NCBI GenBank assembly: GCA_013791935.1
Contig: VMSV01000196.1
Span: 1,745-65,744 of the forward strand
Origin: Desulfobacteraceae bacterium
GTDB taxonomy: Bacteria; Desulfobacterota; Desulfobacteria; Desulfobacterales; UBA5616
DNA length: 64,000 nt
Direction: 5' to 3'
Position numbers and translations under genes: made by a program. Below, piece after piece: positions 1 to 64,000 of this stretch. Under the pieces are notes generated by a model that was not told the DNA's origin, searched no databases, and was given only the letters and a program-made list of their open reading frames with translations. Within the stretch, counting starts at the first letter, position 1. Each line of letters opens with the position of its first letter.

Positions 1-890
1 TTAAAGCCATAATATCAAAAATCGAACAGCATGGTTTCAAAATACAGGGGTACCTTGGTGCAGGTGGCTGGGGGATTGTATTTCACATGCTCCGCTCTAC
101 TGATCATGCCACGGTCGCACTTAAAATACTCAAGCCCCCATATAGCGAGGAGTGGCGCAAGCGTTTCCTTCGGGAGGTCGAAATCTTGAGCCTTCTTGCC
201 AACGATCTCAGGTTAGGGGGGCTGCTTGGAGCCCCATTTGATGTGGACGGACTGATGTGCCTTCCAATTCGATTTATCAGCGGGCGACCTCTGTCAGAGC
301 TCGCTCTCCCCATCAATACACGTGATGCCCTAGAGATCGTGTGCGATGTGCTGTCCGTCCTTGACACCTTTCACAAGAAAGGCGTCATCCATCGTGATCT
401 TCATCTTGGTAACGTAATTCTGGGTTCCGATGGGGCACTTGTCGTTGTGGATTTTGGTGTTGCTCGTCAAGAACAGGTTACAGATTACACCTACACATTT
501 AGACCCGTCGGGGCGATGTCACATTGCGCGCCGGAAAAATGGACGGATCCATCTACAGTAGGTGCACCTTCAGACGTCTTCTCTGTCGGTGTCATGTTGT
601 ATCGCCTTCTTACTTCTAAGTTCCCTTTCTGGGCTGAAAGCTACATTAGACTATATGAGCAAATCAGAAACGGCCGGTTCACTGATGTCAGCGAGGCCAA
701 TCCGAACGTTCCGCCTTTCATAAATATCGTGTTGAAGTCGTTGTTGGAACCAGACCGCCAACAAAGACCAGGGAAAGCCTCAGAGGCTCTCACTATGGTG
801 GGTCATGCCAAAGCACTAGTCGACTTGGACGAAAGACAAAGAAGGAGACGGCATTCACCCCAACAATCTGCTCGACGCGGACGCACATAA
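1..890 (+). CDS. Hanks-type Ser/Thr protein kinase, 5'-truncated by window edge; probable integron cassette ORF
   Basis: Frame is open from position 3 and contains Gly loop LGAGGWGIV upstream of the ORF-track ATG; VALK, HRDLHLGN, DFG, APE and SDVFSVG motifs; attC follows at 995. Confidence 0.9.
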   Translation, partial: KAIISKIEQHGFKIQGYLGAGGWGIVFHMLRSTDHATVALKILKPPYSEEWRKRFLREVEILSLLANDLRLGGLLGAPFDVDGLMCLPIRFISGRPLSELALPINTRDALEIVCDVLSVLDTFHKKGVIHRDLHLGNVILGSDGALVVVDFGVARQEQVTDYTYTFRPVGAMSHCAPEKWTDPSTVGAPSDVFSVGVMLYRLLTSKFPFWAESYIRLYEQIRNGRFTDVSEANPNVPPFINIVLKSLLEPDRQQRPGKASEALTMVGHAKALVDLDERQRRRRHSPQQSARRGRT

Positions 891-994
891 GGTGGGGAAA
901 GTGGGACGCTCGTAAAAAAGTAAATAATGAGGGAATAATATCTTGCACAAGGTGGCAGTGCACCATTGACAAAGGGCAGAAGTAAATAATAAAG

Positions 995-1050
995 GCCCAA
1001 CAAAGGCAATACAGCCGATCGCTGCGCTCCGGCTGATTTTTTCGTTAGCA
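995..1050 (+). mobile_element. Integron attC site
   Basis: R'' GCCCAAC (995-1001) and R' GTTAGCA (1044-1050) with internal inverted repeat CAGCCG...CGGCTG; 56 bp, between two ORFs. Confidence 0.85.
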
Positions 1051-1065
1051 TAAAATGAGGAAATA

Positions 1066-1653
1066 ATGACATTCGAAACAGCAAAAATTATAGCTGCTTT
1101 TGGTGGTTTTGGACTCGGGATACTAAATTTGGGTATTTCAATTTACAAAGAATTTATAAAGAGACCCAAGTTAGAACTGGAAATTGTAATGTCCAATGTT
1201 TTTTACGTGAATGAAGGGGAATACAATTTTCAAATAAATATTTCATTAATTTCAAAAAATGGCCCCTGTTATTTAAAGGATATTTTTATAAAGCATCCTA
1301 CAAACTGTATTGGCGGATACTCATCTTCAAATATTGTTAATTTCAATAAAGCTATCCAATATACATCAGCAGACCTTTTAGATAATTCTCAGGAAGAATT
1401 TAAAGATAATCTTTTAAAATTATTCAAAAATTCTATCTCCATGAGGGATTTAAAGATTGATGACAACTCCAGGAAATCGATGACTTTTGCTGATCGATTA
1501 ATTACAAGACGTGAAATGGACGGCTATGAAGATTTCCCTCTGAAAAATTGGATCATTGTTATTGATTACGGGGATAAAACAATAACCAAATCTTTAACTT
1601 GGAATATTCATTCTAAAAGTAAAAAAGAAGGTTGCTGGGATAATCATCTATGA
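1066..1653 (+). CDS. Hypothetical protein with N-terminal TM helix; integron gene cassette
   Basis: 195 aa ORF, GAGG RBS, AT-rich, bounded by GTTAGCA on the left and its complement TGCTA|AC (split by the intron) on the right. Confidence 0.8.
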   Translation: MTFETAKIIAAFGGFGLGILNLGISIYKEFIKRPKLELEIVMSNVFYVNEGEYNFQINISLISKNGPCYLKDIFIKHPTNCIGGYSSSNIVNFNKAIQYTSADLLDNSQEEFKDNLLKLFKNSISMRDLKIDDNSRKSMTFADRLITRREMDGYEDFPLKNWIIVIDYGDKTITKSLTWNIHSKSKKEGCWDNHL

Positions 1654-1663
1654 AATTATAAAA

Positions 1664-2429
1664 TGCTAATCGGGTAGCCGGGGGTTATTAACCCCCAGCC
1701 CCCACACCACCCGGCATTCGGGTCCGCACCGGGCGGTTCGCGAAGATACCGGGCCATAGCCGGGTAATGACCTAAAACAGTTCTTTGAAAAACTGACGGC
1801 AACTGCTTTTGATCATCAGAAGCACCTTGTCCCATGACGCGCCTGTTTAGTTGCTCCCCCGTTCGGGTTCATCGCATTTCAGAGCTCATGGGGTATGCCA
1901 CTGTTCTTCGCGTTTGGCCCTTCAGTGGGGTGAGACCTCCGCCGCCTCCGCATATGCGGGTCGCAGCTCGTTTCCGCTTGTCATTCCGCCAATAACAATG
2001 TCCGCACCTACTATGGCCTCTGCTGACTTCTGCCTGATCACCCTGCATGTTGCCATGCAAAGCGCTGTCTTTCGACCGCATGTCAGGCAGATCTCCCCGG
2101 ATAAGAACGTGAATTTCACTACACAACCGCAGCATTTACCCTATCTCCTGAATCCCGGGCTTCGTCATGTTGTGCTGACTTACCCGGAGACTGGGCCTTT
2201 TATGCTATTTCTGATCGTCGGTTCATAGTTTTGCGCTCGGGCTTCCTTCAGACCTTTCCTCGCCGAAACGCCCTTGCCGTCGGCTAATGTTTGTGTCAAT
2301 GTCTTTCGACATTGACAGGATTCACACATAGGGGACTTACACCCCATTAATTCACGCCCATGCCGGGCGTACACAATGCTTTTTCAGCGGAGCGCAAAAA
2401 ACAGCGCCCGCTGAAAAGCGGCGTTATAT
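1664..2429 (+). mobile_element. attC site split by group II intron (1664-1668 + 2373-2429)
   Basis: Removing 1669-2372 restores TGCTAAC-AATGCTTTTTCAGCGG...CCGCTGAAAAGC-GGC-GTTATAT, an attC hairpin. Confidence 0.85.
1669..2372 (-). ncRNA. Group IIC-attC intron, ORF-less (RT/maturase internally deleted)
   Basis: Minus-strand 5' end TTGT|GTACGCCCGGCATGGGCGTG; 3' end domain V GAACCGCCCGGTGCGGACCCGAATGCCGGGTGGTG and domain VI ending CCCGAT|TAGCA; only 704 nt, no RT motifs in any frame. Confidence 0.88.
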
Positions 2430-2524
2430 TTGGGAATAAAATGGGAGAATACCTGTTTATAGCTATCGTTTCAGTTTTTTTAATTGAGGCTATAGGATTT
2501 GGAACTTGGTATTAAGGAGAAATA

Positions 2525-3100
2525 ATGACTGGAACTCTTGACTCAGAGGAAAAAAGAAAACTACATTCCGAAATTAATCAGTTAGTAAATCAAAGATTTG
2601 TGTTAAATGGCGCCGCGATCACTCTTTTTGGCGTTATCACAGCTTGGGCCATCCCCAAAAATCAGTCACTACCAGACCCGAATGCTGCAAAACTGGCCTT
2701 TACCGCATCTATATTATTAATAATATTGTTATTTGCCCTTTACCTTGTTAGTCACCTTGCGAGACTTACCACACGAACACTCACAACTTATTTGATTGTA
2801 CGTGGCGAATCACAATGGGAGTGTGATTGGAAAAATTATCGTGATAAAAAGAGCTACATTGCATACACAAAAAGTCAAACGTTACTTTTCTTAGTGCTTG
2901 GCTTTTTATCCACAATTGCACCATTAATTTTCCTATCCATATTTAAAATCACTCTCAATCCAAAAGAAGCGCTTTATGCTTTAGTGCTTTTTGAGCTTTT
3001 GTACACAGTTTTTGTTGCAGGGATGGGGTTCGGCAACTGGTTTTATCCGGAGCAAGATATTGAAAACCGATGGAATGAAGTGTTGAATAATAATCGGTGA
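2525..3100 (+). CDS. Multi-pass (about 4 TM) membrane protein of unknown function
   Basis: AAGGAG RBS; charged N-terminal helix followed by four hydrophobic segments. Confidence 0.8.
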   Translation: MTGTLDSEEKRKLHSEINQLVNQRFVLNGAAITLFGVITAWAIPKNQSLPDPNAAKLAFTASILLIILLFALYLVSHLARLTTRTLTTYLIVRGESQWECDWKNYRDKKSYIAYTKSQTLLFLVLGFLSTIAPLIFLSIFKITLNPKEALYALVLFELLYTVFVAGMGFGNWFYPEQDIENRWNEVLNNNR

Positions 3101-3138
3101 CACATGATACTCATTCAAACAACTTTTAGGACTTTGAT

Positions 3139-3792
3139 ATGGATTTATTCAATAAGATTACTATCTCCAATTTAATTTGGTATATCGTTCCTGGACTGGG
3201 AATGATTTTTTTTGTTTTATTTCCAATATTAGCCTTAAACCCTCACATTGTGAAATTATTTTATGAGCAAATTGGTGAAATTGGCTTATTAATTTTAGGA
3301 ACCATTCTTGGGTTTCTATTTGAAGGTTTGCGCTTATATAGGTTCAGGCCAGGTTATTCGACAATAAAAAAGGGATTCTTTGATGAACTTACGAAAACTA
3401 TTGGAACTGATTTGAATCCTTACTTTGTCCAATCGCATGTGGATGATTTTGCTAGAACAAAAAATTATGTGGGTCTAAGCTTGCATCATGCAATTTGGAT
3501 AATGTTAGGTCAATTTACCATATTGTTTTTATTCGAGGCCCTTTTTTGGGGAATAATGGCCATATATAATTATTATTATATCACTCAATACTATTCTCTA
3601 TTCGGTTTGAATATATCAAGAATAGAATACATAACATATTGCGGAGCATTCTCGGTCACTTTTTTATCAATTGGTTTGCGGTTAATGGTGACCTCAACTC
3701 AAGATCAGAAAAATACAAATAATATGTTTTTAAATTTTGCAAAACAGTATCGACATGACCTTCAAAAATTACTTAATATGGAGGTAGATTGA
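3139..3792 (+). CDS. Multi-pass membrane protein of unknown function
   Basis: 217 aa, about 4 hydrophobic segments, YIVPG motif near N-terminus. Confidence 0.8.
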   Translation: MDLFNKITISNLIWYIVPGLGMIFFVLFPILALNPHIVKLFYEQIGEIGLLILGTILGFLFEGLRLYRFRPGYSTIKKGFFDELTKTIGTDLNPYFVQSHVDDFARTKNYVGLSLHHAIWIMLGQFTILFLFEALFWGIMAIYNYYYITQYYSLFGLNISRIEYITYCGAFSVTFLSIGLRLMVTSTQDQKNTNNMFLNFAKQYRHDLQKLLNMEVD

Positions 3793-3851
3793 TAAAATGT
3801 TTGTAGGTTATGAATAAATTATATTAACCAGATTATCATAGACTAAATATT

Positions 3852-4748
3852 ATGCCGGAAATTAAACAACATTTTTTTTATTTTGAAGGTAAAACAGCCG
3901 ATTTTTTCCCATCAGTAGGATTAAAACTATCGGGAAATTGCAGATTCAAATGCCCCTTTTGTTGTGAGCCAAATCGAACTCAACAAGTATATCCCTTGAA
4001 TAATTTTATTTCCATAGCAAACATTCTTAAAAAATTGGGCACAAGACGATTATGTTTTACGGGGGGCGACCCGCTATCACATAAAGATATAGGGGCCTTG
4101 CTGCAGTACACCAAGTCTTTAGATTTTTTTAATTTGTTATTAACAACAGATGCCAAGGCTCTAAAAGAAAAGCAAAGAGAGGTGATACCATTTGTTAGTG
4201 CCGTGCGTTTTAGTGTTCATGCAATTGGTTCAGAACATGATAATATAGTTGGCTGTCGTGGCTCTTTTAGAGCTACAGAAAAAATGATTGATGTCTTGCA
4301 CGCAGAAAAGATTCCCTGCTACGTCACAACAGTTATAACTACAAAAAATATTATGTTCGTTAAAAATATTTTAGAATGGTGCGTTAAAAATGGAATTCAA
4401 TCATATTTTATATTCGGTCTCATGCGAAGCGGTTTAGGCAATGACTTTATAAGAAAGTATGGGCAAGTTTCAGAACAAGAAATTTCAAATATTATTTCTA
4501 TACTAAGAAATAAATATTCTCCTGAAGATATCGAAATTATATATTATGACTACTATAAACAGGCTGATTGTGTATTGGTATATGGTGATGGAAAAATTAT
4601 AATTGATCCATATCCAAAGCCGCCTACTTTTCAACTAGAAATTGGAAATATTTTCTCAGATACTCGAGAAGACATTTTGAAGTTTTTTTCACACGATCCA
4701 AAGAATTACGATGGTTATGTTAATCACTTTTTGAAGCACAAGAAATAA
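3852..4748 (+). CDS. Radical SAM enzyme (no full SPASM Cys set; viperin/MoaA-like architecture)
   Basis: CRFKCPFC (CxxxCxxC), FTGGDP, FSVH, C-terminal VLVYGDG...IGNIF. Confidence 0.9.
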   Translation: MPEIKQHFFYFEGKTADFFPSVGLKLSGNCRFKCPFCCEPNRTQQVYPLNNFISIANILKKLGTRRLCFTGGDPLSHKDIGALLQYTKSLDFFNLLLTTDAKALKEKQREVIPFVSAVRFSVHAIGSEHDNIVGCRGSFRATEKMIDVLHAEKIPCYVTTVITTKNIMFVKNILEWCVKNGIQSYFIFGLMRSGLGNDFIRKYGQVSEQEISNIISILRNKYSPEDIEIIYYDYYKQADCVLVYGDGKIIIDPYPKPPTFQLEIGNIFSDTREDILKFFSHDPKNYDGYVNHFLKHKK

Positions 4749-4786
4749 GAGCTTTTTTGTATACACCTATAATACCGAATTATTTA

Positions 4787-6646
4787 TTAAGGTTTCTTTG
4801 GGCTTAAAATTATTAAATATTCCATAACATTTTTTTGGGCGGTTCCGCCATGTGATTTATGAACAAATTTCGCAGAATATGAGATAACTTCACAGCCTGT
4901 TTTCTGATAGACGCGTTCAACCACCTCACATATATCGGCTTGACCATTATCAGAGTAGCTCCAAGCGCAATGCCAACCTCTATTCAATATCTTTATAATA
5001 ATATCTATTATTGTAGCTGTGGGCCTGCTGTTAGTTTTTGTGAAGAATTCAGATCGGAACCTATCGTTAGGTTTTGGAGTCAGGCCTATACCACTACAAG
5101 AAGGATATCTATATTCCACGAGAGTCTCTAAAACGTGATAAAAACGGCTATATTCTTCTCTTTTGTAAGGAGCATCAAGGTAAACTATAACTGGCACATT
5201 ATATATCAGCGTATCTAAAGTACATAATGCACTTTCCCAAGGGCCAGGAATCGTTTCAATTTGATTTTTTGTAGAATGGCTTATTTCTGATAGATTGAGT
5301 AACCTGGCTGTAAATTCATGAGTTATTGATTGTGACCTTTTATATAAAATATCAGATATATTGTTTTCGTTTAGAGCTAAATAATTTCTTATTGGAGGTT
5401 GAGCAAAATGCCCACCATAAGTTGTCCCCAAGAAGCTTGTAGTAGTAATCAAAGCTCCTAAAGCCCACATTCTCTCTTTCTTTTCTTTTATTATGTCAAT
5501 TGCATAACGCAAACTATCAATTTCCAAACATTGTCTGAGCCCAAAAAATACATTGGCAAAATATGTTGTAAATAGACAATAAGGGTAAATTGAATTGTCT
5601 TTCCTTCTAATTTGAACCTCTGAGGTTGGGGACCAATCTTTTGTATTACTTGGTTTGCACAAAACTGGGAACTCGCGGACAAATCTTTTATAATCTTCAA
5701 GCAAAGAATCGTCTATCTCTCTACAAAAAACATCCTCTTCGTTTTCAATTTCATCGGCTAATAATGATTGTAACTCGATAAAATGTTTTTTTGCAATTGG
5801 CAAAATTCGCGATAGAAGATCTTTTGCTCCATTCCGGCTAAAACCTCCGCCATGAACTACTGACAATATTCTGCAAAACTCTTGAGCATCGGACGAGTAC
5901 GTTTTCCATATTTTATTAGTGGCACCCGAGACAATTCCAGAACCACACATTAAATCGACTACTACTCCAGACTCTGGGAGCACGGAAGCGATAGCTTCAA
6001 CAATAAAACCACATAATGCTCTTTTTGATCCCATGTAGTAGGCTGACCGGGCAAATTTGTTGATTTCGGTATTATCGATTATTTTTGCGCGATTTAACTG
6101 CGCTTTCACATACTCAATCACTTTGGGGTTAAGAGTGGCGATTGAAGCTTCTGATAAGTATTTACATTTATTTTTATTTATAAGATTATTTTCAGTCGAT
6201 ATCAGTTTATTATGTGATGATATTAAATTTTTTGTTGCTGAATAAAATAATGGATCTGTTATAGAATCTTTATTCAATAAATCTATTATCGTATGAGGGT
6301 TTATTCGGATAGTATCTTGTTCAAACAATTTCTGAGATCTAGGTTTTTCATCATTTTTATCACCACACAAAATGATTGAGTCTATCAAGGCTCTTACATC
6401 TTTCTTTAATACGAATGAGTGCTTCTCAAACTGATAGGTGGGAAGAATACCTACCTCTAATATATATTTTAGCTTTTCAGGATCGATGTCCTTTCCTAAT
6501 TCATTTTGGAGGAAGTCTCTAATGCATTTCTCATTAATAAAAAGGTCCATTTTAGGAGAATTGGCTGATTTGTTCGGCAAATCAATATCGTCTTTATAAG
6601 TATGAACATGAAAAGAAATATTTGTTTTTGTCAATTTATCTTCCAT
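4787..6646 (-). CDS. DNA adenine methyltransferase-like protein (D12/FokI-type) with about 190 aa N-terminal extension and DAPY motif
   Basis: YYMGSK, DLMCGSG (SAM binding), YLDAPY...YSRFYHVLETL. Confidence 0.8.
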   Translation of the reverse strand: MEDKLTKTNISFHVHTYKDDIDLPNKSANSPKMDLFINEKCIRDFLQNELGKDIDPEKLKYILEVGILPTYQFEKHSFVLKKDVRALIDSIILCGDKNDEKPRSQKLFEQDTIRINPHTIIDLLNKDSITDPLFYSATKNLISSHNKLISTENNLINKNKCKYLSEASIATLNPKVIEYVKAQLNRAKIIDNTEINKFARSAYYMGSKRALCGFIVEAIASVLPESGVVVDLMCGSGIVSGATNKIWKTYSSDAQEFCRILSVVHGGGFSRNGAKDLLSRILPIAKKHFIELQSLLADEIENEEDVFCREIDDSLLEDYKRFVREFPVLCKPSNTKDWSPTSEVQIRRKDNSIYPYCLFTTYFANVFFGLRQCLEIDSLRYAIDIIKEKKERMWALGALITTTSFLGTTYGGHFAQPPIRNYLALNENNISDILYKRSQSITHEFTARLLNLSEISHSTKNQIETIPGPWESALCTLDTLIYNVPVIVYLDAPYKREEYSRFYHVLETLVEYRYPSCSGIGLTPKPNDRFRSEFFTKTNSRPTATIIDIIIKILNRGWHCAWSYSDNGQADICEVVERVYQKTGCEVISYSAKFVHKSHGGTAQKNVMEYLIILSPKKP

Positions 6647-6651
6647 CTATA

Positions 6652-7593
6652 TCACAACTTATTCAATTCTTCTTTATATCTTCGTGCGTGAATAACAGTT
6701 TTCAACGCCTCAATAGCGCCATCAAGTACACCCCTTCTAGCTACGTAATCACTACATTTTTTTGCTTCTTCTGAGGCCGTTTCAACAGAGACACCAATTC
6801 CTGACCATGATAGCATTTCAGCATCGTTGTCATTATCCCCAATTCCAAGAATTTGCTCTCGTGTAAGTCCAAGGATATTGGCAACAATTTTCAAAGCCTC
6901 ACCTTTATTGCAATTTATAGGTTTTACTTCAATATAAGTACTGCCATGCGTAAATGAGATATCAGCTATCCCCTTCAAGCTCTTACTTATATCAGCCATT
7001 ACCTGCGTATTGCCCAAGGTGTGAATTACAACTGCAGATGGGCTTATTGATTTATCAATTTCAGACCATTCCAGCCATTTAACAGGCATGAAATTATATT
7101 CCTTATAAGGTTTATCAACAGATGACCACCCGATAGCGTGCTCTTCAAAATCATCTTCTCCAAACCATTTACAGCAGTATGCGATAACTTTCACTCGAAA
7201 TTTTGAAGAAATTTGAACTACCCGAATCATCGACTCATTTGATATTTTTTCTTGATGAATAGGCTTATACTTTTTTAAGATTTGACAATCTTTACCATAT
7301 TTGTACTTTTTTTTAATTATGACACTCCCGTTGTATAATATTATCGGAGTTCCATTTTTAATCGGGAGCTTCGCAATCAAATGCTCTGCTCCTGACAGTG
7401 TGCGGCCTGTCGCTATGATTATCTTAATGTTAGAATTTTTAAATTTATTGGCGAAACTTAATATTTTTTCTGGAAGTTCAGATTCATTAGATTCTAGTAA
7501 CGTCCCATCAAGATCTACGGCAATAAGCCTAATCTTCGAGAAGGGTCTATACAATTCTAAATTATCTATTGAACTAGGTAATAAATTAGCCAT
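6652..7593 (-). CDS. Cof-type HAD-IIB phosphatase
   Basis: AVDLDGTLL, IATGR, YNG, NKGEAL, GDNDNDAEML. Confidence 0.92.
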   Translation of the reverse strand: MANLLPSSIDNLELYRPFSKIRLIAVDLDGTLLESNESELPEKILSFANKFKNSNIKIIIATGRTLSGAEHLIAKLPIKNGTPIILYNGSVIIKKKYKYGKDCQILKKYKPIHQEKISNESMIRVVQISSKFRVKVIAYCCKWFGEDDFEEHAIGWSSVDKPYKEYNFMPVKWLEWSEIDKSISPSAVVIHTLGNTQVMADISKSLKGIADISFTHGSTYIEVKPINCNKGEALKIVANILGLTREQILGIGDNDNDAEMLSWSGIGVSVETASEEAKKCSDYVARRGVLDGAIEALKTVIHARRYKEELNKL

Positions 7594-8584
7594 TTTTAAC
7601 TATATATAGATGGTGCCTTGTTTTAATTGGAGATATTTTGGTTCTATATCCCTTACAATCAATGATAAAATCATTAATTTTTCCAAATGGAGAAAGGATT
7701 TCTTCAATATTTTTTGAAGGAATGATACCATTATCAGCATAATGAAAAACCAACAATTTAAACTTTGCGTTATTTAGAACATCCAATAAAGCTTGCTTTG
7801 ATTCTATCTTGTTATTAAATTTTGATTTAGTGTTAATTTTAATTGGGATGCCTGATTGACCATGCACTACAGGAGTCCCTTCTAAGGCTATTGTCTCAGG
7901 CAAATGATAATAGTGACCATATGAACGTTGATTGTAGGGGGGATCAAGATACAGAATATCAAAATCGCGTCTTTTAACAAGTTCTTCTGCGGTTTCATTA
8001 AAACAATGGCCTTTTCCGTTTAAAGAAGCAGGCATTATAAATTGGAAACGGAATTGGTTCAAAGCCTTTCGGTGCCATTTTTTTAAAAATGCATAATAAG
8101 TGCCTGCTGTATTCGCGACTTTATCTAGACTGTTTATAAGAGAGGCGAGCATTACAGCTTTTTCTTCCCCATTAATCCAGCCTTTTGCCGACCAAAATGC
8201 AATTGCCCTTCTACATGATTGAATCTTTTTTGCGTTATAATTTGTAAAATACTGTCTATTTTCAGAATATTCCCTTACAAACCAACCATTCTTTGGAGGT
8301 AGCGAGTTCATAAAGGTTTCCAAATCTGTTAGGTTATTAAGGTTCAGTTTGTTAATAATTTTCTTAAAAGATAGTGGCTTTTCATATTTTAGTCGTGCTT
8401 TTTGGAATAGAAAAGGAAATTTCAAAATATCTCCACTCCAAACATCATAACCCATCGATTTAAAATGTGATGCAACTGAGCCTAAGCCCCCAAAAGGATC
8501 GCAAAAGGAACCTATTGGTATTTGCCTTGAAACCAATTCATATATATTATTTATTGTAGATATTTTAGAACCTATATATCTCAT
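7586..8584 (-). CDS. DNA adenine methyltransferase (D12 class, FokI/NlaIII-like)
   Basis: MRYIGSK, DPFGGLGSV, VANTAGTYYAFLK, YLDPPYNQRSYGHYYHL. Confidence 0.9.
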   Translation of the reverse strand: MRYIGSKISTINNIYELVSRQIPIGSFCDPFGGLGSVASHFKSMGYDVWSGDILKFPFLFQKARLKYEKPLSFKKIINKLNLNNLTDLETFMNSLPPKNGWFVREYSENRQYFTNYNAKKIQSCRRAIAFWSAKGWINGEEKAVMLASLINSLDKVANTAGTYYAFLKKWHRKALNQFRFQFIMPASLNGKGHCFNETAEELVKRRDFDILYLDPPYNQRSYGHYYHLPETIALEGTPVVHGQSGIPIKINTKSKFNNKIESKQALLDVLNNAKFKLLVFHYADNGIIPSKNIEEILSPFGKINDFIIDCKGYRTKISPIKTRHHLYIVKNG

Positions 8585-9341
8585 TTAATTATCAATATTA
8601 TTATTATATTTAATGTTCTAAACGATGAAACAATATGCATCACATACACAAAACAACGATATTTTGGAATATTAAATCAATACAAAATTATGCAGAACCT
8701 TTGCTAATAAGTAAATGGAATTTTAGGTTACGCAATGAAAGACATTCCCTATAGAATATGAGTACCTCAAATTTTTTCTTAAGCCAATCACAATTCATTC
8801 ATTCATATTTACATGATAATTATAGCAGGGGTTTTTTATCGGCAAATTAATAAAATGGAACAATTATTTTTTATGAAGGATTACACATTGATTTGGTGTT
8901 GATAACATTATTTATTATTAACATATTGATCAATTAATTAAAAGCCTCAGCTTACTCGAATAGTTATCATATGAATTAAGAATTTATTCCTATTCTTTTT
9001 CATAATAAATATTATTTGTTTATTATGAAATAAATTTAACCCCCCCCACCTGCTGGTAATTCACAGTCATTAAAAAGAGTATGGGGTTTTGTGAAGCCCA
9101 ATCATCAACCACTTTTCCAAATAATGAATGCATATTTGAAACATCAAGCATATCAAAATTCTCAGAACAAATTTCTTTTTCTCCCATTATTTTTTCACCT
9201 TCTGATTTTTGATATTTTCAGCGCAGCTAAGCCTGACTCCGTCTATTTAGCCTTCAGAATATTCAAGTGTGTACTGGTAGGCCCTTAAACCACGTTGTTT
9301 TTTACATCGGTAAAACCTTTAAAATAAAAACTTTGTTCAGG

Positions 9342-10169
9342 TTAGGCTTTGCCATTGGAAGGGGTTTTAAAAATTTCCTCAACAACCCCTTCAAAAGATG
9401 AAACCGTGTCCGCCAACCCTATTTGAACTGCCTCTCCACCGCTAAAAAGGCCAGCCATGGTGTCATTAACCATTTTTTGATCAAGTTTCCGGTTTCTGGC
9501 CACTGCCTCCACAAGAATCTGATAGGCGTAATCAACCTGTTTCTGAATAGCCTCCCTGCCCCGATCCGATAAGGGGGCATCCGATGACCTTTCATTTACT
9601 TTTTCACCGGCATATACAGTGGTATATTTTACTCCAAATTTTTCATTGTAGCTGGATAGATCCTCATGAACCGCAATAATTCCGATAGACCCAACTATCG
9701 CAGTCCTGGAAAGAAATATTTTATCCGTTGCCGAGGCAATCAGATACCCTGCTGAAAGGGCCTTTTCGTTTGCCATGGCATAGATAGGTTTAATTTCCCT
9801 GGAGTTGTATATTTCATCTGCAAAATCGAAAACACCGGCAATGTCTCCCCCTGGTGTGTCCAGGTCAAATAGGATGGCCTTGACATCCGGGTTTTTTATA
9901 GCCGAACGAAAATCTTTCCGAAGATCCATGTAAGAGGTGCGCCAACTCCATCCGGATCTCTTATAAACCATCCCACCGTTTACAGAAATCACGGCAAGGC
10001 CGTCAGAAACCTCCAGGCAGCTTGTAGAGTCTTCAAACATGGACACGGAGGTTTCGGTATTTTGATTGTTTAATGCGACAAGGATTTCTCTTGCAGCCTC
10101 GATAGAAACCGCCAAAGGTTTTTGGATCAGGTGAAAGGGAGAAAAATGGTTTTCATTCATTTTAAACAT
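9342..10169 (-). CDS. S49 family peptidase, lambda gpC-type prohead maturation protease domain
   Basis: LAVISVNG, ILFDLDTPGG, ALSAGYLIAS, VGSIGII, VARNR, GLAD motifs. Confidence 0.88.
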   Translation of the reverse strand: MFKMNENHFSPFHLIQKPLAVSIEAAREILVALNNQNTETSVSMFEDSTSCLEVSDGLAVISVNGGMVYKRSGWSWRTSYMDLRKDFRSAIKNPDVKAILFDLDTPGGDIAGVFDFADEIYNSREIKPIYAMANEKALSAGYLIASATDKIFLSRTAIVGSIGIIAVHEDLSSYNEKFGVKYTTVYAGEKVNERSSDAPLSDRGREAIQKQVDYAYQILVEAVARNRKLDQKMVNDTMAGLFSGGEAVQIGLADTVSSFEGVVEEIFKTPSNGKA

Positions 10170-10301
10170 CAGCGTTTCCTTTTATGGATTCTTTATGAAA
10201 TCCCGGTCCGGCAAGGTGAACATGGAAGGTTTGGGGAGACACCTTGCCGGTCCATGGCCCCCGGGATTGCCATTTAACATGGAGCTTTCTCCCCAAAGCA
10301 A

Positions 10302-11051
10302 TTACCCGGTCATCACACAGGGGTCAGTTCTGCATGAAGAACATTGGGCTTTACCCGTATCTTCGATTGCAAGGCAATTCGAGAACGTGTTCAGCCCGGC
10401 CTTTTCCAGAATCCTTTGGATCTCGGTTTCCGGGTCATAATTTTCAAGGGATTTTTCAAGACCGGCTTTTTCCTTTGACAGTCTGTTCAATTTCATTTTC
10501 ATCGAAGTCCCATCTGTAGTTGATTTTCTTTCCTTTTCAACCTGCCGTTTAAAATATTCGTAATCCTGGCCCAATAGCGTTGACCGGTTTATGTTCAACT
10601 CAGGGCCTGTTTTCATAAGCCCTGTGCTGGGTGTGTAAGAGTATCTTTCGCCTTCAATTTGTTCAAAATAAACCTGACATTTAGCCGCCATAGAGAGGAA
10701 TTCGTTTAGGCTTTCTTGCTTAATTCGTGACAGATTGGTGCATTCTTGTTTGATCTCATCAGCCCGCCTTTTAAAAGTAACAGGGATAGAATCGGCCAAT
10801 TTGCCTTTTAGCTTTTTCAAATAAAGAGAGCAGGCGTCAATTTTCGACTTGGTATCGGCAAACACCCTCTTTTCCTGTTCAAGCAGTTCTCCGACCTCCT
10901 GGTTCATAAAGGCTTTTAATTGCAAATCAGTGACACGCTCATTTGCAGCGTTGTATTGCGCTCTTAAATCATTTTGAAATTGAACGACCTCAACAAAATT
11001 TTGGGCCAATTCTTCCAAGCTTGCGTTTTCTTTCGACAGTTTTGAAAACAT
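10302..11051 (-). CDS. Hypothetical coiled-coil protein with C-terminal Cys cluster
   Basis: 249 aa helical/heptad-rich ORF with AAGGA RBS, co-oriented in satellite operon. Confidence 0.7.
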   Translation of the reverse strand: MFSKLSKENASLEELAQNFVEVVQFQNDLRAQYNAANERVTDLQLKAFMNQEVGELLEQEKRVFADTKSKIDACSLYLKKLKGKLADSIPVTFKRRADEIKQECTNLSRIKQESLNEFLSMAAKCQVYFEQIEGERYSYTPSTGLMKTGPELNINRSTLLGQDYEYFKRQVEKERKSTTDGTSMKMKLNRLSKEKAGLEKSLENYDPETEIQRILEKAGLNTFSNCLAIEDTGKAQCSSCRTDPCVMTG

Positions 11052-11090
11052 TGGGATATCCTTTCTTGGTTTAAAGAGAATCAGGTATTC

Positions 11091-11309
11091 TTACATAGTA
11101 CTTTGATGCGTTTTATCTTCCCGGAAGCCTTTGGCCCTGGCTTGTGCGTTTTCAATTAAATGATTGCCCTGGCCGCTTGCCGGAAAGCCTGATTCTGACT
11201 TTTCAATTAATGTATCATTTCTTTTTTTTGCATCAGCAATCAAGGGATTGCCGGTTGATGAAATGATTCCCCGATTTTCTGGCTTGTTTGATTGTATGGT
11301 GCTTAGCAT
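11091..11309 (-). CDS. Small protein with two GNxLIxxAxxR repeats (scaffold-tail-like)
   Basis: 72 aa; GNPLIADAKKR and GNHLIENAQAR; AAGGAAAGAG upstream; start overlaps previous ORF. Confidence 0.6.
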   Translation of the reverse strand: MLSTIQSNKPENRGIISSTGNPLIADAKKRNDTLIEKSESGFPASGQGNHLIENAQARAKGFREDKTHQSTM

Positions 11310-11632
11310 GGCTCTTTCCTTTCTTTGGGTTTGGTATGGTTTTTAAAATCGACCTTAATCACTTTGTTCCCTATGGGTCGCTTGGTAAAGGCTTCCACGT
11401 GTCTGTCTATTTCCTGGACCGTATGAAACATGGGTTTGGACTGCTCAAACAGCGTCATCATGGCTTGGACCCCAAACGGACTTTTAAAGGAGTACTTGTC
11501 ATTCAGATCCAGGCTCTTTTTAACGATGTCGGTAATGTCGTTGGCCAGGTGTTTTAATTTCTTAATTTCCTCTAAATTTTCGCGTCTCATCATAAGAATG
11601 TTTTTCGTCCGTTCCCCGCAAAACCAATCCAA
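11303..11632 (-). CDS. Hypothetical protein
   Basis: 109 aa ORF directly downstream of origin; ends with phage-typical NKVIKVDF; true start may be a downstream Met. Confidence 0.55.
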   Translation of the reverse strand: MDWFCGERTKNILMMRRENLEEIKKLKHLANDITDIVKKSLDLNDKYSFKSPFGVQAMMTLFEQSKPMFHTVQEIDRHVEAFTKRPIGNKVIKVDFKNHTKPKERKEPC

Positions 11633-11686
11633 GGAGAGGAATGGTCCTGTGGTCTTTTGGTTAAAGGTTCCGACCGTTTTTTAAAT

Positions 11687-11881
11687 GGTCACCGTTTAGG
11701 TGACAATCCGGTGACTATCCAGGTGAGGGTCGACCATCAGCAAACCCGTTTCGGTTCTATCTTTGGTGACTATGGTGACTATTTTTCTAGCAAATATTAA
11801 ATATTAAAAAATAAAATATTAATAATAATAAAGTTATGTAAAAAAGCGTGTAAAAGTCACCTAAGGTCACCAAAGGTCACC
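11687..11881. repeat. Iteron replication origin of the satellite
   Basis: GGTGAC at 11699, 11710, 11765, 11774 and inverted GTCACC at 11688, 11856, 11866, 11876 (10-bp phasing) around an almost pure A/T core (about 11781-11845), immediately 3' of the helicase gene. Confidence 0.85.
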
Positions 11882-11885
11882 GGAA

Positions 11886-13559
11886 TCAGATTTCAAGTTT
11901 AAGCCCAATTCCATAATATCGATAAACACCCGAGACCCTTCTTTTCTCAAAGCGCTTGGTCATCATGGACCCAAAGGCCTTCATTTTTGGCACCCGTTTT
12001 GAAATGTTCAGTTCAAACCATTCCTCGAAGGCCTCGTATAATTCTTTTGCCCCGGCGGTCGCATCCGGGTTGATGATGCAGCAGTCATCCAGAAAATCAG
12101 CCAGCATGTCAGAATCCCTTTTGAATTCTGCGGTTGCTTCCACAACTTTAAGAGGCGGGCAAAGGCCTTGCTTTTGATACAGATGGCACCCCCGGATCAG
12201 CCAAGCCAGTATTTCGGGTGCCTCATCCTTCATTTTCTCAAACAAATGCTTATCAGCCCGCCGCTCATTGTCTGCCTGGGGCTCACGATTGACAAAGGAC
12301 ACCTCAAAACGCACTCTTAAGCACCTCTCCCAAAAAGCGAAGTCGTCCGCCGGTGCATTCGGGATATGGTTTGTGGATAGGATAAGGGTGTGGGTCGGTT
12401 CAAATTTGGTGAACATCTTATCGTGGGGAAGGCGTGCGATCACGGTATCGTCACTTGACAACCACTTGACCCTGGCCGGTGAAATCTTTTGATGAGGGTC
12501 CGTTTCCGACGCAATGGCAAGGTTAACCCGGTAAAGCATCATCAGATCCGGTGAAGGCCCGGAGGAATTTTTAAACCGTCCCTGGTCGAGAAGCATCTCG
12601 CTTGGAATGACGGTTGCCATTGGACCCAGGATGAACAGCAATATTTTGATCAGAAGGCTTTTGCCGTTTCTGCCCTGGCCTTCAAAAATGATAAATATGT
12701 GATCCTTGTTTTTTCGAAGAAGGGTCATGCCAAGCAGCCGCTGGAGGAACAAAACCATTTCCGGATCACCGTTCATGGTTTCATACAGAAACTTGAGGAA
12801 TCTCTTTGGGGTACCATACCAATCAGCCAATGGATGAGGGATGCATTGGGATTTCAGATCTTCCGGGAGACCTGGCCGGACAAGGCTTGAAACAAGGTTG
12901 TAAATATTTTTCTCGCAATGGGAAAAGCAAATTTCATTGGGCTCCGTGTCGAACTCTTCATTTAAAACGCCAAGGCCATTATAAGTGGTATGGGCGAAAA
13001 ACACACACTCGTTCCGGCCTTTGTTTGTCCGGAGCCATCTCGCCAGTTTCAGGCACCCCTTCATGGTTTTTTTCAGCCTGAATATTTTCGGGCTTTCCGG
13101 ATCAAGTTCTTTGATCTCCTTGTCAATGTCAAAGGCCTCTTCCAAGAGCCATTCCACGATGCCCTCAATAGCTGCCAGATACTGCCCTTTTTGATCAATT
13201 TGCCAGTTCGGCCCTTTGTCGTAGAACTCCCATTGACTGGTGGTTTTGTTGTGCAAAAAACATTTTCTATATCTGAACTTATAGAGTTCTGAGACGCCAA
13301 CAGCCCCGGTATCGTAGTACCCGGTATCCCGGATTAAGGCCTTTGCGCTTTCCCTTGATGGCTGGATACTTGTGGACCCAGATCCACCGTCATCCAGATC
13401 CGGTCCGGATTCTTCGGAAACCCTTAGCTTGACCACATCGGCGATCTGCCTATCGGTTTGCTGTAGAATAAAAGAATCAAGGCATGATACCGGGAAGCCC
13501 GGATCTTCGTCCGCCTCACCGTGTCCTGAGACCCTATATTCAATATTATCATCAGGCAT
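11886..13559 (-). CDS. P4/D5-family primase-associated SF3 helicase (D5_N + helicase + C-terminal wHTH)
   Basis: Walker A GQGRNGKS, Walker B IASE, STNHIP, AFWERC, LYEAFEEW, YYGIGLK. Confidence 0.9.
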   Translation of the reverse strand: MPDDNIEYRVSGHGEADEDPGFPVSCLDSFILQQTDRQIADVVKLRVSEESGPDLDDGGSGSTSIQPSRESAKALIRDTGYYDTGAVGVSELYKFRYRKCFLHNKTTSQWEFYDKGPNWQIDQKGQYLAAIEGIVEWLLEEAFDIDKEIKELDPESPKIFRLKKTMKGCLKLARWLRTNKGRNECVFFAHTTYNGLGVLNEEFDTEPNEICFSHCEKNIYNLVSSLVRPGLPEDLKSQCIPHPLADWYGTPKRFLKFLYETMNGDPEMVLFLQRLLGMTLLRKNKDHIFIIFEGQGRNGKSLLIKILLFILGPMATVIPSEMLLDQGRFKNSSGPSPDLMMLYRVNLAIASETDPHQKISPARVKWLSSDDTVIARLPHDKMFTKFEPTHTLILSTNHIPNAPADDFAFWERCLRVRFEVSFVNREPQADNERRADKHLFEKMKDEAPEILAWLIRGCHLYQKQGLCPPLKVVEATAEFKRDSDMLADFLDDCCIINPDATAGAKELYEAFEEWFELNISKRVPKMKAFGSMMTKRFEKRRVSGVYRYYGIGLKLEI

Positions 13560-13574
13560 ATGCAGGAGAGCCTT

Positions 13575-13964
13575 TTACCGGTTTACGAGGAGTTGTTCGG
13601 CTATCTTTTCCCGCCAGCGTCTCACGGTGGATGCATTGGCTTTGATCGCTTTGGCGATTTCTACATCCTTCCACCCGAGTTTAAAAAGAAGGCAGCACAA
13701 AAAAATGGCGGAAAAAGGGACCTTGTTATGTGAAAAAATAGTGTCGGTGATGGCAAAAAACTTTTCCTTGCAGACCATGCAGAAGCATTGCTGGTTTGAC
13801 CAGAACCTTTCCGGCAGCTGGCCATATTCAGCGCCACAATGTGGGCAGGCCGGAGACTTATGGATCTTCCTGATAAAATAATCCTCGCACCGCTCTTCAT
13901 TGAAAAGATTTGGCGAAATGTCATTGAATACATCATTTATGAAGTCTATTCCCATGAACATCAA
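13575..13964 (-). CDS. Zn-ribbon + HTH small protein
   Basis: CPHCG...CMVC and C-terminal HTH EIAKAIKANASTVRRW. Confidence 0.75.
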   Translation of the reverse strand: MMFMGIDFINDVFNDISPNLFNEERCEDYFIRKIHKSPACPHCGAEYGQLPERFWSNQQCFCMVCKEKFFAITDTIFSHNKVPFSAIFLCCLLFKLGWKDVEIAKAIKANASTVRRWREKIAEQLLVNR

Positions 13965-14032
13965 ATTCCTTTCATTGATTGTGATTTAACTCCCAGTTCA
14001 TTTTCCATTCCATTTCTAAATTTCAAATGTAA

Positions 14033-14085
14033 CCGAAACCCGCGCCTCTGTGACCCGTATAGAAAAAAAGTTCCGGGAAGGACCC
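14033..14085 (-). other. Lambda-type cohesive-end packaging site (cosQ + cosN-like)
   Basis: Minus strand GGGTCCT-TCCCGGAACTTTTTTTCTATACG-GGTCACAGAGG-CGCGGGTTTCGG versus lambda GGGTCCT-TTCCGGTGATCCGACAGGTTACG-GGGCGGCGACCT-CGCGGGTTTTCG. Confidence 0.75.
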
Positions 14086-14367
14086 GCAGGCCTCGGGCAT
14101 TGCCTGAGCCCGTTTGACCTTTGGCCTGTTTGGTTTTGGTGGGTGGTCCGGAGGGAGATAAAACCGGCTTTTTTTGACCAGAAAATCGATAAATAAGAAA
14201 TAAATATAGTCTGTAAAAAGTATAAAATAAAAAGATGGATAGAGATAATTTTAAATGAGTAGAGAGAGTGTTTCATTTTTCGATTCCGCTTCGGACCAAT
14301 ATATTCCGCAAATTGCCTAAATTTATCCGGATAGAAAGAAGGGTGGAATTATATTATTTGTGATTAT

Positions 14368-14613
14368 TCAACATTTGGTTCTTGAATTTAACCATCCAAC
14401 AAGATGGGTTCTCAAGACCGCTGGGGATCGCCCCACATGAAAAATCTTAGAGGCGATCGCTTCATCACGGGTTTTGCCAGTAACCATATTTCGAAAGCCA
14501 CCACGTGAATAAGGAAACCCAGGCAGTCTATCTTTATCAGCTTCTTTAAGTAAAATAGGATTAGGCCAACCATTTTCCTCTGCGATACCTTCCCAAAGTT
14601 TATTGTCTTCCAT
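14368..14613 (-). CDS. AlpA/excisionase-like small wHTH protein
   Basis: 81 aa; YSRGGFRN...IFHVGRSPAVLRTHLVGWL pattern; position typical of alpA in satellites. Confidence 0.65.
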   Translation of the reverse strand: MEDNKLWEGIAEENGWPNPILLKEADKDRLPGFPYSRGGFRNMVTGKTRDEAIASKIFHVGRSPAVLRTHLVGWLNSRTKC

Positions 14614-14688
14614 TTTTAATACCCTTTCTTAAAAAAAAATTATATTTAACTGTACGATCTGACGCAAAAATACATTGTGCATCAATAA

Positions 14689-14791
14689 TTGCAATACGTG
14701 CAAATGGCTTATTTTTGCAAACCCAAGAGTTGCAAATTAATAGGTTTGCAATCCAAAGGATTGCAAATTTGGATAGTTGGTTCTTATGCAG
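14689..14791. promoter_or_regulatory. Array of TTGCAA palindromes, putative operator of alpA-like operon
   Basis: TTGCAA at 14689, 14715, 14730, 14746, 14761 plus variants at 14698 and 14786; 15-16 bp periodicity. Confidence 0.6.
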
Positions 14792-14852
14792 AAAAATAAG
14801 GGGCGGATTAAATCAATTCACTTTAGGTGACAAAAGAATGATCATTTGAAGA

Positions 14853-15761
14853 CTAAAGCAAACCTTCTTCTTGAAGGTCTCTTCTTATAGTTGCGGTGGT
14901 TACTATCATTTCACTAACCATTTTTTTTAAGCTATTTATTTCTTCTGTTGTAGCGGCACTCTGAAGCAATTTCATTAATGCATCAATTTCTTTCTTTTTA
15001 ATCCCAGGTTTCAACAAAGCCGACTCAACTATCCTATATTTCAAAACTGCACCAATAAGTCGATCTCTAACCATTGCAGATTTATTTAAACGCACATCCT
15101 CGAACTGTTTCTCATGAAATGCGCTTGCCACTAATGTCTTTCTTTCACGTTTACGAGTCGAAATTATTTTTATGCCTTTTTTACTTTTGTCGGAATTCGG
15201 ACCTTTTATCGAGCCCGAAAGTATGGTTTCGCTTAAGGCTTTATGAATAATTCTTTCTGTTGGTAAACTCAGTAGGAATAACGAGGTAAAGTTTATTTTG
15301 TCCAAATTACTTTCAAGCCATACATAGAAAAATATTAAGACTTCCAAATGAACAAAAAACAGATCTTCGTCATCAGGTGGGAAGTAATATGGGCTAAGCA
15401 TATCTTCAAAAAAATCTGTTATCAAATAATAATCAGGTTCGTGAAAAAAATCATACTTAAAATTGCTTACTTTAATAAGGCTTTGGTCTTTTTCGGGAAA
15501 TCTAGGTCTTATGCCAAAATCCTTTTTCCCCCTAAGCTCTTTATATAACTTATCAAGTGTCTCGTGATAATATTTATTTTCACTTTTAGACGCAACAAGA
15601 GCCTTACGGGATATATGGTACCGAAAGGCCAACTTTCTGAGGAAAAAAGATTGTTGAGAAATTACTTGAAAAATTAATATGTTATCTATTCGATTCTCCG
15701 ACGCTATCAATTGACTGATAAAGTATTTGTCTAATTTATCATTTTCTGTTTTCTCATTCAT
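14853..15761 (-). CDS. Hypothetical protein with C-terminal HTH (putative element regulator)
   Basis: 302 aa; C-terminal VTTATIRRDL resembles a DeoR-type recognition helix; sits between int and alpA-like gene. Confidence 0.65.
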   Translation of the reverse strand: MNEKTENDKLDKYFISQLIASENRIDNILIFQVISQQSFFLRKLAFRYHISRKALVASKSENKYYHETLDKLYKELRGKKDFGIRPRFPEKDQSLIKVSNFKYDFFHEPDYYLITDFFEDMLSPYYFPPDDEDLFFVHLEVLIFFYVWLESNLDKINFTSLFLLSLPTERIIHKALSETILSGSIKGPNSDKSKKGIKIISTRKRERKTLVASAFHEKQFEDVRLNKSAMVRDRLIGAVLKYRIVESALLKPGIKKKEIDALMKLLQSAATTEEINSLKKMVSEMIVTTATIRRDLQEEGLL

Positions 15762-15849
15762 GCCTTCTGCAATTCCTTCTTAGATGACCCGGCAATGCTT
15801 GCAAGGGTAGTAAACTCTTCGATTCATCAACCTATGCCGGGTCAGATAA

Positions 15850-17097
15850 TCATGCCTTTTCAGTCCTTTTCAAATCATAAAATTCCGAAATCTTTTGTTG
15901 ACTTTTTTCCAGCCGTTTAACAGCAGCTTTAAAGGTGTCCGGCTGCAAATGCGCATAACGCCGGACCATCGCAAAAGAACTATGACCCATCAATCCTTGC
16001 AATATATATAGATCGGTGCCAGCCGCCGCATGCCAACTTGCAAACGAATGCCGGCAACTGTAAAAAACCAGTTTATGCCTTCTGTCAGTGATTCCGTCAT
16101 TAAAACCTTTTTGATCAACCACCTCCTGGAACAGACGCGGTGTTTCAAGATATGGCCTTTTCCCGGATCTCATGAAAATCAATGTATCTGGCTTGGCGTC
16201 TTGGGACTTTGAATGACGATCGACCAGAACTTGCTTTAAATCATCGGTCATGAATGCATGTCTGTTTTTGGAGTTCTTGGTATCCAGAATTTGAATTTGT
16301 TCGTTTCCAAAATCTATTACTCCCCAGGTCAATTTTAAAATTTCACTGGATCTCAGACCGCACCGGAAAGCCAACAAAACCATTGTATATGTGTCCAGGT
16401 CTTTGGTTTTTAATTCAGATAGGAGATTGTCGGCTTCATCCCGAGAAAAAAAGCTTAACCGACTGTTATCCGCTTCCGGAGGCTTAACCTGGGAAACAGG
16501 ATTCTTCCCATAAAAAATGTCATTGCGAATCGCATAATTAAAAACCTGCCGTGCAACAGCAAGAGCATATTTAATGGTACGGGGAGTAAGATGCAAGTCA
16601 CCCATGTTTTTTTTGATCATTTCAAAATGAAAAGGTGCTATTTTCCCGATCGGAAGGTTTCCGATCACGGGCGCTAAATATCTCTCAAAGAGTGGGACCT
16701 CGCGTTTCCATCCTTTTCGGGTTCTTTTGGTGGCTTTGTTAATTTCTAAATATTTACCCCACACATCGGAAAATTTAATGTTTTTTCGCTCTATTTCTTC
16801 GTCAGCCTTTTTTTGGGCCTTCTCATCTTTATTTTGCTTAAGTCTTTTAGCCTTTAAAGTAGTCGGTCCTGTACCATGGGTTTTGTTCTCTTTGAGCTCG
16901 TGAACTTTGCTTATGGCTTTTTCAAGGGTCATACCATCAAAGAGCCAGCCAAATCCTTCCTCAAGCCTCGTCTCACCAACAGTGTGGCGATATTGGTAAA
17001 ATACATCGCGCTGGGTTTTTATCCCCTTTTTTCGGGTTCTGGTAGGGTGGTAGCGGAACCTTAATCCCTTAACTGATGTTTGGTGCCATGTGAACAT
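15850..17097 (-). CDS. Tyrosine recombinase/integrase
   Basis: Catalytic GLRSSE, K (TKNSK), YSCRHSFAS, LMGHS, RRYAH; N-terminal arm-binding domain. Confidence 0.95.
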   Translation of the reverse strand: MFTWHQTSVKGLRFRYHPTRTRKKGIKTQRDVFYQYRHTVGETRLEEGFGWLFDGMTLEKAISKVHELKENKTHGTGPTTLKAKRLKQNKDEKAQKKADEEIERKNIKFSDVWGKYLEINKATKRTRKGWKREVPLFERYLAPVIGNLPIGKIAPFHFEMIKKNMGDLHLTPRTIKYALAVARQVFNYAIRNDIFYGKNPVSQVKPPEADNSRLSFFSRDEADNLLSELKTKDLDTYTMVLLAFRCGLRSSEILKLTWGVIDFGNEQIQILDTKNSKNRHAFMTDDLKQVLVDRHSKSQDAKPDTLIFMRSGKRPYLETPRLFQEVVDQKGFNDGITDRRHKLVFYSCRHSFASWHAAAGTDLYILQGLMGHSSFAMVRRYAHLQPDTFKAAVKRLEKSQQKISEFYDLKRTEKA

Positions 17098-17127
17098 TTA
17101 TTCCCCCGGTATTTTGCCAATTTTAAA

Positions 17128-17392
17128 TGGTGGCTAAGCATGGGTGGTGGTTAAATTAATAATCATTTAATAATAAATAGTTACGTTTAATCAACTCTCT
17201 TTTTATACTTGATCTAAGGCTTTCTTTTCAGGGAAATCCTCCGGGTTAAAAAACGGTGGCGAAGTGGTGGTTTCTCCATAAAGCCTTGCTCTGTAAGGCC
17301 TTACGGGAAGCGCCTTGGGCGATTTTTAAAAAAATAATTCATTTTGATTTTGATAAATTCCTCCGTAAATTTCGCCACCAAAAAACCACCAT
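17128..17392. repeat. Putative integrase arm-type sites
   Basis: Paired GGTGGC...GTGGTGGTT motifs near 17128-17152 and 17255-17272, inverted CGCCACCA...AACCACC near 17372-17392. Confidence 0.5.
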
Positions 17393-17507
17393 TTAATTAT
17401 GATTTTGGATGATTTTAGATTTTGAAGGATGAAGCACACATTAGATGTATATAAATGATATGTCAACAAAAAATGACAGAATGTTGAAATACGTGATGGT
17501 CAATTTT

Positions 17508-17567
17508 GAGGACTCAAAATCCTCCGGGGGCAACCCCATGGGAGTTCGATTCTCCCCCTCGGCACCA
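17508..17567 (+). tRNA. 3' fragment of tRNA-Leu(CAA), att site (not a full tRNA)
   Basis: GAGGA-CTCAAAA-TCCTC anticodon arm, long variable arm, GTTCGATTC T-loop, CCA end; no D-arm or 5' acceptor strand upstream. Confidence 0.88.
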
Positions 17568-17577
17568 TTATAAAATC

Positions 17578-17612
17578 AAGGGGTTAGCCTTTTTGGGTTA
17601 ACCCCTTTTTTG
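17578..17612 (+). terminator. Terminator-like hairpin after tRNA fragment
   Basis: AAGGGGTTAGCC-TTTT-GGGTTAACCCC followed by T-run. Confidence 0.6.
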
Positions 17613-17825
17613 TGCCGAAATCGCGGATTGTGCCCGAAATTGTGTCCATGAGTGATTTTAGGTAGGCCTCCTGGCGCTGTTCGGCAAGTATTAGATCCGC
17701 ATCATTGACGATATTGTATCGGTCAAATACGGCACGCGTTTTATGGCCTGAAATCATCATTGCCACTCTTTCGGGGATGCCGGACCGGATCATGTTCCGG
17801 ACCGCGGTTCTGCGGAAATCATGCT
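17584..17825 (-). pseudogene. C-terminal remnant of a second tyrosine integrase
   Basis: [36 protein letters not shown]; rest of gene missing. Confidence 0.88.
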
Positions 17826-18015
17826 CTCAATATTGTAATAAGAAAGCGGTCAAATCATCGAGGTCTCCAGCCTCGCCCAAAAGGCGGGAGGGAAATTTCA
17901 TGTTTCGTCTAAAATAAGAAAAAAAGTTGCAATGTGGCTTATTATGATTTAATTTAGACTCAAAGGTGACAATTTGGCACCAAAAAAACCGCTATTAGAT
18001 TGGAAAGGCAAAAAT

Positions 18016-18300
18016 ATGTTGGCCAATAATAAAAAAATAGAACGCATCACTGCAAGGGTGTCTGAGGATATCAGAAACAGACTTGCTGAAGCGGCAGCCT
18101 TTTCCGGGGCCACATTGAATCAGTTTTTGGTTCAGGCAGGCGTGGAGAAGGCAGAGTCCATTATCGAAAAAGAACGTATCGTCAACCTGTCATACAAGGA
18201 TGCCGAAGTCTTTTTCAGTGCCATTGAAAGTCCGCCAAGGCCAAATTCAAAATTAAAGAAAGCCGCAAAAAAATTCAAGGCTTCCGGACTGAATGAATAA
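18016..18300 (+). CDS. DUF1778 RHH antitoxin (TacA/AtaR-like)
   Basis: ERITARV...AAA.SG.TLNQF...FFSAIESPPRPN.KLKKA; overlaps GNAT gene. Confidence 0.9.
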   Translation: MLANNKKIERITARVSEDIRNRLAEAAAFSGATLNQFLVQAGVEKAESIIEKERIVNLSYKDAEVFFSAIESPPRPNSKLKKAAKKFKASGLNE

Positions 18301-18799
18301 TTATAAAATAGAGCCTTTAAGCAAACATCATAATCGGAAAGATTTTGACTGCGGTGAAGAAGCGTTAAATCAATATCTACTGGCGGTGGCTTCTCAACAC
18401 GCGAAAAAGAGCGTTTCAAGAACCTTTGTTCTAATTGAAGTTGATCGTCCTGAAAAGATTTTAGGATTTGTTACATTAACAGCTTGTGAAATCAGGGCAG
18501 AATTCCTGCCTGATCCATATCCCAAAAAATTCCCTTCGAAAGTGTCAGGGGCTAAAATCGGAAGATTAGCCATTGATAAAGCCCACCAACAAAAAGGTTT
18601 CGGAAGTCAACTTATGGTTTTTGCCATGAGCCAGGCCCTTATTGTCCATGGAAGCATTGGACTGGTTGGTATGATGGTTGATGCCAAAAACGATGAAGCA
18701 AAAGCGTATTACAGGCATTACGGATTTATACCACTTCCGGATAATTCATTGACGTTGTTCCTTCCAATCAAAACCATCCAGGAAGCGGTTGAAGATTAA
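18293..18799 (+). CDS. GNAT acetyltransferase toxin (TacT/AtaT-like)
   Basis: FDCGEEALNQYL, IGRLAID, QKGFG, VDAKN, YYRHYGF. Confidence 0.92.
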   Translation: MNNYKIEPLSKHHNRKDFDCGEEALNQYLLAVASQHAKKSVSRTFVLIEVDRPEKILGFVTLTACEIRAEFLPDPYPKKFPSKVSGAKIGRLAIDKAHQQKGFGSQLMVFAMSQALIVHGSIGLVGMMVDAKNDEAKAYYRHYGFIPLPDNSLTLFLPIKTIQEAVED

Positions 18800-19026
18800 T
18801 AAGGATCTCGATGTTTCCCCCTTTGCCGTGCACTTCAAACCTATCTTTCAGTTGACCGAAGTAAGGACCTTTAAAAAGGCCCTTTAGCTGCCCCTGCCCG
18901 ATGTGATTAGCTTCGGAAATGTTAAGCACCTTTTTCAGGTCCTGTTTCAGAACAGGCCCGAGTGCACCCTATATGCACCCCCAATAAAAAAAAGGTGTCG
19001 AAATGTATCGTAACCCATTGAAAATA

Positions 19027-19072
19027 TGGTGCAGAGGGACAGAATTGAACTGCCGACACGGGGGTTTTCAGT
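19027..19072 (-). tRNA. 3' fragment of tRNA-Phe(GAA), att remnant
   Basis: Minus strand ACTGAAAACCCCCGTGTCGGCAGTTCAATTCTGTCCCTCTGCACCA; no 5' half; TGCACCC direct repeats nearby (about 18963-18980). Confidence 0.75.
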
Positions 19073-19360
19073 AGGCAATTAGCTGATTGATTCAGATCTT
19101 TACAATAGATTATGGCAAGATATCTGAAATTTGATGAAAGTGCGGCTTTCAAAGTGTAATCACAAGATAATCGCCTTGTCCCAGTTTCTAAATTATGTTT
19201 CCAGATAGCTTTTCTTAAACCCATCTTTTGAAGCCCAAAAAGATATGGCTAAGAGGTTTTTAAGCCAATAATTAAAGCCTTTTGTAAATTAATTCAGAAT
19301 ATTGATTTGGTCCGACAAGGTTTCATTACGGGTCAATTTATGTGCGAGAATGGTTGCGTA

Positions 19361-19410
19361 TTGACACTTGAGGATATTTGGTATACTTTATCCGGCATAC
19401 CGTATACCAT
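19361..19410 (+). promoter_or_regulatory. sigma70 promoter with GTATAC operator palindromes for AbrB-PIN TA
   Basis: TTGACA-N15-TATACT with TG extension; GTATAC repeated. Confidence 0.5.
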
Positions 19411-19425
19411 AAATTAGGAGTAACC

Positions 19426-19659
19426 ATGAGCAAGGTAACCGCTAAATTCCAAATCACCATCCCATCTGAGGTGCGAACGGAAATGAACATCATGCCGGGT
19501 GTGGAGATGGGGTTTAAAAAAGAGAAAAATCGCTATTATCTGACCAAGAACCCAAGAGTTAACCCCATTGAAAAATGGCGTGGGGCAATTAAAGGCAAGA
19601 TGCGTTCAGATGAAATGATGAAAAACATGAGGGGGTATGGCATTGAAAGTATCGATTGA
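19426..19659 (+). CDS. AbrB/MazE/SpoVT antitoxin
   Basis: MSKVTAKFQITIPSEVR; AGGAG RBS. Confidence 0.9.
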   Translation: MSKVTAKFQITIPSEVRTEMNIMPGVEMGFKKEKNRYYLTKNPRVNPIEKWRGAIKGKMRSDEMMKNMRGYGIESID

Positions 19660-20101
19660 TACATGTATATTACTGGATCTTCTTTTCGACGACAATATTG
19701 AAAGTATTAACAAGATTCAGAAATGCCATGAAGATCACGAGGAGTTGGTTATCTGCGGGGTTGTATATGGAGAACTATGCCCGGCTTTCATAAAGGACGG
19801 CAAGGACATCGATCTTTTCCTCTCTGAAATGGATATAATGGTTTCGTTTTGTAACTTATCGGATTATCGGTATGCAGGAGAAAAATGGAACGAATATATT
19901 CGCAGGAGACGATTCATCTGCCCTGCCTGTGGTGGAACCATTGAATTAAAATGCGATAAATGTGGGGAAGAGATCAAGTTCCGACAGCATATACCATCTG
20001 ATTTTCTGATAGGTGCGTTTTCTGCGAACCAGTGTGATAGTCTGTTGACCCGCGATTACGGATATTACAGAACCTATTTCCCGGGGCTCCGACTTTTTTG
20101 A
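19637..20101 (+). CDS. PIN-domain (VapC-like) toxin with internal Zn ribbon
   Basis: IDTCIL, VYGEL, DFLIGA, LLTRD; CPACG...CDKCG insertion. Confidence 0.88.
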   Translation: MALKVSIDTCILLDLLFDDNIESINKIQKCHEDHEELVICGVVYGELCPAFIKDGKDIDLFLSEMDIMVSFCNLSDYRYAGEKWNEYIRRRRFICPACGGTIELKCDKCGEEIKFRQHIPSDFLIGAFSANQCDSLLTRDYGYYRTYFPGLRLF

Positions 20102-20123
20102 TAATGGGTTGGGTGAAAGCATT

Positions 20124-20360
20124 TTAAAGACCTGTCGAAACAGTTTTTTCAAGCTTTTCAGCAATCCATACTTTGATCAGGGATTGCCGGGGGACTCCCA
20201 AACGTTTTGCTTCCTTATCCAAAAGCTGAATCATCCAGGTGGGGAAGTCTACATTTACCCGTTTTTGTTCTTGTCCGGGTCTGGTTGCCTTTGAAATATC
20301 AAAGTGTTCGAGAACGTTTTTGCCTTCATCAAAATTTTTATCTAATGTTTTAGCTTTCAT
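20124..20360 (-). CDS. brnA: CopG/BrnA-type RHH antitoxin
   Basis: KRVNVDFPTWMIQLLDKEAKRLGVPRQSLIKVWI; coupled to brnT. Confidence 0.85.
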   Translation of the reverse strand: MKAKTLDKNFDEGKNVLEHFDISKATRPGQEQKRVNVDFPTWMIQLLDKEAKRLGVPRQSLIKVWIAEKLEKTVSTGL

Positions 20361-20610
20361 AAATTTCAATTTCCTCAGTGCGAGAACTTCGCACAGAAAT
20401 TAGTCTTATGTTTTCGCCTCTATAAGTGAATATTGCCGACCAATATCTGTTGTTGATTTTGCCTATCATCATAAAACGGGGCTCATCAACGTCTCTTGCC
20501 GGAATTTGTACTCGATCAGGATCAGTCCAGAGCAACTGGGTATCCTCAAAGTTTATGCCATGCTTTAATTCATTCGAATCGCTTTTTCTCTTGTCATACT
20601 CAAAGTCCAT
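20350..20610 (-). CDS. brnT: BrnT family RNase toxin
   Basis: FEYD..KS.SN..KHGINF, EPRF..IG, IRLISVR. Confidence 0.92.
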   Translation of the reverse strand: MDFEYDKRKSDSNELKHGINFEDTQLLWTDPDRVQIPARDVDEPRFMMIGKINNRYWSAIFTYRGENIRLISVRSSRTEEIEIYES

Positions 20611-20718
20611 ATTGATATAATATATATACCTTTTATATACCTTTTGTCAATTGTGCAGGCATAATATGAATAAGTTTATAGTATAAATTAGTTTATAAAA
20701 ATATACCAAGGAGGCAAA

Positions 20719-21117
20719 ATGGGAAAGGTAACCGATAGTCAGATTGAAAAACTGATGGAGGATATTTCCTTAATAAAATCGGCCATCAGCCGGAACAAAA
20801 ATGTGACTCGAATGATATTGCTGCCAGCCCATTTTAAATTTATGTACTTGGTTTCGGGTATCAGCATAATCGGTTTTTCACTGTTATTCTATTTGTTACT
20901 GTCACATTACGGCAATTACTCTGCAATCCCCGGCAATTTTAAAACCCTTGTAATCGGTATCATTGTGCTGGTTTGGGTTTTGGTGGTTTTTATCAAATAT
21001 TATAAATGGAGCAACTTGATGTCGAAGATCGATGAACGATACGACCTGGGATATGGTTTTGAAAGAATGTTCTCTTTTCCGATTGGCTGGATTCCCCAAG
21101 CGTCGAAAGGGGAATAA
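20719..21117 (+). CDS. Membrane protein, possibly C-terminally truncated
   Basis: AGGAGG RBS; DI..IK.AI helix plus only two TM segments, abrupt end. Confidence 0.6.
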   Translation: MGKVTDSQIEKLMEDISLIKSAISRNKNVTRMILLPAHFKFMYLVSGISIIGFSLLFYLLLSHYGNYSAIPGNFKTLVIGIIVLVWVLVVFIKYYKWSNLMSKIDERYDLGYGFERMFSFPIGWIPQASKGE

Positions 21118-21121
21118 AAAA

Positions 21122-21418
21122 GTGGCAGCTATAGATAAGATCATTCATGAACCCGCCCGTCTGCTTATATTGACCTACTTGGTCGGCAATGAAAAAGATG
21201 AGATTAGCTTTAGCGAGCTTTTGGAGAATCTGGAGCTGACTTCAGGCAACTTGTCGATCCAGTTGAAAAAACTAAAGGAGGCCAAATACTTGGAAATGAG
21301 CAAAACGTTTAAGGACAACAGGCCATACACTACGGTTTCAATTACCCCACATGGCATAGCTGCCCTTGAACGTTATGTTGAAGGCATGAATACCATAATC
21401 AAATCGCTAAAAAAATAA
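21122..21418 (+). CDS. Winged-HTH transcriptional regulator (HTH_34/ArsR-MarR-like)
   Basis: IDKIIHEPARLLIL...LTSGNLS.QL.KL; GTG start. Confidence 0.88.
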   Translation: MAAIDKIIHEPARLLILTYLVGNEKDEISFSELLENLELTSGNLSIQLKKLKEAKYLEMSKTFKDNRPYTTVSITPHGIAALERYVEGMNTIIKSLKK

Positions 21419-21481
21419 GCTCTTTCAGACGGTATTTTTTCAAAGTGCTCTCCGATAATCTGATGAAAGGGGGAAAATGAC

Positions 21482-22336
21482 ATGAATTTTATCAATTCAG
21501 AGCGAATAACTGAGGAGTTGGTAACAATGCCAGAATTCGATCAAAAAAGTCTCTGTCCGTCCTGCAGAAAGATAATTCTACTTCCCACACCCATTGGTGT
21601 CCAGGGAATTGTCTGCCCCCATTGCCAGGCTTTATATCCAAAGACTGAAGGCTTTCTTGATTTTTTGCCGCCTGCGCCTACTGGCCAAAGCGTGGCCCAA
21701 AAATTTATGGACCGGCCCCGCTTCATCAGTGCTTATGAGGGGAAATATTGGCGAAAAAGTATTTTTTTCGCTTTTATAGCCGGCATTTCTTTTTCCCATG
21801 AGTTTGATTTGATAACTAAAGCGGCTGATTTAAGCGGGACGGAGGTAATATTAGACCTGTCCTGCGGTCCCGGCATCTACACTAGACCCTGGGCAAAGAA
21901 GCTGGCCCAAGGATTTGCCGTTGGATTGGATATTTCCAAGCCTATGCTGTCGTATGCCGTGGCCAAGGCAGAAGAAGAGAAGATAAAAAACATTCTCTTT
22001 GTTCATGCGTCTGCCCTCAGTATACCGTTTCCGGACGGCGCATTTGATCGGGTCAACTTCTGTGGCGCATTGCATCTGTTTCCTCATGTTGAAAAGGTGT
22101 TGGGTGAAATCCATCGAGTAATGAAACCCGGGGGAATTTTAACCACCGCATCAGCCCGGAACTGGCTGCCCGGGAAGCTTTCCGACCGGATTTTCGCCTG
22201 GTATAAAAAATTGGGCGTAACACATTTTCGGCATCATGAATTGGTGGCGTATTTCAAGGAAGCAGGGTTCGAAGAGATTAATACGCTGCATGCCAAACAC
22301 TGTTTGTTTATTATAACTGCCGCCAAGTCCTCATAA
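21482..22336 (+). CDS. Class I SAM methyltransferase with N-terminal Zn ribbon
   Basis: CPSC...CPHC, LDLSCGPG, LDIS..ML, MKPGG. Confidence 0.88.
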   Translation: MNFINSERITEELVTMPEFDQKSLCPSCRKIILLPTPIGVQGIVCPHCQALYPKTEGFLDFLPPAPTGQSVAQKFMDRPRFISAYEGKYWRKSIFFAFIAGISFSHEFDLITKAADLSGTEVILDLSCGPGIYTRPWAKKLAQGFAVGLDISKPMLSYAVAKAEEEKIKNILFVHASALSIPFPDGAFDRVNFCGALHLFPHVEKVLGEIHRVMKPGGILTTASARNWLPGKLSDRIFAWYKKLGVTHFRHHELVAYFKEAGFEEINTLHAKHCLFIITAAKSS

Positions 22337-22782
22337 GGGTACGAGATGTCCAGCCATGATCATGATTCTTTCGACTCAAAATTGAATTGGATAAAAATTT
22401 TGGGGTGTCTTCATATAACCATAATTGTCCTATTGTTAAATTTGGACCGATCGGAATATTGAAGGGATACTGAATGCAAACAACACCCCGAGTTTTTAAT
22501 AAGGTTTCATCTATAAATTAAGGCCATTTTCTTTGCTGGTGGTCATTTAAGCAGCTTGCTAAAATATCGATAGTTATTAAATTTTCTTCCCAATTGTTAT
22601 CGCGTGTTTTAGCCTTTTGGGGTCTCTGCGTTGATCAATGAGAGCCTCCATGGCAGATGAGAGCATCTTATTTTCATTCAAATTTTTTCCAGAGTTCTTT
22701 CTTGAAATACCCCTGAATTTTAACTATATTTCTAAATATAAATGTATTTATATCAGAATGTATCCTAACATAACGAAAGAAA

Positions 22783-23766
22783 GTGTTTCCAGTGATAAAA
22801 AAATGCCCCCTTTGTGGCAAAACAAAAGGCAAGCGAGGATGCCGACTGCATGACATGAAATTGATATGCCCGCGATGTTGTGCCGGTATTCGAAACGCGG
22901 AATGCGATCCCTGTTCACATCATCACTCTGCTGAGAATTACCAGGCTGATAAATATCAAAAGTCGGGTGGCCGAGGGTTTGTGATTGAGTTGGATGAAAC
23001 GATCGAGAAACAGGTGGACAAGGCGTTGGGAGAAATTGAAAGGGAACGTTTTACCGAAGCCCGGGAAATATTATCGCCCCTTTTTCAGTCGCATCCGCAC
23101 AACCATTATATTCACTACGGTATGGGCGTTTTTTTTGCCTTTAAGGGCGAAAATCAGAAAGCGATCGTGCATTTTCAAAAGGCCGTTGAAATATTCCCCT
23201 ATTTTGTGGAAGCGCATTATAATTTGGGCATTGCCTACAAGGAAGAGGTGAACATTGCCGGAATGGGGAGGGCTTTTCGAAAGGTGGTCAGATTGGGGGA
23301 ACCGGATGATTCCGTTTGCCACGAAGCAAAAAAAATGCTGGCGGTACTGGAGAAGTCGGTCAGAGAAGTGAATGGAACGGATCTGGACACCTTTATCAGG
23401 GCACAGGATTTTTTTGAAAAAGGAATGTCGTTGATGGAAAAAGGTGAATGGATGAGGGCCATCGATGCGTATAAGGAAAGCCTGACCCTCAATGCCAGTA
23501 CCCCGCAGGCATATGGCAACATGGGGCTTTGTTACGCAAGGTTGGGAAAGAAAGAGGCCGCCATGGAAGCCTTTGATAAAGCCTTGGCCATCGATCCTGA
23601 TTACGAAGTCGCCATTGCCAATAAATTGGTCGCCGAAAAACTGGCGCCCGGGGAGGCGTTGGAAACACCGATACAAATCGTTGAGTACTATAAAGATTAT
23701 AAAAAAGAAGGACGATCGTATCTTGAAGAGCGGGCGCAAGAATTAAAAAACCAACCTGAAATTTGA
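22783..23766 (+). CDS. TPR-repeat protein with Cys-rich N-terminal domain
   Basis: CPLC...C...CPRCC...C..C; TPRs AHYNLGIAY, AYGNMGLCY. Confidence 0.85.
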   Translation: MFPVIKKCPLCGKTKGKRGCRLHDMKLICPRCCAGIRNAECDPCSHHHSAENYQADKYQKSGGRGFVIELDETIEKQVDKALGEIERERFTEAREILSPLFQSHPHNHYIHYGMGVFFAFKGENQKAIVHFQKAVEIFPYFVEAHYNLGIAYKEEVNIAGMGRAFRKVVRLGEPDDSVCHEAKKMLAVLEKSVREVNGTDLDTFIRAQDFFEKGMSLMEKGEWMRAIDAYKESLTLNASTPQAYGNMGLCYARLGKKEAAMEAFDKALAIDPDYEVAIANKLVAEKLAPGEALETPIQIVEYYKDYKKEGRSYLEERAQELKNQPEI

Positions 23767-25046
23767 CGCTCAAATTTAACGAAAAGGCATCCTCCGTGTC
23801 CATCACCACTTTCCAAGGATTTTTAGCCACAGCAAACCTGCACCAAGGGCTGCTGGTGGACCTGTGCGCCGAGCCGGGGGTGATCAGCCGTGCCAAGCTG
23901 CTCACCTATATGGAGCGGCACGGGATTTCGCCCGCAGATAAGGACCGACTCATCGAGCGCTACTGTCGAACGTCCATTCTATATGAAGAGGCGGATTTCG
24001 AATACAGCGTTAATCCGGTGGTGGTCGGCCTGGTCAATTTTTATGAGCGACGGGGACGGCTGACCCATGCGGGATTTCTGAGGGATCAGATCTTCGAGAT
24101 CGGAAAACTCACTGACACCCTGCAACAGCTGCTTTTTGCTGAATTACCGGAAATGGATGGGATCATCGATACGGTGGACAAAATCTATCTGGTGGTTCGG
24201 GAAGTGCGGGAAAGTGGCTACCAGCACTACCAGGCCTGTATGCGCGCTTTCGGGGACATGAAGCGAAATAGTGGGGAACGGCCCATCGATGTGAGAATCG
24301 AGGAGCTAAAAACCGTGCACCGGCGGTATATCGAACCGCTCAGGGAACTCATCGACCCCAACGCAGAGCCGGTCCGGAAGATGGCATTACTTCGCCGCCG
24401 CATGGCCGATCTCGGGGTCGATGCCGGACTTCTTTCCGAATCCGTTGAACTCGATATCCGGCGGGCCCGGCTTGCCATCGATATCCAGTACATCGACCAT
24501 GTCCTGATCCGGCATTTTGAAACCCTGATCGATACCAGCCGGGCGCTACTGAACTCACTTTTAGAGGAAAAAAGCATTAAGGATGCGCTGGCCGCCTGTC
24601 TCGGCGACCTCGGCGGAATCTGGGAAAACCTGACAGCAGATACCATCGTACTCACCGGTTTTCAGGCCAGCCAGACGGCAGGCATGGACAGACAGGGGGC
24701 TTTTTTCAATGACGTGATCCACGGAAAATTCATCCCTCGACCTCGGCCTCTTTCCATCACACTGCCAAAAGAGGAACGGGCCGACCACCTACTTCTTTTC
24801 GATGATCTTCTTCTTTCGCGGATGGAGAAGGATCGTCGCATTGACAGCTGGCCGGGGTTTGTGATTCGGGAATATGTCGCCTACCCCCCTGATGAGCGGC
24901 TAAAAGCCATTGCCTTGCCGCTAATCATGGCGAATCCCCCGTTTGTCGTTCGGATGAGCGAGCAGACGTTTTCAGGGGATTTGAAGGAGTATACAGTGGA
25001 GTTGACCGATTTCGATATTGTCTGGGAGGGTGACAATGGGCGATGA
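23763..25046 (+). CDS. jetA: Kleisin-like subunit of Wadjet/MksBEFG (JetA/MksF-type)
   Basis: First of four coupled genes; helical 427 aa, YIEPLRELID motif; called mainly by position. Confidence 0.7.
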   Translation: MTLKFNEKASSVSITTFQGFLATANLHQGLLVDLCAEPGVISRAKLLTYMERHGISPADKDRLIERYCRTSILYEEADFEYSVNPVVVGLVNFYERRGRLTHAGFLRDQIFEIGKLTDTLQQLLFAELPEMDGIIDTVDKIYLVVREVRESGYQHYQACMRAFGDMKRNSGERPIDVRIEELKTVHRRYIEPLRELIDPNAEPVRKMALLRRRMADLGVDAGLLSESVELDIRRARLAIDIQYIDHVLIRHFETLIDTSRALLNSLLEEKSIKDALAACLGDLGGIWENLTADTIVLTGFQASQTAGMDRQGAFFNDVIHGKFIPRPRPLSITLPKEERADHLLLFDDLLLSRMEKDRRIDSWPGFVIREYVAYPPDERLKAIALPLIMANPPFVVRMSEQTFSGDLKEYTVELTDFDIVWEGDNGR

Positions 25047-25620
25047 CACGCCGGAAGAGACCGCCAGAATCATTCAGATCCTGCTGCGGGGCTACCAGTT
25101 CAGCGATGCCGATCTGTTCAAACCCGGCTATGACCGCTGGTACAATATCCTGGACCGTCATTTCGACTGGTTCCGGGAGCATCTGAGTTTAAGCGGATTT
25201 TCGCTACGCCGGGACCATTCAGTGATTTTCCTTGAAAAGGAAAACAAGCTCCTGAGCCAGGAGGAAAAGCAGATTGTGGTCGTGCTTTTTCTACTGACCG
25301 ATCTGTGGTTGGAAAAGGGGAAGAGTTTCGGTGATCTGTTCCAGCTCAGCGTTTCCTGGACGGAGCTGGACTGGTTCCGGGACGGCTATGGCCGCGAGTA
25401 TCTGGGCCAGGTGGGCATTGAAATGGGTGACGACGGTGAAATGGAACAGCTTTTCAGACGGCTTTCAAATAAAGGGTTTTTAGAATACAGCACAGCGTCG
25501 CGGACCCTGACCCTTCGAAGACCTGCAGAACGGTTGATCAATATGGCCCGTCGGTTGCACCGGCAGATCCAGGCCGCAGGGGTCGATGCCCGGAAGGAGG
25601 AAGCCCGGAACCATGAGTGA
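25036..25620 (+). CDS. jetB: KITE subunit of Wadjet/Mks (JetB/MksE-type)
   Basis: About 195 aa between kleisin and SMC genes; LLRG...LSGFSL...RLSNKGF tandem wHTH pattern. Confidence 0.75.
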   Translation: MGDDTPEETARIIQILLRGYQFSDADLFKPGYDRWYNILDRHFDWFREHLSLSGFSLRRDHSVIFLEKENKLLSQEEKQIVVVLFLLTDLWLEKGKSFGDLFQLSVSWTELDWFRDGYGREYLGQVGIEMGDDGEMEQLFRRLSNKGFLEYSTASRTLTLRRPAERLINMARRLHRQIQAAGVDARKEEARNHE

Positions 25621-28348
25621 TTATACCGCAAGCATCCGCCGGATCGGCCTCATCAACAGCGGCATGTTCGATACCCTGTCTCTCAATTTCGACGTCAAAG
25701 CCATTCACCTGGTCGGGGCCAACAACGTTGGGAAAACGAGTCTGATCGCCGTGATTCAGTTCCTGTTTTTCCCGAATTTCAACGAAATGACCTTCATCAA
25801 ATCATCCGGTGAGTCCATGGGGTTTTATTTCCGGCCCGAGGGCTCCTACATTTTGTTTGAAGTGCGCACCATCACCGGAAGCATCCGGACAGTCGGTATT
25901 TACGGCACCGGCGAGTCGGACGGCCGGGTCAATTTCGTGTTCAATGGCGGGTTTGATCTTAATGAATTTTTGAGCGAAGAGAGCACGCCAAAGCCGCTTC
26001 AGGAGCTTCAAGCCGTATTTTTCAGCCGGAACTTCCATCGGTTCGACCGGTTCGAGCGTTATGAGGAGGCGCTTCTGGGCCTTCACACCCACGGCGAATA
26101 CAATGTACCCATGTTCGATCTTTCCAAGACCAATTTCAGGCTGCTTCGAAAGCTCATGCAGGGCCTGCTTCGGCTCGATCGCATCGATGCGGCGGAGGTC
26201 CAGGATCTTCTGGTACGGATTGTGGAGAGGGGGGCGGTGAAAACCCGTTTCAACATGCTCCAGGATTTCGAGCAGAAGTACCGTCATATCAATCAGGTCC
26301 GGATTGAGCTTCGGGAACTGGAGGCACTGAAGCCAGTGGTGGCCCGGTACCAGAAGATACGCGCCCGCATAGGCGAGACAGAGGAAAAGAGAAGATCTCA
26401 TTCCGAGCGGCTGTTTCATCTCTCTTCGGTTTACATGGCCAGGCTTGAAAAAGAAAAAGAGACCCTTGCCCGGGAATTCAAAACCCAGGAAACGCAGCAT
26501 GAAACCCTCGGCGAACAGATCAAGGCCCGGATGAAGCGCATCGGTGATGCGGAGTCCGCCTTAGCTTCGGTCAAAGAAGCAAAGGAGCGATTGGAGGCCT
26601 TGACGGAAATCTGCAGGCAGCATTCGGAATCTCTCATCCGTCGGGAGCGGGACGAACGAGCTCATGCCAAGGTGGTGCTTGAAAACGCCCTGTCCACCGC
26701 CAGGCCCCAAAACATTCCGGACCTCAAACGTCAGCTGATGTCGATCCGCCGGGAACTTGCGGGGGCAAGAAGGCGGATGGAAGCCAAAACCCTGCAACAG
26801 GTCTGGGTGGATGCCGGTTTCGATGAGATGCACCGGGCTCTTCTTTCATTTCTGGTGTCCAATGATCTGTCCAGCCTTTCGGCCTCCGATTGTATGCAGA
26901 ACCGGCAGGCGTTTGTCGATGCCTCGTTGCAAGCGGCGGACTATCTGGATGCAGAGGGCAACTTCAAGGGGTTTGGCCTGAACGTTCCACGGTCGCTCTG
27001 GTTTGTTCCAGAAATGGAACAAGAACCACTTATGGCCCAGTGTGACCGGCTTGAAGAGAATATGGCGAAAATTCATGGCGAGATCGATATCGCAGAAAAT
27101 CAGGAAAAGAAACGACAGGAACTCTCGTCCCTGACAGCGGAGATTCAAGCCAGGGACACCCTGCTTGGCCGGTTTACCGAACTTGCCAACCTCAGCGAAA
27201 GATGGGAAAGCCCGGAAAATATCGAAACCAAACACGCTCAACAGGCCGATGAATTAAAACAGCTCGGTGATGCCGTTGATACCATGGAGGCGGAGGCCCG
27301 GTCCTTACGCCAGACCCAACACCGGACCCACAGCGCTCTTGAAGCGGCAGAAGCGCGGTGGCGGCAAGTCTGCCGGGAGCATGAATCGCTAACGGCGTTT
27401 ACGTCCGTTCTACCGGAAATATTGGATGCGCTTACCCTGGAAGCATTACGGGATGAATACACCCTGGTCCGCGGGAATCTCTCCGAGATCGTGAAATCAC
27501 TGGATAGGTACCAGATGGAGCTTGACGAACCGAGGGTAGAGCTGGAAGCCCGGTATGAAAAGTCAGGGGCGGATGTCGGCTTCGAAAAATGGCTGGTGCT
27601 AAAAACGAACCTTGCGGGAGAAATTACGGGGCTGGAAGCGCAGCTGACGCGGGAGTACGAGGGGATTTTTACCGTGGTCCGGGCAAAACTCTCCAAAATC
27701 ACCCAGGCCTATGAGAGCGTGGAGGCCGAGGTGGCGGCGCTCAACAAGGGTATTCGAAACGTTCGGATTTCCAATATCGAACAGATCGGAATCGCCCTGG
27801 AAAAAACCAGCCTGCTGGATGCCATCGACCTGAGCGTTCCCGGCCAGTTGGATCTGTTTGCCACCCGGTCCGGCGGTGGTTCCCTGGAGGAAGCCCACGC
27901 TCAAGTGGAGGACTATTTCAACCATATCAAGCAGTACGGCAACGAAATCAATCTGAAGGACATGTTCCGGATCAAGTTTTCCGTAAAGTTCAACCATCAG
28001 GCTCAGCCGGTGGAGCGATACGAGATACATCGGTTCGAGTCCAACGGTACAGAGACGGGGGTGAAAATCGTAATTTATCTCGGACTGATCGGACTTCTTC
28101 AGGAGCGAAAAAATGTTGTCGCAACCAGAATCCCGTTTTTCCTGGACGAGGTCGGCAGCATCGATTCGGAGAACTTGAATCAACTCATAGCCTACTGCAG
28201 CCTCAACAACTTCCTACCGATTTTCGCCAGTCCGGAAATTCGCAAGGATATTTCTTGCAACTATCTTTTCAGACGAAACGGAAGCCGAAGCTTATTGGCG
28301 TCCGTGGTTAAAATCTCTGAAAGGAAACCTTCGGCAGGTAGCACATGA
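25613..28348 (+). CDS. jetC: SMC-like ATPase (JetC/MksB-type)
   Basis: Walker A GANNVGKT, long coiled coils, signature ESNGT, Walker B FFLDEVG. Confidence 0.9.
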   Translation: MSDYTASIRRIGLINSGMFDTLSLNFDVKAIHLVGANNVGKTSLIAVIQFLFFPNFNEMTFIKSSGESMGFYFRPEGSYILFEVRTITGSIRTVGIYGTGESDGRVNFVFNGGFDLNEFLSEESTPKPLQELQAVFFSRNFHRFDRFERYEEALLGLHTHGEYNVPMFDLSKTNFRLLRKLMQGLLRLDRIDAAEVQDLLVRIVERGAVKTRFNMLQDFEQKYRHINQVRIELRELEALKPVVARYQKIRARIGETEEKRRSHSERLFHLSSVYMARLEKEKETLAREFKTQETQHETLGEQIKARMKRIGDAESALASVKEAKERLEALTEICRQHSESLIRRERDERAHAKVVLENALSTARPQNIPDLKRQLMSIRRELAGARRRMEAKTLQQVWVDAGFDEMHRALLSFLVSNDLSSLSASDCMQNRQAFVDASLQAADYLDAEGNFKGFGLNVPRSLWFVPEMEQEPLMAQCDRLEENMAKIHGEIDIAENQEKKRQELSSLTAEIQARDTLLGRFTELANLSERWESPENIETKHAQQADELKQLGDAVDTMEAEARSLRQTQHRTHSALEAAEARWRQVCREHESLTAFTSVLPEILDALTLEALRDEYTLVRGNLSEIVKSLDRYQMELDEPRVELEARYEKSGADVGFEKWLVLKTNLAGEITGLEAQLTREYEGIFTVVRAKLSKITQAYESVEAEVAALNKGIRNVRISNIEQIGIALEKTSLLDAIDLSVPGQLDLFATRSGGGSLEEAHAQVEDYFNHIKQYGNEINLKDMFRIKFSVKFNHQAQPVERYEIHRFESNGTETGVKIVIYLGLIGLLQERKNVVATRIPFFLDEVGSIDSENLNQLIAYCSLNNFLPIFASPEIRKDISCNYLFRRNGSRSLLASVVKISERKPSAGST

Positions 28349-29172
28349 ATCTTCCGTCCTGGCTCACCACACTGGTGAATAGGGGGGTGGTGGCACACTC
28401 GGCCGCGAACCCGAAAATACTGGCCGAATTGATTACCCTGGGAATCGTGGCCATCAAAACAGCCGGCATCCGCCGAACAGTCGTTGAAGCCAAACCGGAA
28501 CAGCTCCGCATATGGCTTGATGCCCGGTATCCGGATCACGGCAGGATCCCGAATGCGGCCCGTATCCGGGAGGGGAACATTCTACGCAGCGGCGGCAGCA
28601 AAGCCGGAAGCAGCGCCCACGGGGTGCTCTCGTTTCAGTTCAAGTGGTTCGGCAAGGAGGATGATTTATGGACACAAATGACCAGAACGTATGGGGTGGC
28701 GGCGGTTCTGACCGACCGGTTGGCGGTTCTCACGCTGTCGGCCAGGTGGCGCCTTTTAACCATTGAAAACTGGGAGCCTTTTTTCCGGGCGGATTATTCC
28801 GGAGCACCGGTTCCGGTCATGGTGGCCTACCTGGGCGGGAATGCACCCGGGAGCGTGATGGATGCGCTGAAAACATTTCCAACCCCGCCTGTATCGGTTC
28901 TTCATTTCGGAGATTACGATTGGGAGGGGCTGTATATCTTTCAGCGCCTGCAGAAGGTTCTGCCACAGGCCAGGCTTTATATCCCGGACAATATCGAGAC
29001 ACTTTTCAAACAGTTCGGCAAGCTGAATTTGATCGAAAATCAGAGGCGTAAAGCCTTGTTTGATGAAAATAACATGGAATGCCTTCCAGTGATAAAACTC
29101 ATCGAGCAGCACAACGCCGGTCTGGAGCAGGAAATCGTCGGATTGCCGGGGACGGCACATATCTCATCCTAA
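28345..29172 (+). CDS. jetD: Toprim nuclease (JetD/MksG, topo VI-A-like)
   Basis: LTIEN, HFGDYDWEGLYI, GLEQE; ATGA overlap with SMC gene. Confidence 0.85.
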   Translation: MNLPSWLTTLVNRGVVAHSAANPKILAELITLGIVAIKTAGIRRTVVEAKPEQLRIWLDARYPDHGRIPNAARIREGNILRSGGSKAGSSAHGVLSFQFKWFGKEDDLWTQMTRTYGVAAVLTDRLAVLTLSARWRLLTIENWEPFFRADYSGAPVPVMVAYLGGNAPGSVMDALKTFPTPPVSVLHFGDYDWEGLYIFQRLQKVLPQARLYIPDNIETLFKQFGKLNLIENQRRKALFDENNMECLPVIKLIEQHNAGLEQEIVGLPGTAHISS

Positions 29173-29359
29173 AACATGAAAATGGCGCTGCGGAGTGTAG
29201 CGCCCCAGGCCTTGGTCCATGACCGGATCATGCCCTTCAGAGACATAAATTCCACGGAAAACAGGATCTGCGGAGGTTCACCCCCCGGGTCTTTTGTACC
29301 TAAATTGTGCCCATGAGCTATTTCAGAAGGGTGAGAACTACACCCGCGAAGGAAAGTGA

Positions 29360-30844
29360 ATGCATCCATTTGTTATCGAAGAAGCAACGATTGCCCAAGT
29401 ACATCAGCGCATGAAAGACGGCACCTTGACGTGCCGTAAGCTCGTAGAAAATTATTTAGCCCGGATTGAAGCCTATGATCAACAAGGGCCCAAACTGAAT
29501 TCAGTGATTTCTATCAATCCGAAAGCCTTGGATGAAGCAGAGGCCTTGGATCGGAATTGTATCGCGCGGGGTCTATCCGGTCCTTTGCACGGGATTCCGG
29601 TCTTGCTCAAAGACAATATCAATACCCATGATATGCCGACAACCGGAGGGTCGTTGAGCTTGGAGGGCTTTACTCCGGAGCAGGATGCCTTTATCACACG
29701 CAAGTTTAGAGAGTCCGGCGCTTTAATCTTAGCCAAAGCAAACCTCCATGAATTTGCCATCTGGGGCGAGACCATCAGTTCCATTTTGGGACAAACATTG
29801 AATCCTTACGATCAGACCCGCACACCCGGCGGCTCCAGCGGCGGAACCGGAGCTGCCATAGCCGCGAACTTCGGCCTGGTCGGCATCGGAACAGATACGG
29901 TCAATTCCATTCGTTCGCCTGCATCCGCGAATAATCTGGTGGGGATTCGTCCAACCATCGGGCTGGTGAGCCGTGATGGCATCCTTCCTTATTCCTTTAC
30001 CCAGGACACGGCCGGACCCATTTGCAGAACGGTTGAAGATGCGGTGCGCGTGCTGGACGTGATTGCGGGCTATGATCCGGCCGATGACCAAACCGCCTGG
30101 TCGATCGGCCGCAAGCCGACATCTTATGGTGCGTTTTTAAAAGAGAGTGGGCTCAAAGACAAGCGCCTTGGGGTACTGGAAAGCTTTTTTGGCACAGACG
30201 CCATCCATAATGAAACGAATAAAGCTGTAAAAAGAAGCATTGAAGCCATGAAAGACCAAGGCGCAGAGATCGTATCTTTAAATGAAACGATTGATTCCGG
30301 CTATCTTGTAGATGAAGTCAGTGTTCACACGCATGAGCTTAAAGATCATTTGAACGTCTATCTGGGAGCTCTTCCGGATCATGCTTCCGTCCATTCTGTC
30401 GAAGAAGTTCTGGCCTCAGGTAAATACCATCCGGGCATCGAAGAAAACCTGAAGCAGGCAATGGCCTTAAGCACAGGGACCCCGGAATACAACCAACGGC
30501 TGGCCGAAAGAAGCAGGCTTCAAACCCGGATTATGAAACTGATGGCCGATGGCCGGCTGGATGCACTGGTTTATCCCCATCAAAAGCAGCTGGTCTGTGG
30601 AGTGGGGAGGAGCCAAAAGGAACGCAATGGGGTTTTGGGATCCGTGACGGGATTTCCCGCAATCTGCGTTCAAGCTGGCTTTTCAACGCCTACCGCAACG
30701 GCACCAATCGGGGTACCCATCGGCATGGAGATCTTGGGGCGGCCTTTCAGCGAGGCCACGCTGATCGAAATTGCCTATGGTTTTGAACAGGCAACCCATC
30801 ACCGCAAGCCGCCGTTCAGCGCTCCGCCGCTTAGGGTTTACTAA
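29360..30844 (+). CDS. Amidase signature family protein
   Basis: GPLHGIPVLLKDN, GGSSGGT, GTDTVNSIRSPAS. Confidence 0.93.
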   Translation: MHPFVIEEATIAQVHQRMKDGTLTCRKLVENYLARIEAYDQQGPKLNSVISINPKALDEAEALDRNCIARGLSGPLHGIPVLLKDNINTHDMPTTGGSLSLEGFTPEQDAFITRKFRESGALILAKANLHEFAIWGETISSILGQTLNPYDQTRTPGGSSGGTGAAIAANFGLVGIGTDTVNSIRSPASANNLVGIRPTIGLVSRDGILPYSFTQDTAGPICRTVEDAVRVLDVIAGYDPADDQTAWSIGRKPTSYGAFLKESGLKDKRLGVLESFFGTDAIHNETNKAVKRSIEAMKDQGAEIVSLNETIDSGYLVDEVSVHTHELKDHLNVYLGALPDHASVHSVEEVLASGKYHPGIEENLKQAMALSTGTPEYNQRLAERSRLQTRIMKLMADGRLDALVYPHQKQLVCGVGRSQKERNGVLGSVTGFPAICVQAGFSTPTATAPIGVPIGMEILGRPFSEATLIEIAYGFEQATHHRKPPFSAPPLRVY

Positions 30845-30969
30845 AAGATAAATTCACAATTTTAGACATTGCGGCACCCGGCCGGAAAGGCGCGAAAACG
30901 AAGGGATATGGGGATATTCCGAGCTTTCGAGATATAGGGGAAAAAGCACGTAAGAAAATTACAGAATGA

Positions 30970-31743
30970 TCATTTTTGATTGTGATACAACCAGCCATCC
31001 TGCTCAGCTTTTCTTCGATATTTAAATCCATTCTTCAATAGCTTTAGACTTAGTGCTTGGTAAAACCTATTCCTTAAGGAGTTGTTTTTATTTGGGGGTA
31101 ATGTGCTCTTGTGAACGAGACTTTCGACCTCAGGAGTCATCTGAAGTTCGCCAGAAAACTGATGGACAATATCAGCAAAGGCAATGGCTTCTTGGTCCAA
31201 GTCATGAAAAATTCCAACTCTTTTGTTATTATCAAAGTAATCTAAATTTCCGCCTGGCACTTCCCCGAACATAGTAAATCCAGTCAAAAATAGTTTTTCC
31301 AATGGAAAAAGCCTTAATATAGTATACAAAGCGTATGTCCCCGTCGTGAACCATCTCGTCCTAATACCTGATGTAATGCCAAAAATATCAGGCGCCAAAG
31401 AAATCACGTAAGGAATATCACCAATCCATTCTTTTAATTTACCAAGGTCAAGATCTCTTTTGGGTTGTACAAAGACAACAATACATTTTGGCTGCAATGC
31501 TTCTGATGGAAGGGGGGACCTTTCAATACAGTTAATGTCATTTGAAAATAACACATCGGTTTTACTGCCTATATTTTCTTCAAATCCTTTTGTGTAGGCT
31601 CTATTAAAGCGAACCACCATATCGTGGGAGTCAATTGTCCGACCGTTATTCCAAGAGGTGATCGAGGAAGAATTTCCGACAAAGGCAGCAGAACGAACAT
31701 GCGAAAACATGTCACGAAAATCAAAAATATCTATTTTCTCCAT
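30970..31743 (-). CDS. GT29 sialyltransferase-like glycosyltransferase
   Basis: Sialylmotif L (VGNS...IDSHDMVVRFN...GSKT), S (TTG...TGF), III (Y) and VS (HDLDQE). Confidence 0.85.
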   Translation of the reverse strand: MEKIDIFDFRDMFSHVRSAAFVGNSSSITSWNNGRTIDSHDMVVRFNRAYTKGFEENIGSKTDVLFSNDINCIERSPLPSEALQPKCIVVFVQPKRDLDLGKLKEWIGDIPYVISLAPDIFGITSGIRTRWFTTGTYALYTILRLFPLEKLFLTGFTMFGEVPGGNLDYFDNNKRVGIFHDLDQEAIAFADIVHQFSGELQMTPEVESLVHKSTLPPNKNNSLRNRFYQALSLKLLKNGFKYRRKAEQDGWLYHNQK

Positions 31744-31818
31744 TATTAGCTTTCATCTTTTAAAAACAGTTCTTGTCTGCAAATGTGGTTTTAAGTGACT
31801 GCTCTTTTGTTGTCCCCT

Positions 31819-32517
31819 CTAACAACTGACTGTTATGGGTCTGAGTTCGGGGAGACCGTCCATGATTGCATATTTCAAAATAAAGTCAAAACGATCGACA
31901 TCTGTACAAAAATCAAAATCCGCCTCCGATGCCCAGTGGATATCAGAATCAAAAAATTTTTTGGCATCCGGTGAAATACGGAGTCTTGCCCTGATTTCGA
32001 CCCGACTCATGCGCTCTCCGTTGAGCGCCCGGCATATATATTCGGCACACAGTGTATCCTCATCTGAAGGGCGTATATCTCTGTGGCCCATACACATCAG
32101 AGAAACACTATCCGGGTTCTGTTTCTGGATATAGCGGACAATTGCCCCTGCATTGCAGAAACTACCACTAACAAGCTCTGATGCTCCGACTGCTGCCTGA
32201 AAACCCTGCGTACCGGCACTGGTCGTGAAAACAACCGTTCTGCCCTTAAGGTCCAGTTCTATCGCCTTTGAAGGTGAATTGCCAAAATCCGCTTCAGGTA
32301 GTTTTTCTCCAGCCCGCTCTCCTGCAAAAAAGAAATCGGGATTGTGTTGTTTTAGATCATACGCTTTTCCTGCATCTGCCAATGGAATCAATCTTTTTGC
32401 ACCTCTCTCAATAAAGCAGCAAGCTGTTGTGAAAGCTCGAAACACATCAATAATCACCGTCAAACCCTCAGCCTTCACTCCCTCCCGGCTCTGCTGCAAG
32501 ATGCGAATATCAAACAT
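31819..32517 (-). CDS. comB: 2-phosphosulfolactate phosphatase family
   Basis: VIIDVFRAFTT, AGER.G, DFGNSP, TTSAGT, EDTLCA. Confidence 0.9.
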   Translation of the reverse strand: MFDIRILQQSREGVKAEGLTVIIDVFRAFTTACCFIERGAKRLIPLADAGKAYDLKQHNPDFFFAGERAGEKLPEADFGNSPSKAIELDLKGRTVVFTTSAGTQGFQAAVGASELVSGSFCNAGAIVRYIQKQNPDSVSLMCMGHRDIRPSDEDTLCAEYICRALNGERMSRVEIRARLRISPDAKKFFDSDIHWASEADFDFCTDVDRFDFILKYAIMDGLPELRPITVSC

Positions 32518-33415
32518 GCGTTGTCTGCCTCAGCTCTGGGGCATAACGGCTGATGGTCTCTAGAACACAAACCATTTGCCTGACACGTTCCTCGATCTCA
32601 TTCTGACTCGGGAGATGATTCTGATGACCTTGTGAAACTGCACCACATTTGAGATATACCGGAGCACATAGACGGATAATCTCCGGAATTTGTGGTGTAC
32701 GAATCATGCCACCTGCATCAGCAGCAGTATCCGAGAAGATATCCAGTGTGCAGGACACCGCTTGTCTAACAGCCGACAGCATCGGTAACTCCAGATCTGG
32801 AACCAGATTAATGCTGTCCGCCCCCACCTCTGAAAACAGGGCCGCCGCAGCCGGATTAGCACAACCGCTATGCACTGAAAGTTTGAGCCGGATGTCCCCG
32901 GGAAGCTCACCCTTATTTCTCAGTTTGCTGATCACTGAAAGCAGTCCTTCATCATAAACTAGAAAATCCCTAACCCCGAGTTCCACCCCCTTGATCACAT
33001 CATCCAGAGCGTACATAACGTTATCCATGCCCCTGAGCCGGTAACCCACCCGAACACCGTTCTTGGCTCTTACGAAGCCACCCGTGTCATAAACCGCACG
33101 GGGGCCAATGGAGAACACCGGTGCAATGTTCCGCTCGCGACAAAGCACTACCATTTCAGAAATTTCTTTTTCCGGGAGTCGGAAAATTCCGCGGCACTCA
33201 TCTACTCGATTAACGCGTACCCCTGCGGCATCCGTCAAAGTCAACACAGTTTCAAGTATCTTTAAATTATTGATACTTGAAAGCTCTATACCAAAAGCGC
33301 CCCCGTCCGGAAAGCTAAGTTGTGAAGATGGCAACCCGTAATTATCTCGACCTGGCAGAGATATCGTTTCCAACAATTCATGTGATCGCAGCATGCTCCA
33401 ATTCCTTCCATCCAA
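32510..33415 (-). CDS. U32-peptidase-like TIM-barrel protein of unknown function (start may be 33394)
   Basis: SFPDGG...GPRA.YD.G...RLRG...DEGLL...KLSVH...GADSIN...PVYLKCG, resembles divergent U32-annotated family. Confidence 0.65.
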   Translation of the reverse strand: MDGRNWSMLRSHELLETISLPGRDNYGLPSSQLSFPDGGAFGIELSSINNLKILETVLTLTDAAGVRVNRVDECRGIFRLPEKEISEMVVLCRERNIAPVFSIGPRAVYDTGGFVRAKNGVRVGYRLRGMDNVMYALDDVIKGVELGVRDFLVYDEGLLSVISKLRNKGELPGDIRLKLSVHSGCANPAAAALFSEVGADSINLVPDLELPMLSAVRQAVSCTLDIFSDTAADAGGMIRTPQIPEIIRLCAPVYLKCGAVSQGHQNHLPSQNEIEERVRQMVCVLETISRYAPELRQTTHV

Positions 33416-34109
33416 TTTTCTTGAGAAGATACTCGGTCATACAGATGTCCTCAAGGGAGTGCACATCCCCGCCAGAAACATTCTCAATATACAGAATCTT
33501 GTTCCCAAGGTAGGAAAACGGTGGTTGTCCGTTGGGCGGGAAACAATGGTTGTAACGTATTACCCTTACTGCGCCGTCCAAAACAAAACAGGGCTCCAGA
33601 TTTTGCCTGTTGGTAGATGTGTTTTCTGGCATCTCCAGCCAAGTGGATAGTGTGCCGTTGGATGTGATTTTCTTGGTCCGGTACGGGTGGATGGAATGAT
33701 CAATATAGCCGCTCACACAAGAATCTGCTTCTGGCGCACCAGCGAGTTTCTCTATCGCTTCATCGACTATGCCCTGCCTGTGCACTCCGCAATTGCAGTG
33801 CATGGTGATCAAAAAATTAATCTCGCAACCGATACTCTCAACCGCATGATTAATCGCATCAACAAGTTCTGAGCTGTCCTGAGCCAGAGCATGAGGGCGG
33901 TCAATAATACATACACCCATTTCTCGGGCTACACGTTTTATATCCTCACAATCCGTGGAAACATAAACATCATCAATAAGCGTCGCCTCTTTTGCAGCAT
34001 GCATGGCGTAGTAGACAAGAGGCCGCCCCAAGACCGGATAAACATTCTTGCCTTTCACAGATTTGCTTCCACCTCTTCCGGTAAGCAACACAATATTTTT
34101 TCCACTCAT
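33378..34109 (-). CDS. Acylneuraminate cytidylyltransferase (NeuA/KdsB-like)
   Basis: GRGGSKSVKGKN, VSTD, IDRP..LAQD, RQNL, DVHSLED. Confidence 0.9.
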   Translation of the reverse strand: MSGKNIVLLTGRGGSKSVKGKNVYPVLGRPLVYYAMHAAKEATLIDDVYVSTDCEDIKRVAREMGVCIIDRPHALAQDSSELVDAINHAVESIGCEINFLITMHCNCGVHRQGIVDEAIEKLAGAPEADSCVSGYIDHSIHPYRTKKITSNGTLSTWLEMPENTSTNRQNLEPCFVLDGAVRVIRYNHCFPPNGQPPFSYLGNKILYIENVSGGDVHSLEDICMTEYLLKKIGWKELEHAAIT

Positions 34110-34722
34110 ATTTAATCACTCCATTCTTATTACAGCGAGGTAATGCGGCTCTAATCATCGCATGGTCAGCACCCTTATCCTTGGTCCATATATGCCGGCC
34201 TGGCTTAATGACGCGGACCTTTAAAAAGCAGTCCGTGATGTGTTCAGCCAGGCAGCTCGGGAGTGATTTTCAAACATGCTGATGCCAGCTGTCTTCCAGC
34301 CTGTGAACAGCTTTCTCTCTTCGCACAGCGCTTGTTCTACTTGTCTCCGTTATTGCTTTTACAAGTCATCTCAAAAATAATATCATCACCCCATGGCGGG
34401 GTTGTGACCCTTTTCCAAAGACTCAGGATGGTTTTTTTATGATTACCTGATTCTTTAGGAAAATCCAACCTATTTTAGTGGCCATCCTGAATGGGGAGAA
34501 AAGCGAGAGCCTCTATGATTTAACTCTGCGCTGAACTTTCTTCACCCAATCCAATATCCCAACTTCGCTTTGCCTGGCACGTGTCCATAAAATAATTTAA
34601 AAATAATTGATTTGTTGAGGAAAAATGGTGTAAAAACAGAATCAACTCACTTCAAAATCGACCTGTCAAGAAGTAGTCATAAAGGACGCTCAACAACCGA
34701 TTGTTCTTAAGGACGCCTCAAT

Positions 34723-35091
34723 ATGAATAAAAACGAATTGAAAAAACAATATGCCCAAACCGTCCAACCCATGGGGGTTTACCAGGTCATCAACAAGGCC
34801 AATGGAAAAGTGTTCATAGACAGCAGCCTGGGTATTCAAGGGAAAATGAACCGGTGCAAGTTCCAGCTTGCCCATGGGTCCCATATGAACAAGACCCTCC
34901 AGAAGGATTTTAATCTGAGCGGCCTGGAAAATTTTTCATTTGAGGTATTGGACCTTCTGGAACCTGAAAAAGATTTGAAAACGGATTACAGAGAGGATCT
35001 GAAAATGCTTGAAGCCATGTGGATTGAGAAAATCCAGCCCTTTGATGAAAAAGGATACAATGACCGAAAACAAATGAAGCTGAAACCATGA
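34723..35091 (+). CDS. Small GIY-YIG-like family protein
   Basis: MGVYQVIN...KVFI.SS...H.N..LQ.DFN...F.FEVL. Confidence 0.75.
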   Translation: MNKNELKKQYAQTVQPMGVYQVINKANGKVFIDSSLGIQGKMNRCKFQLAHGSHMNKTLQKDFNLSGLENFSFEVLDLLEPEKDLKTDYREDLKMLEAMWIEKIQPFDEKGYNDRKQMKLKP

Positions 35092-35678
35092 AAATATCCG
35101 TGATTTTGGCCCATCCCGATCCTGGGAGCTTCAACCATGCCATGGCAGTTGCGGCTTTAGAAACATTGCATCACAACCGGCATGAGGTTTTATTTCATGA
35201 TTTGTATGCTGAAAAATTTGATCCCCTGCTTCCGGTTTGGGAAATCTCCAAGGACGCTTCCCTGCCGCCGTCAATTGCCCGGCATTGCCAAGAGATTTCC
35301 GAGGTGGACGGAATTATTATCATTCATCCCAACTGGTGGGGACAGCCTCCGGCCATTTTAAAAGGTTGGGTGGACCGGGTGATTCGACCGGGCGTGGCCT
35401 ATGAATTCCTGGAAGAGGACAACGGAGAAGGGGTCCCCAACGGGTTGTTGAAAGCAAAAGCAGCCCTGGTTTTCAACACCTCCAATACGGAAGCCCGAAG
35501 GGAAAAGGAGGTTTTTGGTGATCCCCTGGAAACCCTTTGGAAAAACTGCATCTTCGGCCTGTGCGGGATTCCTGCCTTTCATCGAACCATGTTCGGGGTT
35601 ATGGTCGTTAGCTCTGATCAGCAGCGCAAAGCGTGGCTGGAGCAAGTCCGGCAAACCGTGCAGGACCATTTCCCGTAA
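35088..35678 (+). CDS. Flavodoxin-fold NAD(P)H:quinone oxidoreductase
   Basis: AHPDPGSFN, PNWWGQPPAILKGWVDRV. Confidence 0.92.
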   Translation: MKISVILAHPDPGSFNHAMAVAALETLHHNRHEVLFHDLYAEKFDPLLPVWEISKDASLPPSIARHCQEISEVDGIIIIHPNWWGQPPAILKGWVDRVIRPGVAYEFLEEDNGEGVPNGLLKAKAALVFNTSNTEARREKEVFGDPLETLWKNCIFGLCGIPAFHRTMFGVMVVSSDQQRKAWLEQVRQTVQDHFP

Positions 35679-35698
35679 TAAAGAAAGGAATCTTCCCC

Positions 35699-36949
35699 AT
35701 GTTTGATTTTATGATGACCGAGGACCAGAAAAAGCTTCGGGATGAGGCCAGGGCCTTTACCAACTGGGTGCCCCGTGAATTGATTTTGGACATGGATGCG
35801 GAAAAGATCCAGTTCCCCCATGAATATCTTAAGGAAGCCGGAAAAAGAAATCTCCTGGGCCTGCGAATTCCAAAAGCGTATGGGGGCAGGGGGCTGGGCT
35901 GGGTTGAAAATGGCATTGCCGCGGAAGAAATCGGAGTGGCGAGCTATTCCCTGGCCTGTCTCTGGGGGGTGGGGGCGGATATTGTCTGCGATGCTATTGT
36001 TCAGTTTGGTACCGAGGAATTGAAGCAAGAAATCGTGGTGCCTCTGCTGAAGGGAGAAGTCTACGCCGCCGAGGGGTTGACCGAACCCAGAGGCGGGTCG
36101 GATTTTTTCGGTACCACCACCCGAGCGGTGAAATCCGGGGACGATTGGGTGTTGAACGGGCAAAAACGGTTTATTGTGGGAGCGGAAGGGGCCGACTGGT
36201 TTTTGATCTATGCGGCAACCCGCCCGGATGGTCCCCCCCATGAGCGGCTTTCCGCTTTCATGGTGCCCAGAACGGCCAAGGGACTTGAAACCAAATATAT
36301 CTATGGCCTTATGGGAGTCCGGGGCGGGGGAGCGGGACGTTTATTGTTAACGGATGTGCACGTGCCGGAGCGGTTTGTTTTAAACGGCATCCATGGCGGA
36401 GCCGAGGTGTTCCAGCGCATGATGATTCCCGAGCGGCTGGGAACCGCGGCCATGACCCTGGGATCCGTAAGACCCGCAGTGGAGATTGCCACCCGGTATG
36501 CCTCCCGGCGAAAAGCCTTTGGGCAAAAGATCATGAATTTCCAGGCCGTGGGGTTTAAAATTGCGGATTGCGTCACCCTGATGGACACGGCCCGGTCCCT
36601 GGTTTACAGCACCTGTCTTGCCATTGACTCCGGAACCGTGGATGCCGGCAGGATTCGAAGAATGATTTCCCAGTCCAAGAAAGTATCCAGCGAGGCCGCC
36701 TGGGAGGTGATCAATAAATGCATGCAGGTGGTGGGAGGCATCGGATATACCAATGTTTATCCCCTGGAACGCATCCTTCGGGATATCCGCCTTTCCATGA
36801 TCTGGGTGGGAACCAATGAGATCATGCAGGTGATCATTCAAGCGGAATGGGTCAAGGAATACGAAAAAGTCCATGCCAAGGCCCCTGTCCGGGATGTTGA
36901 AAATGATGCTCCCAATGCGTATGAAATTGAGGAAAAAATATATGAATAA
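35699..36949 (+). CDS. Acyl-CoA dehydrogenase
   Basis: LTEPRGGSD, LNGQKRFI, R.AFG..I..FQAV, GGIGY, GTNEI. Confidence 0.93.
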   Translation: MFDFMMTEDQKKLRDEARAFTNWVPRELILDMDAEKIQFPHEYLKEAGKRNLLGLRIPKAYGGRGLGWVENGIAAEEIGVASYSLACLWGVGADIVCDAIVQFGTEELKQEIVVPLLKGEVYAAEGLTEPRGGSDFFGTTTRAVKSGDDWVLNGQKRFIVGAEGADWFLIYAATRPDGPPHERLSAFMVPRTAKGLETKYIYGLMGVRGGGAGRLLLTDVHVPERFVLNGIHGGAEVFQRMMIPERLGTAAMTLGSVRPAVEIATRYASRRKAFGQKIMNFQAVGFKIADCVTLMDTARSLVYSTCLAIDSGTVDAGRIRRMISQSKKVSSEAAWEVINKCMQVVGGIGYTNVYPLERILRDIRLSMIWVGTNEIMQVIIQAEWVKEYEKVHAKAPVRDVENDAPNAYEIEEKIYE

Positions 36950-39900
36950 AAAGTATCGCCCCTTTGGTCTTTTCCATCTGCGACTTCTTGTTTTTATAAC
37001 CCTTGGGGTGGCGATGATTTCCGAGCCGGTTTTTGCACGAGAGGAAAGCCTTGATCCCGGGGCTGGAACTATCCGGTCCGCCTCCGAAATCGACTACCCT
37101 CCATTCTGCCTGGTGGACGCAAACGGTGAGGCCGACGGGTTTTCCGTGGAACTGCTCAGGGCATCCCTTAAGGCCATGGGCCGTGACGTGACCTTTAAAA
37201 CCGGCACCTGGAATGAGGTGAAAGGCTGGCTGGAAAAAGGGGAAATCCAGGCCCTGCCCCTGGTGGGGCGGACCCCGGAGCGGGAATACATCTATGATTT
37301 CACTTTTCCGTATATGACGCTTCACGGCGCCATTGTGGTTCGAAAGGGGACCAATGACATCCTGAACCTGGAAGATCTAAGGGGGCGGACTGTTTCGGTC
37401 ATGAAGGGGGACAATGCAGAAGAATTTTTAAGACGGGAAGACCGGGAAATTCTGATTCATACGACAGATACTTTTGAAAAAGCCCTGAAGGATCTTTCCC
37501 GAGGCCTTTGTGAGGCCGTGGTGGTTCAGAGGCTTGTGGCCGTCAGATTGATCAGTAACAAAGGGCTTGAAAATCTCGAAATCGTAAACCGGCCCATCGA
37601 AGGTTTTCGCCAGGATTTCTGCTTCGCCGTCAAGGAAGGAGATCGGGAGACCCTGGCCCTGCTCAATGAAGGTCTTGCTCTGGCCATGGCGGACGGCACT
37701 TACAGTCACTTCCACTCCAAATGGTTCGCAGACCTGGAGCTTCCGACCAACAAGCATATCGTGATCGGTGGGGATGAGAACTATCCGCCCTATGAATACC
37801 TGGATGAGAGCGGGCATCCGGCTGGCTATAATGTGGATCTCACCCGGGCTATAGCCCTTGTCACAGGCCTGGACATTGAAATTCGTTTGGGACCCTGGCC
37901 GAGCATACGGGATGCCCTGGCAAAGGGTGAAATAGACGCTCTCCAAGGGATGTTTTACTCCCCAGAAAGGGATCTGACCTTTGATTTCACCCCTCCCCAC
38001 ATTGTCAACCATTGCGTTGGAGTTGTTCGAAAAGGCGAAGGAAAACCACCGGCCAGCCTGTCGGATCTGAGAAAGAAACGCATCGTGGTTCAGGCTGGCG
38101 ACATCATGCAGGAGTTTGCAGTGGAAAACGGCTTGAAGGAGCAGCTTGCCGTGGTGGACTCCCAGGCGGATGCCATCCGGGGCGTATCGGAAGGGCGGTA
38201 TGATTGCGCACTGGTTTCCAGGTTAACCGCTCTGTACTGGATCAAAAAGATAGGACTGAACAATCTTGCCGTTGGAGAAAAATCGTTTCTCTCCCCCGAC
38301 TACTGCTATGCTGTCCCCCAAAATCATAAGGCCCTCCTTGCCCAACTTGGAGAAGGCCTGAAAATGGTTGCCGACTCCGGAGAATTCTATCGTATTAATC
38401 AAAAATGGATGGGCGTTTACGAGGAACCCCCGCGGGATATGATGGGGATTCTGCGTGATGGGGCCAAGATCATTGTCCCTCTGGGATCCCTTCTGCTGGT
38501 TTTTTTCCTCTGGTCCTGGTCCCTTCGCAGGCAGGTTGCGATTCGAACGGAGGAATTGGGAAAAAGCGAAGAACAATACCGGCTGCTGGCCGAAAACACC
38601 ATAGATGTCATTTGGACCATGAATCTCGATCTCGAGCTAACCTATGTCAATCCCGCCTGTCTCGATGTATTCGGTTTCACGGCGGAAGAATTGACCGGCA
38701 TGCCGTTATCTCAATATCTGGACAAGAAAAATCTGGCCAGGACAGCCCGGCTAATCAATGATGAAATATCCAGAGGATCGGAAGCCAAGGGCTTTATTTT
38801 CGAAACCGATATCATCCGGAAAGACGGTCAAACCCTCCCCATGGAAGTTCACAGCAAGGTGATTTACGATGACCAAGGAAAGGTGGCAGGTTTCCAGGGG
38901 GTTACCCGGGATATTTCCGAACGGAAGAAGGCGGAAGCGGTATTGCATCATCAGGAGGTTCTCCTTCGGGAAATGGGTTCCATGGCCAAAATAGGCGGAT
39001 GGGAAATTGATACGGCAACCGGCAAGGGAACACGAACCGAGGAAACGGCCCGCATCCATGACCTGGACCCTCAAATAGAAACCCGATTGGGAATTGGGTT
39101 GAACCTTTATCTCGAGGAATCCAGGGAAAAACTGAAAAAGGCTGTTCTTGAAGCCGCTGAACAAAGCAAATCCTTTGATCTGGAGTTGGAAATCATCACA
39201 GCCAAAGGGGTTCACAAATGGATCAGGGCCATGGGGAAGCCGAGGATTGAAAATGGGAAAGTCGTCAGCGTCCGGGGCTCTTTCCAGGACATCACCGAAC
39301 GGATGCAATACCGCCAGCGCATCGAGCACCTGAACCAAGTGCTTCGTGCCATCAGAGATGTGAACCACCTGATCGTGCATGAACGGAATCCCCAGCACCT
39401 CATCCAGGAGGGGTGCCGCCTTCTGGTGGACAACCGGGGGTATTTAACCGCGCTGATTATTTTGACCAATGAAAAAGGCCAGCCCGAAACCTGGGCCCAG
39501 GCCGGAATGGGGCATAAATTTGAGGAGATGTCCGATCAGCTCCGGAGCGCGGAAATGCCGGTGTGTTGTGGTTTTGTAATGCATACCGAGAAGGTGTTCC
39601 TCATTCAGGACAAGCTTGGGATCTGCAGCCAATGCCCTTTGGGTGAACTGAATGCAGACCTGGACGCCTTCTGCATTCGTTTAAGCCATGGACAAACCGT
39701 TTTCGGTTATCTGATTGCATCAACGGCCAAGGGGCTTGCCGGCGATCTCGAAGAGCAGAGTCTTTTTTCCGAAATAGCCGGGGACTTTGCGTATGCCCTC
39801 TTTGTCCTGCGCTCGGAAAAAACTCACAAAGATATGGAAGACCAGAAGAAAATTCTGGAAGATCAGCTCATTCAAGCTCAAAAAATGGAATCCGTGGGAC

Positions 39901-41009
39901 GACTGGCCGGAGGCGTGGCCCATGATTTCAACAACATGCTCAGCGTTATCCTGGGGTATACGGAAATCGCCATCGAAAAGACTCTGCCGGATGGGCCCAT
40001 CCTCCAGGATTTACACGAGATCCAGAACGCTGCGGTTCGGTCCGCGGACATTACCCGCCAATTGCTGGCCTTTGCCCGCCAGCAGACCATAGCCCCCAAG
40101 ATCCTGGATCTTAACGAAACCGTGGAGAGCATGCTCAAAATGCTTCGGCGGCTCATGGGGGAAGACATTGACCTGGCTTGGATGCCGGGGTTGGATTTGT
40201 GGCCGGTGAACATGGACCCGACCCAGGTGGACCAGATCCTGGCGAACCTGGTCATCAATGCCAGAGATTCCATCTCCGGGGTGGGAAAGGTCACCATTGA
40301 AACGGAAAACATCCGGCTGGATGAAGCCTATTGTAAGGATCATCCAGGGTTTGTTCCCGGAGAATTCGTCATGCTCGGGGTGAGCGACGATGGTTGCGGC
40401 ATGGACCGGGAAATCCAAAAAAAGGTTTTCGAACCCTTTTTCACCACCAAAGGCATCGGCAAGGGAACCGGTCTGGGGCTTGCCACGGTTTACGGCATTG
40501 TCAAACAGAACAACGGGTTCATCAACGTCTACAGTGAGCCGGGAGCCTGGGCTACGTTTAAGATTTATCTTCCGAGATTCTTGGACCAGACCCTTTCAAG
40601 CCTTGATGGGGTCGAGGAAAAGGCCATTCTTCCCGGGGGCCATGAAACCGTGTTTCTGGTGGAAGATGAAGATGCCATTCTTAAGATGGGAAAAAGGATG
40701 CTGGAAAGTCTGGGATACAGGGTGATGGCATCGGCTTCACCCGTGGAGGCCCTGGAAATGGCGCAAAAGCATTCGGAGGGTCTCGACCTGCTGATCACCG
40801 ATGTGGTGATGCCGGAAATGAACGGGCGGGATTTGTCCCGTCAGCTGCAGCAAATTCATCCCGGGCTTAGATCGCTTTTCATGTCCGGATACACCGCCAA
40901 TGTCATCGCCCACCGGGGGGTGTTGGATGCCGGGGTTCATTTCATTCAAAAACCCTTTTCAAAAAAGGATCTGGCCATGAAGGTGAGGTCTATTCTGGAC
41001 AATGAATAA
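36942..41009 (+). CDS. Hybrid sensor histidine kinase (2x SBP family 3, PAS, GAF, HisKA, HATPase, REC)
   Basis: [44 protein letters not shown]. Confidence 0.95.
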
Positions 41010-41044
41010 CGGGGCAACAGGCTTTGAATCACCCGGACCCGGCC

Positions 41045-42400
41045 TTAAGCAAGATTCAGAATGAATTTCGCCAGGTAGAAATAGATGAGAAGACCGGTGG
41101 CATCCACCAGGGTGGCCAGAAGGGGGCTGCTGATCACCGCCGGATCAAGACGAAAATGACTCAGGAGAATGGGCAGAAGGCTGCCCAGCAGATTGGACCA
41201 CATGATCACGGCGATCATGGACAGACCGATGACCAGTCCCACTTCCAGGCCCCCCTGCCAGAAATAGCTCCTTAAGAAGAGGGTGACGCCCAGGGTGATT
41301 CCAAGCATGGCTCCGATGATCAGCTCTTTCTTCACCACATCCCACCACCGGGCCAGATTAAGATCCCCTACGGCAATGGCGCGAATGATCAGGGTGGAGG
41401 ACTGGGAAGCCGTATTCCCGCCGCTGCCGATCAAAACCGGAATAAAAAAGGCCAGCACAATCACCGATTGCAGAGCATCATGGAAGTGGGCGATGATATT
41501 GGAGGACAAAAACCCCGAAACCAGCAGGAGCATGAGCCATCCCACCCTTTTTTTGTACAACAAGACCACCGAAGCCATGGCATAGGATTCCTCCACCGGG
41601 ACAATGGCGGCAACCTTATGGAAATCTTCCGAGACTTCTTCTTCCAGAACATCAATGATGTCGTCGATGGTGACAATCCCCAGGAGAATACCATTGGAAT
41701 CCACCACGGGAAGGATGTTGAGGTTGTATTTTTTCATGTGTGAAACAGCCAGTTCCTGATCATCGTAAGCCGTTATGGACACACATTTGCTGTCCATAAT
41801 GGTCTCCACGGTCTCCGTATTGCCGGCCAGGATGAATTTCCGGATGGGAATATCGCCCTTCAACTTCCATTCTTTATCCACCACGTAGACAATATTGATG
41901 GTTTCGGCAACCTTATCCCTTCGGCGAATATGGGCCCTGGCCTGTTCAATATCCCAGTTCTGCCTCACCGCCACGTAATCCGGCGTCATGAGCCTGCCCA
42001 CGCTTTCCTCGGGGTATCCCAGAAGGCCCAGGGCTTCTTTTCTTTCATCCAGGGGAAGCAGGTTCAGAATTTTCTGGGTCAATTCACCGGGGATTTCTTC
42101 AAAAATATCGGTTCTGTCATCCGGCGGCAATTGAAGCATTAATTCCTTCAATTCCTGGTTCGCAATGGACCGGATGATGGTTTCCTGGCGGTTGGGCTCC
42201 ACTTCGCTGAAAACAAGGGAGGCCCGGTCCGTGGGCAACAGTCTGAAAACGATCACGGAATCTTTTTCATCCAGGCTGTTCAACAGATCTGCAATGTCCG
42301 GTTCAAGCCATTCCTTGAAAACCTCTTTGAGATCCTTCCAGTTGCTTTCCCGAACCAATTCGAGAATTTCCGGCTGCAAAAGTTTGGAAACCATCACCAT
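41045..42400 (-). CDS. mgtE: Magnesium transporter MgtE
   Basis: YPEESVGRLMT, CBS pair, GSGGN, DPA.ISSP...VD.TG. Confidence 0.95.
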   Translation of the reverse strand: MVMVSKLLQPEILELVRESNWKDLKEVFKEWLEPDIADLLNSLDEKDSVIVFRLLPTDRASLVFSEVEPNRQETIIRSIANQELKELMLQLPPDDRTDIFEEIPGELTQKILNLLPLDERKEALGLLGYPEESVGRLMTPDYVAVRQNWDIEQARAHIRRRDKVAETINIVYVVDKEWKLKGDIPIRKFILAGNTETVETIMDSKCVSITAYDDQELAVSHMKKYNLNILPVVDSNGILLGIVTIDDIIDVLEEEVSEDFHKVAAIVPVEESYAMASVVLLYKKRVGWLMLLLVSGFLSSNIIAHFHDALQSVIVLAFFIPVLIGSGGNTASQSSTLIIRAIAVGDLNLARWWDVVKKELIIGAMLGITLGVTLFLRSYFWQGGLEVGLVIGLSMIAVIMWSNLLGSLLPILLSHFRLDPAVISSPLLATLVDATGLLIYFYLAKFILNLA

Positions 42401-42439
42401 AAGATTGGTCCTAATTGAAGTTGTGAATGGATGAAACCG

Positions 42440-43198
42440 TTATTCTTCATCCGGAGATTCCTCATCATTTTCCATTCCCTCCGGAGCAAAGGGGTTGCCC
42501 ATGGTTTCGGTTTTCACCCCCGGGGGTAATTTGAAAAGAGACCCGTCAATGGATTGATTCAGAGTCACCTCGGTGACCACGGATTCTGTTTTGGAACCGG
42601 GCATTTTTATGCTTTGCCCCATCATGGTCATGGTTTGGCCGGGAATCGTCACAATGCTTTTCATGGGAAACTGTTTTTCGTTCCACACCCATTCCCGGAC
42701 ATTGCTGGTGATATTGGCCATGGTGCTTGCGTATTCCTTGATGGTGCATGCTTTCCCGTTGATGGTTTCGGTACCAACGGTTTTTGCGGCTTTGCGGTTT
42801 TCCGCTGCCTGCTTAAAGGAATCGCTGCTTAATAGTCCGGAAGACATGCTCTTCATCATGGCATTCATGACCATGGCGGTTTTTTTTGCAGGGTCATAGA
42901 GGTATTGCTGTTTTCCATCGTCGATGATGATTTGGGTTTCACCTGTGGCCTCATCCTGGATTTCCATTCGCACCTGGTTGCCTGAGATCCAGAATTTCTG
43001 GGTGGATTTTTGAATCTTTCCGTTTCCATCTTCCTGGGTGGTTTTAGAGATCCACCGGGCGGTTTCAAAATCAAAGCCCGAGGCTTTCATGGCTTCGGCC
43101 ATGTTGGTGGGATCTTGGGCAAGGGCCGGAGAAAGGTTTAAGATTGCCATCAGGCTGGCCAGGGCAGTGATCATGAGAAGTTTTTTCGCTGAAGTCAT
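42440..43198 (-). CDS. Exported LolA/DUF4412-like protein
   Basis: Signal peptide; RMEI...YLYDP.KKTA, GTETINGKAC, SLFKLP. Confidence 0.7.
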   Translation of the reverse strand: MTSAKKLLMITALASLMAILNLSPALAQDPTNMAEAMKASGFDFETARWISKTTQEDGNGKIQKSTQKFWISGNQVRMEIQDEATGETQIIIDDGKQQYLYDPAKKTAMVMNAMMKSMSSGLLSSDSFKQAAENRKAAKTVGTETINGKACTIKEYASTMANITSNVREWVWNEKQFPMKSIVTIPGQTMTMMGQSIKMPGSKTESVVTEVTLNQSIDGSLFKLPPGVKTETMGNPFAPEGMENDEESPDEE

Positions 43199-43495
43199 GC
43201 TGATCCTCCTTCAAATGGTTTTAGATCTTTGGGCTTGGGTTTTCTTGTTCATTCCAGGGTTTTTTTCATACGGTCTTTTTATGTGGCCGTTTTCGAATCG
43301 TAGGACATTATAGATCCAACCCGAAGATCCGGCAAGCATAAGATGATCGGGGGGCGTGAAATAAATGTTTGTTAACCGGGCCATCCTTAAAATGGTGCTT
43401 GCAAAATAAAAGGAATCCATTTATGAAATAAAAAACGTAAATAATATTTACATTCACATCAAAATCCCCCTGTTAGCGACCATCTATCCTAACAT

Positions 43496-44815
43496 ATGAT
43501 TAAGGAAAGGAAATTTACCGTGTCTGAACCGATTCAAATGCCAATCCCCTCCAAACCGTTTTACGGCTGGATCAATGTGCTTTTGCTGACCTTTATTTAT
43601 ATGGCCACCACCGGCCTGGTTTTCTATGCTTTTTCCGTCATTTTTCCGGTGATGCTTAAGGCCACCGGCTGGAGCCGCGGGGATGCCTCCATCGCCATAT
43701 CCGTCAACATGCTGGCCGGTGGATTTCTGATCCCTTTTGCAGCCAAATTTCTGAACAAATACGGCAGCCGGAAAGTGATCATCGTGGGGCTGGCTATTCT
43801 GTTTCTGAGCCTGCTGCTCCTGTCCACCGCCACCACGAAACTCTGGCATTGGATCGCCATCTGGGGTGCGATCATTCCCATCGGGCGGGTGCTTTGCGGA
43901 CTTTTGCCGTCCCAGGTGAACATCATGATGTGGTTCAGCCGCAAGCGAGCCATGGCCATAGGACTATTAATGACCGGTGCGCCCATTGGAGGAATTTTCG
44001 CGCCACCGGTCTACACCTGGTTTATGAATTATATGGGGGGCTGGCGATCCGGATGGTTTCTATCCACCGGCGTGGTGTTGATGGCGTTGGTCATGAGTTT
44101 CTGGGTCAAAAGCAAACCCTCGGACATGGGGCAGCATCCTGACGGCATCGTCCCGGGCTCGGTGCAGGCAAACGGCCAAGTCACTCCGCACGGCTCTCGG
44201 ACTTATCGAACCACCGTCGTGTGGACCCTTCGGGAGGTGCTGAAAACCCGGGTTTTCTGGCTCATCACCGTGGTCAACATCACCCAGGGAATGGGACTGG
44301 GTCTGATCGTCTACCATGGCGTGCTCCACATGACGGATGTGGGGTATTCGGCCATGAATGCTGCGTATATTCTTTCCATGATCATGGGAAGCAGTGGCGT
44401 GGTGCGTTTCCCCATCGGCTGGCTGGGGGACCGGGTGGAGCCCCGTTGGATTATCTTCAGCGCTCTTATCATCATGATCATTGGTTTTATCGGCATCTGG
44501 CAAGCCCCGAGTTTTGGCCTTCTCATGATTTTGGGACCCATCTACGGCATTTCCTACGGAATCATGCTCACCATCATGCCCACCATCACAGGCAACTATT
44601 TCGGGCCTGAAGTTTACGCCAACATCAACGGAGCTGTGGGACCTGTTTTAACCGTCATCGGCGCTGCGGTTCCCACCATCGCCGGGTATGCCGTGGAAAA
44701 AACGGGCAGCTACAACGAGGTTTTTCTGGTGATTACGAGTCTTATTGTTATAGGATTGGTTTGCAGCGCATTCCTGGCCCCGCCCCATAAAAAAGAGGTG
44801 TCATCGTATTCTTAA
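43496..44815 (+). CDS. MFS transporter (MCT/OFA-like)
   Basis: FYGW, about 12 TM, WFSRKRAMAIG, GWLGDR. Confidence 0.92.
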   Translation: MIKERKFTVSEPIQMPIPSKPFYGWINVLLLTFIYMATTGLVFYAFSVIFPVMLKATGWSRGDASIAISVNMLAGGFLIPFAAKFLNKYGSRKVIIVGLAILFLSLLLLSTATTKLWHWIAIWGAIIPIGRVLCGLLPSQVNIMMWFSRKRAMAIGLLMTGAPIGGIFAPPVYTWFMNYMGGWRSGWFLSTGVVLMALVMSFWVKSKPSDMGQHPDGIVPGSVQANGQVTPHGSRTYRTTVVWTLREVLKTRVFWLITVVNITQGMGLGLIVYHGVLHMTDVGYSAMNAAYILSMIMGSSGVVRFPIGWLGDRVEPRWIIFSALIIMIIGFIGIWQAPSFGLLMILGPIYGISYGIMLTIMPTITGNYFGPEVYANINGAVGPVLTVIGAAVPTIAGYAVEKTGSYNEVFLVITSLIVIGLVCSAFLAPPHKKEVSSYS

Positions 44816-44845
44816 ATCAAAACCTAAATCGAAAGGAACTGAGCC

Positions 44846-46141
44846 TTGATTGATATTACCGGAGCCATGCCGGCCAAACAACCTTTTTATGGATGGAAAA
44901 ACGCTTTTTTACTTTCTTTTATTTATCTTGCCACGTCGGGAATGGTGTTTTACGCCTTTTCAGTGATTTTCCCGTTTATGCTAAAGGAAACCGGATGGAA
45001 CCGGGGGGATGCTTCCATCGCGATTACGATCGCAACCCTGGCCGGAGGCTTTCTGATTCCTCTTGCCGCGAAACTTCTCAATAAATACGGAAGCCGCAAG
45101 CTGATCATCATCGGCTTGGCCATCTCGTGCGTCAATCTTCTGCTGCTCGGCACGGTGGTCACCAAGCTCTGGCACTGGATCGCCATTTGGGGTCTTCTTC
45201 TCCCCTTGGGTCGCCTGCTTAGCGGACTTTTGCCTTCCCAGGTCAACATCATGCTCTGGTTCAACCGGAAACGGGCCACGGCCATGGGGCTATTGATGAC
45301 CGGCGCCCCCATCGGAGGGGCTCTGGCTCCCCCGGTATTTACGTGGTTTATTGCCCACATGGGGGGATCACGCTATGGATGGTATCTGTCCGCCGGGGTA
45401 ACCTTTCTCGCCCTGATCGCAAGTTTCTGGGTGGTCAGCAAACCTTCGGATCTGGGCCAGTATCCGGACGGCATCGCTCCGGGAACGCTTGCGCCGGGTG
45501 AACAGGCCGGGGTAGCGTTTAAAGACCGGACCTTCCGGTCCAGCTCGGTCTGGACCCTCCGTGAGGTCTTGAAATCCAGAACCCTTTGGCTGTATACCTT
45601 GGCAGGCTTGGCCCAGAGTCTTACGTTGGGAATCGTCGTCTACCACGGTGTCCTGCATCTCACGGACATCGGAATCAGCAAAATGAATGCCGCCATGGTT
45701 TTGTCCTCGGTAACCATCAGCAGCGGAATCGTGCGCTTTCCCATCGGCTGGCTGGGAGACCGGGTGGAGCCCCGGTGGATTTATTTCACAGCCCTGATTT
45801 TTAGCCTCATCGGGTTTGTAGGCATCTGGAAGGCCCCGAGCATTCCCTTGCTTATGGTTTTAGGATCCATTTACGGCATTGGCTACGGCTCCATTCTCAG
45901 CATCGGCTCCACCTTGCTCGGAAATTATTACGGGCCTGAAGTCTTCCCCAGCATCCGGGGAGCTTTAGGGCCTTTTCTCACGCTGTTTGGCGCCGGTGTT
46001 CCCACCATCGCCGGGTATGCCATGGAAATACAGGGCAATTACAATTCGGTTTTTTTCTGGTTGGCCGTTTTTCTGGGAGTGGGCATCCTCTGCAGCGCAT
46101 TTTTAACACCGCCACAAAAACCGGCCCAAGAAGCTGTTTAG
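44846..46141 (+). CDS. MFS transporter, tandem paralog of upstream gene
   Basis: Collinear and visibly similar to 43496..44815. Confidence 0.92.
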   Translation: MIDITGAMPAKQPFYGWKNAFLLSFIYLATSGMVFYAFSVIFPFMLKETGWNRGDASIAITIATLAGGFLIPLAAKLLNKYGSRKLIIIGLAISCVNLLLLGTVVTKLWHWIAIWGLLLPLGRLLSGLLPSQVNIMLWFNRKRATAMGLLMTGAPIGGALAPPVFTWFIAHMGGSRYGWYLSAGVTFLALIASFWVVSKPSDLGQYPDGIAPGTLAPGEQAGVAFKDRTFRSSSVWTLREVLKSRTLWLYTLAGLAQSLTLGIVVYHGVLHLTDIGISKMNAAMVLSSVTISSGIVRFPIGWLGDRVEPRWIYFTALIFSLIGFVGIWKAPSIPLLMVLGSIYGIGYGSILSIGSTLLGNYYGPEVFPSIRGALGPFLTLFGAGVPTIAGYAMEIQGNYNSVFFWLAVFLGVGILCSAFLTPPQKPAQEAV

Positions 46142-46144
46142 AAT

Positions 46145-46174
46145 AGCAAGGGCGGGCTAACGCCTGCCCTTGCT
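46145..46174 (+). terminator. Hairpin after MFS pair
   Basis: AGCAAGGGCGGGC-TAAC-GCCTGCCCTTGCT; weak U-tract. Confidence 0.5.
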
Positions 46175-46320
46175 CTCCATCCTCCTCATTCAATTCCAAG
46201 ACCTTTGTGGTTTGACCTTTGGAAATAAAAAGGTTAGAAGGCCTGGAATAAAATTTCTCCGAGATCATTTTCATCGACAACCCTGAAATTCTATAAGGAT
46301 AAATTTAATAAGTTACAGTC

Positions 46321-47382
46321 ATGTTTGAAAATATATCAGTTCTTGCCGGCAGCAGTGCCCTCCGGATGATTCGTGAAGAGGGGCTCAACTTAAACCGGGT
46401 GAAAGTCCTTGCCGGGGCTTCCGGAGCAGCCAAGTTTCTCGTACTGACGGGCATCGATAGGGTATTGATGTCCTTGTTCAAGGATCGAAAGGACCCCCTT
46501 TTCCTCATCGGCACCTCCATTGGCGCTTTCCGGATGGCAGCCTATTGCCAGAAAGACCCCATTGCCGCTCTGAACAACCTGGAAAGGGAATATATTGCCC
46601 AGCATTATGATACAAAGCCCTCGCGCCAGGAAATCACAAAGGAATCCTGGCGGATTCTCAATGCCTATATTGAGGATTCTGAAATAGAACCCATGCTCCA
46701 TCACCCTTTCATGAGGATGACCTTTCTTGCCAATCAATGCCGGGGTCTGATGAAATCGGAAAATCTGTTTTTTCAATCCCTGGGCATTGCCGCGGCTGGT
46801 TTGGGGAATTTGATCCACAGGAGCACCCTGGGCTGTTTTTTTGAGAGGGCCCTGTTCTGTGCACCGGGAAGCCCTCCTCCCTTTGCCGGCATGAACCAGT
46901 TCCCCTTGAAGCGCCATGATCTCAATGCGTCCAATTTTAAAACCGCTCTCCTGGCATCGGGTTCCATTCCCTTTGCAATGGAAGGGGTATCCAATATTTC
47001 CGGAGTACCGGGAATATTCCGGGACGGAGGCATTCTGGATTATCACCTGGACATTCCTTTTCTTCCTGAAGAGGATGGCCTTGTTTTATACCCCCATTTC
47101 TATGACTACATCATTCCCGGCTGGTTTGATAAAAACCTCCGGCGAAAGCCCGACCCGGAAAACCTGAAAAATGTCGTGCTTCTATCTCCCTCCAAAAAGT
47201 TTGTCGATGCCCTGCCCATGGGAAGAATACCGGACAGAAAGGATTTTAAAATCTTTTTCAAAAAAGATGCGGAAAGAATAAAACTCTGGAAAGCGTCTGC
47301 TGAAAAAAACGCAGTCCTCGGAGAAGAATTCCTTGAAGCCATGGAATCGGGTAGAATACGGGACAGGGTGAAGCCTCTCTAA
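46321..47382 (+). CDS. Patatin-like phospholipase family protein
   Basis: GASGAAK, GTSIG (GxSxG), ASGSIP, DGG. Confidence 0.88.
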   Translation: MFENISVLAGSSALRMIREEGLNLNRVKVLAGASGAAKFLVLTGIDRVLMSLFKDRKDPLFLIGTSIGAFRMAAYCQKDPIAALNNLEREYIAQHYDTKPSRQEITKESWRILNAYIEDSEIEPMLHHPFMRMTFLANQCRGLMKSENLFFQSLGIAAAGLGNLIHRSTLGCFFERALFCAPGSPPPFAGMNQFPLKRHDLNASNFKTALLASGSIPFAMEGVSNISGVPGIFRDGGILDYHLDIPFLPEEDGLVLYPHFYDYIIPGWFDKNLRRKPDPENLKNVVLLSPSKKFVDALPMGRIPDRKDFKIFFKKDAERIKLWKASAEKNAVLGEEFLEAMESGRIRDRVKPL

Positions 47383-47610
47383 AACGGTTTCCATTTTCAT
47401 TCTTTTATGATAATTGTTATCATATTAGTTCATGAATTCAAAAAGTAACAAATATTATAGAGAACTATTACCTTTATTTCATAATTTCAGTTTTTGGAAC
47501 CATGCGGTCCGGAGAGCCGAGGTGTGATCCTTTTCGATGGGTTGAGAATTAATGCAATAACATCATATAGTTGCTATCAACATTCTTTTTAAGGGTTTGT
47601 GAAAAGTGTA

Positions 47611-47627
47611 TTGGCATTTATATTGCT
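47611..47627 (+). promoter_or_regulatory. sigma54 (-24/-12) promoter
   Basis: TTGGCATTTATATTGCT = GG-N10-GC, about 40 bp before ATG 47670. Confidence 0.7.
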
Positions 47628-47669
47628 AATACAAAGGCCACGAATCAAAAAACAGAGGAATGGAAAATA

Positions 47670-48188
47670 ATGAACTCATATTCAGCACTTAGCAGCGATT
47701 TTATGGAAAAAACCAATGAGGCTTTTCAGCGTTTTCAAACGGAAAAAGTTCCTTTTTCTGCTTTACGATTGGCCATTCCCGGTGATTATGCAAATGATGC
47801 GGCTTTTGATCAGGTAGTAAAAAAACATCTCAGGGAAACAGACAAAGTTCTCGGAAACCAAGACGACTTCTATGCTATTTTAATGGAAGGGACATCCTTT
47901 GACGCTGCGGTATCCGCCTCCAAGCGGCTTGCCGGAAGCCTTTTACAGCTTCACAAAACAAGACCGAGAAGTTCAAGCCGCAAGGACCTGCAAGCCTCCT
48001 TTGAAATTATCGGGTGCAAAACGGGGTCCGATCATCTTTGCAGAACCTATCTTGATTTGAACAGTCCTTGGAAAACAACCGTTGGGATGAAACCGATTCC
48101 AAGGGAAGTTCAGGTCTATCTTGATGCTTCCCAACCCATGAGCAGAAAATCAGGCAACCATGATGGAATGGTGAATATAAAGGTATAA
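47670..48188 (+). CDS. Degenerate GGDEF-fold-like protein
   Basis: PFSAL...LRETD.V...DDFYAILM.GTS...A....KRL; signature is NQDDF rather than GGDEF. Confidence 0.55.
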   Translation: MNSYSALSSDFMEKTNEAFQRFQTEKVPFSALRLAIPGDYANDAAFDQVVKKHLRETDKVLGNQDDFYAILMEGTSFDAAVSASKRLAGSLLQLHKTRPRSSSRKDLQASFEIIGCKTGSDHLCRTYLDLNSPWKTTVGMKPIPREVQVYLDASQPMSRKSGNHDGMVNIKV

Positions 48189-48199
48189 AGGGCATTCCT

Positions 48200-48514
48200 A
48201 TGAACCAGCATGACAGCAGATCATTCAATAAAAACCAGGACAGGCTGAGCGAAATCAAAAAACCATCCGGGACGGAGGATGTGAATATGGAAGAAAAATA
48301 CCGAAGAGAAATTGACCGGTTGCTGGAATTGCGTCCTGAAATGGCTGATTTTCAGAGAGAAATCGAAAGACGGCTTTCCCATGCCGGAACTTTTGAAAAT
48401 AGAATGGCGGTTCTGGGGATCATGATGGAGGATAAGCTCTGTCAGCTTAAATATCATTTGTCCATACTGGCGGAAAAAGTTAATTCCTGGGAGGCCATGG
48501 CCAACCGAAGGTAA
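48200..48514 (+). CDS. Small helical hypothetical protein (start may be 48287)
   Basis: 104 aa ORF; GGAGG before internal Met; followed by hairpin. Confidence 0.65.
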   Translation: MNQHDSRSFNKNQDRLSEIKKPSGTEDVNMEEKYRREIDRLLELRPEMADFQREIERRLSHAGTFENRMAVLGIMMEDKLCQLKYHLSILAEKVNSWEAMANRR

Positions 48515-48528
48515 GCCATCAGATGGGA

Positions 48529-48557
48529 AATGCCCTGATTCAGGCAATCAGGGCATT
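48529..48557. terminator. Hairpin terminator between convergent genes
   Basis: AATGCCCTGATT-CAGGC-AATCAGGGCATT. Confidence 0.65.
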
Positions 48558-48617
48558 AAAAAATCGTTATGCCCTTGAAAAATCCGATCCCATTTGTGCG
48601 GTATGGAGAATCTGAGT

Positions 48618-49145
48618 TTAGAATTGTCCGGCTTCATGCTGCACATGAATCAGTTTTTTTGTGTCAAAACCCAGTTCCCCGGCTTTTTGAATCAGGTCTG
48701 TTTTAAGGGATTCGGGCATATCGGGCCTTCTGGCAAGGAGCCAGAAATAGGATCTGTTCGGACCGCAGACCATGGCGTACGAATACTGGTCCTGATCCAG
48801 ATCAATGATGTTGTACGCCCCGTAAAAAGGTCCGAAGAAAGACACTTTCAATCTGCCCACATGGGGGTCTTTCACAGAATAGGCTTTTCCTTCGGCTTGT
48901 TTCCATTTGCCGGTTTTTGGATTAAATCCCCGATTGATTACACGAATGCCGCCGTCCGATCTTATACTGTACTCTGCGGAAACCGAGTCAAGATCTTTTT
49001 CAAAGGAATGGTCCAGTCGGACGATCTCATACCAGGTTCCGAGATAACGTTGAAGTTCAAATCCCTTCACCGGGCTGATTCCTTTGGGGATCCCCACACA
49101 TCCAGGCAGGAAAATAAACATGAGAAAAAGAAAAATGTTTTTCAT
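48618..49145 (-). CDS. blc: Outer-membrane lipocalin Blc
   Basis: Lipobox LPGC, RYLGTWYEI.RLDH.FE, LKVSFFGPFYG.Y. Confidence 0.93.
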   Translation of the reverse strand: MKNIFLFLMFIFLPGCVGIPKGISPVKGFELQRYLGTWYEIVRLDHSFEKDLDSVSAEYSIRSDGGIRVINRGFNPKTGKWKQAEGKAYSVKDPHVGRLKVSFFGPFYGAYNIIDLDQDQYSYAMVCGPNRSYFWLLARRPDMPESLKTDLIQKAGELGFDTKKLIHVQHEAGQF

Positions 49146-49319
49146 TTACTTTCTCCGTATCCGATAGTAATAAAACCAATAGATTTAATAACGTTGGCAT
49201 ACCTTCATGGAAAGGGTATACCCTTTTTAAATCTCATATGCAAATGCAGAACAGCGCATTTCTAGAACGGCTTTGCTTTTTCCACGGACCACCATCTGTT
49301 TTAACAAAGGAGGGAACAT

Positions 49320-49742
49320 ATGTTGCGTAAGTGCCTATTATTTATGTTTGTGATTACCATGGGGGCTTTATTCATGGCTTGCGGTGACAAATACGGCGAA
49401 GCCGTGGATGTCAACAAGCAGTTTGCAGCCGCCATGGAGGAATACGTCATGGCTCTGGATAAGGCGGAAAACGCCCAGGCTGTGGCCAATGCCATGGACG
49501 ATTATACCGCCAAAATGGAAAAGATAGTCCCGAAAATGAAGAGCATTGCCGATAAATACCCGGAATTGAAAACCACCACCGAAGTGCCGGAAGAACTGAG
49601 AGTCAGCAGGGAAAAAGCCGAGGCCGCAGGTGGAAAAATGGCCGGGGCCATGATGAAGATGGTTCAATACATGACGGATCCCAAAGTGCTTGAAGCCCAA
49701 CAAAGGATGCAAAAGGCTATGACCGCATTAACCACAGAATGA
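49320..49742 (+). CDS. Helical lipoprotein of unknown function
   Basis: Lipobox FMAC; GGAGG RBS. Confidence 0.8.
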   Translation: MLRKCLLFMFVITMGALFMACGDKYGEAVDVNKQFAAAMEEYVMALDKAENAQAVANAMDDYTAKMEKIVPKMKSIADKYPELKTTTEVPEELRVSREKAEAAGGKMAGAMMKMVQYMTDPKVLEAQQRMQKAMTALTTE

Positions 49743-49745
49743 GCC

Positions 49746-49891
49746 TACAAGTTATCTCAAAATAATCTTTTGGCCCAAACTCTTCGTTGTCGGCAAATTT
49801 TAAATCCTCGAAATACTTAAGTATGTCTCCGGTTTAAAATTTACCTCCGCCTCGATTTTGAACCAAAATCTTTATTTTGAGATGGCTTGTA
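49746..49891. repeat. 146-bp palindromic MITE-like element
   Basis: Terminal inverted repeats TACAAGTTATCTCAAAATAA / TTATTTTGAGATGGCTTGTA (18/20) with nested internal inverted repeats; TA at both ends; related end at 34360-34380. Confidence 0.75.
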
Positions 49892-49907
49892 ACAACAACC
49901 CCATGTG

Positions 49908-49944
49908 AAAGGCCGGGATTTTTGCTGAAAAATTCCCGGCCTTT
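49908..49944. terminator. Bidirectional rho-independent terminator
   Basis: AAAGGCCGGGA...TCCCGGCCTTT with T-run. Confidence 0.75.
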
Positions 49945-49977
49945 TTATTTTTGCGCGTCCGGGGTGGCCCGGTGTAT

Positions 49978-50817
49978 TCAGGCAAAAATTTCCCCGAAGA
50001 TTTCCCCTTTGGCCACGCGAGTGACTGGTCCTGTAAGGGTGATGGCATAGTCCTCCGCGATTTCGATTTCCAGAATGCCGCCCGGCATGTGAACCGTGAT
50101 TCGATCATCGCAAAGGCCAAGTTTCCGGGCCACGGCGGCGGAAGCACTTGAACTGCTTCCGGAAGCCAGGGTGTATCCTGCCCCCCTTTCCCAGATTTCA
50201 ATCCGGATGTTGTTTCGATCCAGCACTTTCATAAACTGCACATTAATGCGATTGGGAAACCAGCCATGAACTTCCAGTTGGGCCCCCAGTCGACGAACCT
50301 CCATGGGTTCGAGATTTTCACAGGGAATTACGCAATGGGGGTTGCCGATGGTGGCGGCGCAGAAAACCAGATCCTTTCCATCGATGATAATGGTTTCATT
50401 GATCACCTCCCGGACAGGGCCTTTCACCGGAATCTCATCGCTTTGAAAGCTGACTTTGCCCATGTCCACTCGAATGGATTTGGCGCTTTTCGACAATTGG
50501 GCCTTCACGACACCGCCCGGGGTGGAAATGGTAAACGGGGCCTCTTTCACCAGGCCCAGATCCCACAGGTAACGGGCGAAAATTCGAATGCCATTGCCGC
50601 TTTTTTCTGCTTCACTGCCGTCTGGGTTGAAAATCCGCAACCCGAAATCACAGTCCGAAGAATGCATGGGGCCAAGCAGAATGCCGTCCGATCCCACCCC
50701 GAAATTTCGGTGGCAGATTCGAATAATCTTTTCTTCATCCAGCACCAAACCCTCCAGATCATCCGGATGGATCACGATATAATCATTTCCCAGAGCATGG
50801 TATTTTGAATACTTCAT
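49978..50817 (-). CDS. dapF: Diaminopimelate epimerase
   Basis: KYHALGNDY, G.GSDG, NPDGSEAEKSGNGIR, GNPHC, WERGAG.TLASG (Ser in place of both catalytic Cys). Confidence 0.92.
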   Translation of the reverse strand: MKYSKYHALGNDYIVIHPDDLEGLVLDEEKIIRICHRNFGVGSDGILLGPMHSSDCDFGLRIFNPDGSEAEKSGNGIRIFARYLWDLGLVKEAPFTISTPGGVVKAQLSKSAKSIRVDMGKVSFQSDEIPVKGPVREVINETIIIDGKDLVFCAATIGNPHCVIPCENLEPMEVRRLGAQLEVHGWFPNRINVQFMKVLDRNNIRIEIWERGAGYTLASGSSSSASAAVARKLGLCDDRITVHMPGGILEIEIAEDYAITLTGPVTRVAKGEIFGEIFA

Positions 50818-51201
50818 TTTGAAATCCTTTCTCAAGACCTTTCCATGGCACTGTCTAAATTCAACTGATCCTACTCCAACGGACAGGGGATATCAAGCCT
50901 GTGCAGGTATAAATTTGTGAGTACTTTCCACGGGGAATCCGGTGGAAGTAACATGGACCATGAGCACGAAACCCCGGAAATCATGGCCGGTGGATTCTCC
51001 ATAGGATAAAGATGGCCACCACCGCCTTTCAAAACAAGAAAATGGATTCAAAAAAGATTTGAGTTCTGTCCATTCTGACCGATAAGATCAATTATATCCA
51101 GCTACATTTTTGCATTTCTTCCCCTGTGGAAAAGAGAATGAAAAAAGGTTGAGAAAGTTGGCGAATCGGGGAAACAACTATTTTAACAAAAGGGAAAAAA
51201 T

Positions 51202-52860
51202 ATGTTCAATGATGCGAAATTAGGCACGAAATTGATGGCGGGTTTTTCTGCAGTGGCGTTGATCACCTTAATTTTAGGCTTATCGGGTTATTATGGTGCA
51301 GTCAAGAACGGAGATTCGGTAAGTGCAATCGGGCGAGTGAAGCTTCCCGGCGTGAAAAGCCTGCTGACCATGAGCCAGTCGCAGACGGCGGTTGTGGTAG
51401 GGGAAAGTGGACTCATCAACCGGCGAATGATGGACCATGAAATCCGGCAATCCAATTACCGGTATATAGATGAGGCGTTTGCGAGGGCGCAGGAGGCATG
51501 GCGTATCTATGAAACCCTGCCTAAAACCACGGAAGAAGAGGAAGTGTTCAAGCGGTTTGTTCCGGAATGGGAAAAATGGAAGAATGCTCACGGGGTGGTC
51601 CGAAGCTTGTCCGAGGACAAAGACCGTATGATTGCTTCCGGCATTCCTCAAAGCGATCCCAAGATTGATGAAATCGACAAGAAAAATTTCGGTGAAATGC
51701 TTAAGGCCAGGGAGTCTTTTTTGTCTTCCGAGGCCCTGCTTAACAAACTCGTACAAATCAACAGCGAAAGTGCCCAAAGTGTGGCAACCCAAGCCCTGGA
51801 ACAAAGTGCATCCCTGAAAATTTTTACCCTTATCTCGTCCATTGCCGGGGTGCTGCTGGCCATTGTTTTAGGGCTTCTCATCACCCGCTCCATCACTAGA
51901 CCCATCCATAGAATTATCGCAGGCCTCAGCTCCGGAGCAGGCAAGGTGGCCTCGGCTTCCGAACAGGTTTCTTCAGCCAGCCAGTCCCTGGCCCAAGGCG
52001 CCAGTGAACAGGCCGCATCCATTGAAGAAACAGCTGCATCTCTGGAGGAAATGGCTGCCATGACCAAGCAGAATGAGGATAGCGCAAGGCAGGCGGATAT
52101 ATTGATGGGTGAAAGCAAGGAAGTGGTTTCCAGGGCAAATGCATCCATGGAGTCCTTGACAGGGTCCATGAATGAGATCTCCAAAGCCAGTGAAGAGACC
52201 TCAAAAATTGTAAAGACCATCGACGAGATTGCATTTCAGACCAATCTTCTGGCGTTGAATGCGGCGGTTGAGGCGGCAAGAGCCGGAGAGGCTGGAGCCG
52301 GGTTCGCCGTGGTGGCCGACGAAGTCAGGAATCTTGCCATGCGCGCGGCTGAAGCGGCGAAGAATACAGCTGCGCTGATCGAAGGAACCGTTAGAAAAGT
52401 CAAGGATGGCTCGGGGTTGGTGAGCATGACCAATGAGGCTTTTCATCAGGTCGCTGAAAGCTCATTAAAAGTGGCCGGGTTGGTGGGAGATATTGCCGCC
52501 GCATCCAAAGAACAGACCCATGGCATTGAAGAGGTCAACACTGCGGTGATCGAGATGGACAAGGTGACCCAGGAAAATGCGTCCAATGCCGAAGAATCCG
52601 CATCCGCCTCAGAGGAATTGAGCGCCCAGGCCCTGAAGATGCAGACCATGGTGAATAAACTCATGGCCATGACGGGTACTTTCATTATTGGGAGCGTGCA
52701 AAAGGAGAAAAAACCAGCGGCCGTACCCGGGACTGTGAAAGCCCTCGCCCCGAAGGGAAAGAACAGGATGAAGGTTCCAAGGCTTCCGGCCATCCAAAAG
52801 AATGGAAATTCGCCGGAGCAGGTCATCCCCTTTGATGAAGATGACCTCGCCGGTTTTTAA
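51202..52860 (+). CDS. Methyl-accepting chemotaxis protein (4HB sensor)
   Basis: [37 protein letters not shown]; two TMs; C-terminal pentapeptide-like DLAGF. Confidence 0.95.
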
Positions 52861-52893
52861 TTCGGTTTAAGCAACCCCCGTCATCGGGAAATC

Positions 52894-52923
52894 AAGGGCC
52901 GCCCGGATAGGTGGCCCTTTTTC
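52894..52923. terminator. Rho-independent terminator
   Basis: AAGGGCCGCC-CGGATA-GGTGGCCCTT followed by T-run. Confidence 0.7.
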
Positions 52924-52932
52924 TTTCCGCGC

Positions 52933-53343
52933 CTATGCCAGTTTCTTCCCGGCGCCCGGTCCGGGGGATACTCCGAAAATCTCCTCAATTTTCAAAATCA
53001 CAGCGCCCTTGGACTTTAAGGGAAAACCCGCCTTATTGCCCATCTCTTCAATCCATTTGGCGGTTTCTTCATAGCGTTTTCCGGTGGTTTCAATGGTTAC
53101 CGTGCCTTTGATCTGATACCCCTCATGACCTTCCCAGAAGGTGACGGCCACCTTGGGATTGGCTTTGATGTTGGCCAGGGTTTTGTTCAAAAACTGATCT
53201 GAAATAAGGATGGTTTCGCTATCGATGATTTTTTTTGCTCCCACGGGAACCGCATTGGGGGTTCCGTCGGCTGTTGCCGTGACAAGCACCGCAGCAGGGA
53301 CCTTATTCAATAATTCCATCATTCTTTCCGTCATTTGTGCCAT
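52933..53343 (-). CDS. Pyridoxamine 5'-phosphate oxidase-like FMN-binding protein
   Basis: TA..DGTPNAVP, KT.ANI.ANPKVAV, GYQIKG, PGP.AG. Confidence 0.88.
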   Translation of the reverse strand: MAQMTERMMELLNKVPAAVLVTATADGTPNAVPVGAKKIIDSETILISDQFLNKTLANIKANPKVAVTFWEGHEGYQIKGTVTIETTGKRYEETAKWIEEMGNKAGFPLKSKGAVILKIEEIFGVSPGPGAGKKLA

Positions 53344-53361
53344 TTTTCCGTCCTCCTTTTT

Positions 53362-54621
53362 TTAAGACCATTCAAAATCATAATACCCCAAAGCCGTATC
53401 CAGCATGGCCCTGTGGGGTCCGCCCAGCCACAGGCTGAGTATTTTAACATCCCTTAAATATTTTTCAATATGGTAGTCAAATGCATACCCGTAAGATCCC
53501 ATGAGTTCCATGGCATGATGGGTCACCCATTCGGTGGCTGCGCAGGCATAGGCCTTGGCCGACGAGCATTTGGACAACAATACGGGCTCCCCCGAGCTTC
53601 CGAATTTGCCGGAGCCCACCATCTTCCCCACCTGTTGGGCATAGGCTCTGGCGGATTCGATCTTCTGGGCCATCTCCCCCAGAATGGAGGCATGCAAGGA
53701 CCGGGACCGAACAGGGCGCCCTGCGATTTCCCTGGTTTTGGTCCATTTCAGAACGATTTCAAAGCAAGCCTGGGCCGCTCCCAGAGCCATGTGGCAGGTA
53801 CCCAGACGACCCATGCCCACGATATCGTGAAGGATTTTGGCATCCTTGCCTGGCCCGGCCACCCGGTATTTCTTCGGAACCCGGACATGGTCAAAAAAGA
53901 TTTCCGTATTCACATCCGTATAACACATGCCCATTTTTTCATAGGGCTTGCTGAAGGTCATGCCCGGGGCATCCGGCGGCACATAAATCAGGGCCACCCC
54001 GTCATCCCCTGTTCCGGGATCCGTGCTGCACACCACACAATAGGCGATATCGGCCTTGCTGGCACCGCTGGGCCATATTTTGTGCCCGTTGATCACCCAA
54101 TGATCCCCGTCTTCCTCGGCCAGGGTATGAATGGTTCTGCCGTGCTGGGTGGGGTCTTCCGCGTTGGTTCCACCGGTAGGTTCGGTGATGGCCATGCAGC
54201 AGCCGTGGGGCCGATCATCACAAATCTTGGGCACAAACTCCTGCAAAAGGTCCATTCTTCTGCCCCGCATGGCCCCGGACATGGCCCAGTTGATGATGGA
54301 CATGTGGGTAGCAAGTCCCACATCCCCCCGTGCAATTTCCTCGATGATCATGTTGTAAACCGTACCGCTGACCCCCAGACCCCCGAGCTTTTCCGGCCAC
54401 GTGGCCCGTTGAACGCCTAAATCCACCAGCCCCTGCTGAATTTTATGAAATGTCTTCCCGGCGAGTTCTTCGTCCCGGTGCCATCCCCCTTCCAAATCCT
54501 GGCGCCGGGGCATGATTTCACCATCCACAAATTCGCGGACGGCCCCGACAATCCGCAGATCATCATCTGTGATATCCAGAGCGCCCAGATATTGTTTTCT
54601 TAGATCAAGCAGTGATGCCAT
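53362..54621 (-). CDS. Acyl-CoA dehydrogenase family protein
   Basis: AITEP.GG, INGHKIW, KMG, MGSYGY, EKYLRD. Confidence 0.9.
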   Translation of the reverse strand: MASLLDLRKQYLGALDITDDDLRIVGAVREFVDGEIMPRRQDLEGGWHRDEELAGKTFHKIQQGLVDLGVQRATWPEKLGGLGVSGTVYNMIIEEIARGDVGLATHMSIINWAMSGAMRGRRMDLLQEFVPKICDDRPHGCCMAITEPTGGTNAEDPTQHGRTIHTLAEEDGDHWVINGHKIWPSGASKADIAYCVVCSTDPGTGDDGVALIYVPPDAPGMTFSKPYEKMGMCYTDVNTEIFFDHVRVPKKYRVAGPGKDAKILHDIVGMGRLGTCHMALGAAQACFEIVLKWTKTREIAGRPVRSRSLHASILGEMAQKIESARAYAQQVGKMVGSGKFGSSGEPVLLSKCSSAKAYACAATEWVTHHAMELMGSYGYAFDYHIEKYLRDVKILSLWLGGPHRAMLDTALGYYDFEWS

Positions 54622-54759
54622 AGGGTATTTTCCTTCCGTTCAGGTCCATTTGTGGTTGGAGATCTATTGGAACAGGAACAACCTTAGCGTGAAAAGCCTA
54701 TAAAATAAAGCACCATCAACGGCATTTAACGCCTGTTTTGCGTCATTCCGTGGGAAGGA

Positions 54760-55170
54760 CTACTCCTCAATGGGCCCATAAACCTTCAATTTATATTTAA
54801 TATTGTCCGGCTGAATGAGCATTTCTTTTATTTTTGAGGCTTTCACGGAATCAATGCCAGGGATCTGAATCAGGATTCTTATGCTTCCCTTCTGTCGAAC
54901 CGTGGCACCCGGAATATCGAGGCCTTGGACCCGTGCCTGATATTCTATCAAGGTTTTCTCCATGGCCAGTTTTATTTCCTCTTTGGTGAGCTCTTCAACC
55001 ATTATTTTTACAATAAACCCTGTTCCTTTAATGCGTTCATCGGGCATGGTTCTATCAATCCGGTTTTCAAAGGCAAAATAAAAACCAAGCCCGCAGAGGG
55101 CGATCACCATCAAACTTCTCCAGTTCATGATCTTTATAAATTGCATATTAACCATCCAAATTGAGGTCAT
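54760..55170 (-). CDS. Small membrane-anchored protein with a SecD P1-like subdomain
   Basis: One TM then RVQGLDIPGATVRQKGSIRILIQIPGI; ATGA overlap with Fe-S gene. Confidence 0.55.
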   Translation of the reverse strand: MTSIWMVNMQFIKIMNWRSLMVIALCGLGFYFAFENRIDRTMPDERIKGTGFIVKIMVEELTKEEIKLAMEKTLIEYQARVQGLDIPGATVRQKGSIRILIQIPGIDSVKASKIKEMLIQPDNIKYKLKVYGPIEE

Positions 55171-55727
55171 CCTGCTTTTTTAGGTTTGAAGATCACAGCA
55201 GGTTTTGTTCGGGCAGAATAGGTGAACCCTTCGGCCTCCGTGATCTCCCCGTATTTTGCTTTCAAATCATCCCATGATCCTGTGTCAAAGGCGCGGGTTG
55301 GGCAGGCTTCTACGCAAACAGGCAGCTTTCCTTCCATCCATCGTTCCAGGCAGAAATCACATTTGGTCATCTTGGCTTCCGGTTCCGGCCCGAACTGGGG
55401 GGCATCATAGGGACAGGCTTTTAAACATTTACTTCCGCAGCCCTCTTTGCCCATGCAGGCTTCCTGGTCTACCACCACAATGCCGTCTTCCGGTCTTTTT
55501 TGAATGGCGTCTACTGGGCAGGCCGGAACGCACACCGGGGAAATGCAGTGATAGCAGGGAACAGCCAGATATCCCACAAAAAGCGCCGGAAATTGTCCTT
55601 TTTCCGTGTAAACCAGCCGCATCCACTTTTCCGGCCCCGGCGCGATGTCGTTCCAGTCCTTGCAGGCCACCATGCAGGCGCTGCATCCCGTGCATCTTGT
55701 CTGGTCAAAATAAAATCCCGTTTGCAT
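55167..55727 (-). CDS. DmsB-like 4Fe-4S electron transfer subunit
   Basis: CTGCSACMVACK, CYHC..P.CV.ACP, C.G...C.KACPY, KCDFC...CVEACP. Confidence 0.92.
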   Translation of the reverse strand: MQTGFYFDQTRCTGCSACMVACKDWNDIAPGPEKWMRLVYTEKGQFPALFVGYLAVPCYHCISPVCVPACPVDAIQKRPEDGIVVVDQEACMGKEGCGSKCLKACPYDAPQFGPEPEAKMTKCDFCLERWMEGKLPVCVEACPTRAFDTGSWDDLKAKYGEITEAEGFTYSARTKPAVIFKPKKAG

Positions 55728-55743
55728 GTGCTTTGCCCTCCTG

Positions 55744-57969
55744 TTATATTTTTTTTACTTCAACCAGCACGGTTTTTAAGGCTGAGGCTCCCGCCGGCGA
55801 ATAATCATCCAGGGTAAGGGTGTTGGCGCAGCCCCCCTGATCCACACCGTCCTCATCCGGAGCATACCAGGCCCCTTCGGTGACGGCAATCACTCCGGGA
55901 ATGATCCTTCGGGTCACCCAGGCCTCGATGGCGAGGGTCCCCCGGTCATTAAACACATGCATACGATCCCCGGTTTGAATGCCCCTTTGATCGGCATCCA
56001 CGGGATTGATCCAGGCCCGGTGGGGTTCCACCTCAGCGAGCCATTCCACTTTATACATGGTGGAATGGGTTCGGCTCCGGGGATGGGGAGACATCATCTG
56101 AAGGGGATATTTTTCAATCAAAGGATCAAACCGGTCTTCCCGGACCCTTCGGTATTTGGGAATGGGTGGTACATTTTCAGGATCATGGAGGTCTGCGGCC
56201 CGTTGGGAGAAGATTTCGATCCTGCCTGAAGGGGTTTGGAACGGGTTGTTCTCAATATCGTCGATCTGGTCTTTGAAAGCAACGATGGGGGTTTTGAGTT
56301 CTACCCGGTGAACCCCTTGTTTTTTGAAGGTGTCATAATCCGGGATCCCTTTTCCGGTTTCCGGATTATTTTCAATGAACATGCGAAGGTATTCATCATC
56401 GGTCAAGGGTTTGAAATCTTTTATGCCTAATTTCTCCGCCAGCTCAGCTGCGATGGTAAGGTCGGACTTGCATTCACCCAGGGGTTCAATGGCCTGGTTC
56501 ATGAAAAGATAATAAGGCCCGGAAGGCCAGGGCCGTACGGTGTCGGTCCTTTCCGCAGAAGAGGTTACGGGAAGGATAATGTCCGCATAACGGGCCGTGG
56601 GGGTCATGAACAGGTCATTGACCACCATGAAGTCCAAGCCTTCATAGGCTTTGGCCGCCTTGTTGGCATTGCCCAGCTGATTTAAATGATTGCAGCCGAT
56701 GGTGAAGACGAATTTGATATCAAATGGATAACCGCCTGCCTTGCCCTTCAGCATGGCGTCATGCATCACATTGGTATGGACCCGCTTTATCAGCCGCAGG
56801 TTCAAATCCAGGGTGCCCCGAATGGACGGGCCGCCGGCTTCCACCGGGTTTTTTCCTGCTGGAATGGCGGACCCGAAGAACATGTGTCCCAGGGGAATAC
56901 CCATGAGACCCCCGGCAGCCGAGCCGCCGTGTTTCCCCGTGTTCCCCGTCATGTTGGTTAGCGTCATGGCAAACCGGTTATACTGCTCCCCGATGGCGGA
57001 TCGGGCAGGCCCCTGGCAGTCCATGAGGCAAGCCGGTTGGGTGAGGGCGTATTCCCTGGCAATCCGTTCAATGGTTGCTGCCGGAACACCCGTGATGGCC
57101 TCGGCCCAGGCCGGGGTTTTGGCAATGCCGTCTTCATCTCCCATCACGTAATCCTTGAACTTTTCAAAACCCGTGGTGTATTTGTCCAGAAAGCCTTGGT
57201 CCTGAAGATTCTCCCGGATCATCACATGGGCCATGGCCGCCATCATGGCCGTGTCCGTGCCGGGGTAGATGGGAATCCACTCATCCGCCACCACCGCAGC
57301 CGTGTCTGAATATCGGGGGTCAATGGCCACGACCCGAGCTCCGTTTTCCTTGGCCTTGATGAGATGATACATGGTATTGGTGCCGGAGATCATGCGGGCC
57401 GGGTCCCAGCCCCAGAGGAGAATGAGTTTTGAATTCATCATGTCTTCCCGGCTGTGCCCCACCATCACCGACCCGTAATGGGTCAGGCAAGCCCACACGG
57501 CCCCTTCGGAGGATACATTGCCGTAATGAGAGGAATATCCTCCCAGGTGATTGAGCAGCCTTGCAAAAGCCGATCCTCCGCCGTGCAGGGACGCCTGATA
57601 ACCGCCGCCGGTGTTGAGAAAAACGCTGGAATTCCCATAGGTATCGATGGAGTGTTTTAGCTTCTCAATAATGGTTCCGTAAGCCTCATCCCATGTGATG
57701 CGGGTGAACTCCCCCTTGCCCTTGGGACCGGTTCTTTTCATGGGATAAAGGAGCCGTTCGGGATGGTAAATGTACTTCCGCAGGGCCCGGCATCTTAGGC
57801 AGGTCCGTAACTGATCCTCAGGGCCTGCCGTGTCGTCACCCTCCACCCGGACGATCTTGCCTTCTTTTACATGCAGCCGTAAAGGACATCTCCCGCCGCA
57901 GTCAAAGGCGGCGCAGGTTCGAACAATGCTTTCCTCATCATTATCGGGATTGATTTTTATGGTATCCAT
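55744..57969 (-). CDS. DmsA-like molybdopterin oxidoreductase catalytic subunit, no Tat signal
   Basis: CAAFDCGGRC...CLR, RLLYPMKR, PGTD.A, TPTARYADIILP, TPSGRIEIFS; AGGAGG RBS before 57969. Confidence 0.92.
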   Translation of the reverse strand: MDTIKINPDNDEESIVRTCAAFDCGGRCPLRLHVKEGKIVRVEGDDTAGPEDQLRTCLRCRALRKYIYHPERLLYPMKRTGPKGKGEFTRITWDEAYGTIIEKLKHSIDTYGNSSVFLNTGGGYQASLHGGGSAFARLLNHLGGYSSHYGNVSSEGAVWACLTHYGSVMVGHSREDMMNSKLILLWGWDPARMISGTNTMYHLIKAKENGARVVAIDPRYSDTAAVVADEWIPIYPGTDTAMMAAMAHVMIRENLQDQGFLDKYTTGFEKFKDYVMGDEDGIAKTPAWAEAITGVPAATIERIAREYALTQPACLMDCQGPARSAIGEQYNRFAMTLTNMTGNTGKHGGSAAGGLMGIPLGHMFFGSAIPAGKNPVEAGGPSIRGTLDLNLRLIKRVHTNVMHDAMLKGKAGGYPFDIKFVFTIGCNHLNQLGNANKAAKAYEGLDFMVVNDLFMTPTARYADIILPVTSSAERTDTVRPWPSGPYYLFMNQAIEPLGECKSDLTIAAELAEKLGIKDFKPLTDDEYLRMFIENNPETGKGIPDYDTFKKQGVHRVELKTPIVAFKDQIDDIENNPFQTPSGRIEIFSQRAADLHDPENVPPIPKYRRVREDRFDPLIEKYPLQMMSPHPRSRTHSTMYKVEWLAEVEPHRAWINPVDADQRGIQTGDRMHVFNDRGTLAIEAWVTRRIIPGVIAVTEGAWYAPDEDGVDQGGCANTLTLDDYSPAGASALKTVLVEVKKI

Positions 57970-57988
57970 TTGATCCTCCTGGTGAGGG

Positions 57989-59542
57989 TTATCTTTCGAT
58001 GATATCAAACCAAACCGTTCGTTCTTCCTCAAAGGGCGCAGACACCTGCCTTGTTTCCTTCCCGAAAATCATGGTTTTCCGGGATGCCGTGTCATAGGGG
58101 TCCCAGGTTCCGATGCCGCCATGGGAAGGATTGCCGGTTTTAGCAAAAGCCGCCCAGGCATCCATCATCTCCAGGGAGAGTTTTTCAACCCCTGGCCCGG
58201 TTCCGGCGAATTTATCCTGTCCCGGAACCAAATAGGTGCCGAAAACAAAGGGCAAATCCAGGGCATGACAGGCTCCCAAGGCCCCCCTTCGGGCCGGAGA
58301 TTCCCAGGTAAACAAATAACAAAACACGTTGGGCTGATGCTTCACCTGGGCCTCCAGAAGCTTCATGCCGGGAATCCGGAATTTGGAGTCCCCACCGATG
58401 GCATCCAGTATGGCATTGTTGTCAAAACCCAACCCCATTTTCTGCCGGGAGGCTTTATACATGCGGATCATCTTTACAACCCTGTCCGGCGCCACTTTTC
58501 CTTCTCCATCCTTGTCCCGAATGGTTTCTGGAATCTGCTCCATCACCTTTTGAATCAGGGTTCCATCCTCCATGGGCGGCGGATCGGGAACCAGCATTCG
58601 GGTGAAGAGTTTTTCTTCATCCCGATTGTTCCCCACAATCAGTGGAATGTCGGAGGATGACCCGTTCAAAATAGCGTCAATGGGCCGAAGGGGCAGGGAG
58701 GGCGTTTCATACACCGGCACATATCGAAGGCCCGGGCCGGAGGATCTGGCCCCGCCGGTTACTTTGGCCTGAAGATCCACGATCTTTTCAGCAGAAAGGT
58801 CCCACAGGGCGTCAATGGTGTCCACCCCTGCAGTTTTCATAAAAGCCAAGGCCAGGTCATCGGCTTGGGCTTTGGACAGGGCGTTATTGGCTCCCCCGCT
58901 CTGGCAGATGGCTTTTTTGAAAAGGCCTTTGGCGTCGGGCATGGCAAGGAGGGTGGCCACAGCCATGCTCCCTGCGGATTCTCCGAAAATTGTTACATCA
59001 TCCGGATTTCCCCCGAAAGCCGCAATATTTTTCCGGACCCATTGAAGTGCTGCGATCTGGTCCAGTTGCCCGCAATTGGCAATCGCTCCTCGTTTTTCGC
59101 CACCGATGCCGGAAAGGTCTAAATAACCCAGGGCTCCGAGCCGGTAGTTGATGGTCACCAGAACCACATCGTGCCGGGAAAGCAGAGGCCCGCCGTGATA
59201 CATGGGGGTGGTTCCGGAGCCGCCGACAAAGGCTCCTCCGTGAATCCAGAACATCACCGTGCGTTTTTTATCGTCTGCCCCGGGAGTATAGACATTCAGA
59301 TACAGGCAGTCTTCATGGAAGGGGCCTGACGGGGTCATGCCGGGAAGACCCCGGGACTGGGGGGCCGAAGGCCCGTATTTTGAAGCCTCGTAAACCCCGC
59401 TCCAGGCGTCACAGGGTTGGGGGGCGCAGAATCGCAAGGGCCCCACAGGGGGTTTTGCAAAGGGAATCCCCAGAAATTCAACATGCCCTGGTTTATCAAC
59501 GCCTGCGATTTGTCCTTTGTCCGTGGATACGATCACTGCCAT
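57989..59542 (-). CDS. Type-B carboxylesterase
   Basis: FLGIPFAKPP, EDCLYLNV, WIHGGAF, FGESAG, CHALDL. Confidence 0.95.
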   Translation of the reverse strand: MAVIVSTDKGQIAGVDKPGHVEFLGIPFAKPPVGPLRFCAPQPCDAWSGVYEASKYGPSAPQSRGLPGMTPSGPFHEDCLYLNVYTPGADDKKRTVMFWIHGGAFVGGSGTTPMYHGGPLLSRHDVVLVTINYRLGALGYLDLSGIGGEKRGAIANCGQLDQIAALQWVRKNIAAFGGNPDDVTIFGESAGSMAVATLLAMPDAKGLFKKAICQSGGANNALSKAQADDLALAFMKTAGVDTIDALWDLSAEKIVDLQAKVTGGARSSGPGLRYVPVYETPSLPLRPIDAILNGSSSDIPLIVGNNRDEEKLFTRMLVPDPPPMEDGTLIQKVMEQIPETIRDKDGEGKVAPDRVVKMIRMYKASRQKMGLGFDNNAILDAIGGDSKFRIPGMKLLEAQVKHQPNVFCYLFTWESPARRGALGACHALDLPFVFGTYLVPGQDKFAGTGPGVEKLSLEMMDAWAAFAKTGNPSHGGIGTWDPYDTASRKTMIFGKETRQVSAPFEEERTVWFDIIER

Positions 59543-59790
59543 GGCCGGCCTCCTTCTGATCGAGTTTCAAAGATGTATCTTGTTATTTAGCATGGGGGAA
59601 TGGACACTGAATTACGATGGTGATTATGGCATCGAATATCCTTTCAGGCAATTAAAAAAATATCGCCCTAATGTTGCCCGATAGGTTGGCCGATATTAAA
59701 TCTTAATTACCACTTAACCCTTGATGTAAATCACCTGATGCATTAAGGTTTCTCCCTTTAAAGAAAAGAAAACCTCTGGAAACGGAATAC

Positions 59791-62700
59791 ATGAAGGCAA
59801 TCCATAGATCTCAGAAAACCCCGCAGCGTGGCCTGCCTGCCCTGGTTGTTTTGGCAAGTATTCTCGCTGCTGGCGTTTTTTTCATAGGGTGGGTAGCCGC
59901 CCATAAAGATAAGGTGTTAAGGGAGAATTACCTTTTCCAGACACAGCTTATTGGCAAAGCCATAGACCTGGATATGATTCGCACCCTTTCGGGAAGCCCT
60001 ACAGATCTTTCTTCCAAACAATACCTCAAGCTTAAGGATCAACTCGCCCGGGCCAAAACCATCAATGGAGATTGCCGGTTCCTTTATCTCATGGGGAAAA
60101 GGGAAAACGGCGAGGTGTTTTTTTTTGCAGACAGCGAACCCCAAGGGTCGGAGGACGAATCCCCGGCGGGTCAGATTTACCATGAGGTCTCACCCCAATT
60201 TTCAGCCGTGTTAAATCAAAAGATCGCTTTGACAGAAGGCCCTGTCACAGACCACTGGGGAACATGGATCAGCGCTCTGGTTCCCTTGCTGGATCCTAAA
60301 ACCCATGACCTGGTGGCGGTTCTGGGGATGGATTTTTCCGCCAGGGATTTCAGGAAAACCCTTTTCTCAGCCGCACTTCCCCCTTTTCTGGCCACCCTTT
60401 TTGCCCTGGTCGTCCTGATTTTCGGCTCATTGCTTATTCACCAATTCGCTCGTCATGGCCGTGCATTGGCTTTTTATCCCGGGGATTCCAGGTTGATTTT
60501 CATCATCGTGGTGACCGGATTTTTTCTCAGTGGTTCTTCCGCCTGGATTATTCATGAAAAAGTTGCCCGCTCTCGATGCAATACATTTCAGAAATTGGCC
60601 ATGGAAAGAACCGAAGCCATTGCCACGGCATTGGACACCCTGCTTGATCTGGAACTGGAGGCTCTGGCTCGTTTCTATGAAGCCAGTGATTCCGTGAGTC
60701 CGGAAGCGTTTTCCAGTTACACGGATTTTATTTTGAAGAATCCTGCAATCCAGGCCTTGGAGTGGGTTGAACCCGTGACCGATGCCCAAAAGGCAAACTT
60801 CCAGGCTCGGCAACGGGCCGAAGGACAGGCCGGGTTTTCCCTGTGGGAAAGGAACGGGGACGGGGTATCCCGGCCTGCAACGGGAAGAAACCTATACTAC
60901 CCCGTTGTTCGGATCTCTCCCCGGACGGGCAATGAGGAAATTCTGGGCTTTGACCAGGGGTCTGATTTTTTGCGGCGAAAGGTCCTGGAAGAATCCATGG
61001 AAACCGGGCTTCCCGAATGCAGTGAATTCATACCCCTTATCCAGGAAGAGACTCCCACACAAGCCCTTCTGGTTTGTCGGCCTGTTTTCAGTCCGGAATC
61101 GGGCTCAAATCTCAAGGGATTTGCCGTGGGCGTTTTGAGGATTGAGTATCTTCTGAAAATCGCTCTTCAGGATGATGATATGATCTTCAACTTGGTTCCT
61201 GAAACCAGGCTTGCGGTATTGCAAGACTCACAAGACAGCGATCTCCCATCCCCTTCTGAATTTTCCATCCTTCGGCCTGTTTTTATATTTAATAAGGTCT
61301 TTTTTCTATCCGCCACGGCCGGACCGGGGTTTAAAAGGCTATATCCAGTACGGGGGCCTTTCCCGGCGGCTTTCGGAGGAATTGTTTTCACCCTCCTCAC
61401 AGCAACGATGGCTGGAATGATTCTGCGTAAGCGAGGGCAATTGGAAGAAATGGTCTTTGAAAGCACCGAAAAGCTCGATGAGGCGGAAAATAGAATTGAT
61501 CTGGCCATCCATGGCGCGGACCTGGGCATCTGGGATTGGGATATTGAAACCAGCGAACTGGTTTTCAATGAACTCTGGGCGGAAAAACTCGGGTACAACG
61601 CACAAGAGATTCGGCAGACGCTTTTTGACTGGGAAAAATCCGTTCCACCGGAGGATTTGCCCCTTGTGATTCAAGCCATGACCCAATACCTGGAAGGAAA
61701 CTCGGAATTTTTTGAAATGGAGCATCGGTTGATTCCCAAGTCCGGCTCTTCCGTCTGGGTTCTGGTCCGGGGGCGCACCATAAAAAAGAACGATCAAGGA
61801 AAACCCCTTCGAATCTGCGGAACCTATCTGGATATCACCCAACGCAAACAGGCTGAAGAAGATCGGGAGAGCCTCCAATCTCAACTGATCCAGGCACAGA
61901 AGATGGAGGCTGTGGGCCGTCTGGCCGGCGGGGTTGCCCACGACTTGAACAACATGCTTTCCCCCATAATCGGTTATGGTGAAATGCTGGTTGAAGATCC
62001 TGTCCTGGGGGATGATCAAAAGGAATTTGTAAAAGCCATTCTCAGTGCAGGATTTCGGGCCAGGGACATGGTTCGCCAGTTGCTGGCCTTTGGGCGGAAA
62101 CAGACCCTTGAATTCAAGCTCATTAACATGAATAAGACCATTGAAAAATTTGAAAAGCTTCTCAGGCGTGCCATTGCCGAAAACATCGATCTTCAGATCG
62201 TTTTGTCTTCCGTTATTCAGGCTGTGAAAGCAGATCAGGGGCAAATAGAGCAGGTGATCATGAATCTTGTGGTAAACGCAGCCCAAGCCATGCCCGACGG
62301 AGGGGTATTAACCATCAAAACCGGTCCTTTGGAACTGGACGAAGCTTATGCCGACCAACACCCTGATGTGAAACCCGGCCCCCATGTGGTGCTGGCGGTG
62401 AGTGACACGGGCTGTGGCATGGATGAGGCTGTGCGCGAGAAAATATTTGAACCCTTCTTCTCCACCAAGGGAGAGATGGGAACGGGTTTAGGGCTTGCCA
62501 CGGTGTACGGCATCATCAAACAGCATGGCGGGGACATCGGGGTTTACAGCGAACCGGACCGGGGAACCACCTTCAAGGTTTATCTGCCTGTTTCCACGGA
62601 AGATCATGGGATCATCCCGGAGCGACACAACAAGAGGCTGGAGAAGGTTTTTTTCGGGGATGAAACCATTCTGCTGGTGGAAGACAACGATAGCGTTCGT

Positions 62701-63036
62701 CAAATGGTGTTGTCCATTCTTGAGCGACAGGGATACCATGTGCTTCTGGCGGAAAATGGCTCTCGAGCTCTTTCTGTGGCGGCAAACCACCACGGACCAC
62801 TCCATCTACTTCTCACCGATGTGGTCATGCCGGGCATGAATGGCAGGGAGCTTTTTCAAGAAACCCTGAAAACCCGTTTAGATTTAAGGGTTCTCTACAT
62901 GTCCGGGTACGCAGAGGATGTCATTGCCCATCATGGGGTGCTTGATGAAAAAATGGCTTTTATTCAAAAGCCTTTTACGGTTCAGTCGCTATCCGCCAAA
63001 GTAAGGGAAAGACTGGATCAAGATGAAGGCCGGTAA
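59791..63036 (+). CDS. Hybrid histidine kinase (Cache-like, CHASE, PAS, HisKA, HATPase, REC)
   Basis: D.WGTWISA, ALEW.E.V...YYPV...[29 protein letters not shown]. Confidence 0.95.
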   Translation: MKAIHRSQKTPQRGLPALVVLASILAAGVFFIGWVAAHKDKVLRENYLFQTQLIGKAIDLDMIRTLSGSPTDLSSKQYLKLKDQLARAKTINGDCRFLYLMGKRENGEVFFFADSEPQGSEDESPAGQIYHEVSPQFSAVLNQKIALTEGPVTDHWGTWISALVPLLDPKTHDLVAVLGMDFSARDFRKTLFSAALPPFLATLFALVVLIFGSLLIHQFARHGRALAFYPGDSRLIFIIVVTGFFLSGSSAWIIHEKVARSRCNTFQKLAMERTEAIATALDTLLDLELEALARFYEASDSVSPEAFSSYTDFILKNPAIQALEWVEPVTDAQKANFQARQRAEGQAGFSLWERNGDGVSRPATGRNLYYPVVRISPRTGNEEILGFDQGSDFLRRKVLEESMETGLPECSEFIPLIQEETPTQALLVCRPVFSPESGSNLKGFAVGVLRIEYLLKIALQDDDMIFNLVPETRLAVLQDSQDSDLPSPSEFSILRPVFIFNKVFFLSATAGPGFKRLYPVRGPFPAAFGGIVFTLLTATMAGMILRKRGQLEEMVFESTEKLDEAENRIDLAIHGADLGIWDWDIETSELVFNELWAEKLGYNAQEIRQTLFDWEKSVPPEDLPLVIQAMTQYLEGNSEFFEMEHRLIPKSGSSVWVLVRGRTIKKNDQGKPLRICGTYLDITQRKQAEEDRESLQSQLIQAQKMEAVGRLAGGVAHDLNNMLSPIIGYGEMLVEDPVLGDDQKEFVKAILSAGFRARDMVRQLLAFGRKQTLEFKLINMNKTIEKFEKLLRRAIAENIDLQIVLSSVIQAVKADQGQIEQVIMNLVVNAAQAMPDGGVLTIKTGPLELDEAYADQHPDVKPGPHVVLAVSDTGCGMDEAVREKIFEPFFSTKGEMGTGLGLATVYGIIKQHGGDIGVYSEPDRGTTFKVYLPVSTEDHGIIPERHNKRLEKVFFGDETILLVEDNDSVRQMVLSILERQGYHVLLAENGSRALSVAANHHGPLHLLLTDVVMPGMNGRELFQETLKTRLDLRVLYMSGYAEDVIAHHGVLDEKMAFIQKPFTVQSLSAKVRERLDQDEGR

Positions 63037-63118
63037 CCGGGATTCAAGGCTCGAACCAACAGGGATTTATTCCCCATTGTCTTGATTATTTTCGCTGTAT
63101 CTGATTATAAAAATAACC

Positions 63119-63841
63119 ATGATGAATTATAAAAAAATCAAGACCCTGTTCCTGGATGTGGGCAACACTCTCATCTCCATGGATTTCAATTGGATCAGTG
63201 AAAAGCTTTTTGAGCTTGGAATTCCATGTGATCCAGGCGCCATCCAGCGGGCCGAGGCTGCCGCCCGCCCGGGGTTGTCTGCAAAAATCCATGAATCCGG
63301 AAATGATCCGGGATTCAATACCCGGGCGTTTTTTTTCTCCAACCTCCTGGAAAACCTGCCCATGGAAGCCCGGATGACCGTTGAATCCATTGAACCCATG
63401 GCCCAACGACTGATTATAGACCTTTTCCCTGAAGGCAGCGCCCTGGGGTTATGGTCCCATGTTTTGCCAGGAACCCATGAGGCCCTGGAAAGATTTCAAG
63501 CCATGGGATTTCCCATGCATGTCATCAGCAACTCGGACGGCACGGTTGAAAAACAGCTCATCCAAACCCGGCTTCGGTCGTTTTTCGGTGAGGTGATCGA
63601 TTCATGGGTGGTTAAGGTTGAAAAACCCGATCCCCGAATCTTTGAGATGGCCCTTGAAATGGCCGGATGCAATGCCGAGGATGCCCTTTATGTGGGGGAT
63701 ATCTATCATGTCGACATTCTGGGGGCTCAGTCCGCGGGGATGCAGGCGGTTTTGCTCGACCCTTATTCGGACTGGGGGGACATTCCCTGTGAGCGGGTTC
63801 AGAATCTGACGGCCTTGGTGGGGCGGTTTCTTGAGGAATAG
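63119..63841 (+). CDS. HAD-IA family hydrolase
   Basis: LDVGNTL, ISNSD, EKPDPRIF, YVGDIY.VDI.GA. Confidence 0.92.
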   Translation: MMNYKKIKTLFLDVGNTLISMDFNWISEKLFELGIPCDPGAIQRAEAAARPGLSAKIHESGNDPGFNTRAFFFSNLLENLPMEARMTVESIEPMAQRLIIDLFPEGSALGLWSHVLPGTHEALERFQAMGFPMHVISNSDGTVEKQLIQTRLRSFFGEVIDSWVVKVEKPDPRIFEMALEMAGCNAEDALYVGDIYHVDILGAQSAGMQAVLLDPYSDWGDIPCERVQNLTALVGRFLEE

Positions 63842-63931
63842 TGATGAGTGATGAGTGATGAGTGATGAGTAATGGGTGATGAGTAATGAGTGAGGAGTGA
63901 GGAGTTAGGAGTGAGGAGTTAGGAGTGATGA
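63841..63931. repeat. Heptamer tandem repeat (GTGATGA/GTGAGGA/GTTAGGA) x13
   Basis: 13 consecutive 7-bp units beginning at the HAD stop codon. Confidence 0.9.
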
Positions 63932-64000
63932 AAACCATAAGCGTGCTTGTGAACCATTTATGACAAAACGCCCCGTAACATTTACCTACATTGTTTTTTA

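Follow-up and report, generated by a model that had tools for sequence, protein, structure and literature searches.

A four-gene operon behind a T-box-like leader as a candidate module for a CMP-activated acidic sugar

How does a bacterium supply the donor for a GT29-type transferase when the neighbouring genes encode none of the familiar ulosonate synthases? The question is raised by a four-gene operon of a groundwater bacterium, located in a 64,000-nucleotide stretch of DNA that was analysed as a whole (the window). All four genes lie on the minus strand: g1, a NeuA/PseF-like cytidylyltransferase (34109..33378, 243 aa); g2, a U32-like TIM barrel (33415..32510 from a TTG codon, 301 aa); g3, a ComB-family phosphatase (32517..31819, 232 aa); and g4, a GT29-like transferase (31743..30970, 257 aa). 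For g2 the ATG at 33394 is preferred as start (32510..33394, minus strand, 294 aa), because its homologues begin there. Measured from this ATG, g1 and g2 overlap by 17 nt; g2 and g3 overlap by 8 nt (ATGTTTGA), and a gap of 75 nt precedes g4. Thus, g1/g2 and g2/g3 are translationally coupled. The gene identities and the arrangement of overlapping genes followed by a GT29 had been proposed in a preliminary description of the locus, and profile and structure matches bear them out. The same is true of the reported lack of NeuB, KdsA and HAD proteins in the cluster: none of the four products gave such a match in Pfam and NCBIfam scans, no gene of these types was seen adjoining the cluster, and the closest HAD-type gene is found about 23 kb away within a mobile island. 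The operon is surrounded by mobile and defence genes.

The product of g1 matched Pfam CTP_transf_3 (PF02348) with 49.3 bits (cut-off 22.6) and stayed below every PseF, KdsB and NeuA equivalog cut-off in NCBIfam, with 79.7 bits against 205.7 for the PseF model TIGR03584 and 35.5 against 234 for the best KdsB-type model. Its best solved relative is the CMP-Neu5Ac synthetase 6ifd, which aligns at full length (residues 1–230, E 3.8e-18). The CTP-binding motif GRGGSKSxxxKN is invariant in 24 sequences of the g1 family (79 matches at E ≤ 1e-30) and the NRQ motif is kept as well, with MHCNCxxH at the position of LLQPTSPL in 6ifd. This replacement of the QPTSP segment next to retained CTP and NRQ motifs is consistent with a substrate that differs from those known so far. 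Judged by its sequence, g1 is a CMP-ulosonate-synthetase-type cytidylyltransferase of a divergent branch.

For g4, the match to Pfam Glyco_transf_29 (PF00777) reached 57.2 bits (cut-off 23) and spans residues 15–92, i.e. the sialylmotif L region. A profile of 29 homologues matched solved ST3Gal-I, ST8Sia-III, ST6Gal-I and ST6GalNAc-II via motif L, with E-values from 5e-9 to 3e-6. All sialylmotifs had been claimed for g4; motif L is borne out by scores, and the S-like (TGTYALYTxL...LFLTGFTMFG), III-like (KYYE / DYFD) and VS-like (HDLDQE) patterns are conserved in the 29-sequence alignment as read by eye, at no significant score (-3.6 bits for the second HMMER stretch of the family profile). The protein lacks an N-terminal extension, its C-terminal tail is basic, and it is cytoplasmic in look. 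To our knowledge, GT29 enzymes act solely as glycan or glycoconjugate transferases. Petit et al. 2018 describe 23 bacterial GT29 sequences, 19 of them alpha-proteobacterial, which resemble g4 in being bacterial, in carrying sialylmotif L and in having a predicted activity only (PMC5811610). Compared with the sequences covered there, the g4 family is a separate and rare set of 62 members among 5.8 billion clusters, distinguished by its cytoplasmic look and its linkage to a putative private donor pathway. Plant GT29-like proteins that are candidates for attaching Kdo or Dha to rhamnogalacturonan-II suggest that GT29 donors need not be sialic acids (PMC11288761, PMC3522684).

The third gene, g3, matched the ComB family 2-ph_phosp (PF04029) with 153.8 bits (cut-off 26.4) and the solved ComB 1vr0 with E 3.7e-18, the IDVxRA, GER, DFxNSP and TTxxGT motifs being aligned. 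It remained under all NCBIfam equivalog cut-offs (best 119.6 against 235), and no match to ComA (PF02679) was found in this 98%-complete genome; by equivalog score and by partner, g3 thus does not classify as a true 2-phosphosulfolactate phosphatase. The sole characterised ComB activity that we know of, from the coenzyme M literature, concerns 2-phospho-hydroxy acids and not terminal sugar phosphates.

The barrel, g2, is best placed in the U32-like superfamily as a distant member. Its match to Pfam Peptidase_U32 (PF01136) is below the cut-off (16.7 bits against 22.4, E 0.0045), and the 633 homologues at E ≤ 0.001 are mostly unnamed; a few carry the NCBI name "U32 family peptidase", as do its Atlas neighbours. 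The AF2 model (pLDDT 88.8) is an 8-stranded barrel with CutC (VIA Z 15.4) and the U32 protein Mk0906 (Z 15.3) as nearest folds, and the top Foldseek matches include ALAD together with the class II aldolases YdjI, FBA and tagatose-bisphosphate aldolase. These are generic TIM-barrel similarities, with TM about 0.5 and Z 15 over a background of Z 12–14. DAHPS 1zco appeared as one among many barrels (Z 12.9), and neither fold search had ComA among its 50 best matches. Pfam, NCBIfam and profiles against solved structures showed no sequence relationship of g2 to NeuB or KdsA/DAHPS, no solved relative was found by sequence profile, and the Pfam scan gave no match to the ComA family. In the AF2 model, the invariant acidic, Lys and Arg residues are positioned at or just past the barrel-strand ends. 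The U32 superfamily also includes the hydroxylases UbiU/UbiV, RlhA and TrhP, and in UbiU/UbiV four Cys residues serve as ligands. C67, C178 and C250 are conserved in the subgroup of g2, whereas a distant subgroup has Thr, His (the commonest residue) and Thr at these positions, so that a family-wide Fe–S site is unlikely. We propose g2 as a putative 2-keto-acid-forming lyase or synthase.

The wider barrel family gives an indication of the chemistry. At least 33 of 68 distant barrel loci carry IolN, a 3-dehydro-scyllo-inosose hydrolase (520 bits, cut-off 245), in some cases with Zn-ADH and GFO/IDH-type dehydrogenases, and Ldh_2, the ComC family, is frequent in the distant loci. On the megaplasmid of Thermomicrobium roseum, the barrel follows IclR, a sugar ABC transporter, an MR/MLE enzyme, an MBL-fold hydrolase and a permease, and stands where a 2-keto-3-deoxy-acid aldolase would be expected. 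An Enterobacter plasmid has the order kinase, barrel, D-2-hydroxyacid dehydrogenase and aminotransferase, in a set that also contains an iron redox enzyme, an M14 peptidase, an MFS protein and a nucleotidyltransferase; locus L016 combines the barrel with an AsnB-like amidotransferase. In L013 the barrel is followed by ComB, a TPP enzyme, a cupin, an ABM monooxygenase, an L-2-hydroxyglutarate-oxidase-like flavoenzyme and an MFS exporter, and L012 holds the barrel and, further along, a TPP 2-oxo-acid enzyme followed by ComB, together with a GH3 amido synthetase, an alpha/beta hydrolase and an MR/MLE enzyme. Such settings, among genes for inositol, for sugar acids and for 2-hydroxy or 2-oxo acids, suggest that these barrels carry out aldolase-type chemistry on alpha-keto acids.

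Closer to the window, ComB adjoins the barrel in 10 of the 12 loci (L005–L016) in which the identity of the barrel is 50% or higher. A metagenome contig (L085) carries g1 (69%), the barrel (62%) and ComB (60%) in the gene order of the window. At L015, g1 (52%) and ComB lie on one strand, and the barrel (50%) and a sialyltransferase-fold gene on the other. The family of this fourth gene aligned to the GT29-like family with the motifs in register (hhalign probability 63.5%, E 6.8e-5, 174 columns), and its AF2 model (pLDDT 82.7) has 9c08, CstII, ST3Gal-I, ST6Gal-I and ST8Sia-III among the top Foldseek matches. L015 thus unites all four functions at one distant locus, a remote sialyltransferase-fold protein replacing g4. 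Ten g1 homologues (60–84% identical) were furthermore paired with barrel homologues by exactly equal longest-contig sizes in bp. One such size, 6136 bp, is common to g1, barrel and GT29 homologues, and by this coincidence marks the sole further contig linking GT29. Conversely, tblastn found GT29 in none of the 80 genome loci fetched with the barrel, and no GT29 homologue on the 266-kb contig of the closest relative was among the matches listed. The linkage of the four genes, a point to be checked according to the preliminary description, is hence conserved in part: it recurs for barrel–ComB and cytidylyltransferase–barrel, and is rare for GT29. The barrel–ComB pair also occurs with neither cytidylyltransferase nor transferase: eight myxobacterial-type loci (L005–L011, L014) have the pair or the barrel upstream of murD/murE/murF-type genes. 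Together with L012 and L013, this argues that the product of the pair is not tied to CMP activation.

Our tentative reading, which we favour albeit with considerable doubt, is that the four genes form a self-contained module for building, CMP-activating and transferring an acidic 2-keto (ulosonic-type) sugar. As a metal-dependent TIM-barrel lyase, g2 would form a phosphorylated 2-keto-3-deoxy acid, using pyruvate or PEP as one partner of the condensation and a sugar or aldehyde that bears a phosphate as the other. The phosphate would be taken off by g3, the free acid linked to CMP from CTP by g1 in the manner of NeuA, PseF and KdsB, and the acid moved from CMP onto an acceptor by g4. The families of g1, g3 and g4, the coupling of the genes and the joint recurrence of the parts at other loci are observed; what g2 catalyses, where the phosphate taken off by g3 sits, and which acid and acceptor are involved are inferred. 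The non-orthologous replacement of synthase and phosphatase put forward in the preliminary description is supported in part. The proposed logic of condensation, dephosphorylation, CMP activation and transfer is that of the Kdo, Kdn and animal Neu5Ac routes (KdsA-KdsC-KdsB-WaaA; Kdn-9-P synthase, phosphatase and CMP-Kdn synthetase; NANS-NANP-CMAS), which have the cytidylyltransferase family in common with g1. In contrast to these routes, the synthase candidate is not a NeuB/KdsA/DAHPS homologue, the phosphatase is of the ComB type and not a HAD protein, and g1 differs in its sub-equivalog scores and the missing QPTSP segment. We know of no earlier case of a barrel and ComB in a CMP-sugar-acid role. 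If correct, the assignment would provide a first function for a barrel family with hundreds of unnamed members and for bacterial ComB homologues without ComA, as well as an added route to CMP-activated acidic sugars that is invisible to NeuB/KdsA-based searches. It would also offer a testable donor for bacterial GT29, the group from which, according to the GT29 survey, eukaryotic sialyltransferases are thought to derive (PMC5811610).

Two other readings of the genes are each considered unlikely. In the first, g2 takes the place of phosphosulfolactate synthase without being homologous to it, and adds a nucleophile (sulfite or other) to PEP; ComB would convert the resulting 2-phospho-3-substituted lactate into an alpha-hydroxy acid, and this small acid, perhaps a sulfonated one, would be activated by g1 and attached by g4 in place of a sugar. 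ComB normally comes after ComA, and a TIM barrel preceding a ComB-family phosphatase is shared with the coenzyme M/sulfolactate pathway. The missing ComA would fit a substitute, the barrel/ComB/TPP-enzyme sets of L012 and L013, to which L013 adds a 2-hydroxy-acid oxidase, parallel ComA-ComB-ComC-ComDE in their order, and the frequent Ldh_2 genes agree with this. The operon differs from that pathway in that g2 and g3 score as neither ComA nor true ComB, and in that ComA-ComB involves no CMP or glycosyltransfer step. Against this reading, NeuA-type synthetases and GT29 are known only with cyclic 2-keto acids, and a non-anomeric 2-hydroxy acid would, going by the established mechanism, lack the ring oxygen that supports transfer from CMP. 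Finally, a family that occurs with IolN and sugar-acid genes is more readily reconciled with sugar keto-acids than with adducts of PEP.

In the second, likewise improbable reading, the canonical NeuB or KdsA elsewhere in the genome supplies g1 and g4 with a nonulosonic acid or Kdo, and g2 and g3 make or trim the acceptor, or serve in salvage, and are merely co-expressed. A donor from elsewhere is possible, since the genome encodes a canonical NeuB (169.8 bits) next to a CTP_transf_3 gene on contig C249, and a DAHP_synth_1-type gene (KdsA/DAHP-synthase type) on contig C246, and has five CTP_transf_3 genes in all; the occurrence of barrel–ComB pairs apart from g1 and g4 is in line with such a division. 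Against it, the NeuB locus is already served by its own adjoining cytidylyltransferase, the g1 family recurs on barrel-family contigs and g1 overlaps g2 in the window, and the QPTSP segment of 6ifd is replaced in g1.

The operon stands behind a T-box-like leader (34079..34362, minus strand), which the preliminary description had missed. It is the only match to Rfam RF00230 in this genome, covers the full model (1–219) and scores 47.7 bits, under the gathering score of 93, with E-values of 2e-8 (6 kb searched), 2.9e-9 (851 nt) and 3.8e-9 (whole genome). No T-box was found in 60 relatives. Stem I is complete, with a GA/K-turn region, an AGUA/GAA S-turn, an AGAGA bulge and a distal loop, and an AUC (Ile) specifier, followed by A, can be read by eye from the alignment at 34267-34265 in the specifier loop GAAAAUCAC. 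The leader appears to gate the operon by reading tRNA-Ile, as predicted from this match. An Ile T-box ahead of a glycan pathway is without obvious logic; citramalate synthase is present in the genome, hence there is no evident gap in the Ile pathway for the operon to fill. The specifier could link the operon to isoleucine or isoleucyl-tRNA synthetase were the module to decorate or build a diffusible natural product or antimetabolite instead of a surface glycan, a very improbable proposal that draws on the natural-product-like sets of barrel relatives (L012, L013, L016, Enterobacter plasmid), on the mobile and defence setting and on the lack of any polysaccharide-synthesis or export gene among the annotated window ORFs, and that is opposed by the known range of GT29 acceptors, by an operon with neither exporter nor resistance gene, and by the purely circumstantial nature of the T-box argument.

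Returning to the ulosonic-type module, its expression would most likely be gated in translation, as no terminator was found behind the leader, upstream parts of which can base-pair with the ribosome-binding site. The MFE fold places the Shine–Dalgarno region GGAGUGAUU (34114..34122, minus strand) in a perfect 9-nt complement, located by script, to AAUCACUCC (34268-34260), a segment that takes in both the specifier codon and, from the lower helix of Stem I, the 3' strand; 48 of 5000 shuffles of the upstream leader gave a complement of at least 9 nt to the 23-nt ribosome-binding window. Very speculatively, the barrel could be a new ulosonate synthase whose product retains the phosphate of PEP at C2 (an anomeric 2-phospho-ulosonate), leading to an undescribed CMP-activated sugar acid transferred by a rare bacterial GT29, with tRNA-Ile switching the module on by freeing a ribosome-binding site that mimics the tRNA-Ile anticodon loop at the specifier. 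A C2 phosphate would explain why a ComB, a specialist for 2-phospho-carboxylic acids, is used instead of a HAD protein. Translational ileS T-boxes serve as comparison (PMC12647780): the leader is alike in its full Stem I, AUC specifier, missing terminator and sequestrable ribosome-binding site, but differs in its lower score, in its bulge and in preceding genes that are not amino-acid genes. If true, this would be a rare tRNA-sensing leader ahead of such genes, in a lineage with no other T-box found. A Stem II-like hairpin is also present, and a 3' half of GGGU / 7-nt bulge / AUGCG...CGCAU / ACCU can be drawn by eye, the bulge reading GCUGACC against the canonical UGGNACC; cmscan put the T-box sequence over the start codon rather than on this helix–bulge–helix. 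In a leader variant from run X9, about 88% identical, Stem I pairing is preserved, with G.U changed to G-C and U.G to U-A, and the specifier is unaltered.

The four genes lie on the minus strand, spanning 34109 to 30970, and comprise a NeuA/PseF-like cytidylyltransferase (g1, 34109..33378, 243 aa), a U32-like TIM barrel (g2, "the barrel", from an ATG at 33394 to 32510, 294 aa), a ComB-family phosphatase (g3, 32517..31819, 232 aa) and a GT29-like transferase (g4, 31743..30970, 257 aa). The listed TTG start of g2 at 33415 lies 5' of the points at which its homologues begin; counted from the ATG, g2 overlaps g1 by 17 nt. The g2/g3 overlap is 8 nt (ATGTTTGA), and 75 nt separate g3 from g4. Pfam assigned g1 to CTP_transf_3 (49.3 bits vs. 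a cut-off of 22.6), g3 to the ComB family (153.8 vs. 26.4 bits) and residues 15–92 of g4 to GT29 (57.2 vs. 23 bits). Thus, the four-gene arrangement of the preliminary description is borne out, with the Peptidase_U32 match of g2 falling below threshold (16.7 vs. 22.4 bits, E 0.0045). Among NCBIfam models, the nearest to g1 is PseF, far below its cut-off (79.7 vs. 205.7), and g3 scores under all ComB equivalog cut-offs. The operon would represent a variant of the CMP-ulosonate pathways, combined with an unexpected tRNA-sensing leader.

Alignment of g1 with the solved CMP-Neu5Ac synthetase 6ifd was full-length (E 3.8e-18); alignments with other NeuA and KdsB structures were weaker. The 24-member alignment of the g1 family shows retention of the CTP motif GRGGSKSxxxKN and of the NRQ motif. 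At residues 103–110 of g1 (33378-34109, minus strand) the family carries MHCNCxxH in place of the LLQPTSPL of 6ifd, and a number of other Cys and His positions do not vary either. A metal site is one possible meaning, a modified sugar pocket another. Judged by its sequence, g1 is a CMP-acid synthetase of a separate branch. The g3 protein aligned with solved ComB proteins (1vr0, E 3.7e-18), and the segments IDVxRA, GER, DFxNSP and TTxxGT are conserved. No ComA (PF02679) was detected in the window's genome, which is 98% complete. The g4 family is rare: 5.8 billion clusters yielded 62 at E <= 0.001, and 400 sampled other genomes of the phylum gave one match, weak and partial; a plasmid search returned no GT29-like protein. 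Motif L and S-, III- and VS-like patterns are visible in a 29-sequence alignment, and the g4 profile reached solved ST3Gal-I, ST8Sia-III, ST6Gal-I and ST6GalNAc-II via motif L (E 5e-9 to 3e-6). An earlier study described 23 GT29 sequences from bacteria, mostly alpha-proteobacterial, without assigning them a function (Petit et al. 2018, PMC5811610).

Homologues of g2 number 633 at E <= 0.001, nearly all unnamed and a few named "U32 family peptidase". The AF2 model is an eight-stranded TIM barrel (pLDDT 88.8), for which the top Foldseek matches were ALAD, the class II aldolases YdjI, FBA and tagatose-bisphosphate aldolase, the U32 protein Mk0906 and transcarboxylase 5S, at TM ~0.5. VIA returned CutC (Z 15.4) and Mk0906 (Z 15.3), slightly above many barrels at Z 12–14. 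The fold comparison suggested in the preliminary description recovered a U32 protein; NeuB and ComA, as well as HpaI-type aldolases, were outside the 50 best of both searches, which excludes nothing. A search of the PDB with the barrel-family sequence profile for a solved relative gave only one chance-level match (E 0.65). The residues invariant throughout the family (E37, R63, E66, R72, R99, D103, R115, Y118, R119, R121, Y147, D148, K171, S173, H175, N180, N196, D200, D218, D222, R232 and K249) sit at or just past the barrel-strand ends in the model. C67, C178 and C250 are conserved in the window's barrel subgroup and are replaced in the distant subgroup by Thr, His (commonest) and Thr. UbiU and UbiV have an Fe–S site; as the subgroup cysteines are not kept across the barrel family, such a site in g2 is argued against and its identity as a UbiU/V-like Fe–S hydroxylase was rejected.

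Within the same order, a barrel homologue occurs in 3 of 60 relatives, all 33–34% identical. A one-genome-per-species scan yielded 177 relatives, the best 80 of which were taken for loci. Twelve of these 80 (L005–L016) carry a barrel at least 50% identical to g2, and ComB lies within the locus in ten of the twelve (exceptions L011 and L016). Searching the best 80 of 177 by tblastn with the window's proteins revealed a g1 homologue in one locus (L015) and a g4 homologue in none. Locus L015 holds the whole set rearranged, with g1 (52%) and ComB on one strand and the barrel (50%) followed by a 233-aa ORF on the other. BLASTP and single-sequence hhalign comparisons of this ORF with g4 were not significant. 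Profile–profile comparison of its tiny family (8 matches among 1.84 billion representatives) with the GT29-like family aligned 174 columns with motifs in register (probability 63.5%, E 6.8e-5). Its model (pLDDT 82.7) gave Pasteurella sialyltransferase, CstII, ST3Gal-I, ST6Gal-I and ST8Sia-III among the best Foldseek matches (E 3e-3 to 2e-2, TM ~0.45), with an archaeal HPPK ranking first. The other neighbour gene in L015, P0183, shows no likeness to g4.

Scanning metagenomes with g2 alone gave no match, and an alignment query gave a single contig of 1450 bp (L085), on which g1 (69%), the barrel (62%) and ComB (60%) follow the order of the window. Indirect linkage comes from ten g1 homologues (60–84% identical) whose longest contig equals in size, to the base pair, that of barrel homologues (266340, 5465, 6136, 41369, 5354, 31879, 1949, 7771, 1979 and 10348 bp); 6136 bp is also the size of the contig of a g4 homologue 74% identical. 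For the closest relative, the matches listed include no g4 homologue on its 266-kb contig. From the counts for L005–L016, from L015 and L085 and from the common contig sizes, the barrel and ComB emerge as a conserved core to which one clade adds g1. In at least three places the set is completed by a gene of the sialyltransferase fold. The conserved linkage raised in the preliminary description therefore holds for the barrel with ComB and, in one clade, for g1 with the barrel, but GT29 proper is only an occasional partner. The gene grouping is genuine and not just an accident of adjacency.

The wider family places the barrel in other settings. Sixty-eight more distant loci (39–44% identical) belong to Anaerolineae, Acidobacteriota, Bacillota and Streptomyces, and a common order among them is cupin, barrel, creatininase-family gene and ABC transporter. 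The creatininase-family gene is IolN, 3-dehydro-scyllo-inosose hydrolase (520 bits vs. a cut-off of 245); no fewer than 33 of the 68 carry it, a lower bound because the crude ORF caller misses genes in GC-rich DNA. Genes for Zn-ADH, GFO/IDH/MocA dehydrogenases, LarA-like, Ldh_2 and GlcD/GlcF-like proteins are frequent. In L018 (6958-7938), L023, L028 and about 30 more loci of Anaerolineae and Acidobacteriota, the barrel sits between a small cupin and IolN in inositol-catabolism-like clusters; there it may replace a step of the Thermotoga-type pathway. A literature search on 3-dehydro-scyllo-inosose hydrolase found no paper. On the Thermomicrobium roseum megaplasmid, the barrel is the last gene of an operon with an IclR regulator, a sugar ABC transporter, an MR/MLE enzyme and an MBL-fold hydrolase; in non-phosphorylative sugar-acid routes, the position after the dehydratase is that of the 2-keto-3-deoxy-acid aldolase. 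An Enterobacter plasmid carries an APH-type kinase, the barrel, and then a D-2-hydroxyacid dehydrogenase and an aminotransferase.

Among the closer loci, L012 and L013 combine the barrel and ComB with a 588-aa TPP enzyme, joined in L013 by an L-2-hydroxyglutarate-oxidase-like flavoenzyme and in L012 by a GH3 amido synthetase, a hydrolase and an MR/MLE enzyme. Eight myxobacterial-type loci (L005–L011, L014; 5268-11973 in L005) have mur ligase genes immediately downstream of the barrel, which is usually accompanied by ComB. Those identified are a MurL-MurD fusion in L005 and MurE and MurF in L005 and L010; the L-2-hydroxyglutarate-oxidase-like gene is nearby in three of the eight. The adjacency to mur genes may point to a connection with peptidoglycan precursor synthesis. 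The archaeal-labelled locus L016 has AsnB-like, barrel and RNA-ligase-like genes. All barrel contexts involve 2-oxo or 2-hydroxy acids, often sugar-derived, as expected of a lyase making or splitting 4-hydroxy-2-oxo acids, which we infer the barrel to be.

In the best reading of the operon, to which we give slightly less than even confidence, g2 would join pyruvate or PEP to a phosphorylated aldehyde or sugar, g3 would take the phosphate off the resulting phosphorylated 2-keto-3-deoxy acid, g1 would convert the acid into its CMP derivative and g4 would transfer it. Against this stand the occurrence of the barrel–ComB pair without CMP genes, the known ComB substrates, which are 2-phospho-hydroxy acids, and the gene content of the window's genome, in which CTP_transf_3 genes total five and a KdsA/DAHP-synthase-type gene is present. 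The preliminary description found no NeuB or KdsA within the cluster; elsewhere in the genome, besides the KdsA/DAHP-synthase-type gene, a canonical NeuB-family gene adjoins another CTP_transf_3 cytidylyltransferase (G000:C249:14645-17211, a contig of the same genome), which also counts against the best reading. Given this pairing, a standard nonulosonic acid is probably made as well. Split roles, in which the canonical pathway would supply the donor, are unlikely in our estimate. We are similarly doubtful of a ComA-like addition to PEP giving a small, perhaps sulfonated, hydroxy acid: the gene order of L013 resembles ComA-B-C-DE, but such a product fits poorly with the substrates known for NeuA- and GT29-type enzymes. 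A literature search joining 2-phosphosulfolactate phosphatase with a cytidylyltransferase found no paper. That the product is a small molecule rather than a surface glycan is less probable still. A role in anti-phage defence was rejected, as PADLOC gave no match for g1–g4, though Wadjet-like genes adjoin. The CMP-ulosonate logic of the preliminary description is plausible, being partly supported by conserved linkage and by the barrel-family contexts, and we infer the chemistry of its two key enzymes, g2 and g3.

A T-box-like leader with an Ile (AUC) specifier (RF00230, Rfam; 34362..34079, minus, the operon strand) ends at the start of g1. The preliminary description had not noticed it. It scored 47.7 bits over the full model (E 2e-8 for 6 kb, 3.8e-9 for the whole genome), under the gathering score of 93, and is the sole T-box match in the window's genome. 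Sixty relatives gave no T-box match at E <= 1e-4, and six related loci (L015, L013, L012, L005, L010 and L085) neither a T-box nor another Rfam family. Stem I is complete, with K-turn region, AGUA/GAA S-turn, AGAGA bulge and distal loop, and the specifier loop GAAAAUCAC, read by eye from the alignment, presents AUC followed by the usual purine. A contig of another groundwater metagenome (run X9), ~88% identical, spans 34240-34360, without the 3' half of the leader. Its specifier is the same, two Stem I helix changes keep their pairs (G.U to G-C, U.G to U-A), and two more convert AAUAAC to the consensus GA motif, GAUGAC. In these small numbers, the changes have the pattern of a structure that appears to be under selection.

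A promoter/terminator scan gave no terminator after the leader and a site count no higher than in shuffles. The 3' half permits a helix-bulge-helix with the canonical shape, in which the 7-nt bulge is GCUGACC vs. the canonical UGGNACC. The Shine-Dalgarno region GGAGUGAUU (34122-34114) and AAUCACUCC (34268-34260), which includes the specifier, are fully complementary over 9 nt; 48 of 5000 shuffles contained a complement of at least 9 nt to the ribosome-binding window. MFE folding of the leader was no better than that of shuffles (z -0.61 and +0.64). The 48 tRNAs of the assembly include no tRNA-Ile(GAU) gene, and the sequencing runs listed include no RNA data. Translation of the operon is very probably under the control of a leader that reads tRNA-Ile. 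The genome has citramalate synthase (702.7 vs. 450 bits), leaving no evident gap in isoleucine synthesis; supply of a missing isoleucine step by the operon, whose enzyme types are unfitting, was set aside.

The operon has a G+C content of 0.45–0.49 vs. 0.52–0.55 in its flanks and sits among mobile and defence genes. These include group II intron domains (1980-2269, minus; RF02001 125.9 bits, RF01998 53.7 bits) and a low-GC (0.33–0.42) mobile island (4787-17097) with two D12-class DNA methyltransferase-like genes, a HAD hydrolase, an S49 peptidase, a D5-type primase and a phage integrase. A Wadjet/Mks-like set (23763-29172, plus) encodes an unnamed 427-aa protein, MksE, a 920-aa JetC-like ATPase and a JetD_C protein. 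Just upstream of the operon and divergent from it lies a homing-endonuclease-like ORF of 122 aa (34723-35091, plus; PADLOC HEase, E 2.3e-10). This mobile, low-G+C setting and the scarcity in relatives of the barrel subgroup, of GT29 and of T-boxes point to horizontal acquisition. Among the matches listed, two runs are possible sources of the window's DNA, which occurs in groundwater metagenomes from 10 runs in 7 studies.
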